From NCBI GenBank assembly GCA_002269645.1, contig NIVC01000142.1, positions 558,001 to 622,000 of the forward strand: 64,000 nucleotides of DNA. Direction: 5' to 3'. Positions within the stretch are counted from its first letter, which is position 1, and every line of letters starts with the position of its first letter. Source of the stretch: Macrostomum lignano (lineage: Eukaryota). Below, in pieces: positions 1 to 64,000 of this stretch. Both the position numbers and the translations under genes were made by a program. The notes below the pieces were generated by a model. It ran no database searches, was not told where the DNA came from, and saw only the letters and a list, made by a program, of their open reading frames with translations.

Positions 1-229
1 ACAGCTAAAAAATATATTCATTCACTCAATATTCACGCAAAAGTTTTGTATAAAAACACGGGTATTGAGATTAACTCTTTAAATTATTTTTGATTTAAAT
101 AACACCTACAAGTTCCATAAAAAACAAACTACAGCAGCCCTGGACAGGCCAGCTTGGCTGCTGTCAAAATGCGAGCAGAGTTGCGCAGAACAGCCCGCGC
201 GTCCTTGAGGGTCCGAAATCTCTGCGTCT

Positions 230-1290
230 CTTAGAAGCATGCAAGTCGACAAAACGCAGACTTCTCGCCTGACCAAGCCGCCGCGGTCCTTGAAGGGAGA
301 GAGCAGCAGCACGTCCTGCAGCGGCTCAGGACAGTACTGTTCTGCTCGGATGACGTGGCCGCCGCCAGCAGTAGGCGCCGGATGCGCAGCTCAGCTGGCA
401 TGGTCGGAAGAGCCGGGCCCGACGGTATAGCTCGTCATTGCTGGTGCTGGTGGTGGCGGTCGGCGAGTAGTGGACACCTAAGGCGGCTCGCAGAAGTCCA
501 GCGTGAGCGGTGTCGAGTTGCCGCTCCTGCGGGTCAGTGTCCACGTTTCAGCATTGTAAAGATCAGGAAAGCTTCTACTCGTATGACTGCCTGGAACAGC
601 CGCCCTCTCAGCCGATCCGGCAGCGTGGGGCACTGCAGGACAGTCCGCACTGTGCGAAATGCACCCCCCCCCAAGGCATGCGCCCTGCACCGTGCCACAT
701 CGTCTATGTTGCTTGGCACAAGACCGCCGATAGATGAACTCTTTGCAGCGAGGCAGCAACGCCGCCTGCCCTTTCGGACGGTCAGCACCATTTTGGTGTA
801 CACGGACAGTCCAATCGCAACGGCCGCCGCCGTCATCTGGTCTAGCAGGCGTTGAGCTCCTTCATCTGAGCTAGACAGCAGCGCTAGGTCGTACGCGTAC
901 GCTAGGATGGAGAGTCGCTTCTCGGGGTGTCGCCTGCTTGTTCTGCGGCAGAGAAAGAATCCGTTGGAGTCGTCAGGGAGGCCGGTGCGCAGTGCCCGTC
1001 TCCTGGTACAGAGCCAACACAGCCGTCACCAGTTGCTCAGGTAAGTGATACGCGCGCAGGATGGTCGTGATGACCCGCCTCATCACCGAGTCAAAGGCCT
1101 TCAGGAATTCCACGAAGATGCAAATGGTGGCTGGCCAAAATCCGTTCTGCGGGTCCAGCATCGGCTTCAGCCGCGACAGCCGAACCCTGTTAAACAGCTT
1201 AGCCATGCAGGGCATTAGTGAAATCCCGTGATACTCTCTTCTCTTCGATCTTGACGGAGCCTGGTTTCTTTGGGATCCCAACGATATGCG
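230..1290 (-). mobile_element. Degenerate non-LTR retrotransposon (RTE-like LINE) ORF2 remnant
   Basis: ORF 973..1374 reads 'AKLFNRVRLSRLKPMLDPQNGF...FVEFLKAFDSV...ILRAYHLPEQLVTAVLALYQET' (RT N-terminal motifs). Downstream minus-strand pieces give 'GAFRTVRTVLQCPTLPDRLRGRLFQAVI' and, across frameshifts, 'RR..LAGHVIRAEQYCPEPLQDVLLL', typical of the LINE ORF2 C-terminus. Multiple frameshifts and deletions. Confidence 0.75.
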
Positions 1291-1841
1291 CAGTCCGTCA
1301 CTCTGCAGGGCGCCAGCACCAGGGGCGCCAGCACCAGGGGCGCCGCCAAGGACTACTAAAGCTACTATGTACATGTTACTTTAGTCGTCCTTGAGTGCAG
1401 CGCATGCGATTGATTATTCCATGCCTACAGAGACATTGTCGGAACTCTGTTAAAGCATCATATAAGACTTCCAAAAAACCCTTGTGTTTTGCACTTCATG
1501 TCGTACATGCAATTATCGCAATCAGTTTTTTAATGCAAATAGTCAGATGGATGCTCTTACTACACCGATGGATCGTACTATACTGATACTCCAGATCGTT
1601 CTGAGAGCTGGGCTGGCTACTCAGGAGATTAGGTTTCAGACAACGCCAGAAAGATGGTGCATATACAGCTGCTAGCAAATGTTAAAATTGCTATTGTACC
1701 AGCGTACACTCATGGGTACAGGGTGAGTCTCTGCCCTACCCCCAGTTGAAAGCGATACTCAGCTAAGGAATAAATTAGCGGCTAGCTAATTAACGAAATA
1801 CTAATTTGTAACGGAATATCCTGCGACTTAACATCTCAGAA

Positions 1842-4800
1842 ATGCCCTTAAAGCTAAAGAACCTGTTTATCGGCATCGTCTCGGCGGGCCTGATAGCCGC
1901 CCTGGCCCTGCTCGGCCTGTCAATCTGGGTTGTCAGCGTCGCTCACGGCCCGCTGTTCGAGCTGATGCAGCTGCTAATGCAGGACCTGCATCCGGTAGGC
2001 GGTTTGAAACTGGCATGGGCTCCGCAAACTCTTCTTGTAGTAGGAGGAATCAACGTGGTTTTAAGCATTTTCTCCATTGCTTGCGGGCTGCTCAGCTGGT
2101 ACGAATGGAGGACCGACAAGGAGCGCGTGATTGTAAGTCATATCGCCTCACTCTTGTACATTGCATGTAGCTTTAACGTACACACACATGCATAGGTATA
2201 CATTGATGATCTTGGGTCATTGGGGTCATTGAATTGCATGCCATGATGTCTATGTCCGAAACCATGCTAGCTTCTGCTGCTTATGCGAGGGGAGCCCAAC
2301 TACAGTAATGGTTCTAATTCATTTCTGCCTGGCACTTTAGTCTGTGGTAATAACGGGCCGTTCTTAAACTGTAGTTTTTTCGCATTAGCTTGAGAGAATC
2401 CTCAAGAAAAGAGCCTATAATATTTATACACGTAAACAATCTCCACTGGCGACATTACTGACCTGGATAGTGCTGAATTTAAATTCATGTCCAAACAGTG
2501 CTCATGAGCCCGTAAAGGTCTTGACCCCAATTACCCCGATAACTTATGGAATCCGGAAGTTTCATATCGCGCGTAGAGACACGCGTTATTTGATGTTCAT
2601 TGTCAATGAAATATTCAGGATTTAGCGACGTTCTGGTATTGACGTATATTTAATAAATGTACTTTTGTTATGCTAGCTAATAGCTCGTAACCATGGATGA
2701 AGGAAGTTGAACTTTTGTTTTCTACGCTGAACAATGCCATAGACTAAAACCGCGGGCACACATTGGATAAATAATCAGGGGTCCCATTGCGTGACAACCC
2801 ATAGACAATTCGTTGTCACGTGCTGCGACCGCTGATTCTTTGCATCGTTTTTCTGTTTGACGATCCTACAGACAATGCATTGTTTGTATTAATGGATTGT
2901 TCTGCATTAAAAATGTGAATAATGATCGTCAAGTTGCACAAAACCGTGCAGGAATGCATTTCTGCGCCTAATGTTTTTTCAGTGAGATTTTACCATAGAC
3001 ATCCATTCCTGCACGCAAAAGAGTGCAAGAATGCCACATTCCTGCATGGAAAATCAGCCGACAATGACGATTCTGAGCGGACCGCAAAAATCATAAGGAC
3101 AAGAAACCGTATACAGAAATCGAAACTCTTAGCAGCCACCTCGACCTTAGCATTCTAAAAATAGCATTAATGAGAAAAGCAGAACTTTCGGTTTCTTAAT
3201 TAAGAAGCTTGAGATAAGCAAAATGGGAAGTAAAAGTAAAATCAGAGATTGGGGAAATTTCGACCTTACGAAAGCGTTCGTTGCTTCGAAACTCTCGAAT
3301 GACATGTTTTGTCAGTAATCCCTCTTTTGATTTTCAGAGTCCCATACTGATGGCGCTTCCCAGCATCCTGGGCTTTGTCAGCATTGGCTTCATGGACAGC
3401 TTCGGCATCAGCCATGACGTAGGCGTCAACAGCGGATTGAGCATGAGAACCAAGCTGGTGATTCTGGACAGGAACTACTTTCAACCGCTGAGCCTGGCAC
3501 TGAAGCAGAACTCTACTACCGAGGCCAAAGTCACCATGATGATTAACCACATGCAAGTGCAGGTAATTTGGAGTTCTTATGTTAATTTGTTGTGGGTGGG
3601 TCTGCATTGAGGTTGGTAGAGCATCTTGAGAACCATACAGGGGAGGTCAATGAAGGTCAAGTCAGAAGTCCTGCAGGGATTAGAGGAACCATGCAGAATC
3701 ATTACAGAAATCTCAGAAACCGTGCAAGCTGAAGTGGATTTAGAGTTTAATAATAAAGCCAGTCGACAATGTAATTACCTCAGCCAAGCAATTGTTGAAC
3801 AATTAACTCATATGCTACAGTTCGAATGCTGCGGAACGAACGGCCCGTCAGACATCACCGGCAACAACACCCTGTGGAGCAGGTCTTCGCCAACCTACAA
3901 CGGCACCCGACAGGTGATACCAGTGAGCTGCTGCCCGATGCTGTCAAAGAGAGCCGGCCTGCTAAGAGACGGATATTGGAACTCCGTTGGGTCGTATTTG
4001 CTGGATCCTGGCTGCCCGAACACAGGCCGCAGCCCTCACAGTCAGGTAAGTGGAAACTGTGTCATCTGATGGACTATGCTTAGCACAGTTACATTTATAG
4101 GGAAATGATGCTCCTCATGAGTATAAATTTGTTTGAAGAGACGACAGCAAAGACATAAATGCAACTACTGCATGTATCTACGAGGTACGTCCTGAATCGG
4201 CAAATTCCAGGCAGCGGAGCCTTTCGACCCTAGGGTCCTTGGAAACTTCACTATAGCAATACCGCTCAGCGTTTGTGTCTCTTCTCTCATCTCTCTTCCT
4301 CAATTCCTCTCTTACCGTAGCCACCGAGGAGGACAAGGGACATGTCCCCCCACCCAGTAAAAGCTAAGGGCCAATGCTTTGTCCCCCCGCCCGTGAGACC
4401 AATTATGGAAACCAGTAATATTACTCCAGGGCGCCGAAATGGGTGCGTTAAAATGAGTGCTGACAACACCGATTTTAAAAATGTAGAAATTTAGTAATTT
4501 AGAATTCTTGACTTTGCCCTCCGCCATAAAATCCATGGCGACGCCCCTGCTTCTCCCTCTCCCTCTCCCATCTGGCCCGCAGCCAAGAGCTAGCTCATCT
4601 GGCCCTCGAGCTAATTACTCTCCGACCCTCCGACCCCTCATCTACCTCATACACACAGACTCGTACTGAAGCTATGGATATACTGTACCGGTATCAATCT
4701 GGCTTGAAAAATTCCTACAGTTAACAGCAGCTTTAATTAGCAATATTCCTGTCAAAACCGTTGAGACCCGTCGAGATGCATCGGATGGTATCGAGCTACT

Positions 4801-6411
4801 GTATATAGTTATAATAGTCCGCTTAAGCTTAGGAATTGCGCTCAGCTCAGCGCTCGAAATGGACCGAACTAACAAAACAGATAGCGAGCCCACCGCCTCC
4901 AGACTCGCAGTGCAGCATGAAGGGCGAGCGCTTGGGCAATAGCAAGCAAAGAGAGTACACCTGCTCGAGTTTGAAGTCTATGCTACCTCTATGCGTAGCC
5001 AACCCCCTCTGCTCAAGACTGCTTGACAATAGATGCGCAGAGTAATGCTATTCTCCTGCTCACAACAGTAATTGGCTCAGGCCATCCAGCGAATTAATAT
5101 TGCTGTTACTGTAAGCGGATAGCGACATGGTGCGCCACTAAAATCAGTCAGGGAGCAGTAGTATCCAAGGATTCTTTGGACAGACGAAACCGGCTTTATT
5201 TGCTTTTGAATGTTGCGTAGAAATGAAAGCCATATAGATCGATATTGCGTCCTCGAAAAGGGGGATGCCAATTCTCAAGCTGAGTCGCTTTTATAAGCTC
5301 AAAATGTCACATCGTCGAAATGTCAGACACTTTCACTAGAGCGAAAGTTCACAAGCTTGAACTTTTATTCTATCGAATTAGTGAACCATATCGATTATGT
5401 GAAATTTCACGCCTGTGAAAATGTCTGAATTTTTTTCAACGATTTTTATATCCATGCAGAGCTAGTTGAGCACTTTTGAATTTGTTAAGCAGTGATCAAA
5501 TATGATATCAATCACATTCAATGCACTAGTAATGATCTCAAAGAATACGCCTGCCACCACGCATTCCGAAAGCAGCTGACACGATGTGAACCGCGATATG
5601 CGACGCTGCAGTGCTTCAGGGAAACAATTGAATTATTGAATCGTTGTTAGATTTGGCTGTTGTCATTTGACTGCGTCCTTGTGCCGGAGTGTGTTAAAAA
5701 GCGCTTGACTAAGGGATTGCAATCTTAGGGATTACAAAGTTTTGACAAACTGACACAATTTGACCAACTGCTTGGATTTAGATAGAAAATTACCGTAGAT
5801 ACGAGCGTAGAAATGGGGGTTGTAGCTTAGTGGTCAGAGCGTCGGACTCACGACTGGAAGGTCGGGGGTTCGATTTCCTAACCCACTGGGAACAATTTGT
5901 GTCCTTGAGTAAGATACTTAACTCTGCATTGTTTCAGTTCAGCTGGGGTATTGAGGGTGTGTGTGGCGACCCCCCCCCCCCCCCCAGTCCTTGGACTGAA
6001 CAGCCGTACGCAGCCTTCAGATGCGCCGCGCAATAGCTGCGGCTGAGCTGTCGGTTGCACATCTGACCATTGAGGCAGGTGTAATCAATTATTATTATTA
6101 TTAGATCGAAAACGGAGTAGCTTAGTAAATATGTACGTAGTTGTCAGTGAAATCTTAAAAATTCGCCACAAAACAATTGCAGGGCTGTTACGATTATCTG
6201 AAGAGAACGTCTGCCGAATACTATTATTCCGTCCATACGTTCTCCATCTTCGTGACGAGTGTCAATGTGAGTATTTATAAATCGTGTTTGCCGATCAAAT
6301 GACATTCAAGTAAGCCACTAATACAGGTTTATCACAAAACTCTGCTCCTCTGCATTTCAGATCATATGCTTCATAATTTGGTTTGTGAATTCCTTTGCTA
6401 AACAAAGCTGA
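1842..6411 (+). CDS. Tetraspanin-family protein, copy 1 (291 aa, 5 coding exons)
   Basis: Exons 1842-2132, 3338-3562, 3821-4045, 6183-6266, 6361-6411, all phase 0 with GT-AG introns, join into an open frame ending in TGA. Four hydrophobic segments; the large extracellular loop has FECCG, PVSCC, PGCP and GCY (6 Cys). Confidence 0.88.
2935..3068. repeat. Dispersed repeat fragment built on TGCAGGAATG/CATTCCTGCA motifs
   Basis: Near-identical to about 10507-10635, where the copy extends back to about 10315 with the motif in both orientations. Confidence 0.6.
4316..4548. mobile_element. Small MITE-like insertion in tetraspanin copy 1 intron 3
   Basis: Present in copy 1 and absent from the aligned CT-rich stretch of copy 2 (about 9530-9560). 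Right end TGGCGACGCCCCTG with a degenerate left end ACCGTAGCCA. Confidence 0.4.
5815..6103 (+). mobile_element. tRNA-derived SINE with CORE-like body and (TTA)n tail
   Basis: A-box TAGCTTAGTGG and B-box GGTTCGATT, then GTGTCCTTGAGTAAGATACTTAACTCTGCATTGTTTCAGTT resembling the CORE consensus, then a (TTA)5 tail. Absent from the equivalent intron of copy 2. Confidence 0.8.
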
Positions 6412-7700
6412 GGCTTGAACTGCACGCCAAAATAAACTCATTCGATAACTCACTCTTCCTTGGGAATTAAAAACAGATGATTTATTTCGTTTTTTTTCAT
6501 ACAGTACGGCTTGACAATTTCATGCATATCCACTATTAACATATTACTGTCTCTATAATCCTCATACGGTGAGGTACGATTGCTCAAAAAATAATTTCAT
6601 AAAATAATTTAAGTTCTACAAAAGATGGTTAACCTTCTAAGTTCGATTTTTATCACATTACGTGATTGGCTTTCATTTGTTCATTGCGGCGTGATTATCC
6701 TCGATCATTTTACTCCTTTTCCCCTTCATTTTTCTAAGTTTTGAGTAAGAAATTTATCTACTGATATTCCCACAACTAAAGGCTACTAATAGTAGTGTCA
6801 AGGCAAATCTGCGCTACCTGTAATAATAAACCCTGCTATTGTGCCCAACTCACCTGGGAATTGGAAAGAGTAGCTTGTATCATTCCCTAAACTGACCAAA
6901 GCTATGGATTCGCTATTTTGTTTGAGACTATTCATATTTTAACCACTTCCATAAACTATAAATGTCAAAATTAATTGGAGAACTGCGCTCTGATCTTTGG
7001 AAGCTGATGGCCGCTGACTTTTCTTACTAAATAAAAAATTTCTAGCTTCTAAAATTCTAAAAGTTTCTAAGCTTCTAAATATGTAACTGAGACGCACGTA
7101 TTTTTAGTTTTGATTTTTACCATAACTAACCCATGCGAAATTTGATTAAATATATTCAATAATTTAACCATCATAGCTTAATAAAAAGAATGAACCCAGC
7201 TTTTATAAAAAAATAAAGCCCCCTTTTACGAGGTCACAAATAGTTAAATCAACAAATTATTTAAGCCTTAATTTTTGTACCTGTAGGATAAGACTATCGT
7301 GGTGCATTATGACGTAATCATCTATAACTGGATTTAAATTAGCTTAGTAAATTAATTTTCTACATTAAATAATAAAACAATTTGAATCCAACTTAGTAAA
7401 AGAGATTGTAGTCACGACGGTATTAAGGTCGTATCTTATAACGCTCGTAAATGCAGCCTCCTTCATACTATGATAAGGCATTGAGACACAGTGCGTTCGG
7501 CGCGGGCGGTGACGCAATGTATAGCAGCAAGTTGCGAAAATTACGAGTGTACTATTGTACTCGTGTGTGCACTAAGTGAGTCTTCAACCCCCCCCCCCTG
7601 AGCTAAAAGCGTCAGTGAGCAAAGAATAATGAATATAAATTTTTACCGGATTTCTCGCCACTTAGCAGATTTCTCTAAAACTGTTTCACACGTCTCAGAA

Positions 7701-10700
7701 ATGTCTCAGCAATGGATAAAGAATCTGTTTTTTGTCATCATATCGGCGGGCCTGATAGCCGCCCTGGCCCTGTTCGGCCTGTCAATCTGGGTTGTCAGCG
7801 TCGCTCACGGCCCGCTGTTCGAGCTGATGCAGCTGCTAATGCAGGACCTGTACCCGGAGGGCGGCTTGAAATTGTCAGGGGCTCCGCAAACTCTCCTTGT
7901 AGTGGGCGGAATCAACGTGGTTTTAAGCGTTTTCTCCATCGCTTGCGGGCTGCTCAGCTGGTACGAACGGAGGACCAACAAGGAGCGCGTGATTGTAAGT
8001 CATGATCTTGGGTCAGGTGAGCTAGTTGTTTCAGGACAGAAGAATACTACCTTTAGGGCTCGTATAGTTCCACTTTTGACTTGAAGCCTCACTAATATAC
8101 GAAATGTTGGCAGCAGACAGGCAATGCCACGTGGTGTCTATGTCTGAAACCATGTTTCTGCTTCTTATACATGTAGAGTCTAACAAACAAACTGTATTGA
8201 GAAACCGAAAGTCCAAACCACGGAGTATAGGACGCACCCAGAATGCACAACCGGCATTTCCTTGCGCTGAAAATTGAAACAAAATGTCCTTCTTCCCTTC
8301 AGTTGCAACAGAAGAGTAATTTATGTGCGAGTTCATGGCTACTACAGCTATCTGACTCGGCTGCAATCAGCTCAGCTCCAGTGGTTAATATGGAGATTCT
8401 TCTTTTTATGGTTTTTCAACCAGAAATTAGTTTAAGCAGTATTTAGCATTTAGCATTAAGCTCTGAAGAGAGTATCTCAATAACTCTAATTAAGCACAAT
8501 GTAAAGGTACAATCTGAGCTCGGGGAAATTTCGACCTTACGAAAGCGATCGTTGCTTAGAAACACTCGAATTGCATTTTCAATTTTGGTCAGTAATAACT
8601 CATGAAATCTTTAGAGTCCAATACTGATGGCGCTGCCCAGCATTCTGGGCTTTGTCAGCATTGGCTTCATGGACAGCTTCGGCATCAGCCATGACGTAGG
8701 CGTCAACAGCGGGTTGATCATGAGAACCAAGCTGATGATTCTGGACAGGAACTACTTTCAACCGCTGAGCCTGGCGCTGAAGCAGAACTCTACTACCGAG
8801 GCCAAAGTCACCATGATGATTAACCACATGCAAGTGCAGGCAAGTTGGGGGTTCAATTATGTTAATTTTTTGTGGGTGGGTCTTCATTGAGGTTGGAGGG
8901 GACGATTTGGGAACCACCCAGGGGAGGTCAATGAAGGTCAGGTCAGAAGTATCATGCAAAATCCTTACCAAAATCTCAGAAAATTTGCAAGCGTATTTGC
9001 GTACATATTCCTCAGAAGTGAATTTAGAGTTTGATAAAACCGGTCGACAATGTAATACCTCAGCCAAGCAATTGTTGAACAATAAATTCATCCAGTTCGA
9101 ATGCTGCGGAACAAACGGCTACTGGGACATCACCGGCAACACCACCCTGTGGCACAAGTCCTCACCAACCTACAAGGGCATCCGGCAGGTGTTGCCAGTG
9201 AGTTGTTGCCCGATGCAGTCAAAGAGAGCGGGTCTGCTCAAGGACAGCAATTGGAACTCCGTTGGATCGTATTTGCTGGACCCCGAGTGTCCTAACACAG
9301 GCCGTTATCCGCACAGAAAGGTAATTAGAAACTATGCCAGTAAGCATTCTCACAGATTACGATTCATGCAGTAGTGAAATAGTTCTGCTTTTGTGTACAA
9401 ATTTATCTGAAGAGACGACCCCAAAAACCTCTACACGCCCGTTGATCGGACAACCCGAGAAGGCCCGCGAAGCCAGCTCCCTATCCGGCCCTCGTGTTCT
9501 TTGAAACTTTACAATAGCCATCTTTCAAATAGATCTCTTCTCTCCTCTTTTCTCTCCCATCTGGTCTGCAGCCTGGAGCTATAGCTAATTCTTTATCTGG
9601 CCTCGGGGTTGAAAATCATAGAGTTTGCCGGACCCTGATGCTGATCTACACACAGGCTCGCACAAGCTACGGTTAAACTGTACCTGTACGAGTATCTGGC
9701 AAGAAGGATTACTAAGTGTTAGGAACCCAACCGCGGTCTGTAGTAATATTTCTGTGAAAAGCCTTGAGGCTTGGTTCGCTTGCATTGTAAGATCTTTCAT
9801 CGGGAACGCGCAGGACCCATGCACTCAGCTCAGCGCTCGAAATGGATACAGATAGCAAAAGATAGCTAACAAAATAGATGGCGAGCCCACCGCCTCAAGG
9901 CGCAGGCAGACTCGCAGTGCAGCACGAAGAGCGAGCGCTTGGACAATAGCAGGTAAAGATCGAGTACAGCTGCTCGAGCTCGGCCCATTATAACCTCTAC
10001 GCGTAACCAACCTCCCTCTGCGTGAGACTGCTTTGACAATAGATTCGCAGAGCAAAGCTATTCTCCTGCTCACAACAGTAATTGGCTCATGCCATCCAGC
10101 CCGAATTAATATTGTAGTTAATACGTATTGTTGTTACTCTAAGCGGATAGCGGCAGGATGCGCCGTTCAAATCAGTCAGGAAAGCATTTTTTGGACAGAC
10201 AGACGAAACCCGCTTTATTAGCTTTGATTGGGCAGGACTTTTTCATGTTAAGTTTTGTTAAGGTTATTGAATAAATACAACTAAATAATCAAATACATAT
10301 AAATAAATTGTTTGCGTGCAGGAACGGAGAGTGTCATTCCTGCACGATGTCCATGTGTAAAACAGTGGAGATTTGGCCATAGATTATTTCATTCCTGCAC
10401 GACTGCCTTCATTCCCGCACGCTGGCTCAAATAAGAATGATATATTCCTTCACGCACGAGTGAACGTGAAGGAATTCCATTGTCGGATGATTCATCGTGC
10501 AGGAATGCACAAAACCGTGCAGGAATGCATTTCTGCGCCTAATGCTTTTTCAGTGAGATTTTACCATAGACATCCATTCCTGCACGCAAAAGAGTGCAAG
10601 AATGCCATTCTTGCATGGAAAATCAGCCGACAATGAAACCCCGCCGCTGACAATATTGTGTCCTCAAAAGGCGATGCCAACTTAAGCCATAGCGGAAGGT

Positions 10701-11537
10701 CGCTTCCCATAAGCCAAAAAAATCATATTGTCGAAGATAGCTAGTAAACTTCGCAGGACTTGAAACTTCACATCGTCGAAACTAGTTTAAGTTGTAAAGT
10801 TAACGGAATTGTGACTAGCAAGAGATTTAAACGGTCGAAAATGTGAAATTTGCGCTTGTGAAAATGTCTCTCTCTGAAACCGGCACTCTTTACAGGGTCT
10901 AGAGTTGGTTTGAGTAGATTACATGTATGACATTCAGAGTACACACATTAGATCACCAACACTCAAGACTTGCTATCAAGTATATTTAATGTACTTCTAT
11001 GGTCAACCTGTCACGGCAGCTTGTGCGCATCCCACAAGCAGCCGACGCGGTGTAAAAAGCGATATGCGACGCTCCAGTGCTTCAGGGAATCGAAATTTGA
11101 CTGCTGTCATTTGCCTGTGCCCGTCGGAGTATGAAGTTCTTGCGCAGACTTTTGAAAGGATTATGAAATGCATGACACACATTGACTAACTGCATGCTTT
11201 GATTTAGATAAAAAACTGAGTGACAGTAAATGTACATTGTTGCCAGTGAAATCATGAAAAATTCACGTTGTAACTAATGGCTTAAAAATTCTACAATCGC
11301 AGGGCTGCTACGATGCTCTGAAGAGAACGGCTGCCAAATACTATTATTCGATCCATACGTTCTCCATCTTCGTGACAAGTGTCAATGTGAGTATTTAAAT
11401 TGTATTTGCCAATCAAATGATGTGCCAAGCATAGCTGCTAATGCAATATACGGCTGGTAGTAACAAGACCAAGTTCCTCGGCATTTCAGATCATATGCTT
11501 CGTAATTTGGTTTGTTAAAAAAATGACGGCAACCTGA
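7701..11537 (+). CDS. Tetraspanin-family protein, copy 2 (291 aa, 5 coding exons; intron 2 is GC-AG)
   Basis: Exons 7701-7994, 8615-8839, 9096-9320, 11303-11386, 11490-11537. Same phases and nearly identical exon lengths as copy 1; FECCG, PVSCC, PECP and GCY motifs; open frame ending in TGA. Confidence 0.87.
10315..10635. repeat. Dispersed repeat/MITE fragment with TGCAGGAATG/CATTCCTGCA motifs
   Basis: Its 3' part is shared with 2935-3068; the motif occurs in both orientations. Confidence 0.55.
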
Positions 11538-11719
11538 AAAAAAAACGTATTCGATGGCTGACTTGTTGTTGCAATTCCTTTGCAAATCTAAAAATCGAAA
11601 TCTTTTTGTGTCAGCATGTACATTTAACGCCTTAACAACTATACCGGTATACTATTTATTTATTTTTTATCTATAATCCTTTAAGGACATGCAACTTCAC
11701 TGTTTTAGTGTTGAAAATC

Positions 11720-11950
11720 GTGAAATTTCCTATCTCCGTAGTGTATTTTTCCGGCGAAACCTGCCTTTAAAACTATTTCTGAACGAAAAGCTTTATGAAT
11801 ATCGATAGAGCAATAAGAAAGGCACAACATATCAAAAGATGAACACTGGATCTGCCTCCTATCAAAAGCAATAACAGTTTTTGTGCTGAAAAAATTAAAA
11901 CCTCCTATCTCTGTAGTGTATTTTTCGGCGAAAAGTTGCCTTCAAAACAT
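11720..11950. repeat. Dispersed repeat (unclassified, probably DNA-transposon derived)
   Basis: About 160 bp (AAAAGCTTTATGAATATCGATAGAGC...GATGAACACTGGATCTGCCTC...GTAGTGTATTTTT) recur at about 57035-57200. Internal direct repeat TCCTATCTCYGTAGTGTATTTTT. Confidence 0.65.
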
Positions 11951-12762
11951 TGTGACGTTGTCAGTTTAAGGTGGTCCCGAAAAGGGCCGTTGGACTGCTG
12001 TTTCTCTATAGTTTCAACCCTTCAGTTTCACCGTTTCAACTAAACTTTTCCATTTGTTTATTGCGACGTTTACTTGTAGTAGTGCCCAACGATTTTGTGG
12101 CAATTTCTAATTCACTGTATATTTTGCTATCCTCTCTCGCGACCGTATAAAATTGGCACGATCGATAATTTTAAGTTCTCTCGCCAGCCAATGAAATCAC
12201 TCGTGCTCGCGCTACCCCCCTCTGCGCTCTTTTATTAAACCCCCCGCCTGGCGGCGGGCACTCCTCTCTTCTCTCTCTCTCTCCTCTCTTGGTTTTCTTC
12301 CCTGCTGCCTCTTAGCTGTCTTATCTGTTTGTCTGGCTGCCTCGAGCCTCCTTATTTCTCACCACGGCCCCTCTGCCTGGGCCAGCCTGCTCACACACTT
12401 ACTTGACTGTCTCACGCCACGACCGACGCCAAACTCGCCACTACGTTTCACTGCCTTCACTGTGCTCATAGCCTCTGCTCTCGTCACATCGCCATTGTGT
12501 CATTCGCCTGCCACTTGACTTCATATCCAAATTATATTCAACCCATTGTTGCAGCCGCCAGTGCCCAGAAAGCTATAGTCTGTTTATTGCCAGTAACAAC
12601 CAAACTTAGTACTGATATTAACAATAAAGACAACTACGGCAGTTCCTGCCTTTATCGCCAAGTGCTCCGCTACACCATCCACTTCGCCTAAGTTGACTTC
12701 AACTTATTTTGGGACTAAAACGGCCCTTTTAAGGGTCACGGCCAACATCAAATAACGTGACA
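11951..12762. mobile_element. Solo LTR (Gypsy-like), 812 bp
   Basis: Ends TGTGACGTT...AACGTGACA (TG...CA), flanked by a 4-bp duplication ACAT (11947-11950, 12763-12766). No counterpart in the aligned copy 1 unit. AATAAA on the minus strand near 12231. Confidence 0.7.
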
Positions 12763-15094
12763 ACATTTACCATAGATTTTGAGTGTTGCGTCCTATATAT
12801 ATGTTATTTGATTAGCCCTTGTTACGTAGTGCTAGTTATGCTAACAAGAAATGTATTAAAATTTAAAATAAAAAATAATAATTTAATTTGTGGTTTCATT
12901 AAAATACATACAATGCAAGTTTTACAAATGCTCCAAATTCCATGTGCTTGAATTGGACTAAAACTGTAAAGCAGTAGCTGTCTCGTATCACTAATTAAAG
13001 GATAAAAGCTATATGGACCCACTATTTTGTCCACGACTATTTATATTTGAACGCCTTCCATAAACTAGAAATTTCACAATCAACTGAAAACTGTTCTTAA
13101 AGAGCTTATCATGAGGCACTAAATTTTTAATGAGTCAAATTTTTCTAGCTTGTGAAATTCGATTGCGTCTACATTTTGAAGTTTAAAACCAATGTGTTTT
13201 TATTTGATTACTGCCTGTATAAGTACTAACACTACGTAAACGTACTTAAGACGCATGTTTTATTTTTTTTCTGTTTACTATCACTAAACACGAGCTATTT
13301 GGAATCGGATAAATTCATAACAGTTTAACCACCGAAGTAGCTTAATAAAAACGATGAGCTGGTACATAACTCGCACGCGGTAAACCTGACGCTTTTTACG
13401 GGTCGCAAACACTTCCTATCTTCCCAAGTATTTTCAGTCTTATTATTTTAATACGAGTATAACCACCCGGAGTGGAATGTACTTCATTCAGTTCACTCAC
13501 CGGCACACGTGACTACGTGACTACACGTAAAGCAAGCCTGGTAAATGGTAAAAGGCGTCGCATTCACGACGGTATCAACGCATATCCGTCACTAGATTGT
13601 AGGTTCGTATTAAGTAAAATGAAATTATACATGGCAATACATGGGAAATACATACATCCTATATACATGTATATAAACGCGTTTATCACCCGGGGCAAGC
13701 TAAATAAACACGCATTAAAACATAGACTAACCAAGCGGGCAAACGGGAGATACATGGTAAAATCAAATTCAAGCGCGTGTTGTCTACTTTGAAACCGCTG
13801 TGAATGTCTATGGCGAAAAGACCATGAGGGCGGGCACGAAACTCAACCCGCTAGGATCCAACTCAGATTTTCGCCTGACGGTCGACCGACACGAAACAAC
13901 ACGATCTATCTACGATTTTAATCTTCGTCCGACTTTCAACGACTCTGGACGACAAAAATCGTGTCCTAAACGGTTCAAAGTCGGACCAAAAGTAAATTTC
14001 GTGTTAATTTCGGTCCTAAATCGAACCAACAGCTTGCAAAATGTCGGAGTTGCGTCCCAGCAGGAATACATGGCGAAGAAACAGAGATCGGAAAGCTATG
14101 GGAATGCCGCTTTAAAATCTACTTATTTAGTTAATTACGAGCGTATTTTATTTCTAGAGTCTGCCGACAACCATCATTGGTGCTGCTAACGAAATCATTT
14201 GCTCAGTGCCAAAACAAGATGCTCATCGCACTGTCGTTAGGAAGAAGCGGTTTCACGCCTGCCAAGACTCTGCTGTGAATCCTCTTTTGTCTCGACTCTC
14301 GAAACTTAAAGCTCACGTCGACGCGTACAAGTTAAAAATAAATAGACTCGTTTAATTAGTCTCGATTCAATTCTGTATTATATTCAATTGAATGTTTTAT
14401 ACTTGCAAAGTATATTTCAGAGTGGGCAGAACAATGGCAAAACTGTGCACAAATAACTTGCGATTTATAATGGGGTTTGCTCAGCTCCAAAATCATACAA
14501 ATTACGCAGACTAACGATGATAAAACTACTCGTAACTTGACATTAAAGCAGGCACAAAATGCAAACTGAAGCCTACTTGAAAAATAAATTCAAAATGTTC
14601 TTGTTTAATTGAAGCCAGCTACGAATTAGGACTACCTACCTGCCTGTTGTTTAGAGCATTATTGACAGCAAATTACGAAATAGTTCAATTTCCCTAATAG
14701 TTCACTGTCTGTCTACAATACAGGAGTTTGTAGGTGGTGTCTAGACAGGGCTTGCGCAAGTCGTATGTGATTTCACTCTCGCCTTGTATGATGGGGCATT
14801 GTCGTGTACAGGAATCGCATGTCATTCGTACCCTGGTAGTTGCTTTCTTTGCACCAATCTACATGATCTATTTATGATCAAGGAAGGGTCCGCAATCATC
14901 AGACTGAAAACTCCAACCGGAGTTTGTGCGGAGAGGCTTTGCAAAGAAATTTCAATCTTATAAAACGACCGAATATTTAAGGAATATTTCAATGACGAAA
15001 GCCTAGCAGTAAAGTACTTGACTAAAATCAAGGCTTCAAGGCATCATAAATTGTCAGATGTCAGAATGCAATAGCACTGCTACTGTGCTGGTGA

Positions 15095-15616
15095 TCAAAC
15101 CGGCTTGAAGTCCGGATCCTCCCTGGCGCACTTTAGCAAATAGTTAATCAGGTATTGGGACCTGACGCCCGGTTCAACTCGCGGCACCAGCGGCGGCAGC
15201 TGATTGTCCCGAATCTCCAGCACCTGCAGGCCGGCCGATCCGACCCGATGCAGCCGGGTGTACGGCTTCGAGCTGCCAGCCAGACGGGGCACCAGCTCGT
15301 CGAACATCTTTCGCACTAGCTGCTGGTTCTCCAACCAGAAGAATGCCAGGTCGCGCATAGCGGGATTGTCCGGCCCGAGCAGCGTGGCTTTGTGCAGCAG
15401 CAGCTCAGAGTACTGCTGAGTGTTCACCGCCACAGGGCGATCGTTGAACTCTAATCGCTCCTTAGCAACCAGGGCGGAAACTGAGTCTCTGATTAGCAGC
15501 AGGCGGCCAAGTTGGCCGGTGCCAAAGCCCATTGGAGCGTCGATTCGCACCTGCTTTCTTGGAAAATTGAACCGCATCCTGGTAGCGGCAGATTTTGCTG
15601 CCGCAGTTGCAGACAT
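15095..15616 (-). CDS. MRPL17: Mitochondrial ribosomal protein L17 (bL17m), 173 aa, single coding exon
   Basis: Motifs match the bL17 family: 'GRLLLIRDSVSALVAKERLE', 'AMRDLAFFWLENQQLVRKMFDELVPR', 'YTRL', 'VLEIRDNQLPPL'. Arg/Ala-rich N-terminal presequence. Confidence 0.92.
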   Translation of the reverse strand: MSATAAAKSAATRMRFNFPRKQVRIDAPMGFGTGQLGRLLLIRDSVSALVAKERLEFNDRPVAVNTQQYSELLLHKATLLGPDNPAMRDLAFFWLENQQLVRKMFDELVPRLAGSSKPYTRLHRVGSAGLQVLEIRDNQLPPLVPRVEPGVRSQYLINYLLKCAREDPDFKPV

Positions 15617-15829
15617 GGTTGAAAGCTAAGACGGTTGCTTTGCTTCCGGGCCTGTTAATTTGTCTGGCAATGTCAGCTGGCTGCGGGCTGGTTTGTCAGT
15701 GTTGGAGAAGGCTTTAATGACAGCAATGGATTGCTAATGTAGCCAGTTAGATGGTATACAGATCTATACAGATCAGTAAGTCCGCTTATTGCATCCGCTA
15801 CTAAGAATATTAGGACAAGCTACTCAGGA

Positions 15830-16070
15830 AATTAGAGGATTGGACTACATAGTAGGGAACTGAAGAGGCTTGGATTACCCAGGGAATTAGAGAGACTTGG
15901 ACTACACAGGGAATTAAAGAGGCTTGAATTACACAGGGAATTAGAGAGACTTGGACTACACAGGGAATTAGAGGCTTGAATTACACAGGGAATTAGAGAG
16001 ACTTGGACTACACAGGGAATTAGAGGCTTGGATTACACAGGGAATTCGAGAGGCTTGGATTATTCAGGGA
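15830..16070. repeat. Minisatellite, 25-27 bp units (GGACTACACAGGGAATTAGAG...)
   Basis: About 8 imperfect tandem copies upstream of MRPL17. Confidence 0.85.
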
Positions 16071-16677
16071 ATTTCTTAGGAAGAGTAGATAGCTTAGAGG
16101 ATTAGAGAGCTAACTACCCAGGGAAAAGGAGATACTTAGAAAACATTCATAATAAAAACACAAACTACTAGTATATATTTGACACTAGTTAAAAAGCTTA
16201 GAAAAATAGATTGGTGTAAATTATTTCAACTTGTAAGTTATAAAATGGATTAATTATAAAAACAGTAGCAAACAGCAAAAAGTTTTAACAAATTGACATG
16301 TCAAAATTAACTATTAACCAATAAAAAACAATGCTAAAGACTTTGTTTGTACAAAAAATAGAATGTGACTAAGTTGTCAACTGAAATTTGAGATACAACT
16401 GGCACAAAGTGACGCACCGCATTTAAAATTAGCTGCCAGAGCGAGTTAAACAATTTTATAATTGTGTATATTGTTAAGACACGACAAAAATATTATAAGA
16501 TTAATCGAATAAGTAAAACACGTTAAAGAAAAACAGACAAGGAATTGGATAACAAAATTCGCCGCATCAGTCACATGGAGGAAGGAATAACATGGCCTGT
16601 GCTAGTCTGAGTCAGGTAGTCTTGCTTTGAGTGTTTTATCCATTTCTAGCATCCTTGTTCCGTTCCCGTTCAATGCA

Positions 16678-17593
16678 TTGTCAGCTGACTGCCATAGACA
16701 ATTGCATTCTATTGTCAGCTGATTGCCATAGACAATTGCATTCTATTGTCAGCTGATTGCCATAGACAATTGCATTCTATTGTCAGCTGACTGCCATAGA
16801 CAATTGCATTCTATTGTCAGCTGATTGCCATAGACAATGCCATTATATTGTCAGCTGATTGCCATAGACAATTGCATTCTATTGTCAGCTGACTGCCATA
16901 GACAATTGCATTCTATTGTCAGCTGATTGCCATAGACAATGCCATTATATTGTCAGCTGATTGCCATAGACAATTGCATTCTATTGTCAGCTGATTGCCA
17001 TAGACAATTGCATTCTATTGTCAGCTGATTGCCATAGACAATGCCATTATATTGTCAGCTGATTGCCATAGACAATTGCATTCTATTATCAGCTGACTGC
17101 CATAGACAATTGCATTCTATTATCAGCTGATTGCCATAGACAATTTCATTCTATTGTCAGCTGACTGCCATAGACAATTGCATTCTATTATCAGCTGATT
17201 GCCATAGACAATTGCATTCTATTATCAGCTGATTGCCATAGACAATTTCATTCTATTATCAGCTGACTGCCATAGACAATTGCATTCTATTATCAGCTGA
17301 TTGCCATAGACAATTGCATTCTATTATCAGCTGACTGCCATAGACAATTGCATTCTATTATCAGCTGATTGCCATAGACAATTGCATTCTATTATCAGCT
17401 GACTGCCATAGACAATTGCATTCTATTATCAGCTGATTGCCATAGACAATTTCATTCTATTATCAGCTGACTGCCATAGACAATTGCATTCTATTATCAG
17501 CTGATTGCCATAGACAATTGCATTCTATTATCAGCTGACTGCCATAGACAATTGCATTCTATTATCAGCTGATTGCCATAGACAATTGCATTC
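16678..17593. repeat. 34-bp tandem satellite, about 27 copies
   Basis: Unit ATTGTCAGCTGATTGCCATAGACAATTGCATTCT repeated head to tail with no spacers. Confidence 0.97.
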
Positions 17594-17941
17594 GAGTGCT
17601 AGGTGATATAATAGAATTCCATTCTATTAAGAACTAATTAACATAGACAAACGGTTTTTTAAAACGAGTCTCGGTTTGAGTCTCGGTATAAAGATAAAGA
17701 AAGCAGAGCTTATTATGTAAAGCAAAGTTTACACACAATATTTGGTTTCCATGGAATTCCTTTCCCATGACCAGTTACGGACCAGTTAGATGACACAAAA
17801 CAAAATGGATTATAATACGATCAAATACAAGAATTAGCTAATAAATAAAGAATCCCAAATCCTAAAAAGTCACGGACTGGGGAGAAAAATTGTTGATGCT
17901 ATTTAAAAAAGGATGTCATTTAGCACTATAATGTGATGAAG

Positions 17942-20098
17942 TCACATGACTGAACACCAACTCTTGTTGCCAGTCTGTACTGACTCCAAAGAATCATTGG
18001 CAGCGCTTGTCGACGAGGCGGCCTCGCGAACAGTGCTGCTGGAGTCCAGCGTCATCTCGTGACACTCAACCACAGTTGTCAGCTTGCGGCGGGCCGCCGG
18101 CGTCTGCTGACGCCGCACAACGCCGCCGCCGGAAACGCCAGCCGGCGGACTGTCAAACTGGGAACCGGAACTCGACGAAGCGATGAACTGGACTGAGCGA
18201 GCGCTGGACTTCCTGGAGCTGCTGGTAGATTGTCTCTGCGAAGGCTTAGACTTGGCCGCAATCGACTGCCGCTTCGAGGTCGACTTGGCTTTCACAGCCG
18301 AGCTGGAGGCGGTGGCGGCGCCCTTTGAAGTTTTCGCCACAGCCTGGCGACTGCGAGACATTGCGACAGACTTTGATGGCGACTTTTTAATTATTGTGGC
18401 CTCCTTGACTGGGTTGGCGGCGCCCTTTGAAGTCTTGGCCACAGATTTGCGGTTTCGCTTTGGTGGCGGAGAGGCGGCAGCCTTTGAAGTCTTGGCCACA
18501 GATTTGCGGCTTAGCTTTGGTGGCGGAGAGGCGGCAGCCTTTGAAGTCTTGGCCACAGATTGGCGGCTTCGCTTTGGCGGCGGAGAGGCGGCAGCAGTTG
18601 AAGTCTTGGCCACAGATTGGCGGCTTCGCTTTGGCGGCGGAGAGGCGGCAGCCTTTGAAGTCTTGGCCACAGATTGGCGGCTTCGCTTTGGCGGCGGAGA
18701 GGCGGCAGCAGTTGAAGTCTTGGCCACAGATTGGCGGCTTCGCTTTGGCGGCGGAGAGGTGGCAGCCTTTGAAGTCTTGGCCACAGATTGGCGGCTTCGC
18801 TTTGGTGGCGGAGAGACGGCAGCCTTCGTTGGCGACTTTTTAACAGTTTTAACTTTGGCTGGGCTGCCAAAAAACGACTTAGGAGATTTACGCGCAGTTG
18901 CGGTCGGGCGACGGCGTTTAGCTGGGGAGGCGGCAGCGTCGACCGCTTTGCGCACAGGACTAACGCTAATTTTGCGCTTCCTTGGCTTGGCTAAGGCGGC
19001 AGCGACTATCGGCTGCGAGCTGGGTGAGAGAGGTGGGAAAATTAGAAAATTAGCAATAGACTTGATTCTGGTGGGGTATTTAAGTATGCGATTCTGGTGG
19101 GGTATTTTGGGTATGCCATTCTGGTGGGGTATTTTGGGTATGCCATTCTGGTGGGGTATTTCGAGTATACGATTTTGGTGGGGTATTTTGGGTATGCGAT
19201 TCTGGTAGGGTATTTTGGGTATGCCATTCTGGTGGGGTATTTTGGGTATACGATTCTGGTGGGGTATTTTGGGTATGAAATTCTGGTGAGGTATTTTGGG
19301 TATGCCATTCTGGTGGGGTATTTTGGGTATGCGATTCTGGTGGGGTATTTTGGGTATGCGATTCTGGTGGGGTAGTTCCACATATGATTGATATTCGAAT
19401 CGCTATTTTTACTTCTGCATTCTTGAGTGGAGCCTAAGGATTGTTTCTATGATAGGGTTTTGAAGACAGAAGTGCCAGTCGGGCTATATTTTAGGGGTTG
19501 CCGTTTTTCAGGGGTCTTTCTAGCAGCTGCTTTTGTACTTAATATATTATACTTTACTAATCTCAGGACACATTCTTGTTGAAAAAGCATAAATATTAGG
19601 AATCCAAAAGCTTACGAAAGCGGCTGCTCTTCTTCTATGCGCATTTGCCTTGAGGCTGACTTCATCACTGTTGTTTTAGAAGTCAAATTCGTGCCGGAAT
19701 CGGAAGATGACGTCATAGTAATTTCCTGGCTGCGAGCAGCAGACGTTGTCATGGCAACAGTGCGACGCCGAGAAGTCTTGGCAGCAATGGGCGATAGCTT
19801 GCGTCCGGCCAGTGTACTTAAGTTAGACAGATCACTGCAGAGTTCAGCAGGGACATGAGTAAGAGAGATTGAATAAGATTAAAAAACAAACATTTAAGAT
19901 AAACAAATACCTGGCTGAAACCTTGCTTGGCCCCAATGTCCTTGTGCGTACAGGCGAAGCCCTAGTTGAGGACAATTTTTTGCTACAATTAAAATAGAGT
20001 GATAGAGTGATATAGTACTTTAAAAATGAATCATTTAACATTGCAAAAATTTTTTTATGAACATGGTAAACTTACCTTTGCTGTTTAGAAGTCATCAT
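17942..20098 (-). CDS. Uncharacterised basic, low-complexity S/T-P and K/R-rich protein (463 aa) with 7x19-aa repeats and C-terminal CaaX (CSVM)
   Basis: Exons 20098-20076, 19982-19911, 19834-19616, 19019-17942 join in frame (all phase 2, GT-AG): MMTSKQQSKKLSSTRASPVR...SPPPKRSRQSVAKTSKAAA x7...GNKSWCSVM*. Similar in composition to a histone H1 tail, but no globular H1 domain is recognisable. Confidence 0.85.
18425..18812 (-). repeat. Coding 57-bp tandem repeat (7 copies)
   Basis: TTGAAGTCTTGGCCACAGAT recurs every 57 bp and encodes SPPPKRSRQSVAKTSKAAA. Confidence 0.95.
19066..19376. repeat. 27-bp intronic minisatellite (about 11 copies)
   Basis: Unit GCGATTCTGGTGGGGTATTTTGGGTAT lies in intron 3 of the CaaX gene and creates the false 'IPKIPHQNR' ORF extension. 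Confidence 0.93.
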
Positions 20099-21912
20099 AA
20101 ATAAATTTAAACTGAAAGGTACAATGGTTACAATTAAATGTAAACAAATTTAACTTACATCAATCTAAAAATTTTATGACTAGAAAGCATGCTATAAGCT
20201 TGGTATTTTCAGTCAAAACTAATTTTAAAAGCTGAAAAAGATGTAATTAAAAGACTTTCTTTTAAAAGCTAATGACAAAAATGCAAGCCATAACTATAAG
20301 GCTCTTTGGTATATCTATATATAAATTTTGTGCTGATCTCTCTGTTTGTCTGTCTTTGATTTTCTTGAGAACTATCTGGCTAGTTTTTTCTAATTAGTTT
20401 AAAAATTGTAATTACTCAACAATTCAGCCAAGCCAGCCAAGGTACATCACAAAAATGCCCATCTGAAAAACAAGTAATCTGCACATAGTACTAATTAGAT
20501 TATGAATCACTTAGCATTAATAATATAGTTATAGTTACTTTTATCATTTGCCCAAAATTGCAAAATTTAAAAGGTGGAGTTGTGGGCCTTGAAAAGTATA
20601 ATCATTGTAATCTATTCCATTGTCTATTATAAGACCTGCTATCACTCTCTAGGCGGATCCAGAATGTGCTATGATAATTCAATGCAATTCAGAATGCAAT
20701 TTGATATGATCAATAAACAGTCATTAGCGCTCAAGTAACATGCGAATAAGCAATGATTAAAATAAAGTAGCTTATAGATAGCCCTAGGCTTTAGCTCTAT
20801 ATAGGTCCTTGCCATGATATATAGCCCCAATCAATTTGGTTTTGTACTCTAATTTTACAAACTTCACTGACTACTAACATTCATGGCTCTATCACACTAC
20901 AATTGTCATAGTTAAACAAGTTGAATAAAAGATTATAGACAAACAAATAATTCCATTCCTTATGTTTTATAGTAGTTATATGTTATCCTTAAAAAACCAC
21001 TTTAGACAATCAAATAACCAAAATTCACAAGAATTCAAAAGCAACTTTTTTGTCTTAATATAGACATATTTCTGTGGCAATGACCATCATACCTATTAAA
21101 ATTTATCTTATTTGCTTCTAAAAAAGACAAGTTCCAAAATATTTTTCTATAAACTATAAATATGATATAGACTTGTTATTTTAGGACCAAAAATAAGTAT
21201 AAATGGTATTTTTTCATATGCCAATTCAGCATTATATCTTGAAACCTATAATCATCACCATACTCTGGATCATGTAGTTTATGCCCAAAAATTTAAGTAG
21301 GCATTGGCCTTGCATAGGGCCTACCAAGAGTTAGACATGCATAGTAGTTGGCATGTATCACTCTTAAAAACATGTGCATGCCATAGTTCAAAAGGCTACA
21401 TATATGCTAGGATTCCCAAGCATACAATAAGGGTCTTACCATCATTTTTCAGCATAAATCAGGGTATATTCTAAGCCTAGTACAGGCCCTACACATGACA
21501 CAGCAGATAGGCCCTATATTAGGCCTATGTCAAAAACCAATTTTTTGTATTGGTGCACAATCCTAGGACCTAGCATATAAGCAAGGTCTTGTCATTTTTT
21601 CTGGCATTAAACCTGGCATAGGCCTACACTAATACACAATCCAAAGTATGGTGTGCATGTATACTTGGCATAATGGCATGCACTTGATAGAATCACTTAA
21701 GAGTTAGTGTTAGGTAGAAAAAAAGATAAAGAATTTCATTTTGAAGTATAAATTTCAAACTTTCTAGGGTTTTTAAACTTGTAATAAGGTTTTAAATGTT
21801 TGCATGGATCAATTTTCTGCTATAATTATAAGTGGTATAGACAAAAAGGCAAAAAGCAACCAACTTATCAGCTAAAAAGGGTCCCTTATAAAACCTAGTC
21901 TAGTCTAGTCAG

Positions 21913-22392
21913 GGCCTAGTCAGGATCATGGCACGCCTACGCCGGAAGGAATCCTATAAAAAGAGTTTGATTGCGCCATGCGCCGGAACTATTCCTATCA
22001 AAAAAATTTGCTCGCGCCATGTACCGAAACTTTTAAAAAAAATGCGAAAATCAGTCAATTTACCCCTTACCGTTAGAAAAATACTGGTAAAACTTGTATT
22101 TGAATCTGTTTCATAGAAAATACAATGTTAACGTAAATTAATTAAAAAAGCTGTCAATATACCGGCAAACAAAAAGTGCTAATAAAAAGAAATTACATGC
22201 TAATTTTCTGTCAGAGAAAATATTGTCTCATCGAAAGTTTTTTGTCTTGCATTAAATAGTGCCAATTTTTTTGTCTTGCGCCATATTGCACCCGATTTTT
22301 CTCCTTTGCCTGCTATTGAGCCGGAACGCGCCGGCGCGGCGCATGTCTAACCCCCTTTTGCGCCGGAATTTTCCGTGAAAAAGGCCATCTTC
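21913..22392. mobile_element. One end of a short-TIR DNA element (GGCC..AGTC.GGATCATG family), truncated at the LINE junction
   Basis: Terminus GGCCTAGTCAGGATCATG resembles the TIR of 30170-30771. CpG-rich GCGCC motifs. No matching right end found. Confidence 0.5.
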
Positions 22393-25113
22393 CTCACTTC
22401 TTGCTGCCCCAATGCAGGTGGTGTGCGTTCACATCCCCTGCAATGAGCAGCTCGAACCGACGGGACGCGGCGTAGTCAATGAGGTTGACTAGTGCGCCGC
22501 AGACTACTGGGGCATCGCCTGGGAAATAGGCAGATGCTACCAGCACAGGTTTATTTGGAATGAGGTTATTGATTTGAACAACACAGATGTCCCCAGTCGA
22601 GAGATCAGGTCTCATCCATGCCTCAAAAGCTTTTGCAGCAAAGACCAGAGATCTTGGGCGAGGCTGAGAGTCCGCCATGCAAAAACAGTGGTAGCTAGAT
22701 GGCACATTATTTGGCTTACCTTTGTTGTGGGTTGATGGCTTTGCGATAGACATTTTTGTTACGCGACTGCGTTGATGAATTGAACCATGCTATTGAGTTA
22801 TGAAATAAATGATAGACGCGTCATAGGTCAACAGACCGCTAGACTGACAATTGCTAAAGGCTAAAGCCAAAAGCACAACAACCTTTAGTCATCCAGGGCT
22901 CCTGCACGAAGACCAGGGCCGGAAGCTGTTGCTCTGTCGTGCGCATCAGGTTGACTGACGCCGCCACGCAGTGCTGGGTGTTGATCTGCAGACACCGGTA
23001 GCCGCTGGCATCAGTGCAGATCGGGCGTTGATGCCAGGAGTTCCTCCTCCTCCTCGGCGCTCACCAGCTTCGGGTCGGGGTCGCCGGTGTCCATGGGCTC
23101 CTCTTCAGCAAAAGGCCCCCGATTGGTCGGAAGGCAGTAGGCAGCGTTCGCCGCCCTTCGCCCACCGGCCACGGGGTCCTCCGCTTCAGACTGGCCCAAT
23201 GCCCTGGAGCAGCCAGCCGCCTGGGCAGGCGGGTCCGTCTCCAGCCGGCCCTGCCCCGAGGGGTTGGGCCCAGCTGGGACGTCCCCACCCTCCCTGGATG
23301 AGCTGGTGCGCCTAGGCGTCCAGGCGACCTCTCTCCTCAGCTAGGTGATTTTAGCGGTGCGGACCGCCTCGCTGCGCGCTGGTACAGGCCGCGCCGCTTG
23401 GTGCTGCGCGCCGGGCGTCGGTCCCCTCCGCCCTCAGCAGCGCGTTCGGCTTTACCCGCGCGGCCGTGCTGCCGGGCGGGGCGGTTTGCTTTGGCCGCCT
23501 GAGCAGAAGCTCGCGCCTCGGCCCCGGCTGCTTCGGCATTCCGCCCGCCCTGCTCACTGCCACGGGGAGGGTCGGCCTCGTAGGAGCGGATGCGCAGCTT
23601 TAAAAAGGCCAACGTTGATGAAGCTGCCGTGTGGATAGCGCCTCATCGAGGCGTCCGACAGGCGCTTAAGGGTGTCATGCACCACTAGGCCCGCGGCGGG
23701 AAGCTCCCGGTTGACTGCTAGCAGTCCTTTCCGGAGCTCGTCAGCAGAGGTAACGATGCTCCTGGCCGGAACCCAGATTCGATGCCTCTTGGTCCGGGGG
23801 CGCTCGTCCTCTCTGCAGAAGGCTAGGTTGAGGTCCCAGCTCTGCTCGGGCAGCAGCTCAAGGAGCCGCCGACCCGAGTCAGCATCACTGGGCCAAATGA
23901 GAAGGCACGTGTCCCTCGTCGCATTCGAATGAATGTTCTGAGGCGTGCCCTTCAGAGTTTGCTTCCACAGGAGGCCATCAACGGCACCTCTCACCTGCTT
24001 CAGCTAGTCGGGAGACAAGCGCGCGTCCTTCCCCAGAATGACAACCGCCGGTTGCCTCTTTGCCGCATCAGCGTCGGAGGCCCGGGGGTCGGTGGAGCAT
24101 TCTTCAGGTGGGCTGTCCACCCTCCCGGCTGCATCGGCCTCCCTATCCTGGGCAGGGACTTCAGTGAGCTCGAGGCCCTCTTCCGCCACCGCCCCAGATT
24201 GGGAAACTTCCGCTGCCGCGGGCCGTTGGCCCCTGGCGCCGGTTAGGCTTCCGCCCTCCTTGGCCCGCCTCGCCTTGTTAAGTCGACGGCGGGGCAGCTC
24301 CAGAGGTGGTGCTCAGCTGCTTGGCAGCTGGAGTAGCAGGTGTCTTCTCGGAGGCACCGCTCAGAGTTGGCTCCACGGGTCTCGCCGAGGCGTCCCCGAT
24401 GGTAGCAGGTGGTATGGCCGCGGAGTCCACGGCCCCAGCCGAGGCCGGAGGCACTGTGTCATCCACAGCCGGTTGGGTACTTCGGTTAGAAGCCATTGGC
24501 TGGAAGTAAAAATGTGGGACTTCCTGCAGAACACAGGCAAAGAGCCGCAAGGCCGCAAGGCCGCAACCCCAAACCAAGCGGCAGGGCCCCAAAAAGCAAA
24601 ATACCACCCTGCGGGCGACCCAAAAGCGCAAGGGGAACCGTTAGCGACCAGACTACTCCCTGGCCAAGCGTCCATCAGCACGTAGTTACACTGGGACATT
24701 AGAGGGTGCGTTTATATGGTCACACCAGGACTCGGCGCCAACGAATCAGCTCGGCAAGGCCCAAAAGCCTGCCTTAACACCCACGGGACGAGTACCCTTC
24801 GAAGTGCGCCTTGCAAGGTGAAAATCAGGATACAGAGTCTCTTGAGCTATCAGCCCGCCAGGGGAGGCAGGTGTGAGCATCGCTGGCTGGGATAAGGGCC
24901 ATACCAGTCTCATACTGCACAGATAGTTCACCACGCCATTGCGTGCAGGACCCGGGGTCCTGGGGGCAACAGCCCCGGCTCTCTGCCCTCTCGTCTCCCA
25001 TCTTTTCTCTCTCCCGATCATCTCTGCCCTCTCCTCAGAGGTGTCGGAACCAAAGTAAAAAGGCTAAACTAAAATAGGGGTCGGCGAACCCCCAGGTTGG
25101 CCACATGTGGCCC
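22393..25113 (-). mobile_element. Defective non-LTR retrotransposon (R1/LOA-like): 5' UTR, disrupted ORF1, N-terminal APE endonuclease; 3' part missing
   Basis: 22394..22753 encodes APE motifs 'VLVASAYFP' and 'LIAGDVNAHHLHWGS'. The upstream Pro/Ala-rich ORF1 pieces include 'RHRIWVP...LLAVNRELP', resembling R1/LOA ORF1, and are broken by stops and frameshifts. No RT follows. Confidence 0.78.
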
Positions 25114-25139
25114 ACAAGCCCGTGGGTTCTTTGAATCTT

Positions 25140-26060
25140 CATATTCTCTCTTGTCCTCTCCTCTCCTCATCTCTCTCCTCTCCTCTCATCTCTCCTCTTC
25201 ATCTCCTCACCTCTTTCCTCTCATCTCCCTTTTCCTCTTCATTCTCTTCTCCCTTTCCTCCTCTCTCCTCTCCATTAATCTCCCTTCTCCTCTATTCTCT
25301 CTATTCTCAGCCTCTCTCTACTCTCAGCCTCTATCCACTCTCAGCCTCTGTCTACTCTCAGCCTCTCTCTACTCTCGGCCTCTATATTTAGCTTCTCTCA
25401 GCTCAGCTTCATATGCGATGCACAGGTAAAGCTATTACCTTCTCACTAATTGCTATCATTTTGTTAGATTAATTTTATTTTTAGTCTTTAAATACTTGAC
25501 TTAAGACCCCCGCACTGAATTTTCCTCCCAAACGGAGGATTGTTGTTACCTCCTAACCCCCAGTATTTCCTTGCAATTCTTTACCATGCACTGACAAAGC
25601 ATGCACTCTGCAGAGGACGCTTTTATAAGACCTAAATTTCATTTTAATTTCATTCCTCCGCTCTTCTCTCGTCTCTTCCCTCGTCTCTCTTCTCTCTCGT
25701 CTTTGTTCTCAGCTCTCTTATCTTTTCTCACTTCTCTTTTGCTCTCTACTTTATCTTCTCTCTCCCCCTAGGGATTGCAATCCCGGGATTGGCCAAATTC
25801 CGGGATCCCGGGATCGCAAATAACGGGATCTTGCAATCCCTACTCTCCCCTCTTCTCACTCTCCCCTCTCTCAATACTTCCCTCTTCTCTCATCTCTCCT
25901 CTCGTCTATGTAATCTCTTCTCTCCTCTCTTATCTCTCCTTTCATCTCTCTCATCTCTACAACCTTATCTTTTCTCTCTTCCCTTTACTCTCTCTTATCT
26001 CTCCTTTCTCCTCTTCTCTCCTCTATTTTCTATTCGATATCCATTCTCTCCTCTTATTTT
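25140..26060. repeat. CT-rich low-complexity tract
   Basis: Almost exclusively C/T on the + strand; gives spurious Ser/Leu/Pro ORFs. Confidence 0.9.
25769..25842. mobile_element. 74-bp hAT-like MITE
   Basis: 12-bp TIR TAGGGATTGCAA / TTGCAATCCCTA, internal CGGGAT repeats, flanking 8-bp CTCTCCCC duplication (left copy offset by one C). Confidence 0.65.
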
Positions 26061-27279
26061 CTAACTTATATCATTTACGAGCTCGTACATGTACTTAATA
26101 TCTGTACATGTACATGTATTTATAAGTTCGGCTTATTTTGACGAGATTTCAGAATTGTCAGACTTTGTATTGAAGCCTTGCGTTTCTTAGGTATCATTAG
26201 GTATCATTTCTTAGGTATACTTGCTGAAAAATACATGTAGCTCATATCTGGGCAAATTTGCCGTAGTGCATAAACAGTACAAAGGATATTTACATAAATA
26301 AATCTGAGGCTTCATGATAAGTGCTGCATGCAAAGTCACTATAGTGAGTTATTTATTTACGAGCCAAATTGTTATCATGGTTACCAACCATAACAGTTGG
26401 CTAAAAACGTTGAAACTGAAAAAAAAATTGCAACGAAAAATAACGATATGGCTGTTTTGAGGTGAGCTGTTTTATATAGATAGATTTCTATCTCCACGCA
26501 AGCCAGCAGTCAGTTATTTAGACTGTATTTATGACTTCCAATCGTATCGTATCAGCACAGGCCAAAATTGAAAAAAAAGTTGCTCTAGGGTTGACTTGAG
26601 TGTAACGATCCGTGAGGTACCACCTAGTGTGGGAGCGGTGTGAGGACTGGTTGACCATAAATTAACTCTTTGCACATTCAAGCTTGAATTGACAGCAACC
26701 CCGCCTACCTTTTGTATTCAACTCAAACAACAGAATACGGCTCGTGCGTGAACTCAATAGAAGTGGAAATAAAAAACTAAAAAAATTGCATCAGTTGCCA
26801 CCCATTCACGATATTCCATATTATTTCTTGATACCAACGGATTGATAACAGCTTGTAGCAATGAATAAATTGTTTTTCTAAGAAATATTTCATCAGGCCT
26901 GTTCTGCGAACGTGGGTGCAAAAGGTATCTCATATCTGCATTTTAATAGCTCGTATACGTAGCTCATATAATATCAGGCATAATGATGGGGATGATGGGA
27001 TGATGATGAATTACGGAGGCAGAAGTGCACTGAGTCACATACATGCAGTGACTAGCCCAAGTAAAGGCTGCTTGCTCTGTAAGTGCGACGCAATGAACCC
27101 CCCATCCCAAATTTGAGCGTAAAACAAAGTGTAATATCTGGCAAGAAATGTGCACGGTGATTCTTAAATATGCTCCAGGGCTATATTGGATGCAGAAAAT
27201 AAGTAAGTGCGGATTTTTTTTCGCTTTTTTAACTCGTTGTTATGATCTGAAATAGCAATAAGGTTGGCATGGATAGTAT

Positions 27280-28181
27280 GATAATCGCGCCGTGTACACT
27301 GTAAAGCTGTTTGAAAGGTGCCTTGACAATGCTAAAAGGTCCGTCGCACTTCAAGATTCGTCGTCGGGTTGATGATATTTCTCGCTGAGAATTGTTGTCA
27401 TGAAGACGAAGTGTCGCGGCCGTTTGTCTCAGGAACTGTCACATCCTGCAAATGAAACTGGGCAGGTACATGTCTAGGATCAACTTGGAAATGTACGTCA
27501 ACAGGTTCCATAGGCGATCTTTTTTGCGACTGTAACATTGCGACTCAATGACTCAATACCTGCACTTCAGGTAAAAATTCTCTTACCTCTAATAATTATT
27601 AATTCTAGCAACAAACTGTTATTAAATAACATGCGCTTTGCTCCCTCCTTTACTTCCTTTGCTGCCTTTCTCTTCTGAGCTGGCCGATCAACTGGATCGC
27701 ACGTGTGCGGAGCAAGGGCTTCTATGGTCCCATCAGCCCGGCGGACTGCGGAGCCATGACAGTGCAGTGATAAACGCTTATTGCAGCGATAGTACGTGTT
27801 GCCATTTCGCCGCGTTTTTTCATCCATCAGATAGCCAAGGTCTCGTTGGGCATACTGCACTAGAAGGTCTTTTCCGTGACTGCATCCTGCATCTGTAAGA
27901 ATTTCAAAGGGCTGGGGAGGTGGGCTGCGGGGCGGTGCCAGCTCTGCTGGAGGAATTTGAATGGATTCTTCCAGAGCTGGATCAGGGTCATTGAAATCTG
28001 GATAATGGTAAATAAAATTTTCCGCTTGTGCCGGAATCAGATGCACTGGTTCTGGATTTTCAGCAGGCAGAGGAACAGCCGCTGGTCCAGAATTCAGGGC
28101 TTGTCTAACATGTACCACTGCAGCATCTGCAGTTTGAGATTGAGACACTGCTAAGTTGTCTCGGCCTAGTGAAGAGTTCAC
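27280..28181 (-). mobile_element. Degenerate Mutator-like (MULE) transposase with FLYWCH zinc finger
   Basis: ORF 27567..28181 contains 'GYLMDEKTRRNGNTYYRCNKRLSLHCHGSA...APHTC' (FLYWCH-type). The minus strand at about 27289-27354 reads 'LKCDGPFSIVKAPFKQLYSVHG', matching the MULE catalytic 'DGTFK..PF.QLY.IH' block. Frameshifted and truncated. Confidence 0.75.
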
Positions 28182-30169
28182 AGGAGCCCGTCTATTGCAT
28201 TAATTTGCAGTCAAAGCCAGAAAAACTCACCGACATTTCTCATTGCAGAATACTGATCGATTGTGACGCGACTATCACATGCACGGTGCTGCCAATTCAA
28301 GCATTGAGAACACTCAATTGCTTCTTGTCCATCGCAAACTGGTTTGCAGACAGACCACACATGGATATGCGCATGCCATTTTGTATCTAAGTGCTTAGAC
28401 TATTGTCAGTGAATAAACAGATGAATTTTGAACAGGGCATGAAATTTACCCAGTTTTATCCCTTTTAAACAAGTAACTTAGCCTCGACCAATTAGAGAAA
28501 TTGAAAAAAGCTACACCTGATTTTATATGAAGAAGAGATTTGTTTATTACGAAAGATGTTTACACCTCTTAGGGGCCTACTATAAGTAGGAAATTAAGAC
28601 TCGTTTCATTTTTGTCTTTAACCCAATATACGAGCTCCTACTAATAAAATTTTCTGACTGCCCTGTCTAAACCCCCCATTGCAACCCCACATATCTCCCC
28701 ACCCGAAGCTATCCATGCAATAGTAAACCAGTTGTCATTTTCCGTGACCCCCACCCCAGCTGTGGCCATATTGGTGTGTGGCCATCTTGGTTTTCCAAGA
28801 GTATTATTCTAGCATATTCTAGGCCTATAACACATTCCTATCAATTGGCATTGGGCCTAGGCCTAACGAAGTTGTATAGAGTCTAGAACCTACTGCAGTT
28901 TCTAAAGCTTTTAACTTCCTCTTCGCCGCTCTTCGCTTTTAACTTCCGCTCTTAACTTCCGCTCTTCTAACTTCCTCTTCGCTTTTAACTTCCTCTTCGT
29001 CTGTCGCCGGATCGTCCTGTCGCCGGATTGACTGGAAACCTACAAGGGCTAAGTATGCACAAATTTAAAAAAGGATAAGAATCTATAGTTAACAACAGTT
29101 GGAGCCAGAACTAAGGAAGAAATTAAAACACGATGTAAATGACGCCACGACGGTCACGTCGAGTCAACCATCCACCCAGCCATGCAGTCAGTCAGATAAT
29201 TATACCAGTGAATTAATTATATGTCAATTTTGTAAGTGTAAACAAAAACATTAATGTTTAAACAAATTTTAACTAACGATTATAGAAATGATGAACAGAC
29301 CTTATAAATCAAGATGTAAGGAAAAGATAAAATTTTAAATTTAAATAAATTTAAACGCATGAAACATTTACTTTAGCTATTGAACGATTTTTTTATTTTG
29401 AGAGAAAAGGTGCGGAATCCATTAATTAAAGTTCAACTTATCACATTATATGTATATGCAGTCAGACAGAGTAATAGATATAATTTCTTTCATTGCTAGT
29501 AAATCGTACTTCGTTTTGATGTATCTTGTGTAACTAATTCATTCGAAGTTGTTAGTGCACAAAGCTTATCGAAAATTTGTTCGACTTTCATCTTATTTCT
29601 TAGCAGTAAGCAGAGCAACCTTTCCCTTGCTGCAAATAATAAATCTGTCACAATCAATACTTTTTGTGTCTGGTATCCACATCTTGTTTTTTTGTAAATT
29701 AGCATGTTGCTCTAGCTGATAGGAAACTGTACCCTATATTATCTCTTTCAACTTTTTCATTAATATTTTTGCCTTAACTGTTAGTAGAAGTTTTGTAAAT
29801 TTTCTTAGTTAGGTCTAGTATTAATATTTTAGGCAAAAAAAACCTAGTGACATTTTAAGACTTAGCTTAACATTAATCTTATCTAAGGTAACTTAAATCT
29901 GACAGACAAAAGTATGTCAGAAACTCTATCTTCAGCAACCCCAATGGAAACAAGTGACACTGAAGAAATGGAAATTTCTTCTGATAATGATAAGGCATTG
30001 GATTCAACAATTGATTCAGGTAAGTATTATTTGCTAAGTGAAAACAAATTCTATTGTTATTAGTATTAGCCTTGTTTTAAAATGATTTTAAATAATAAAT
30101 ATTATATAAATAGTTACATAAATATTATATAAATATTACATAAATAATATTTATATAGCCTAGGCCCCA

Positions 30170-30771
30170 GGCCATAGTCCAGATCATGTCATTTACGCCG
30201 GAGATCTCCGGCGTAAATCTGGTTTGGGATCGGAAGCTGGCGTAAGTGCTTAGCATAAGTATAGGCCAAAATATGCCTTGGCGTAAGTGCTTGGCATAAG
30301 TACATGGCATAAATCAAGTGGCGTAAATGTTGGCACAAATGAGATCATTCACAATCAAATATATCACTATAGAACATTACACATTTGCGTTAATTATGAT
30401 GTTAAAGAGCAGCATTAAAACAAAGTTCATTAAAATATTGCAGTTTATATGAATAAGATAGCAGAATATCTATTGTAGGATAGCAAAAGTTTTTTTAGCT
30501 TCAAGATGCTTACTTTGATTCTTGATTCAGAATTTGCAACTTATGAGATTTTTAAACAGTTGCAACTTCTAAATTTAGTTAATCACTGATTAATTGTAAA
30601 TCATCTATTCTATTATATTCTATTCTATTCTATTCACAAGAATTGTGAGGGACCTTTTTTGGGTGGTGTAAGTCAGAGGGACCTTTTTTGGTTGGCATAA
30701 GTCTGGCGTAAGTGCCAAAAAATGTTGGATTTTTCCTCTGGCGTAAGTCTAGCATGATCCAGACTATGGCC
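30170..30771. mobile_element. Non-autonomous short-TIR DNA element (MULE-like)
   Basis: 19-bp TIR GGCCATAGTCCAGATCATG / CATGATCCAGACTATGGCC (2 mismatches). Flanks TAGGCCCCA and TAGGCCTTA could be a decayed 9-bp TSD. Subterminal GGCGTAA/GGCATAA repeats. Confidence 0.65.
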
Positions 30772-30885
30772 TAGGCCTTAGGGTATTATTTTTGCTTTAT
30801 ATAAATTTATACTGTATAATATAGTTTTTTTTTATTCATTTCAATATTTCTTAGCCTTTGCTTTAAATCTAAAAGTTGAATATAA

Positions 30886-31700
30886 TACAAGGGGTGTTTC
30901 AAAAGTAATGAGAATTTTGTTTTAACTTTTGATTGGATAAACATATGAATCTGAAATTGTTATCCAAAAATTTTATATGTATGAACAACTAATAGCTTTA
31001 TTTTTAGCCTTATTTAATTGCATGCAACTGTGTAATTGTAAATAAAAGTCTATGCCTCGAGATTGAAAATTACAATTTTGTCTATGGCAAAAAAGACTAA
31101 AAAAAGTTTAAAATTTGAAGGCTTTTAAACTTCTGCTACTAAATTTGGCTACTTCTCATAAGAGCCTACTCTTTTTGCTTTCTATGGACAAAGTTGCCTA
31201 GGAATAATCTTGCAGTTTTGAGCGGCATAGCATTGCTGGTTAAAGTCACGATTTCTGACTGATATGGCCATAGAATATTCTATAAAAATGGCTCAAATTT
31301 TTTCTAACTAAGACCTTTTTCTTAAGGTCCAAAATTGTCATCAAGTTTTTGGGAGGAGGAAGTTAACAAACTGGTACATTGCTGCAAGAAAGGTATCTAG
31401 ATGAATGGCAACTTTATAGAGCTTGCTGAAATCACAGAAAAAATGAAAAATTGTGCCAGATTTTTGACTTGATGAACACATTCAAACTTGGTTACTTTTG
31501 CCATAGACAAAAAGTATAATTTAAATTTTTTAGGCATGATCTTTCACTTACAATTACACAGTTGCGTGCAGCTATATACTGCTTAAAATGAAGCTATTAG
31601 TTGTTCATATGTGTAACATTGTTAGGTGAAAATTTCAGGTTCATATGTTCATCCAATCAAAAGTTATAAAATTCTCGTTACTTTTGAAACATCTCTCGTA
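30886..31700. mobile_element. Tc1/mariner-type MITE with about 205-bp TIRs and TA target
   Basis: Left end TACAAGGGGTGTTTCAAAAGTAATGAG matches the reverse complement of the right end (TACGAGAGATGTTTCAAAAGTAACGAG). Arm homology extends inward to CTATGGCAAAA. Confidence 0.75.
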
Positions 31701-31858
31701 GATACTAACTAGGTAAATCTTAAAGTTTAGCATAGTATATATATCTAATAGTATTAATAAAATCTTGTTTTTATTGTTTATTCCAAGTATAGTATAGTAT
31801 CTAGGCAAGAACTTAGTATATTATCTATAATTGGCAAGTCTATGAGAATTGCTTGCAA

Positions 31859-32381
31859 ATGAATTGCCTGCCAAGATTTGCCACTGGAGATTTGCCTACA
31901 GTGCATTTTGCCCATTAGCAAACTGCCCATAGAGATTTGCCCGCCAAAAATTGCCCACTGAGATTTGCCTCCAATGCAATTTGCACGCTAGCAATTTCCC
32001 TACCAAGGTTTGCCTGCAATACTTTTTCCTGCATTGCATTTGGTAGCTAGATTCTGTCTATATTACCCCTCTCCTATTCTAAAAATATGCTTTTGATATA
32101 CAATTACTATTAAATATTTTGATTAAATAAATCTATTAAGACTTATTATGCATTAAGGAAGCAATGTAGACAAAATCTGCTATGCGGCTAAATGCGATAC
32201 AAGAAAAAAGCATTATGGGTTAACCTCAGTGTGAAAAAACTTAGCTAGCTAATCTTCATAGGCAATTTGCTCATGGGCAAATCTCAATAAGCTATTTTTG
32301 GCAGGCAAATTTCCATGGGCAAAATGCATTATAGGCAAATCTTGGTGGGAAAAGCTTAGTAGGCAAATCTAGGCAATTCAT
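31859..32381. mobile_element. Foldback/MITE-like element with subterminal ATTTGCC repeats
   Basis: Ends ATGAATTGCCT / AGGCAATTCAT. Tandem ATTTGCC(C) modules on the left are mirrored by GGGCAAAT modules on the right. Confidence 0.6.
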
Positions 32382-33780
32382 CTGTGGGCATTTTTTTTGC
32401 TTCTATAATTGGCATATCATCTTTACATTTACAAAATTTAACTATATACAATATGAATAAAAATGTATTAGTATCATTTTAGCTTTACTTTAAAATGAAT
32501 ATTTTAAGTGATTATTTAAAAATTATATAACCATTTTGAAACTTTTAAAATATAATTCTAAGTTTCTTATTTAAATGATATTAGTTATTAAAACTGTGTT
32601 TTTCAAGGATTACTCAATCTTTAAAAAAGAAATGATAAAACTTAGGAGCTTAAGAGCTTAGGAGAAGTTTTAACTACAATTGTAAAGTGACTAAGTACAA
32701 AGTTTAACCTACAATGCTTTTTGAAGACTAAGTTTTCATTGGATTGGCTTCTAGGTTTTGTTATTTCCCATTCTGAGTATGGAGTAGTTTCTTTGTTTTT
32801 TATAATTTTCAAACATTAAAAATAAAAATTCTTTCATTTTGCAAAACATAATGAGTTAAGTTTTCAATCTTGAAAGCATTCTCATTTTGATTAAAAATTT
32901 ATATTTCAAATAGATTTTATCATATTAGATAAAAGGCTTTGCTTTTATTAGTAATAAATTTAAAATATATCAAATATTCTGTAATGTTAAAAAAGATTAA
33001 TTAAAAGGAAATAATATCTTTAAAAAGTTAGCATTTGGCCTATTTAGAAAGATTGATTTTTTACTATTTCTATTCCAATATCTTTAATTCTATTAAACTT
33101 ATTGATTTCCCTAACCTCTTATAATAAAGGTTATAATAAAGGTCTTATAATAAATAATATCAATTTGTTTGCTATTGATTAATAATTTAAACTTTGAAGA
33201 ATTAAGGCTTATGGTTGTAGTTAATATTCTAAACAAAATTTCAATTTCTTGAGTTATAAATATGTTTTTGGTACTGACTTTATAAAATGTTTTCTAGTAA
33301 AAAATCCTTTTCAAAAAGTATATAAATATGTCTTGCCATTTATATTAAGCCAAAATATTGCTTTATTAGTTTACATTTTCTTTAAACAAATAATAATATA
33401 TTCAAAATGCTATATATCATTTAGCTTTTGTTTTTGTCTTAGTCAAAATGAGTAAGAAGTATGTTCTTAGTAGTCAAAATTTTTAATAGTCATTTCAAGT
33501 CTTGATATATGTCATATAATATATACTATACTTTGTATAAATGTATTCTAGCAGTTTCATATATGTGAATATGTGATAAAAGTATATATTGCATTGTATA
33601 ATGCAAAGCTAATATGTATCACAAGTATCTATTGTTGCATAATGAGCCTAAAAACATATCAAGAGTCTTGAAGTTAGATAGTATTTGTACAAATAATGTC
33701 AAGGTCATTAAATGCATATTTATTAGAATAAAAATTAGAGGAATAAGTGAATATTGTTTATATTTTCTAACATACATGCA

Positions 33781-33930
33781 CAACCTTGGGAATCACCCAG
33801 CCATTTCTAATGGCAACACACACATTTAAGTCGCTATTGGCTGAGAGCAGTCATGTAACTATTATTCCGTCCAATAGCGACTTACATGTGTGTGTTGCCA
33901 TTAGAAATGGCCGGGTGAATCCCTAGGTTG
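33781..33930. repeat. 150-bp palindrome (60-bp arms, 4 mismatches, 30-nt spacer); probable MITE
   Basis: Arm 33781-33840 is the reverse complement of 33871-33930 apart from 4 positions. Confidence 0.85.
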
Positions 33931-36900
33931 CACCCAAGCATGTTTTCTAACCAATAGTAGTTATCAATCTGAGATGTCAGTGCTAATGTAAGAATCACTG
34001 AGATATCAAGGCTTAGGTTAGGCTTTTAGAGAAAAATTTCCAAGATGTTAAAGTTGACATAAGAATTGTTAGGAAATCAAGGCTAAAAGATAAAGGCTAT
34101 AAAGCTATATAAGGCTATAAGGCTATTTAAAAATTTTATTTAATTTTTTTGTTGCTTCTCCAATTGGGAAACATTGTGTTATGGGGGTATAAACTTCTAT
34201 ATCTTAATCCTACTAGTAAGCCATTAGGCTGTCACAGGGCTCTTGGTTCTCCTTTCAAAATCTTACCAAGTTGCCATTAAGTTGTAACAGTTTTATTCTT
34301 ATGTAATATCTTGATGTATTTTTGGTATTATACTTTTTACTAGTAGTGTATCATATATATTTGTTTCCAAATCAGTAGCATATTACATACTATAAGCCTG
34401 AGTAGTCTTATAATACTTGTATTTATATCTTATCTTATATCTTAGCTCTCTTTTATTGGGGGTTTTTCTCTCAGTCTGGGCATTTACTGGGATCAAAGAG
34501 TCACTCTTACACTCTAGGTAGGTTTTTTGCCCTAAGGCAAAGTCTCAGATCCTGGTCTAGATATGCTTACACTTTGATAGGAGTTCTGCCTTATAAGGCA
34601 ATTTCTTTGTCCTAGATACTAAATCTGGAAGTCTCTAAAAATAGAGTATCTTGGCTATTTCTAGTTGTTATCTAGTACTCAAAATAAGTAACATAAGAGC
34701 AAGTACTAGCCCTAAGGCTGGTTGATTTTATCTCCAAATAGAATAACTGGAGAGGTGCTCAATCAATATTAAAGCACAATTTAAGCTTAGGAATAAGGGA
34801 ACAATTGAACAATTAATTTGAGTTGGCTTTTAGATAGCTCTTATTTATACTAAAATTTTCTTTATTATTTAGAACAAAAATAATGTCTAAAAAAGATACA
34901 ACACATTTATAATTTTTTACAGTATAAAAAATGGTGGAGCTTTGAAATCATAGTAAAGTTATATACCAAATGAAGCCTATTACAATTGATGATAATTACT
35001 TATTACAATATCAGTATAAAGCTTCAGTTGAATCCTGATATGATCATGATATGATATGATATGATCCTGATTATGATATTTATCATATTTAATCCTAAAA
35101 GTTCTAGTATTATCCAACTTTTTATATGTATATAATTAAAAAGATATCTAAATTGTTGGTCATTGAGAAGTTTTTTATAATTTTATAAAATATGACAAGT
35201 TAAAAAGAAAAGCAATTATATTTACTCAACAAAATAGTTACCCCTAGCTATAACAATAGCCTTCTAATAAATTATAGGCCATTCTGAATTAGATCTATAA
35301 AATTGGTCATTTTTGGATTAAAATCCTATGATCCCATATTTAAGTTGTACTTCTGGGGATTTTTTGACCAAAATTTGGTTAGAAAAATAAAAGATAATTG
35401 CAAAAGAAACATCTTAGGCTATAAACTAAATATGACAACATCTTCCAGCCTAGCTGCTGCAGATACTGAACTTCCAAGTTTAAATTTAGAAAGCAAAAAG
35501 ATACATTTTTTTAATTTTGTTGTTTCCATTTCATACATATATATCATTGGTTGAAATAATAATCAGAATGTCCAATGTAATTCATTCAAAAGTGTGTATC
35601 CTTTTGTGTTCCTTTTTATTCATTGTTATGTCTGCTAGGTTTAACATTTGTCCAAAATTTATGGATCATTAAGTTTATTATACATTAAGCTATGTTTTTT
35701 AAGTAATAACTGCTGTTTAACATCTTTTATCTGGGCAACATTTTTTGTGATTGTTTTTAATAGCAAGGGTTTACTGTTTTAAAAAGTGAATTCTAAAATA
35801 TTTGTTAGTAGGTTAACTGGCTTAAAATTTGGTTTTTAATTTGCTTGTTGTGTATGTCAGATGTAGTGAATATTATAACATGCTGTCAGACATTTTCTTG
35901 GCAGGGCCTGTTGCAAGTAGCGCTCAGCCATTGAATTTTTCACTCAATTCCTATAGCTTTCCCTCCCTATAGTAGCTGTGAACTGACAACAATTAGGTCT
36001 TTAACTAAGAAAACAAACCCTGCATGCATGTTTCTCTCCCCCCTTTGACTGCTAGTTAAGGGCCTGGCTTAACCTCTTGCTCTAGACACACGATTTGCCA
36101 TTGGCTAAGGAGTAAAGGCCCCTGTTTTTATGCCCAAGTGCTGGCTGGGGGGAGTGCAGCCGGCTGTTGAGTGACTGGCCACCCACTGTGCCCCCCTCGC
36201 TGTTGCTGCTGCATGTATTCTGTCGCCGAATATCTAGCACGGCCTTCCCTATCCCCCCTTATTCCCTTTCTTCGCCATTTTCCTCGTCTCTCTACCCTCG
36301 CGCCCGTTACCCCCCCCCCGCTATATTTTTTTAACGCCAGCTCGTATAATGGCTTCAATAAAAAAGTTGAATAGCAAAGGCGGAACAGAAGTCACTGAGT
36401 GACAGTGAGCGGAAGGGGGGAGACAGTCCTCTCACCACTCCCCCGGCATGGATCGGGGGTTGAGGGAGGGTAGTGCAGCGCTAGGAGGATCGGGTGTTGT
36501 CGTCGGTCTATGCAAAGCCGGAGCCAACCAGAGTCGCCGAGGGGTTCACAGGAAAGAGAGACACAGACGTTGGGTGGGGTTTGGGGTGCGTCAAGCTGCA
36601 GAGAGTTGCCGACTGCTTGTAGGCCATGCTAGACACTGAAATACGTATGCTGCACACACATGACACCAGTGTTAATTTAGGAAGTCTTCAAAACTGCGTC
36701 GTCCGCCCGCCCGACCGCCTCCCTCCTTTTGCCCACCACCTCCGCCGCCTTATATTTCTCTGTCCGTCTCTCAACTTAGCCGCCTATAAATCGGCGCTCC
36801 TCGGGGCTTCCCTGGCGCTTTATTAAAACAAAATAGAAAGTGGAAGCACAATAGCAACAAATTGCCAGCTTTGCGGTGCAGTTTGACAATGCGCGGTCAA

Positions 36901-36980
36901 GGCTGCAGTTCCTTAGACGCGGCTCCAGCGCAGTAAATGACCCGTCGTCAGGCCCCCCTATCCAACTGGGCAGCCGTCAG

Positions 36981-39900
36981 ATGTGGCCGTTTAACCGGCA
37001 CAGTAAGAGGCGCCATCGTTCATCTTCGTCAAATTCTTCGTCCGCAGGTCAGCAAAGGGCGGCGGCAGCGGCCGGCACCGCCGAGCGGACGCTGCGCTGG
37101 CAGTTCTCCCAGGTGAAAGGCACAGCCTGGGAGGCGGTCAACGAGCAGGATATAATCTCCTGCGTTGAGTTCAACCACACTGGCGAGCTATTGGCCACCG
37201 GGGACAAAGGCGGCCGGGTGGTGGTGTTCCAGCGGTCGGACAGCGGCCTGTACAATGTCTATTCGACTTTCACTAGCCACGAGCCGGAGTTCGACTACCT
37301 GAAATCGCTGGAGATTGAGGAGAAAATTAATAAAATCCGCTGGTTACCCGGCCATTATCGGGCCAATTTTCTGCTATCAACTAACGATAAGACCGTAAAG
37401 CTGTGGCGCGTCAGCGAGAAGGACCGGGCCCTGGAAGCTGTGGAATCCGATCCCAATGCCAACGCACAAGCCCTGCGCCTGCCCCGCTACGTTCCCGCCG
37501 AGCTGATAGTCGAAGCCGCGCCTCGCAGAATATTCGCCAACGCGCACACCTACCATATCAATTCGATTTCTGTTAATAGCGACCAGGAGACATTCCTTAG
37601 CGCCGACGACTTGCGTGTGAACCTGTGGCACCTGGGCATCACGGATCAGAGTTACAATATTGTGGACATCAAGCCCAACAATATGGAGGACCTCACCGAG
37701 GTGATCACAGCCGCCGAGTTCCATCCCAGCCATTGTCATCTGTTCCTGTACTCCAGCAGCAAAGGCTCAATCCGCATGTGTGACATGCGCCAGCGGGCCC
37801 TGTGCGACCAGCACGTTGGCATCTTCGAGGAGGCCGACGATCCCTCTAGCCGGTCGTTTTTCTCCGAAATCATTTCATCTGTTAGCGATATAAAATTCTC
37901 CCATTCCGGTCGCTACATACTCAGCCGGGACTATCTTCAGTTGAAGGGTGAGTTTTGGGATAATTAAAGCTTTATTTGCCAATATTCTGCTTTTCTTCAG
38001 CAGAAGAAGCATGTGTCTTATTTTGCTTTTTGGAGATTTTGGGTACATACTGCAGTTCTCATTGATTCGTTTTCTCATAGATTCGATTCTGATTTATTCG
38101 GGTTCTCATAGATTCGTTTCTGATAGATTCGGGTTCTGATAGATTCGTTTCTGATAGATTCGGGTTCTCATAGATTCGTTTCTGATAGATTCGGGTTCTC
38201 ATAGATTCGTTTCTGATAGATTCGGGTTCTGATAGATTCGTTTCTGATTGATTCGGGTTCTGATAGATTCGTTTCTGATTGATTCGGGTCCTGATAGATT
38301 CGGGATCTCATAGATTCGTTTCTGATAGATTCGGGTTCTGATAGATTCGTTTCTGATAGATTCAGGTTCTGATAGATTCGGGTTCTCATAGATTCGTTTC
38401 TGATTGATTCGGGTTCTGATAGATTCGTTTCTGATTGATTCGGGTTCTGATAGATTCGTTTCTGATTGATTCGGGTCCTGATAGATTCGTTTCTGATTGA
38501 TTCGGGTTCTCATAGATTCGTTTCTGATAGATTCGGGTTCTGATAGATTCGTTTCTGATTGATTCGGGTTCTGATAGATTCGTTTCTGATTGATTCGGGT
38601 CCTGATAGATTCGGGATCTCATAGATTCGTTTCTGATAGATTCGGGTTCTGATAGATTCGTTTCTGATAGATTCGTTTCTGATAGATTCGTTTCTGATAG
38701 ATTCGGGTTCTGATAGATTCGTTTCTGATTGATTCGGGTTCTGATAGATTCGTTTCTGATTGATTCGGGTTCTGATAGATTCGTTTCTGATTGATTCGGG
38801 TCCTGATAGATTCGGGATCTCATAGATTCGTTTCTGATAGATTCGGGTTCTGATAGATTCGTTTCTGATTGATTCGGGTTCTGATAGATTCGTTTCTGAT
38901 TGATTCGGGTTCTGATAGATTCGTTTCTGATTGATTCGGGTCCTGATAGATTCGTTTCTGATTGATTCGGGTTCTGATAGATTCGGGTCCTGATAGATTC
39001 GGGATCTCATAGATTCGTTTCTGATAGATTCGGGTTCTGATAGATTCGTTTCTGATTGATTCGGGTTCTGATAGATTCGTTTCTGATTGATTCGGGTTCT
39101 GATAGATTCGTTTCTGATTGATTCGGGTCCTGATAGATTCGTTTCTGATTGATTCGGGTTCTCATAGATTCGTTTCTGATTGATTCGGGTTCTGATAGAT
39201 TCGGGTTCTTATAGATTCGGGTTCTCATATATTCGTTTCTGATAGATTCGGGTTCTCATAGATTCGGGTTCTCATAGCTTTGGGTTCTCATAGATTCGTT
39301 TCTGATAGATAGATTTGGATTCTGTTAGATTCGGCTTCTGATAAATTCGGGTTTTCATAGATTCGGTTCTCAAAGATTCGGTTCTCATAGATTCGGTTCT
39401 CATAGATTCGGTTCTCATAGATTCGAGTTCATTTAGGTTCTATGAATGTTCGAGTTTGTGCCGCTTGTAATTCGTATGATTACTAAATAATGAATATTTT
39501 TAGCGTTGGTATTAGTGGCGGCTATATCGCTATAAACTATCTGCAGTTCATTGAGCATGAATAGCTAGTTGAATATACTGCTAGGAGCTAAACTGGATAA
39601 GAGGCGATGGCGTGTCAAGCCGCTTTCCTTACTCAGCTAAGGCGGCCTGTCTTGAGTCCAGAAATTGAGTTATACATCTTGCCAATGGAAGGGGAAATGT
39701 AGTCTTTGGGGATCTGGAGACAGGCAAGGGAGCTCACCTATAGGTAGGGGAGGCGGGGGAACGGGTTGCTAATTGAATCTCGTAAGGAGCATTGGCCAGT
39801 CTGAGCACAAAATAATACTAGGGGAATGAGCGCATACTCATCCCTGCTCTGCACTGTGTGCAAGACTATAGGATCAACACTATGCCATAAGAAAGCAGGC

Positions 39901-42900
39901 GGCCATATAACAGATATCAGACGATGAAAGAGAAGATAGATGGAGTGAGAAGAACCGGCCGTTGGGACAAAATGGGACAGTTCGATGCAGACGGTAATTT
40001 AAGAGTGAATTATAGGATTGCACAGGCCTGGGAGGCTGCCGCTGCTGCTGCCGGACGGGGATGGCTGGCAATTTTTCTGCTCTACTGGCTTGCCCAAATC
40101 CGCCTCTCCGTTCCCATCTGCTGTGCTGCTCTCCCCACTGTGTCCATCTTATCCAGCACATGCAGATGCAGCAGATGGTTTTTTAGAGAAAAAAAAGGGA
40201 GAATAAGAAGTCACCGCTGTTGGGGGGGATAAGGATTAAAAGGATCTTTTCTTTATAATCAGGCGGCTCTGGGACTTTCCTCAACTGCAGCGGGGGAGAC
40301 TTCCTCCCCCCCTGCTGCTGCAGCTCTGCAGCTTCGATTTCTCTCCGTATATAATGAGTGAGAAGGACAGGCGCTACAATTTGCCTATAGTTTCTGCTTC
40401 TGCTAGCCTAGCTGTCTTCTCAACCCCCCAGCTCCTCGGGCTGTCACGCACCGATTTCATCCCTGCTAATCCTCATCCCAGCAGCCCAGTTATCCTCAAG
40501 GTGTGCGCGTCTCTACTTAACGCCAATGCACAATGCTCGCGTGTTTACGCGGCCCCATCTGTGCGGCTCGGTTCCAGATGATGAAAGAGGGCGAGTTGGG
40601 ATGTAAAGAAAGAAAATTGCGGAGGCAAGATTAGCCCAGCCCCCTCCCTCCCTCCTAGCTTTCTCCACCTCCCGCACTTCGCTTTACTCCTGCCTAATCC
40701 CTGTAATTAACGAGTTCCGTAGAGACTAAACAGGTAGCTGGCTAAGTACAGGGCAGCGGAGTGGCACTGATGAATGCTTTCTGTTCGGTTCTCTTTTTTC
40801 ACTACAAGAAAATCTGCAGGTTAATTTTTCTGGCCTATACTTACCTCTGCAGAGTCTATTGGCTAGATTTATACTTTATTTTCCTTGCTGGGATTGAAGG
40901 CTTTGACTGTGCTTATTCGCTAGTTTTTTGTCTTTGCGTCATTGCTATGCACAGATGACGCTTGGTGCACATTGCGAGACTGTCTATTCTCTCCGAGTCT
41001 TTCTGAGTGCTTTCCGGAGTTCTGCTTCTGCTTCGCTTCTTCTTCATGTCTCGCCTTTTCTCCTTTCCCTTCTCTCCTTCCCCTTCTCTCCCTCCCCTAC
41101 TCTTCCTCTCCTTCTCTCCTTCCCCCTTCTCTCCTTCCCCTTCTCTCCTTCCCCTTCTCTCCCTCCCCTTCTCTCCTTCCCCCTTCTCTCCCTCCCCTTC
41201 TCTCCTTCCCCCTTCTTTCCCTCCCCTTCTCTCCTTCCCCCTTCTCTCCCTCCCCTTCTCTCCTTCCCCCTTCTCTCCCTCCCCTTCTCTCCTTCCCCCT
41301 TCTCTCTCTCCCCTTCTCTCCTTCCCCTACTCTCCTTCCCCCTTCTCTCCCCTTCTCTCCTTCCCCCTTCTCTCCCTCCCCTTCTCTCCTTCCCCCTTCT
41401 CTCTCTCCCCTTCTCTCCCTCCCCTACTCTCCTTCCCCCTTCTCTCCCCTTCTCTCCTTCCCCTTCTCTCCCTCCCCTACTCTTCCTCTCCTTCTCTCCT
41501 TCCCCCTTCTCTCCTTCCCCCTTCTCTCCTTCCCCTTCTCTCCTTCCCCCTTCTCTCCTTCCCCTTCTCTCCTTCCCCTTCTCTCCTTCCCCCTTCTCTC
41601 CCTTCCCTTCTCTACCTCCCCTCTCTCCCTCCCCTCCTCTCCCCTTCTCTCCTTCCCCTTCTCTACCTCCCCTCTCTCCCTCCCCTCCTCTCCCTCCTCT
41701 TCTTTCCCTTCCCTTCTCTCCCACTCCATCTACCAGTCTTATCGTCCCACTTTCCGCCTGTGTATATGTAGCCTCCTTTTGACTACAACACTGCTATATT
41801 TCTTTGTTCACGTTTTAGTGTGGGACCTGAACATGGCAACCAAACCCGTGGAGGTCTACCCGGTGCACGAGCACTTCAGGCGAAACCTGTGCGCTCTGTA
41901 CGAGAATGACAGCATCTTTGATAAATTCGAGTGCTGCTGGTCTGGCGACGACAGGTGAGCTCAAGTCACAGATTGGTGACGTTGAAGTTGAAGAAAGAGA
42001 GTAGTAAACGGAAATTAAGGGGCGAGAATCCAGAGAAGCAGAGCAGGAGACAGGGAGATAGAGGGGTGAGAATCGAGAGAAGTAGAGCAGAAGACAGGGA
42101 GATTGAGGGGTGAGAACCGAGAGAAGTAGAGTAGGAGACAGGGAGATTGAGGGGTGAGAACCGACAGAAGTAGAGCAGGAGACAGGGAGATTGAGGGGTG
42201 AGAACCGACAGAAGTAGAGCAGGAGACAGGGAGATTGAGGGGTAAGAACCGACAGAAGTAGAGCAGGAGACAGGGAGATTGAGGGGTGAGAATCCTGAGA
42301 AGCAGAGCAGGAGACAGGGAGATAGAGGGGTGAGAATCGAGAGAAGTAGAGCAGAAGACAGGGAGATTGAGGGGTAAGAACCGAGAGAAGTAAAGCAGGA
42401 GACAGGGAGATTAAGGGGTGAGAACCGAGAGAAGTAGAGCAGGAGACAGGGAGATTGAGGGGTGAGAATCCTGAGAAGCAGAGCAGGAGACAGGGAGATA
42501 GAGGGGTGAGAATCGAGAGAAGTAGAGCAGAAGACAGGGAGATTGAGGGGTAAGAACCGAGAGAAGTAGAGCAGGAGACAGGGAGATTGAGGGGTGAGAA
42601 TCCTGAGAAGCAGAGCAGGAGACAGGGAGATAGAGGGGTGAGAATCGAGAGAAGTAGAGCAGAAGACAGGGAGATTGAGGGGTAAGAACCGAGAGAAGTA
42701 AAGCAGGAGACAGGGAGATTAAGGGGTGAGAACCGAGAGAAGTAGAGCAGGAGACAGGGAGATTGAGGGGTGAGAATCCTGAGAAGCAGAGCAGGAGACA
42801 GGGAGATAGAGGGGTGAGAATCGAGAGAAGTAGAGCAGAAGACAGGGAGATTGAGGGGTGAGAATCCTGAGAAGCAGAGCAGGAGACAGGGAGATAGAGG

Positions 42901-44757
42901 GGTGAGAATCGAGAGAAGTAGAGCAGAAGACAGGGAGATTGAGGGGTGAGAACCGAGAGAAGTAGAGCAGGAGACAGGGAGATTGAGGGGTGAGAACCGA
43001 GAGAAGTAGAGCAGGAGACAGGGAGATTGAGGGGTGAGAACCGAGAGAAGTAGAGCAGGAGACGGAGAAATTGAGGGGTGAGAACCGAGAGAAGTAGAGC
43101 AGGAGACAGGGAGATTGAGATAGGAGAATCGAGAGAAGTAGAGCAGGAGGCAGGGAGATTAAGGGGCGAGAATCCAGAGAAGGAAGCTTAGAATGGCGAG
43201 ACAGAGAGGCCATCAGAGCATAGCGGTACTGGCACTACTTATTTAGTACTCTTTGCTCTTCAAATGTGTGGCTGCGAAATCTGTTTGTTGTTGAAATTTC
43301 TCAATTTCTGGTCGAACAGACCACAGAGCGCTTGAATCAAGTGATTTACATTTAATTAGGTTTAATTAGCGCTTCTTCAGCTGCGCTCAGTGCATTCTTG
43401 GCTGGATTCCGCATATTCTCTTATCAAAGCCTGTTCAGCTCGAGCAGGTGCTGCCGTCTCGCTGATTTTGCTTCACTAATTTTATTCTGCTTTGCGCAAT
43501 TAGCAAAGGCTTTTGCAAGTCTGCGTCTTTTGGTCTGCTCTGGCTTTTTAAATTCTTGTCTGCTGCTGACTGATGTGATTGCGAAATCTGTAGCCCCTGA
43601 AGTACTGTCATGGTACATTAATGATCTGAGTACCTGAATGATCTGAGTACCTGAATGATCTGAGTACCTGAATGATCTGAGTGCCTGAATGATCTGAGTA
43701 CCTGAATGATCTGAGTACCTGAATGATCTGAGTACCTGAATGATCTGAGTGCCTGAATGATCTGAGTACCTGAATGATCTGAGTACCTGAATTATCTGAG
43801 TACCTGAATGATCTGAGTACCTGAATGATCTGAGTACCTGAATGATCTGAGTACCTGAATGATCTGAGTGCCTGAATTATCTGAGTATCTGAATGATCTG
43901 AGTACCTGAATTATCTGAGTATCTGAATGATCTGAGTACCTGAATTATCTGAGTACCTGAATGATCTGAGTGCCTGAATGATCTGAGTGTCTGAATGATC
44001 TGAGTGTCTGAATGATCTGAGTACCTGAATTATCTGAGTACCTGAATGATCTGAGTACCTGAATGATCTGAGTACCTGAATGATCTGAGTACCTGAATGA
44101 TCTGAGTGCCTGAATTATCTGAGTGCCTGAATTATCTGAGTGCCTGAATTATCTGAGTACCTGAATTATCTGAGTAGAGTGCCTGAATGATCTGAGTGCC
44201 TGAATTATCTGAGTATCTGAATTATCTGAGTGCCTGAATGATCTGAGTGCCTGAATGATCTGAGTACCTGAATTATCCGAGTACCTGAATGATCTGAGTA
44301 CCTGGATTATCTGATTACCTGAATGATATTGTAAATAGTAACCAGCTGAATTACTAGTTATCATCAACCGCCCCGAGCATTATCAAGTACCCTTGCGCAG
44401 TCAATCTTACTTAACCTCCCCCCCCCCCAACCCGCTCTCAGGCTGGTGCTCACCGGCTCCTACAACAACCTGTGGCGCGTGTTCGATCGCCAGTCTGGTG
44501 GCGCCGACGTCACCCTGGAGGCCAGCCGGGAGGGCGTGGCGCCCGGCAGCGACTTGAAGCCCCGCCGTGTGGTCCTGTCCGCGGCAGCCAAGGCTGCTGC
44601 AGCGCAGAGCGGCGCCGGCCAGCACGCCGAACTGCTGACAGCCGACAGCTTGGACCTGCAGAAGAAGATCCTGCACCTGGCCTGTCATCCAAAGCATAAC
44701 TGCGTTGCCCTGGCAGCCACTAACAACCTCTATTTGGTTGTGTCGCCGCACAATTAA
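36981..44757 (+). CDS. PPP2R2: Protein phosphatase 2A regulatory subunit B55 (PR55/twins family), 472 aa, 3 exons
   Basis: Exons 36981-37947, 41819-41954, 44442-44757 join in frame. Hallmark sequences 'WQFSQVKG', '[12 protein letters not shown]', '[21 protein letters not shown]', '[11 protein letters not shown]', '[12 protein letters not shown]', 'TGSYNN', 'ALAATNNLY'. Confidence 0.96.
38056..39427. repeat. Composite minisatellite of 15/16-bp modules (GATAGATTCGTTTCT / GATTGATTCGGGTTCT)
   Basis: About 1.37 kb of alternating modules in PP2A intron 1; source of the '[10 protein letters not shown]' ORFs. Confidence 0.95.
41045..41725. repeat. Polypyrimidine minisatellite (CCTTCTCTCC[T]TCCC-type units)
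   Basis: About 680 bp almost entirely C/T, just upstream of PP2A exon 2. Confidence 0.95.
42014..43182. repeat. 44-bp purine-rich minisatellite, about 26 copies, partly a 3-unit (132-bp) higher-order repeat
   Basis: Unit GAGAAGTAGAGCAGGAGACAGGGAGATTGAGGGGTGAGAACCGA, in PP2A intron 2. Confidence 0.95.
43618..44325. repeat. 17-bp minisatellite, about 41 copies
   Basis: Unit TGAATGATCTGAGTACC, in PP2A intron 2. Confidence 0.95.
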
Positions 44758-45191
44758 ATCAGAATTTTACCTGTTGGTCCATTCTAAATTCTAATTATTT
44801 TTTTACTTGATTATTAACTATTAACTATTAATGTTATATAGATGTTCCGTTCGAGTGTTGCAATTTAAATATTCCAAGTGAACTTAAATTATTCATATTA
44901 AATCTAGTTTTTGGCCCAACAGAAATTTGTGCTTGCTGCCTTGTGAGGGTGGAGGGTCCCTGTAACTTGTTGGCCCTTCGAGTCCTATAGAAAATAACTG
45001 TGCTATCTTATTTTTTCAAAAACTATTATAACTCATGTTAGTAAGCCGGCATTTAGGCCATCCGTTATGCCGCCAGCTTCAACTAGCGATAAATTTATTT
45101 CTATATGTCCATATGTTTCCATTGCTAAGGAATTGAAATATTTTTGTTATGCTTGCTTCACTGGTTTTTTATCTACTAATTTTTGAGGGTC

Positions 45192-45201
45192 TGTCTGTCT
45201 T

Positions 45202-45236
<35 letters not shown>

Positions 45237-45271
45237 GACTGTCTGCCTGTCTGTCTGTCTGTCTGTCTGCC

Positions 45272-45312
<41 letters not shown>

Positions 45313-45334
45313 GACTGTCTGTCTGACTGTCTGC

Positions 45335-45366
<32 letters not shown>

Positions 45367-45380
45367 CTTTCTGCCTGTCT
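45192..45380. repeat. (CTGT)n microsatellite
   Basis: Imperfect tetranucleotide run. Confidence 0.95.
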
Positions 45381-46285
45381 TGATGTCTTTCTGTCTATCC
45401 GTCTCTGTCCTTCTGTCTATCTATCTATCTGTGTATCTGTCTCAGTGTCTGTCTGGTCTGTCTGTCTGCCTTCCCCTGAACTCGCCACAATTTTGCAAGC
45501 TACCCTCTTATCTTACTTCTAGTACTAACTACAATACATGTTTTTTACGTAGGTGTGCACGCGGCAATATTCATTGCGTCTAGCTATCGCAGCAGTATTC
45601 TGTGCGCTCGCGATGAACTTCGATCGATCCATCCAATGCTGTTTCGAGTGCACTAAATGACCCCAAGATTTGTGTTAAGTTGGCTCGTTCTTCTCGTCTC
45701 CACGAAGGAAGCAAGGCTCAGAGTTCCATTGTTCCCCTGACCGCTAAATATTGAATAATATGCTCGAGTTTTATTTTCCCATCATCTAATTTATTTGGTC
45801 ATTCTGTGTACGCATAAGTTTGCCCTATTTTCTACACACGCAAGTTGTAATACGTCTCTCTTGCGCACGCAGTCAGTAGTATGCTGTGCGCATTATTGTT
45901 GTTCATTTTCTGCATCTTGTTATTATTGTACAGTGCATATTGCATTGTACTTCGGCAGTCTGTTTACTATATATTGTAATTGTACTGTGTTTAATGAATA
46001 AAAATAATACAGAAACCATAATGTGTCCGCGTGCTCTACTAGAATAATTGCTATTATTCTAAAACTTTATTTTTCCAATACAGTACGCAGGCCCGTGTGC
46101 AATGCCGACCAAGCGCTGTGCCAGTCAAGCCGCCTCTGTTCTCCCCATAGTGATTCCTAACTTACTTGCTTTTTTAACTGCGCCCACAGACATTGGGGCC
46201 GTCTTACACAAGCCCTAATTACGCTCATAGTTTGTTCTCTGTGTTGCATGTGGAATTCTGTTTTATAATTTCTCTATTGAATAGA

Positions 46286-46620
46286 AGCTATCCTCCCAGA
46301 TCCTCAGGTTGAGCAGCAGCTACCCTCCCAGATCCTCAGGTTGAGCAGCAGCCACCCTTCTAGATCCTCAGGTTGAGCAGCAGCCACCCTCCCAGATCCT
46401 CAGGTTGAGCAGCCACCCTCCCAGATCCTCAGGTTGAGCAGCCACCCTCCCAGATCCTCAGGTTGAGCAGCAGCCACCCTCCCAGATGCTCAACTTGAGC
46501 AGCAGCCACCCTCCCAGATCCTCAGGTTGAACAGCAGCCACCCTCCCAGATGCTCAGGTTGAGCAGCAGCCACCCTCCCAGATGCTCAGGTTGAGCAGCA
46601 GCCACCCTCCCAGATCCTCA
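46286..46620. repeat. 32-bp (with 29-bp variants) minisatellite, about 11 copies
   Basis: Unit CCACCCTCCCAGATCCTCAGGTTGAGCAGCAG. Confidence 0.93.
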
Positions 46621-47151
46621 TGTAAAGCTGCAGTCACTTCCAGATTTTATGGGACTTCAGTTCAATTAGAAACGATCATCGATTGCCAATAATACATATG
46701 ATACAATCTCATGAAACACAAGGTGCAAACATTTTATTGTATGCTAGGTATCGACTCCTTCAGTTTAATTGTGTCATTCAGCTACTCACCTTTTGCAAAT
46801 TTAAATAGGTATTAGCGTCTATTTTATTAATCACACTTAGTTAAATTAAACAAGTTTGCTTTGTTCAAATTTTTTGCATAAAAAGGCGCCAATTTGAGTG
46901 TTTGAACTGCCGCAGTTTCGCAATCGTTGATTCTTTTTTCTTACACGTATATTTTAGCTCAAATAGGAACATAAAGCATAGTCCTGTCTGCTTTGTACAA
47001 GCTTATAAGCTGTTTTTGCAGCTTCCTTTACTGTTTGTTTTGCGACTTGTGGTGCCCCACATTGCTCCTCCGATCATTGTCTGTTGATCATTAATCGCAC
47101 AGGTTTGTAGATGCTGGACTGCCTGGGCACTGCCTGTTGCTTACTGTCGCC

Positions 47152-47735
47152 TGTTGAGATGTTTACCTTCCCCACCCATCCTTCAGGGAGATTTTTACCT
47201 TCCCCACCCATCCTTTACGGAGATGTTTACCTTCCCCACCCATCCTTCAGGCAGATGTTTACCTTCCCCACCCATCCTTCAGGCAGATGTTTACCTTCCC
47301 CACTCATCCTTCAGGCAGATGTTTACCTTCCCCACCCATCCTTCAGGCAGATGTTTACCTTCCCCACCCATCCTTCAGGCAGATGTTTACCTTCCCCACC
47401 CATCCTTCAGGGAGATTTTTACCTTCCCCACCCATCCTTTACGGAGATGTTTACCTTCCCCACCCATCCTTCAGGCAGATGTTTACCTTCCCCACCCATC
47501 CTTCAGGCAGATGTTTACCTTCCCCACCCATCCTTCAGGCAGATGTTTACCTTCCCCACCCATCCTTCAGGGAGATCTTTACCTTCCCCACCCATCCTTC
47601 AGGCAGATTTTTACCTTCCCCACCCATCCTTCAGGCAGATGTTTACCTTCCCCACCCATCCTTCAGGCAGATGTTTACCTTCCCCACCCATCCTTCAGGC
47701 AGATTTTTACCTTCCCCACTCATCCTTCAGGGAGA
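47152..47735. repeat. 32-bp minisatellite, about 18 copies
   Basis: Unit GATGTTTACCTTCCCCACCCATCCTTCAGGCA. Confidence 0.95.
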
Positions 47736-48420
47736 TACTTGCCTTGCCCATCGAGCCTTTAGGGAAAATATTTCCAAAGAGATTCATAATTGAATTTTTG
47801 CCACAATGGTGAAATAGATGCAGATGACGTACAAAAACGAACGCCAAGTTGTTGTTCGCGGTGGGCTATCCCGCCTTCATTTTGTATGTAGTTTAATTAT
47901 GTATTTTGCTTCACCTGTTCTCCGCCTGCGCACCAATATCCTGTGCCGTGCGGTGCAAATTGGCTCACACCAAAGCTGTGCGCAGATGTGCCCCAACATT
48001 GCACCGAGTGACCTTCCTACGTTGTCTGTGTTCCAGCAGCCGGATTTTTGCTATCCCGAATTGTCTCACTGTCTATTCTATTCTAGTGAAGATTATAACT
48101 ATTTGGAATGGACAATATTTGCTCTATTGTATCCTGTGTGCTTTATGTGTCTTGCTTTAACTACTTTTGTCTCCTCTGTCCGCCCAAAAGTCACTTACGC
48201 TTCTAAGAACATTGAAAATAAAGCACAAAAATCTATCTTGGCAATATTATTATATACCCGTATTGTTATTTATATAGGCTAATTATCGTAGCGTTAATTT
48301 TTCTTATTGAAAATTTTCTTGGTTGCACCAGGATTGCAAAAACAAACAGGAGCGATTCTTTTGTGTTATTATTCATCTTTGCGCAGCGTTCACTGGATGT
48401 ATGTAACCTTTAAACTTACA

Positions 48421-48580
48421 GGGGGTTGTTACCTAGTGGTCAGAGCGTCGGACTCACGAATGAAAGGTCGGTGGTTCTATTCTCGACCCTCAACGATTGG
48501 TGTCCTTAAGCAAAGCACTTGACTCTGCATTGCTTCAGTTCACCAAGGTGTAAAATGGGTACCAGCATTAGCGGGTAAAC
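48421..48580 (+). mobile_element. tRNA-derived CORE-type SINE, second copy
   Basis: Head nearly identical to 5815 onward (GGGGGTTGT..CTAGTGGTCAGAGCGTCGGACTCACGA). Body GTGTCCTTAAGCAAAGCACTTGACTC...GGTGTAAAATGGG matches the CORE consensus. Confidence 0.75.
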
Positions 48581-49015
48581 ACTAAACTCACAATGTCTCA
48601 CTTTCTGGGAATTCCGAGTTGCAAAGCAAACAGGCGTTGCAATCCTCACAAGCTTGCTGAGAACAGTTAGAAGTATTGTTGGAGAGCGGCAATGAAGAGA
48701 GAGCCATGAATACATTGTAAGCCCGGTTGTCAAAAAGGCTATTTTTATTATTTAAATAACTCAAATTTAATAGCTTGTTTACGAGTAGGTAAAATATCTA
48801 GTTATTCTTAATAATGCAGAGATTTTTGCACTTTTGAATCTCAGCCACTCTTAAATCAAATTAGAGCCAAGGACAACCTAATCAATCAGGACTGTAAACT
48901 CGAAAATCATGGCTTTGAGTTGGAGGCACAGAATATATAGAAGATTGATGGCTACACGAAAATGTAGCAGGTGCGAGAGAAGCGAATAAAAAGCCCTTTT
49001 GACGGAAAATATCCA

Positions 49016-49150
49016 ATGCCTAGAAAGTACAGCGTATTTAGTTGCTGCTCAAACAACAAAAGTAAGCCATGAGAAGACGACAATTTATTCATTCCCGAAA
49101 GTCCAGAAAAGCGCGAGGCATGGCGAGTTGCATAGCCGAATATTTTGACG
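49016..49150 (+). pseudogene. Decayed THAP-domain fragment (probably from a DNA transposon)
   Basis: 'MPRKYSVFSCCSNNKSKP*' followed across frameshifts by 'TIYSFPK..PEKREAWRVA*PNILT' and a GTGAGT donor. Resembles the THAP pattern MP..C.V.GC...FP......W. Confidence 0.45.
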
Positions 49151-49214
49151 GTGAGTTCTTAAGCCTCTTTTATTCGGTGTTTCCTGACTCATACCGGCGT
49201 ACCGCATTTAAGAT

Positions 49215-49468
49215 GGGTTTGGCCCACAGACTATCTCACTGTGACAATTCAATCTCAGCTATATAACCATCGCTGCTATGGGAGCCGGGGTTTGGCCCAC
49301 AGACTATCTCACTGTGACAATTCAATCTCAGCTATATAACCATCGCTGCTATGGGAGCCGGGGTTTGGCCCACAGACTATCTCACTGTGACAATCCAATC
49401 TCAGCTATATAACCATCGCTGCTATGGGAGCCGGGGTTTGGCCCACAGACTATCTCACTGTGACAATC
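49215..49468. repeat. 73-bp tandem repeat, 3.5 copies
   Basis: TTTGGCCCACAGACTATCTC recurs at 49218, 49291, 49364 and 49437. Confidence 0.95.
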
Positions 49469-50620
49469 CAAGCCAGCCACGACTCCGTCAGCTCATTTGC
49501 CATTCCGATGAACATCTGTGTGTTGCCGTAATCTTCCATCACCTCGGGCTCCATGTGAAATAAAAACGCACTAAAAAAGAAACAATTCAAGAAAATTACC
49601 GTAAAAGAACCAGTAGTGAAATGAATTTACCTACTTACACGAAAATAATTAAATAGCCGGTGACTAAGATTCATATATATTTATATATATACTATATATA
49701 TATATATATAAAATTATTGCCATCGCAACAGAAATGACAATATCGTGAAAAAGAACACTCAGAACAGAGTGCCGATAAAATTACAAAAACTGGCTTGTAA
49801 ATTGTAGATTCTGAGCACTGAAATGCTGCAACGGAAAAATTTACATTATATACTGAAGAAAGGGTGAGCAAGTGATAAAACAGTTCCCTTTGTAAAACTC
49901 GAGTAGACAATTCGACAAAGGCATCAAAATCTACTCCAACTACCCAGTGGTAATGATAGCTCATGCTACATTAGTAGAAGTTCATTAGAATGACGCTACA
50001 CTTGGCTTTCTTAGAAATGAGCTGAAGGGCCGGACCATAAGGAAGGTGTCTGTGTCGTTCTAGAGAACGCATAGCACTGAATGGGGTTTCGTCATAGAGA
50101 AAAATCCAGTTTCTCCTAAGCATTCTACATGCACTGGCGATGCGACAAAAATGCGTTCTTAACGGCCCTCCGGCTCATTTCTAGGAAAGTCGAGTGTAGC
50201 TTCCTCGCACTGCAGTTGTCTATGCCATCAAAGATACTGAAGTAGTCTGCTTTGAGTGCCAGTTGTTTTTTCACGTTTTTGAAAATTCGTTTACAATCTT
50301 TAGATCTACCAAAATGCTTCATCCATTCGTAGAATCCAACTCAAATTCGCGCCTTTCACGTTTCGCGTTTTAATAATATCCCCAGAAGTACTCAGTAACT
50401 CGTAAGCTTTGCCTTTACCAACCTTAACATAGTAAAGCTAGTTCAAACTGCATTTTACCTGCTATTTGGCGGAAGGTGTCCAGAACCTGTTTTAAACAAA
50501 TGCTCAGACGATAAGTTCACTCGGGTCCTAACAAACATGAACCAGTCATAAAAATGCACTAAAGGGTCAACAGGATGCCACAAGATGCCAGTGCAACAGC
50601 AGGGCAGGTGCAAACGTCAG

Positions 50621-52060
50621 TCAATTTTGTACAGGCAGCTTTTTCCCGGAAGACGGAGACTGGAAAAAGTCGGTGATGGGGCGCCGCATTTTCTTCCCAG
50701 ACTCGGCCGGAGATGCGGCGGAGGCTGAGGAGCCGCGAGCCCGCTTGGCCGATCCCGGGCGCTTGCGTCCAGCCTCATCAGGTGTCGGAGGCTGGCTGGG
50801 TGGCGGGTCACAGTCGACTGGCAGAGCCTCGTGGCAGCAGAAGGCCGCCTCCTCGGCGATCTCCGCGAGCTCGGCAAAGCTGATGCCGAACAAAATCGGC
50901 TTCAGCCGCTGCACTTTTCTCTGCTGGCTCTCCTCGAACGCGCGCTGCCTCAGCTGCTGCCGCTTCTTCCTGGTTTCAGCATCCTCAGCCTCATCCTCAG
51001 CTTCCGCAGGGTTCTCGCCTTCGTCATCGCTCAGGTAGCCGTGGGGGACAACAAAGGCAGCCTCATCCTCGTCATCATCATCCGACCCAGCCTCCTCTGG
51101 ATCTCCCTCGGACCTGTCCAGATCCTCGCCCTCGCCCTCCTCCTCCCACTCGGCCTCGCTGTCAACATCGTAGTCCAGGGTGGCCGCGTCTCTGCTCAGC
51201 GGGTTCCGGCCGGAGATGGCGCTGCTCCGCCTGCCCCAGGTGCCAAAGTAGGCGGGCCTGTGGTTCTCGCAGAACTGCAACAGCTTGCACTTGCGCAGCG
51301 ACTGCGTCTCCGTCACCATGACAACGTCGGGATCGGAGCCGCCTTGCAGGAACTCGCTAAGTGGCCAGGTCTGAGGGCAGCTGCGACCCCGGCGATGCTT
51401 CAGCTCAGTGAGGTAGGACTCAGCCTGCGGCGCTGCATCGCTGCTCAAAAACTGCTCAAGAGTATTTCTCTCCGACTCAGTCAGCGGCTCCCTGCGAATC
51501 GCCGGGCACAGCCGGGCGTCTCGGCGCAGCGGAAACGGCATGAAGCGCCGCTTCTCCTCCGGCGCTGCCGCCTCCTCAGTCTGAATCGAACCCCCGACCT
51601 CCGACTGGGCTCCGCTGGAGGCTGCCGGCTTCTTGATGAAGAAGCTGGCCAGAAGACTCGCCTGCTTCTCCTTCTGCCTGCGCTCTTCTTCCTGCCTCTT
51701 TTGCTTCTCGTCCTCCTTGGCCTTCCTTTCCTCCTCTTTCGCCTTTCTCTCCTCCTCCTTGGCCTCCTTCAGCTTGGCTTTCTCTTCTTCTTTCGCTTTC
51801 CTCTCCTCCTCCTTGGCTTCTTTCAGCTTGGCCCGCTCCTCCTCTTTGGCCTTTTTCTCTTCCTCCTTCGCCTGTCGCTCCTCTTCCTTCTTGCGCAGCT
51901 CCTCCTCCTTCTTCAGCCGCTTCTCCTCCTCTCGCTTCTGCCGCTCCGCCTCCTTCGCCAGCCTCTCCGCCTCTTTTTGCAGCCGCTTGCGCTCGCGCTC
52001 CGCCCGCCTGGCGGCCTGCTCGAGCTCCCGCTGCTGCTTGCTGGTGTTGTGCGGACTGGC
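50621..52060 (-). CDS. CHAF1A: Chromatin assembly factor 1 large subunit (p150/Cac1); main exon of 479 codons plus stop, upstream start exon not identified
   Basis: Frame is open from the acceptor TTCCAG| at 52060 to the stop at 50621. It encodes a K/E/R coiled coil, 'QASLLASFFIKK', the CAF1A domain 'KLLQFCENHRPAYFGTW...GRNPL...LDYDVDSEAEWEEE' and the acidic 'FVVPHGYLSDDEG'. An in-frame stop just upstream means the Met lies in another exon. Confidence 0.9.
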   Translation of the reverse strand, partial: ASPHNTSKQQRELEQAARRAERERKRLQKEAERLAKEAERQKREEEKRLKKEEELRKKEEERQAKEEEKKAKEEERAKLKEAKEEERKAKEEEKAKLKEAKEEERKAKEEERKAKEDEKQKRQEEERRQKEKQASLLASFFIKKPAASSGAQSEVGGSIQTEEAAAPEEKRRFMPFPLRRDARLCPAIRREPLTESERNTLEQFLSSDAAPQAESYLTELKHRRGRSCPQTWPLSEFLQGGSDPDVVMVTETQSLRKCKLLQFCENHRPAYFGTWGRRSSAISGRNPLSRDAATLDYDVDSEAEWEEEGEGEDLDRSEGDPEEAGSDDDDEDEAAFVVPHGYLSDDEGENPAEAEDEAEDAETRKKRQQLRQRAFEESQQRKVQRLKPILFGISFAELAEIAEEAAFCCHEALPVDCDPPPSQPPTPDEAGRKRPGSAKRARGSSASAASPAESGKKMRRPITDFFQSPSSGKKLPVQN

Positions 52061-53399
52061 CTGGAAGGCAATCGGACATGCATATATGGGAGTTGGTTGT
52101 ATGGATAGGCATCAATTAAGTGCTAAAAGTGAGCAAAAATATGAAATCCAGAATTGAGTTTCCTTTGCAATACAGCAATTTTTCATTTTATCTAAGAATT
52201 CAAGCATTTATTGCAATACATTCTACTATTGAATTTCAGACAGAACTGAAAAGTAAATTCAGACTAGTCATTTCACAATGCAAATTTATGGACATGGAGT
52301 CTGGAGAGCAGTGCTGCCACTTGCTGCAGAAATTTGCCCACCCAGGATGCAGAAATTGTGAAATATATTTCATTTTCAGCAAAACCTGTAGAAATTTTAG
52401 CCATGTCAAATATGCATTAATTTTTGTTTCACAGCTCAACTTAATATTTGTTAGATTTACAGCACCAGTATGTTTTAATTATTCTGCTGTTTATTTAGCT
52501 TTGGCAAATAAATAAAAAGGAAAGGAAACATTTCTTTTTTGTTTCTTGTGCTTTTTTTGCAGCTTAAAAATTTCTTGGCCTTGCAATAGCCATTCTGTCT
52601 TCTCCAGAAGATAAATAATCAAATAGATATAATCATTTTGTTGCATAAAATTGCTGTTGTACACATTTTTATAGACACAAGGGAATACAGATCACAGATT
52701 ACATTTTTTACATGTTTGCGTATTATTACAGGTATATTTATATTCAGATTTATATTTGTATTACATTTGATTATACTTTTATTCTTTACCTGGCTTATGG
52801 CTATGTAGCTATTCTAATTTTATAAGTTTGGCCTACAATAATTTTGTTTTTGCTTTTTTCCAGACCAAGAAGTACTTTTTCTCTATTTGTTTCCTTTTCT
52901 TAAGATGAAAGATACATGACTATACCCAATTCGCATAATCATCATATATAACTTATAATTATATATAACATCCAATTTGTCAGTATGAGGTTTACAATGC
53001 ATAGAAAGATGTCTGCCTACTTAAAAATTATTTGTATATAACTCATCTTTACTGTAACATGCATTCAATTTGTGACATAAAAAATGTACATTCTACCTTT
53101 TCAATGTAAAATGTAATGGCTCTAGTATTTTTTACCATTTCTAAAAAAGTTTGCCCTTAGACAAAGAAGAAAAATCTGAAATAGGTTAATTTTTTATTTG
53201 TAATTTTCTGCAAACCTATAATGAAAAAGCCCCCAAAATGACCCAAAATTAGTTTAAAAAGTAAGTTGCATATCTAGTGTAAATCACATGTATGACTTGC
53301 AAAGCCACAATTAACAATGTTTTGCCTAGAATGACTAGAAAGAAGCATTGATAGCAAGCATATTAATGAATGGCTGCAGTGGCATCCTGATGACCTAAT

Positions 53400-55200
53400 G
53401 CAAGCCTAGTGTATTGCATACAAGAAGTCTATACAGCTTGGATCTAGTGGGTTCAGTATAATAATAGCTTTTGAGCATAGCAATATGTTCTAGCACATGT
53501 TTCCAAACAAGAAGATAGCATCTAGCTTTCAGTCCAAGTGCACAAAGACTTATCTCATCAACAATGCAATTTCTCCAGATGTTCAAAATGGCTTAATCTA
53601 GGACCTCAACTTGAGTTCTATTGTTTTTCCTTGTCTGTTGATAAATCTAACGATCATGCTCCTAAGTTTTTTGAAATCACTTTGACTTTCTTTTCTATAA
53701 AGCAGAAGAAGCTTATGGTACTTTCAATAAAAAGTATTGAGCAAATCATTGGCAAAGCTAAGACAATGGTGGATTTAGGGGGAAGGCACACAGGGTGCAC
53801 CCTGCCCCCATAGTTTGAATTTTTTTACATGTACCTTAATATAATCTGCATCCCCCATCCAAAATTTTCTGACTTTGTACTTGAGCTAAATAGAGATAGA
53901 CCTCAGACCAGTTGCAGCAGTGCTCAATGTGTGCAATTTTAGTTTGCAAAGACACTAATAAAGGCCATTGTTGAAACACTGTCTATTAGTTAAAGATAAA
54001 AAATTGTCTATATCAGATGGCCCTTCTATCATTATTGGTAGCCACAAGTGGCACAATGGTTTCCACAAGCTAATACAGAACATTGCTCTATATCTATTTC
54101 CAATTCCAACCTACTGGTTACAGTATGTTATTAATGCTTTGCACAATGCCTGCAAGAAGCTTGGCAAACAATAGGAGGATTTCTGCTATGCTATATATAA
54201 TTATTTCACTTCACCTCATACTGGACTCTGTACAAGAAGGTTCAGTCTCTTTTGGAGGCCCAAAATCATTACCTAGGTACTTTGGCACATTGAGATAAAG
54301 TGTCTTTAGATTCTGCCTATTATAAATTGTGTTCTAGAATAGCTAATAGCACTAAAGACTTTCCTAGAAATATTGCCTAGCCTAGGCAGAGACTAGACCA
54401 CTTATGAAGTGGGAAAGTTGTTGAAGTGCATACTACTCTGCATCAAAAGGTGATTGAACTAGATTTGTGCTTCTTGTTTTGCTGACTTTGAAAAAGTTTG
54501 AAAATTCATACTAGTAAGAAAGATGAATTATACTCAGAAATCTCCTAAATGTACAAGAGTGTACTAGTTCTCTCCCTTGACTGAGCCAACATGAACAATA
54601 ATGTTTGATGGCTTAGCACAATGACCTTTGACCATATGCATTGGCTGCCCAAAGACAAGCTGTCTATAGATGATAGAATACAAGTTGTACTACAGCAAGC
54701 TACACAAACAAATAGGCAAGAATTCTTTATTAGAGTGAAAACCTTCTTTGCCTGCTTAGCTAGCAGTTTGAAAGATGCCTTGCCATTGAGCAATGCACTT
54801 CTGAGAGATGTGCTTTTTATAACTAGATTTTTCTGGCAATGAAGACTGCAAACTAGTGTTGCAAAGGCTCTCCTTAAAGGGTCTTTCTTAAATTATAATG
54901 CTCTCCTACTAGAATGGCACTTGTTTCTAATTGATCAAAGCATTCAACAGTGGCATTTTAAAGATCCAGATCTCACCAAGTTCTAATGTCACATTTATAA
55001 CACTGAGCAATACCTACTACAAGAAAAGCCTGCTACCAATGCTCAAACAGTGCCATGTGGCAAAGTGGCAATAGAAAAGATCTTCAATTTGCTCTCCAAA
55101 TTATTGAAAAAGAAGTGCTATGGTTTGGAAAAGGTTTTAATTGATCCTTATTTGCTTTTTGACTTCTATCTAAAGCAATTTGGTTTGATGTATATGGACT
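53400..55200 (+). mobile_element. Heavily decayed hAT-like transposase
   Basis: Fragmentary frames give 'ISPDVQNGLI', 'FSLSVDKSND', 'SISDGPSI...NALHNAC', 'LKDALPLSNALLRD' and 'PCGKVAIEKIFNLL' (dimerisation-domain-like). Many stops. Confidence 0.5.
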
Positions 55201-56459
55201 TTAAAATCTTAAATGTTCTTATTCTCTCTATATATAATGCACAATAATCACGAATTCCCATTATTTGCTAGGTAGAAAAACAGAAAAACTTTTCATCTAG
55301 CTATACCTGCAAGCTGCATGGCATGATACTTGTTTTTCCATATCTACCTATGCTTGGCCTAGTATCTTTAATGTGCTAAGTTATATCTGCTCTGGCTATA
55401 AGCCAAGCTAAGTATTATCCATAGACATTAATTTGCCTCTTAGTGCAGTGCAGTGAATGCTTTAGCAGTCTAAAAGGAGCAAGCAATGCATGCCAAAATA
55501 AAAAAGAAAGATTAGAAGAGATACTTTTCTATGACTATAGCCAACTATTGGCTGGTTTTTAATTTAATGTCTTAAGTTTGAGACTTATTCCACTACTTGT
55601 CAATAAGAGTAAGACACAACAGTGGCATTATAGCAAAAGTTATAAAACTGAGACCAAAAGATGGTAGGTCTACTACCAACATTAGCACCTAAGAAACTTG
55701 CATCTCAAGCAAAGTTAGCAGCCAAGATAGAATCTCTAGCAAAGTCTGCAGCAAAGATAGTGACTAAGGATGACAAAGTGCTATTGCCTTTGAGTCTAGA
55801 AGGATTAGGCCAAACTAGGCCCCTATACAATTTTACCAGCCAATGCTCAGAAAAAACATGCTTAACATGATTGACATTGAAAAGCTGGGGGGAAGAAAAG
55901 TTGTTTCTAGTGTGACCATGTAATTCGTAGAAGCGTGTATTGCATTTCTTTATTTTCATATGCATACCATACTACTATTGTATTCTTACATTTATTTTAA
56001 CAATATTTGTACATATTATTATCACACTATTTTTACTGTTAATTGCTTTGTTTTTATAGCCTTGTATGTATTTATTCTATTATTTGTATTTCATTCATAT
56101 TGTTATTATTTCTCGTAAAGTAGTTCTACCTATGTACATGTACTAACATATGTTATTCTTGCATGATATATTTATCAATTAATTTGTACATGTACATTGC
56201 GTGCCGCATGGGGGTTTGTCTGGGTTTTGGATTAGGGGTGCTGTTGTTTGTTATCTGTTTACCTTACCAATTAAATATACGCTTACAGTCAGCTGCCGCT
56301 CTCTCCCTTCACTCCTGGGTTTTTGCTCTGCTTCTTGTGGGCCCCTTAGCTGTTGCATTCAATTGCTTTAGTCGCACTAAAATTAAGCAGCTACCAATCC
56401 AACCCTAACCTTTAATTCAATATACCAAATCTGCAATTTAAGCTAAGGCAAGGGAAGTT

Positions 56460-57000
56460 GGCTACTAGCTCTAGATTATTAAATTTAACCACTACACAAA
56501 TCGTACATCTTCCCGCCTTTATTTGTCACACTAGGATAGATAGAATATTTCACAGTTACAAAAACACCTGCAAATGGAAAGAAGAAGAAAAGGTGCAGAT
56601 TTTGTTTATGACTTTGTTTACTATCTATATGACATTGGCAGATGATCTGGCTCTTACATAATTGAGTAGGCATACAATGTCCTTTGAAGAGTTCAGCAAG
56701 GCACTGAAGATCCTTGTGCCTAAAAAACATGTCTTGTCTAAATAATATACCTTTTAAAATGCTAAAACACAAAAGAGAGCATTGAAGCATTCAATAAGAG
56801 GCTATTCAAAGTGTCAACTAAGTGTGCTTTTAGCAACAAGGAGGAACAGCTCCAGGATGAATTTATTTGCAGATTGAATAATAAAGTCATTATAGCAAAG
56901 CTGCAAATCTAAGATTTTAAGGAGTTGACTGTCAAGACTGCTGTGGCAGAGGCTAAGGCAAATGTGGCACTGAAGTCAATACTCCAATAGGCCTAAAATA
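56460..57000 (+). mobile_element. Decayed Gypsy-like gag remnant
   Basis: Fragments 'KWKEEEKVQILF...', 'SFEEFSKALKILVPKKHV' and 'EEQLQDEFICRLNNKVIIAKL' resemble retrotransposon gag. Multiple stops. Confidence 0.45.
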
Positions 57001-57256
57001 AAAAAAATCACATAGAATCCTAATTTTCTTAACAAAAAGCTCTATGAATATCGATAGAGCAATGATAAAGGCAAAACATATCAAAAGATGAACACTGGAT
57101 CTGCCTCATATCAAAAGCAGTAGCAATTTTTGTGCTGAAAAATGAAAACTTCCATCTCCGTAGTGTATCTTTTTCGGGAAAACTTTGCCTTCTAAAATTT
57201 TCTAAGAAACGAGGTTTCCCGTCCTTCTACTTAAGTCGTCCTTGGCATTGGGGTGT

Positions 57257-60200
57257 GGGTGATTCTCATCGAGAGGTTTCGGAGGTTTTGAGGTTTTTCA
57301 GAGGTTTCATTTCGAACAAATATTTTTGCACAAAAATTTTAATACTGTACAAAAATTGAAATCTGACTGTAATTTACTAATGAATACAAATTTTCTTTAG
57401 AATATAGCTCGGAGGTTTTGGATTCTTTTTAATATTTCTTCTGATAGGCACGCGCGGAAATTATTTAACTTAGGCAACTATTTTATGCTTAAAAGAAAGT
57501 GGTTTTTTAAAAACACTGCACGCAACACAACACACTGGTAATGTCATCGTTGCCATTGGCATTTACATTCAAGGTGCAAAAACAAAATAAAAAATATTCG
57601 ACTTAAAGGCGCTGCTTGAAATATACTGAAAACATATAGACAGTTGTTTCATCCATTTCCTGTTTTTACTTTTGAGTGCTGCATACCATTTTGCATTCGA
57701 ATTATGTAATGACATTGACGACCTGCATGCATACTGCCTCAGAGAAGTAAATAGAAGAATTATTCTTGTCTCAATGTTTTTTATAAATATATGATGGCCT
57801 AGAATTACAAGTATGCATTTTTATTACTTAAAGCAGAGCATTTAACTTTTAATCATAAAATTTATTTTAATTACTAAAAGCTATTAGCTTTTCTCTCAAA
57901 AAATAACGCTAGTTGCACAACTGCTACTGCTGACAAAAGCTCTCTAACACCTTAGATTTAGTTCTTATACAAACAAAATGCTTGCAGTAAGACTTTGTAC
58001 ATGTATTGCACCACCTTTGTTTGATGCTAAAAATATATGTTGAGCAATAAGCTAGATAGCCGATACCAATATTTTTACTAGAGTTAAAACTAAAAAGTCA
58101 TTGGACACATTTTTGACATTGTTTATTTAAAAATATCATAATTTCTTCAATATAAATGTATTATTGGCATCTTTAAAGATTGCAAGAACAAATGTATAGG
58201 AAAATCATTATGTTTATTGACTTTTGAAATTGATTGTTTATGAAAAGTTATAGATAAAAGTAATCATAATCAATGCCTTTTATTTCAACATACTTTGTTT
58301 CAGCTGCCAATACCATGCCTGAACTACCGCTTGCCTGGTCTCCTGCCTGCATTCTGAGCCTGTACAGGCCAACAATGCTTCATGTTTGTCTAATCTAATA
58401 ACAGGCATTATGGCATTCCATGTCCTATACCCACTTATGTTGCGTCTCAGTGCAACCTAGCTCGCCACCCTTAGAGCTTTGGCAGGCTGGTTGCTTTTGT
58501 GGTGGCAATTGGTTTGGTTGTCAGCATACAGAAGATGGCTGTGCTCTAGCTACTAACCAGATGACATCAACCGACAGCCTAGGGGCTAATCTACTGCGCA
58601 CTGCCTTCGAGATGAGTGACTGAAGTTCTTCAACTGCTTGCTGGCTGACGCGCTACAGCCTTCGTTTTTGCGGGCATCGTCTTTAATATGCGCATTAACT
58701 CCTAAAGTTAAGAACTTCACTTTCATCTGAGTAAATAACAAGAAAAGACTTATATTCTCTCATGTAAAGATCTGAAATGTGAACTTTTAAACTGTTTTGA
58801 TTTGACTCTCAAAGAATATTTATAATATAGCGTGTTTAGGTAATGTAACAGCAATGTATAGATAAATATACATACTGATAGAGAAAATACAAAACGTTCC
58901 TTCTTTGTTTTTGAAATGCATTCTTGCAATGTTCGATGTTTTAAAAATGTAAGGCCTAAAAAATAAGGCAAGACCAATTGGCAACTACCGTGAAGCTCGT
59001 TTGCTTGTATCAAGTTGGCGTACGCTGGCTGACATTGGGTTATCTATCAGACTTGGAGTCTCGCCGCACTAAACCCTTGAAAAAACATTAGCCAGCCTTT
59101 TGAGATGCAGCATAGCATTCCAGGTTCAATGACATGTCTATGAAGATGCATCCTACATCGTCAAGACCACCGAGGTGATCGAGACCTCAATATTGTAGGG
59201 TGAGGAACATGGGCGATGCTTCTCCAGAGCGCGGTTTCCGCTACGGCCAGCAAAGTGCAATTGGGCAGTCGCATTATGTCAGTTGTAGTGAGTTCCATTT
59301 GGATCAGCACTCGGCTGCTGCTGCTGCTGGACAAAAATGCTTGGTGTGAGTTCCCTTGAAACAAATCCCGCAGGGCAATCAGGTAGGCTGCAAATTCCTC
59401 TCCAAGATTGGCACCAGCATGCCTGACATTGGTTTTCATGGCCTCCAATTGAGACTATCGAACCAGTTGATGCTGGAAGCCCAAAAATGCGACAATGGGA
59501 CTCGAGTGCTGCAATGATGAGCAACAACGCTGAAGTCGAGCTGCACCAAAATGTCCTGTAATGGGTAATAGTGAAATGAGGAATTTTATCTGTCTAATCA
59601 TTGGAATGAACTTCCCTGAAAGGTCATGCCATAACTTTTGCTGAAAATCGCGCCATTAGGAATTTAGGGACACTAGCCATGTAACATGTATGAATGTCAT
59701 CTCTTGCCCCAACCATTGGCCTTTGCTTTCAGCTACCCTTGATCCTCATAACATGTATATTGGAAAGACAGCATTTAGAAAATTTACTCACTTGTTGCAG
59801 TCAAATGTAGTGAAGACCTTGGGGTGTCAAGAAAGACACTTGGTGGATTAATTTAATCGACTTCTAGAAGCATATCATCTTGTGCAAAGGTATTTTAGTA
59901 GGTCATTGCTTTGCACGAATTCCCATAGTTTGATGGGCTCTGGAAAGATGCCATGATTGATAAAGGAATACAATGTTAGTCTTACATTTTAGTATATGGA
60001 TGTAGTGTAAGTACTTAACATCATAAGAAAATCTAAAGATTTATAACCTTCTCCCCAACATGGTTGGCACCATGCATTTCATTGGCATGACAACTACTGT
60101 GGATGATAAGAGAGTATATTGGTTTAATATTAAAAAAATTCACTTATAAAGTAAATTAAAAACTGAATAAAAATGTGATAACTAGGCATACATAAGTACA

Positions 60201-61201
60201 AGCTACTATTTACTTTGAATATTTGCATAAAAAGACAAAAACTAAAGCAAGTTACTAATGTATAAGAGTAATAGAAATTGTACTCACCCATATCAACTTA
60301 AATTATAACTGAATATAAATAGCTATTAATAAATTATAATTAAAATTAAAAAGTAAAAATTTCAGTTCATTAGAGCTTTCAAATTTATATGTAGAGGTAG
60401 AGCAATCAAATAAAAAATTGCCATTTTTAAAGCCTGGTGAAGAGAATTATTCACTAGGATTAGAGACTTAGTCTTAGGTAATAAATATTTTTATCCTGTG
60501 CATAGTGTGTTAGGATTTAGGATGATGATGTAAAAATAGTAAAATAATATAAAATAAAAATAATTTTTTAGTAAATTGGATATAAAATAAAAAAAGAATA
60601 TCAAATAAGTGAAATAAAAATTATATATTTTACATTAAATATGCCTAGTAAAATACTTAGGGCCTTTAGTTAGTTAGACTAACAATCTATATTAAATAGC
60701 GACTGATACTGATTTGATGAAAAAAATACTGACTTGGTCTTGTTAGTGTTAGTCATAATTTAAGTCTGGCTTAAAAATTGATAGCTTTCTTAAGACCAAG
60801 TAAAAAACAATATGAAATTCGCATTGGTAAATAGTGTCTGTATTTAATTACATGGACAGGTCTAGTAGAAATTAGGATAGTTACGAATATGCATTGAAAG
60901 GGAACAACACACACTTGTGACGATTCGCAACTTTGCGCTTATGAAATGAAATGTGTCATGGAAGTCCCTACCACTTCGCACAAAAACAGTTAAATAATTT
61001 TCGCGCGTGCCTATCAGAAGCAAAATTAAAAAGAATCTGAAACCTCCGAGCTATATTCTAAAGAAAATTTGTATTCATTAGTAAATTACAGTAAGATTTT
61101 AATTTTTGTACAGTATTAAAATTTTTGTGCAAAAATATTTGTTCGAAATGAAACCTCTGAAAAACCTCAAAACCTCCGAAACCTTTCGATGAGAATCACC
61201 C
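57257..61201. mobile_element. Non-autonomous Mutator-like element (3945 bp) with 214-bp TIRs and 9-bp TSD
   Basis: 57257-57470 is a near-perfect inverted copy of 60988-61201 (GGGTGATTCTCATCG...). Identical TTGGGGTGT at 57248-57256 and 61202-61210. Confidence 0.9.
58400..59560 (-). mobile_element. Decayed Gypsy-like gag fragment carried inside the MULE
   Basis: ORF 59161..59448 includes 'LGEEFAAYLIALRDL' (gag 'GE.F..YLIALR.L' motif). Downstream on the minus strand is a broken zinc-knuckle-like 'HK...IGH'. A TTACA|TGG LTR-end/PBS-like junction lies near 59680. Confidence 0.45.
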
Positions 61202-62362
61202 TTGGGGTGTGTATAAGCATGGTCGACGATCGACGCGACAAAAGCCTGTTTAGAATTTTTTCATTTGTAATATTCCGTGATTTCAATATTCCAGCCAGTT
61301 CTGGTTCTGGTATTTAAATCATGATATTTTCAATTTTGTTACACAGCAACAGCACGATATGGCTTAAAAATTAGGGGTTAAGTAGAGTAGAGCAGAGCAT
61401 TATAAAATATCAATGCTTTCATTTTCCTGCCAATTAAGGTTCTGGTTCTAGTGTACAAATATTCTCTTTCAAAAACCATTCCCATCAAAAAGCTAGGCCC
61501 TATATGACTATAATAATTCAATGGACAGTTGATCTATTTATTAGTAGGGCCTATTCATTGACAAGTTTAAGTCAATGACAATTTTTTAGGCCTATGTGGT
61601 TATGGCTATTGGATATAGTCCCATATTTGCAATTTGATTGTGTTTATTCATCGGGGCCTATTCTATGGTCATATCGTAAATAGACATAGAAGAGTCCCAA
61701 TCCACTTGGGACTCAGCTGAACTCTTGCTAAACTCTTCAAACAAACAGTCAATAAAACAAACTTGTACTTATAGAGTAACAAATGAATATTGGTACTGCA
61801 ATTATAATAAGTAGAATGTGCTTATTATGTTATGAGACTGTCTTGAAATTTGGTATAAAAATATTTTCCACTAAGATTTTTAAGAAGAAGAAGCAAAGAG
61901 CATAGCACTTGTATTATGCATTTGCTTTAACTTGGTCTTGGTTTTACCCTAATAAGTAATAACCCTCTATGCAGTTAGTGTTGACAGTATACTTTTCTCT
62001 ATTGCACTTAACCTCAATACTAAATATGGTTTTGTAGCAAACAAACAACCCAATGCATGTTATTGTTAATGTTAGGCCTACATGTAGTTGCAATCAAGCT
62101 TGTCAATAGCAAGGTTGATAGACTATCTATCACAATCACTGTAATTCTATAATTAGCTATAACAAATGTAGATAGAATATACTTCTGAATGACAAGTATA
62201 GGCAGAAGTATTGCAATATTATATAAAGCAATAGGCTAAATGATAGTATTGAAATATAAAGCATTGCATTAGACCATGCCAAAAATCTAGATCTATATAC
62301 CTTTATAAGATCCCTAATGGTAGGGCCTATAGTAGGCCCTATAATGTCTGCAAACTTGTAGA

Positions 62363-63190
62363 GTTTATATAATGTCTACAAACCAAAAGCCACTAGGGGG
62401 CTAGGCTTTTTTCATGCAACGCCTACTTTAGTCATTAGGCCTAGCCTATTACCAAAAAAGGACTTGAGTTTTAACAATTTTTCCTAAGCCTCCAATTAGT
62501 TAAGTTGTTTTTAGCATTTTAAACCACTCATATCCCTAGCAAAGTTGCATTAGTTGACGGCAGTTTTGGATTTCAACTGATATATCTTCATCAAAAATCT
62601 ACAAAGTTGAGAAGAAAGTTTTTCATTATAATAAGCATCTGCACCCTTTCACTTTTGTCTTATAATCCCCCTCAATATATAACAGGTCCATTTTACTAAG
62701 GGGATCATGAGATGAAAATGAGACAAAAAAGGGGGGCCCTAGAAGCAGATGCATTAGTTATAATAAATTTTCCCTTCTTACTTTTGCAGAATGTCAAGAG
62801 ATAGCCAAGACAAAACAAAAGGATATCCATTTGATAAAGATGTTATCTAGGCCTAGCAAAAAAGACTATTGAGTTCAAATGGTATGCTGCTTTTCCTATG
62901 TGCCATAAAGACCTGCCAATATCTTTTTTACACTAGAAAACAAAACTAACTGTCTAGGCATTCAAATAATCCTTTTTTGAATGCCTAGACACTTGTTATT
63001 GGCTTAGTGCATGTTGGACAAAGGACAGTTTCTAGAAAGAGTCTGTTCTAATATAGGAATAATAGCTAGTTATCATAATTTAAAAACCTTATATACAAAG
63101 GATGCAATTAATCTTCTAAGTCTTAAATAACTTAGTTACATGAAAAGAGCCTAGGCCCCTAGTGGCTTTTGGTTTGCAGACATTATAAAC
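62363..63190. mobile_element. TIR element/MITE with about 55-bp inverted ends
   Basis: 62363-62420 (GTTTATATAATGTCTACAAACCAAAAGCCACTAGGGGG...) is inverted at 63136-63190. Confidence 0.65.
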
Positions 63191-64000
63191 ATTGAAATAG
63201 TTTTTTAATGAAATCATTGATTAGGGCCTAATAATAATATTATAATAATATCTTAAAATTTCAAAATATAATCCTTCCAATACAATTTTACTATTTGTGT
63301 GATTATAATTTGAAACCAATAAAGCTCTTATAGTTTTGTCTTACAATTATCTATATATAATTTCACTTTTTAAATTAACATATTGCAAAAGCAAATATAA
63401 ACTATGTTCTTAAAAGACACTACAATATAGTTATAGTATATATAGATTTCAAAATTGTAAAATGTAGGTCATCATTGATAAAAAACAAAATTGCTAGATA
63501 CATTTTCTTGACTTCAAAATGGTTAGCATAAATGTTGTTTAGGGTTATTGACATTTTGTTGTGTTAAGAGGCCTTCACAAATTATAAGGCAGAAGGGCCA
63601 ACAAAACCTACTGCCCTAGTTATACATGTGCATCAGTCGGCTGAGTTGGCCAATCCAGCCAACTGATTTGGTGGCCAACCAAGGTAAGTCGCAAAAATGC
63701 CCACCCAAATAAATACCCAAGTAGTACTAAGTAGATAATAAGGCATTTTGCCATGATAAAACAATCATATTTACTCCTGCTATTTACCCAAAGTTGCTTT
63801 AATTTTGCTTTAGGGTTTCTTTCACATATAAGTTGCATTTTTGGCCAAAAACTACGTTGCATTTTTTGTTAAAACTAAGTCACATGGCTGACCCAATTTT
63901 GAAGGTTGCGCATGTATGGCCCTAGCCCAAGATACTAGAAGGTATTGCCAACTCTTTGGATATTGAAGAGTTATCACTATTGACTAGGCCAATAGCAGGG

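Follow-up and report, generated by a model that had tools for sequence, protein, structure and literature searches.

Besides the lamins, Drosophila Kugelkern (Kuk, also Charleston) was, in a 2010 account, the sole known farnesylated nuclear protein, and its CaaX cysteine is required both for nuclear-membrane localisation and for the shaping of nuclei (PMC2947476). The combination of an NLS with a farnesylated CaaX box, in Kugelkern and likewise in GFP-NLS-CaaX, acts at the nuclear membrane, and GFP-NLS-CaaX alters nuclear morphology and binds liposomes (PMC2947476). The lesson of Kugelkern was that a lipidated protein that is not a filament protein can alone grow and deform the nuclear envelope. 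In B-type lamins, too, a basic NLS is followed by a C-terminal CaaX box that is farnesylated. Human Rheb terminates in one particular CaaX sequence, CSVM, which is farnesylated and subsequently processed by RCE1 (PMC7255682); a lamin of the copepod Lepeophtheirus salmonis has the same CaaX (PMC10125929).

A flatworm locus with a comparable combination lies in the window analysed here, i.e. the whole stretch of 64,000 nucleotides from contig NIVC01000142.1 of the Macrostomum lignano assembly Mlig_3_7 (GCA_002269645.1). From its structure and sequence it is predicted to be a lineage-restricted protein-coding gene of M. lignano. Since the product would end in CSVM, exactly the farnesylated CaaX that human Rheb and a copepod lamin have, the best reading is of a nuclear, farnesylated, envelope-bound disordered polycation, an analogue of Kugelkern and not a relative; it is held tentatively, as quite possible and short of probable. 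Candidate and Kugelkern are both non-lamin proteins of similar size (463 and 570 aa, respectively), and both have an NLS-type basic cluster together with a C-terminal farnesyl-type CaaX, in the candidate at motif level only. The differences are that Kugelkern is reported from Diptera only, that it has not been characterised as a tandem-repeat polycation, which the candidate is, and that its localisation depends on an N-terminal coiled coil (aa 137-184), whereas none is predicted for the candidate (a weak negative, from single-sequence AF2 models of exons 3 and 4). With the N-terminal 173 aa, the repeat-less protein and the C-terminal 157 aa as queries, no homology to dipteran Kugelkern, whose conserved blocks are aa 353-404 and 453-473, was found.

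Table. Features of the candidate gene and its product, with positions in the window
Feature	Position	Strand	Remarks
Exon 1	20076..20098	-	23 nt; ATG ATG start; donor AG/GTAAGT; N-terminus MMTSKQQS also in UniProt models P0001 and P0002
Exon 2	19911..19982	-	72 nt; acceptor TTGTAG/CAAAAA, donor CAG/GTATTT
Exon 3	19616..19834	-	219 nt; S/T-rich; coiled coil not predicted
27-bp minisatellite in intron 3	19064..19374	-	
Exon 4	17942..19019	-	1078 nt including TGA; aa 105-463: basic clusters, repeats, C-terminal tail, CaaX
Basic cluster KPRKRK (aa 116-121), NLS-like	18971..18988	-	not enriched over composition
Basic cluster AKRRRP (aa 138-143), NLS-like	18905..18922	-	
Seven in-frame 57-bp / 19-aa repeats SPPPKRSRQSVAKTSKAAA (aa 174-306)	18416..18814	-	5 units in the other two copies
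RSVQF (aa 379-383), sole RVxF-type match	18185..18199	-	probably chance; such a match in 14% of shuffled sequences
CaaX box C-S-V-M (aa 460-463)	17945..17956	-	TGA at 17944-17942 directly after

That four exons join cleanly into a 463-aa protein, as a preliminary description of this DNA had it, is borne out: the introns are GT-AG without exception, and splicing on the minus strand gives a coding sequence of 1392 nt. A nearer alternative acceptor for exon 2, at 19961, would yield a product of 456 aa instead. The residues SKKLSST of the longer form are found in two UniProt models from M. lignano, P0001 and P0002, and it is with the 463-aa version that their N-terminal junctions agree exactly; P0001 further confirms the exon 3/4 junction, EEQPLS/SQPIV. 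Codon usage in the proposed frame scores highest of the six in all three non-repeat segments, exon 3 included. The intron 3 minisatellite leaves the frame of exon 4 open upstream, hence the 479-aa ORF in the ORF listing. No canonical AATAAA is present in the 700 nt downstream of the stop, and scanning the window for Rfam families and tRNAs gave no matches.

The assembly is that of a neopolyploid, with three near-identical copies of the gene (homeologs, ~99% identical). In coding sequence the only differences among the copies are a handful of substitutions and one repeat indel of 114 nt (3n); ~1 kb of non-repeat coding sequence is intact across all three with length changes of 3n only, unlike introns and flanks, which carry non-3n indels (intron 3 alone being 725, 562 and 596 nt). 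The repeat number that the preliminary description called tunable is variable, with five units in two copies and seven in the window copy, and the encoded proteins range over 425-463 aa. The C-terminus is identical in three of three copies, CSVM included, homeologs of ~99% identity being too similar for this to be informative.

The locus had been described as unannotated, which stands for the part that encodes the CaaX end and not for the N-terminal half, since three truncated M. lignano entries in UniProt (P0001, P0002 and P0007), which have the N-terminal junctions in common with the present model, cover the latter, and a product of 429 aa is recorded for the window position. The C-terminal CaaX part is in none of these three models nor in any other retrievable protein. 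A 429-aa gene with the same stop coordinate is recorded at all three loci. At the other two (L004 and L005) the recorded gene span equals the 425-aa model plus 12 nt upstream, and at the window copy the 38-aa shortfall equals two repeat units; the recorded product is therefore presumed to be the same gene. Predicted products of 425, 429 and 463 aa are absent from the protein collection, and P0001 has no record in the contig index.

Whether there is a functional coding gene at all has to be weighed against the character of the surroundings, as the long ORF could be a by-product, either of GC-rich minisatellite DNA or of a locus that is non-coding or in decay, with its motifs being artefacts of composition. 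In the window, 15 rows of strong tandem repeats are found, partly overlapping one another; both strands are open across the repeat region, the plus strand with an ORF of 341 aa; variants among the repeat units have no codon-position bias; the full-length product is missing from the protein collection and homologues were not found outside M. lignano. However, such an origin fits poorly with four exons in frame through canonical splice sites, junctions common to independent gene models, the intact non-repeat coding sequence of the three copies and codon usage that is best in the proposed frame in every non-repeat segment, and we consider it improbable.

The homologue searches that the preliminary description had called for yielded the three M. 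lignano copies and, outside M. lignano, none. The repeat-less protein and the N-terminal 173 aa, as queries, matched only the truncated models of M. lignano itself. An exhaustive HMMER search with the C-terminal 157 aa over 1.84 billion representatives gave no credible homologue and one match, P0003, which was judged spurious, being a repeat ORF of metagenomic origin, on short contigs, with a score inflated by three repeated stretches; the string FDSPP is common to it and the candidate. Identity with Mlig-sperm1 was rejected, because the Mlig-sperm1 family has a conserved folded domain. Pfam returned no family at E <= 1-10 for the 463-aa protein or exon 3, and nothing at E <= 10 for P0001 and P0002; nor was there any match in the PDB. 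The exon 4 model from AF2 has a mean pLDDT of 43 and no helices (single-sequence, and so a weak negative), and that of exon 3 has one 7-residue helix only, with a pTM of 0.14 (again single-sequence, the two models together covering the protein from exon 3 onward). Neither a helical rod nor a beta sandwich appears in either. The absence of lamin rod, Ig fold and H1 globular domain, as originally described, is thus upheld by Pfam, by the helix-free exon 4 model and by the lack of a predicted coiled coil in exon 3. Unlike B-type lamins, with which it has the basic NLS-like sequence and the CaaX motif in common, the candidate is without the intermediate-filament rod and without the lamin-tail Ig fold (Pfam, AF2), and it is unable to assemble into a lamina as lamins do.

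The C-terminus reads NKSWCSVM followed directly by the stop, in agreement with the W-C-S-V-M ending first noticed, and the assignment of its CaaX to the canonical farnesyl type is sustained by the Rheb and copepod lamin precedents. It has the features of a farnesyltransferase substrate, i.e. Cys at -4, an aliphatic a2 and, out of the accepted X residues Met, Ser, Gln, Ala and Cys, X = Met, at the C-terminus of the gene model. There are only two Cys among the 463 residues; the chance of one falling at position -4 is 0.4%, and that of a CaaX-like end with aliphatic a2 and farnesyl-type X is 0.06% from composition. With a lipid-attachment signal identical to that of Rheb, this unstructured and very basic repeat protein may therefore be a lipid-anchored nuclear-envelope protein.

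The protein has a net charge of +81 and a pI of about 12, with S at 20%, A at 15%, K at 12%, R at 9% and P at 9% (K+R 21%). All six full CDK-type sites that had been listed are present (SPVR and SPAK twice each, SPTK and SPSK once), and they are enriched, with 6 found where 1.2 would be expected once the repeats are reduced to a single unit (p about 0.001). For the NLS-like clusters KPRKRK and AKRRRP the outcome is mixed: both are present, at a frequency no higher than composition predicts. A search of the protein for HP1 (PxVxL), PIP-box, AT-hook, SILK and KEN motifs gave no match to any of them. The seven 19-aa repeats claimed at the outset agree with a 57-bp tandem array at 18416-18826 of 7.2 copies. 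Variants among the units comprise 2 synonymous and 8 nonsynonymous changes, at all codon positions, and the repeats are either young or else weakly constrained. With the window full of minisatellites, the array may be a neutral by-product.

Linker-histone tails and SPKK sperm proteins are, as is well established, S/P/K/A-rich disordered polycations with S-P-x-K motifs doubling as CDK sites, and the candidate resembles them in these respects. It differs in having no winged-helix globular domain (PF00538; negative in Pfam, and no fold predicted), no strict SP[KR][KR] motif, only 21% K+R, and a CaaX, which H1 and SPKK proteins do not have. This resemblance is the basis for a somewhat unlikely alternative, that of a basic protein, soluble and belonging to the nucleus, the nucleolus or sperm chromatin, in which CSVM is fortuitous, unused, or engaged in protein-protein contact as in Spindly and CENP-F. 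H1-tail-like composition, SPxK motifs and the lack of a fold accord with it, as do the status of orphan gene with weakly constrained repeats and the restriction of evolutionary support for the Cys to near-identical homeologs; many germline-enriched genes of M. lignano are, moreover, Macrostomum-specific (PMC5816591). Such a soluble protein would nevertheless end in a sequence identical to a validated farnesylation signal, placed after a flexible hydrophilic linker, where a CaaX-like end is expected by chance at the low rate given above. Farnesyltransferase generally modifies CaaX motifs of the CSVM type when they are accessible. If the CaaX is unused, the candidate is merely another lineage-specific basic disordered protein.

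A protein this strongly basic could equally be destined for nucleoli or for acidic membranes, and a farnesylated, non-nuclear protein of ER, Golgi, lysosome or plasma membrane, held by its farnesyl group and by polybasic charge on acidic lipids, has K-Ras4B and Rheb as precedents. The very large positive charge and the occurrence of the same CaaX on endomembrane-resident Rheb speak for such a location, as does the fact that the NLS-like clusters do not exceed what composition predicts. The basic residues of the candidate are, however, away from the CaaX, the final 20 aa having a net charge of -1 and the final 60 one of +1; no palmitoylatable Cys is nearby, the one other Cys of the protein lying 36 residues upstream; and the protein has monopartite clusters of the classical kind, KPRKRK and KRRR. 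This location has, in our estimate, a low probability. Neither Rheb nor the candidate has a second membrane signal adjacent to its CSVM, whereas they differ in that the candidate has basic NLS-like clusters and no GTPase domain, and in that Rheb is cytoplasmic and endomembrane-associated.

A very improbable identity is that of a Ki-67/RepoMan-like (PF15276) chromatin adaptor for protein phosphatase 1 (PP1), suggested by the UniProt name 'PP1-binding domain-containing protein' on P0002 (A0A1I8HPS3). The candidate is, like Ki-67 and RepoMan, of the basic disordered chromatin type, and its single RVxF-type match, followed by FD..PP (RSVQF, then QFDSPP), bears a loose resemblance to sequences in Ki-67 (RVSF...FDENLPP) and RepoMan (RVTF...FDESLP). 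But the spacer is of 9 residues versus 8, FDSPPAG stands in place of FDE[NS]LP, the KiR spacing and the LPPxxPL part do not appear to be matched, and shuffled sequences produce such a match at the rate given in the table. The name is on P0002 only, and not on its sister entries P0001 and P0007; in P0002 the segment KRSTLPPPQLNAVARPQLR results from translating the same DNA out of frame, with, on our own reading, a 14-nt GT..AG pseudo-intron as the patch. Neither the window protein nor P0001 and P0002 matched Pfam at E <= 10, and phmmer against the PDB, 5J28 and 5INB included, returned nothing. With the name not reproducible, no profile match, and that segment of P0002 out of frame, the PP1-binding identity was rejected.

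In the preferred reading of a farnesylated polycation at the nuclear envelope, nuclear import would be importin-dependent, by way of KPRKRK, AKRRRP and the KRSR present in every 19-aa repeat. Cys460 of CSVM would be farnesylated by farnesyltransferase, with subsequent trimming of -SVM and methylation of the Cys. Net charge is near zero over the last 20-60 residues, so that no second plasma-membrane signal adjoins the CaaX, and the farnesylated end might therefore be expected to insert into the inner nuclear membrane, like lamin NLS-CaaX constructs and Kugelkern. The S/P/K/A-rich, H1-tail-like body, its 5-7 repeats included, may then bind chromatin or nucleic acid electrostatically, and phosphorylation at the six CDK-consensus sites may weaken that binding. 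We infer, and only infer, the farnesylation, nuclear-rim localisation, DNA binding, phospho-regulation and sperm or stem-cell role of the candidate; its expression and nuclear import are likewise presumed.

A fuller version of the preferred reading, distinctly unlikely as a whole, is that a flatworm-specific farnesylated polycation, arisen de novo or diverged beyond recognition, converged on the Kugelkern and lamin-tail manner of tethering chromatin at the inner nuclear membrane, by a lipid anchor and not as a transmembrane or filament protein. DNA-binding valency would be set by the number of 19-aa repeats (5 versus 7) and attachment switched by CDK phosphorylation, e.g. in neoblast division or in spermiogenic nuclear elongation. 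If true, this second example, unrelated to Kugelkern and from a lophotrochozoan, would show that the design of NLS, CaaX and disordered body evolves repeatedly, and, as the body looks built for nucleic acid binding, the protein would be a minimal lipid-anchored tether between chromatin and envelope. M. lignano is amenable to transgenesis and RNAi knockdown and is transparent, so that the idea of an envelope tether is cheap to test. Two minor observations may be added: a D-box-like sequence, RRKLTTVVE, is present in the protein, and an mRpL17 ORF neighbours the gene in the same window.

The candidate gene reads as four exons separated by canonical, frame-preserving introns, with a spliced length of 1392 nt giving 463 aa, exactly the length in the preliminary description, and the protein ends in NKSWCSVM followed by a stop. 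That description had called the gene unannotated, which holds only for its distal part: three UniProt models, A0A1I8HHC7 and A0A1I8GLD5 (239 aa) and A0A1I8HPS3 (234 aa), agree with it at the N-terminus and at each of the three junctions before stopping short inside the repeats. A 456-aa variant using a nearer exon-2 acceptor is disfavoured, independent models matching the longer form, and a mechanically listed 479-aa ORF is exon 4 with read-through into an intronic 27-bp minisatellite. A 429-aa product sharing the stop coordinate of the model is recorded at all three genomic loci of the gene and, with training on three neighbouring genes, a codon-usage score places the proposed frame best of six in each non-repeat segment. 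No AATAAA is present in the 700 nt downstream of the stop codon. On sequence grounds a real protein-coding gene is predicted with considerable assurance; that the locus is not a functional gene is distinctly improbable. A TTTCAG acceptor-like site lying 13 nt 5′ of the start codon (20099-20114), where the recorded gene span starts, could be a 5′-UTR intron or a spliced-leader acceptor.

Coordinates of the candidate gene model, with splice sites (slash marks the exon boundary)
Feature	Position	Strand	Evidence
ATG ATG start	20098	-	reverse-complement reading of 20150 to 17900
Exon 1	20098-20076	-	donor AG/GTAAGT
Exon 2	19982-19911	-	acceptor TTGTAG/, donor CAG/GTATTT
Exon 3	19834-19616	-	acceptor CTGCAG/, donor TTC/GTAAGC
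Exon 4	19019-17942	-	acceptor CACCCAG/, terminal codons TGG TGT TCA GTC ATG TGA

The encoded protein is rich in S (20%), A (15%), K (12%), R (9%) and P (9%), with a pI of about 12 and a net charge of +81. The motifs earlier picked out by eye are all there: CDK-type sites (SPVR x2, SPAK x2, SPTK, SPSK), NLS-like clusters (KPRKRK, aa 116-121; AKRRRP, aa 138-143) and seven 19-aa units (aa 174-306) encoded by a 57-bp tandem array. Judged against composition-preserving shuffles, full CDK sites are in excess (6 with repeats collapsed, 1.2 expected; p about 0.001), and the chance levels of the Cys at position -4 and of the CaaX-like end, both present, are 0.4% and 0.06%, but the basic NLS-like clusters are not enriched. 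RRKLTTVVE (18065-18091, aa 415-423) fits the D-box pattern RxxLxxxx[NDE] and is a possible APC/C degron.

Word-indexed protein searches yielded no homologue outside M. lignano, and Pfam and PDB sequences no match. The HMM comparison proposed at the outset, run exhaustively with HMMER for the C-terminal 157 aa against 1.84 billion representatives, gave no credible homologue beyond M. lignano, its sole match being a repeat ORF on short metagenomic contigs, judged spurious. With AlphaFold2, exon 4 has a mean pLDDT of 43, no helix and, as its sole feature, a weak hairpin of VECHEM with KSWCSV; exon 3 has one helix of 7 residues (pTM 0.14). Single-sequence modelling of an orphan protein is a weak negative, and the composition agrees with these low-confidence models in suggesting disorder. 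The hairpin (17945-17965 and 18053-18070; aa 422-427 and 457-462; pLDDT about 60-68, low confidence) would, if formed, bring the protein's only two cysteines together.

The usual second plasma-membrane signals are a polybasic stretch or palmitoylation adjoining the CaaX. Both are absent here, since the 20-60 residues preceding the CaaX have no net charge overall and the single other Cys is 36 residues upstream of the CaaX Cys; a protein of cytoplasmic membranes is quite improbable. Human Rheb ends in CSVM and so shares an identical tetrapeptide with the candidate; there the motif directs farnesylation, after which comes RCE1 processing (PMC7255682); a copepod lamin CaaX is also listed as CSVM (PMC10125929). 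Kugelkern (570 aa, with coiled coil, NLS and CaaX) becomes nucleoplasmic as a C567S mutant, and GFP-NLS-CaaX binds liposomes once farnesylated and alters nuclear shape (PMC2947476). Kugelkern and the lamin tail are closest in proposed mode of action, with the candidate belonging to neither family because it tested negative for homology, for a coiled coil, for a rod and for an Ig fold, the last two as the preliminary description had stated. Kugelkern orthology was discarded, this being a flatworm gene. The composition resembles that of H1 tails; that it is a soluble basic protein of the nucleus, nucleolus or sperm, its CaaX idle or put to other use, is rather unlikely.

Beyond the gene model we infer that an orphan gene yields a disordered polycation which would enter the nucleus, be farnesylated at Cys460 and then sit at the inner nuclear membrane; chromatin would be bound electrostatically by the basic part of the protein, in a manner modulated by CDK phosphorylation. 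Farnesylation is quite probable given a real protein, nuclear import is quite probable too, and rim association, given both, is likely. With the steps combined, the nuclear, farnesylated polycation at the inner nuclear membrane is the most likely reading, though a tentative one. Its function being argued from motifs, the candidate is so far best filed only as a predicted non-lamin farnesylated nuclear protein; such proteins are rare, and M. lignano is tractable.

A different identity is raised by the name 'PP1-binding domain-containing protein', which among the three UniProt models only A0A1I8HPS3 bears. The segment peculiar to that model, KRSTLPPPQLNAVARPQLR, comes from translating the same DNA in another frame (18860-18975), and in our reading the model would get back into frame by having GTAAATCTCCTAAG, a 14-nt GT..AG pseudo-intron, taken for an intron. 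Because of this out-of-frame segment the name probably arose artefactually, through an indel in the older assembly. RSVQF...QFDSPP near the C-terminus resembles Ki-67 and RepoMan (sequences from 5J28 and 5INB), but only loosely; the protein's one RVxF match has a counterpart in 14% of shuffles. As the sister entries A0A1I8HHC7 and A0A1I8GLD5 also lack the name, and a Pfam search could not reproduce the match, a PP1 adaptor was rejected as most improbable.

GCA_002269645.1 is an assembly of Macrostomum lignano, a neopolyploid flatworm according to papers citing the accession, and on all three contigs carrying it the gene is upstream of mRpL17. The locus L006 on NIVC01000142.1 is identical at every base to window 25616-5095. 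With the same splice landmarks the other copies, L004 and L005, both encode 425 aa with 5 repeats, versus 463 aa with 7 in the window, bearing out the suggested variability of repeat number. Outside the repeats the three proteins differ at one residue (A/T at 144), and their C-terminal 157 residues, CSVM included, are identical. Conservation of the terminal Cys, proposed as a check, is thus seen in three of three copies, but carries almost no evolutionary weight because these homeologs share about 99% identity in the gene body and in the introns and flanks too. The one exception is the 1 kb upstream of the start (about 20099-21098), where L004 has diverged by 6.4% and L005 and L006 by only 0.2%, which may stem from subgenome structure or from gene conversion in the neopolyploid.

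Coding lengths differ among copies by multiples of three only (114 nt); introns and flanks have a 1-nt indel, plus indels in units of 27-bp and 34-bp repeats. Between them, the 17 repeat units show 2 synonymous and 8 nonsynonymous variants, evenly distributed over codon positions; the 57-bp array is either of recent origin or under weak constraint. A 34-bp tandem array immediately downstream of the gene (16677-17593) differs in length among the contigs, and the distance to mRpL17 is 1707, 2014 and 2325 nt across the three of them.

Minisatellites with periods of 14-73 bp are unusually abundant across window 1-64000 (e.g. 15864-16073, 16677-17593, 38056-39425, 41050-41722, 42010-43182, 43620-44327, 46292-46620, 47157-47750 and 49215-49471). 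Several generate long spurious ORFs on both strands, and the coding 57-bp array is itself one of them, its period by chance a multiple of three. mRpL17 (mitochondrial ribosomal protein L17; 15095-15616, minus strand) is a single exon with a Pfam Ribosomal_L17 match, its protein identical on the three contigs. Two similar tetraspanin exon ORFs about 5 kb apart (3626-4069 and 8859-9374, plus strand), which being partial score under the Pfam Tetraspanin gathering threshold, suggest a tandem duplicate; L005 has a called tetraspanin gene of 302 aa at the matching position. A large ORF at 36876-37967 (plus strand) gave a match to WD40 repeats, the one comparison made, and by eye we take it to resemble the PP2A B55 regulatory subunit. 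The ORF at 50621-51541 (minus strand) strongly matches the CAF-1 subunit A dimerisation domain (E 9e-26), long opposite-strand ORFs overlapping it looking like compositional artefacts, and that at 27567-28181 (minus strand) matches a FLYWCH zinc finger weakly (E 0.0045, under gathering score).
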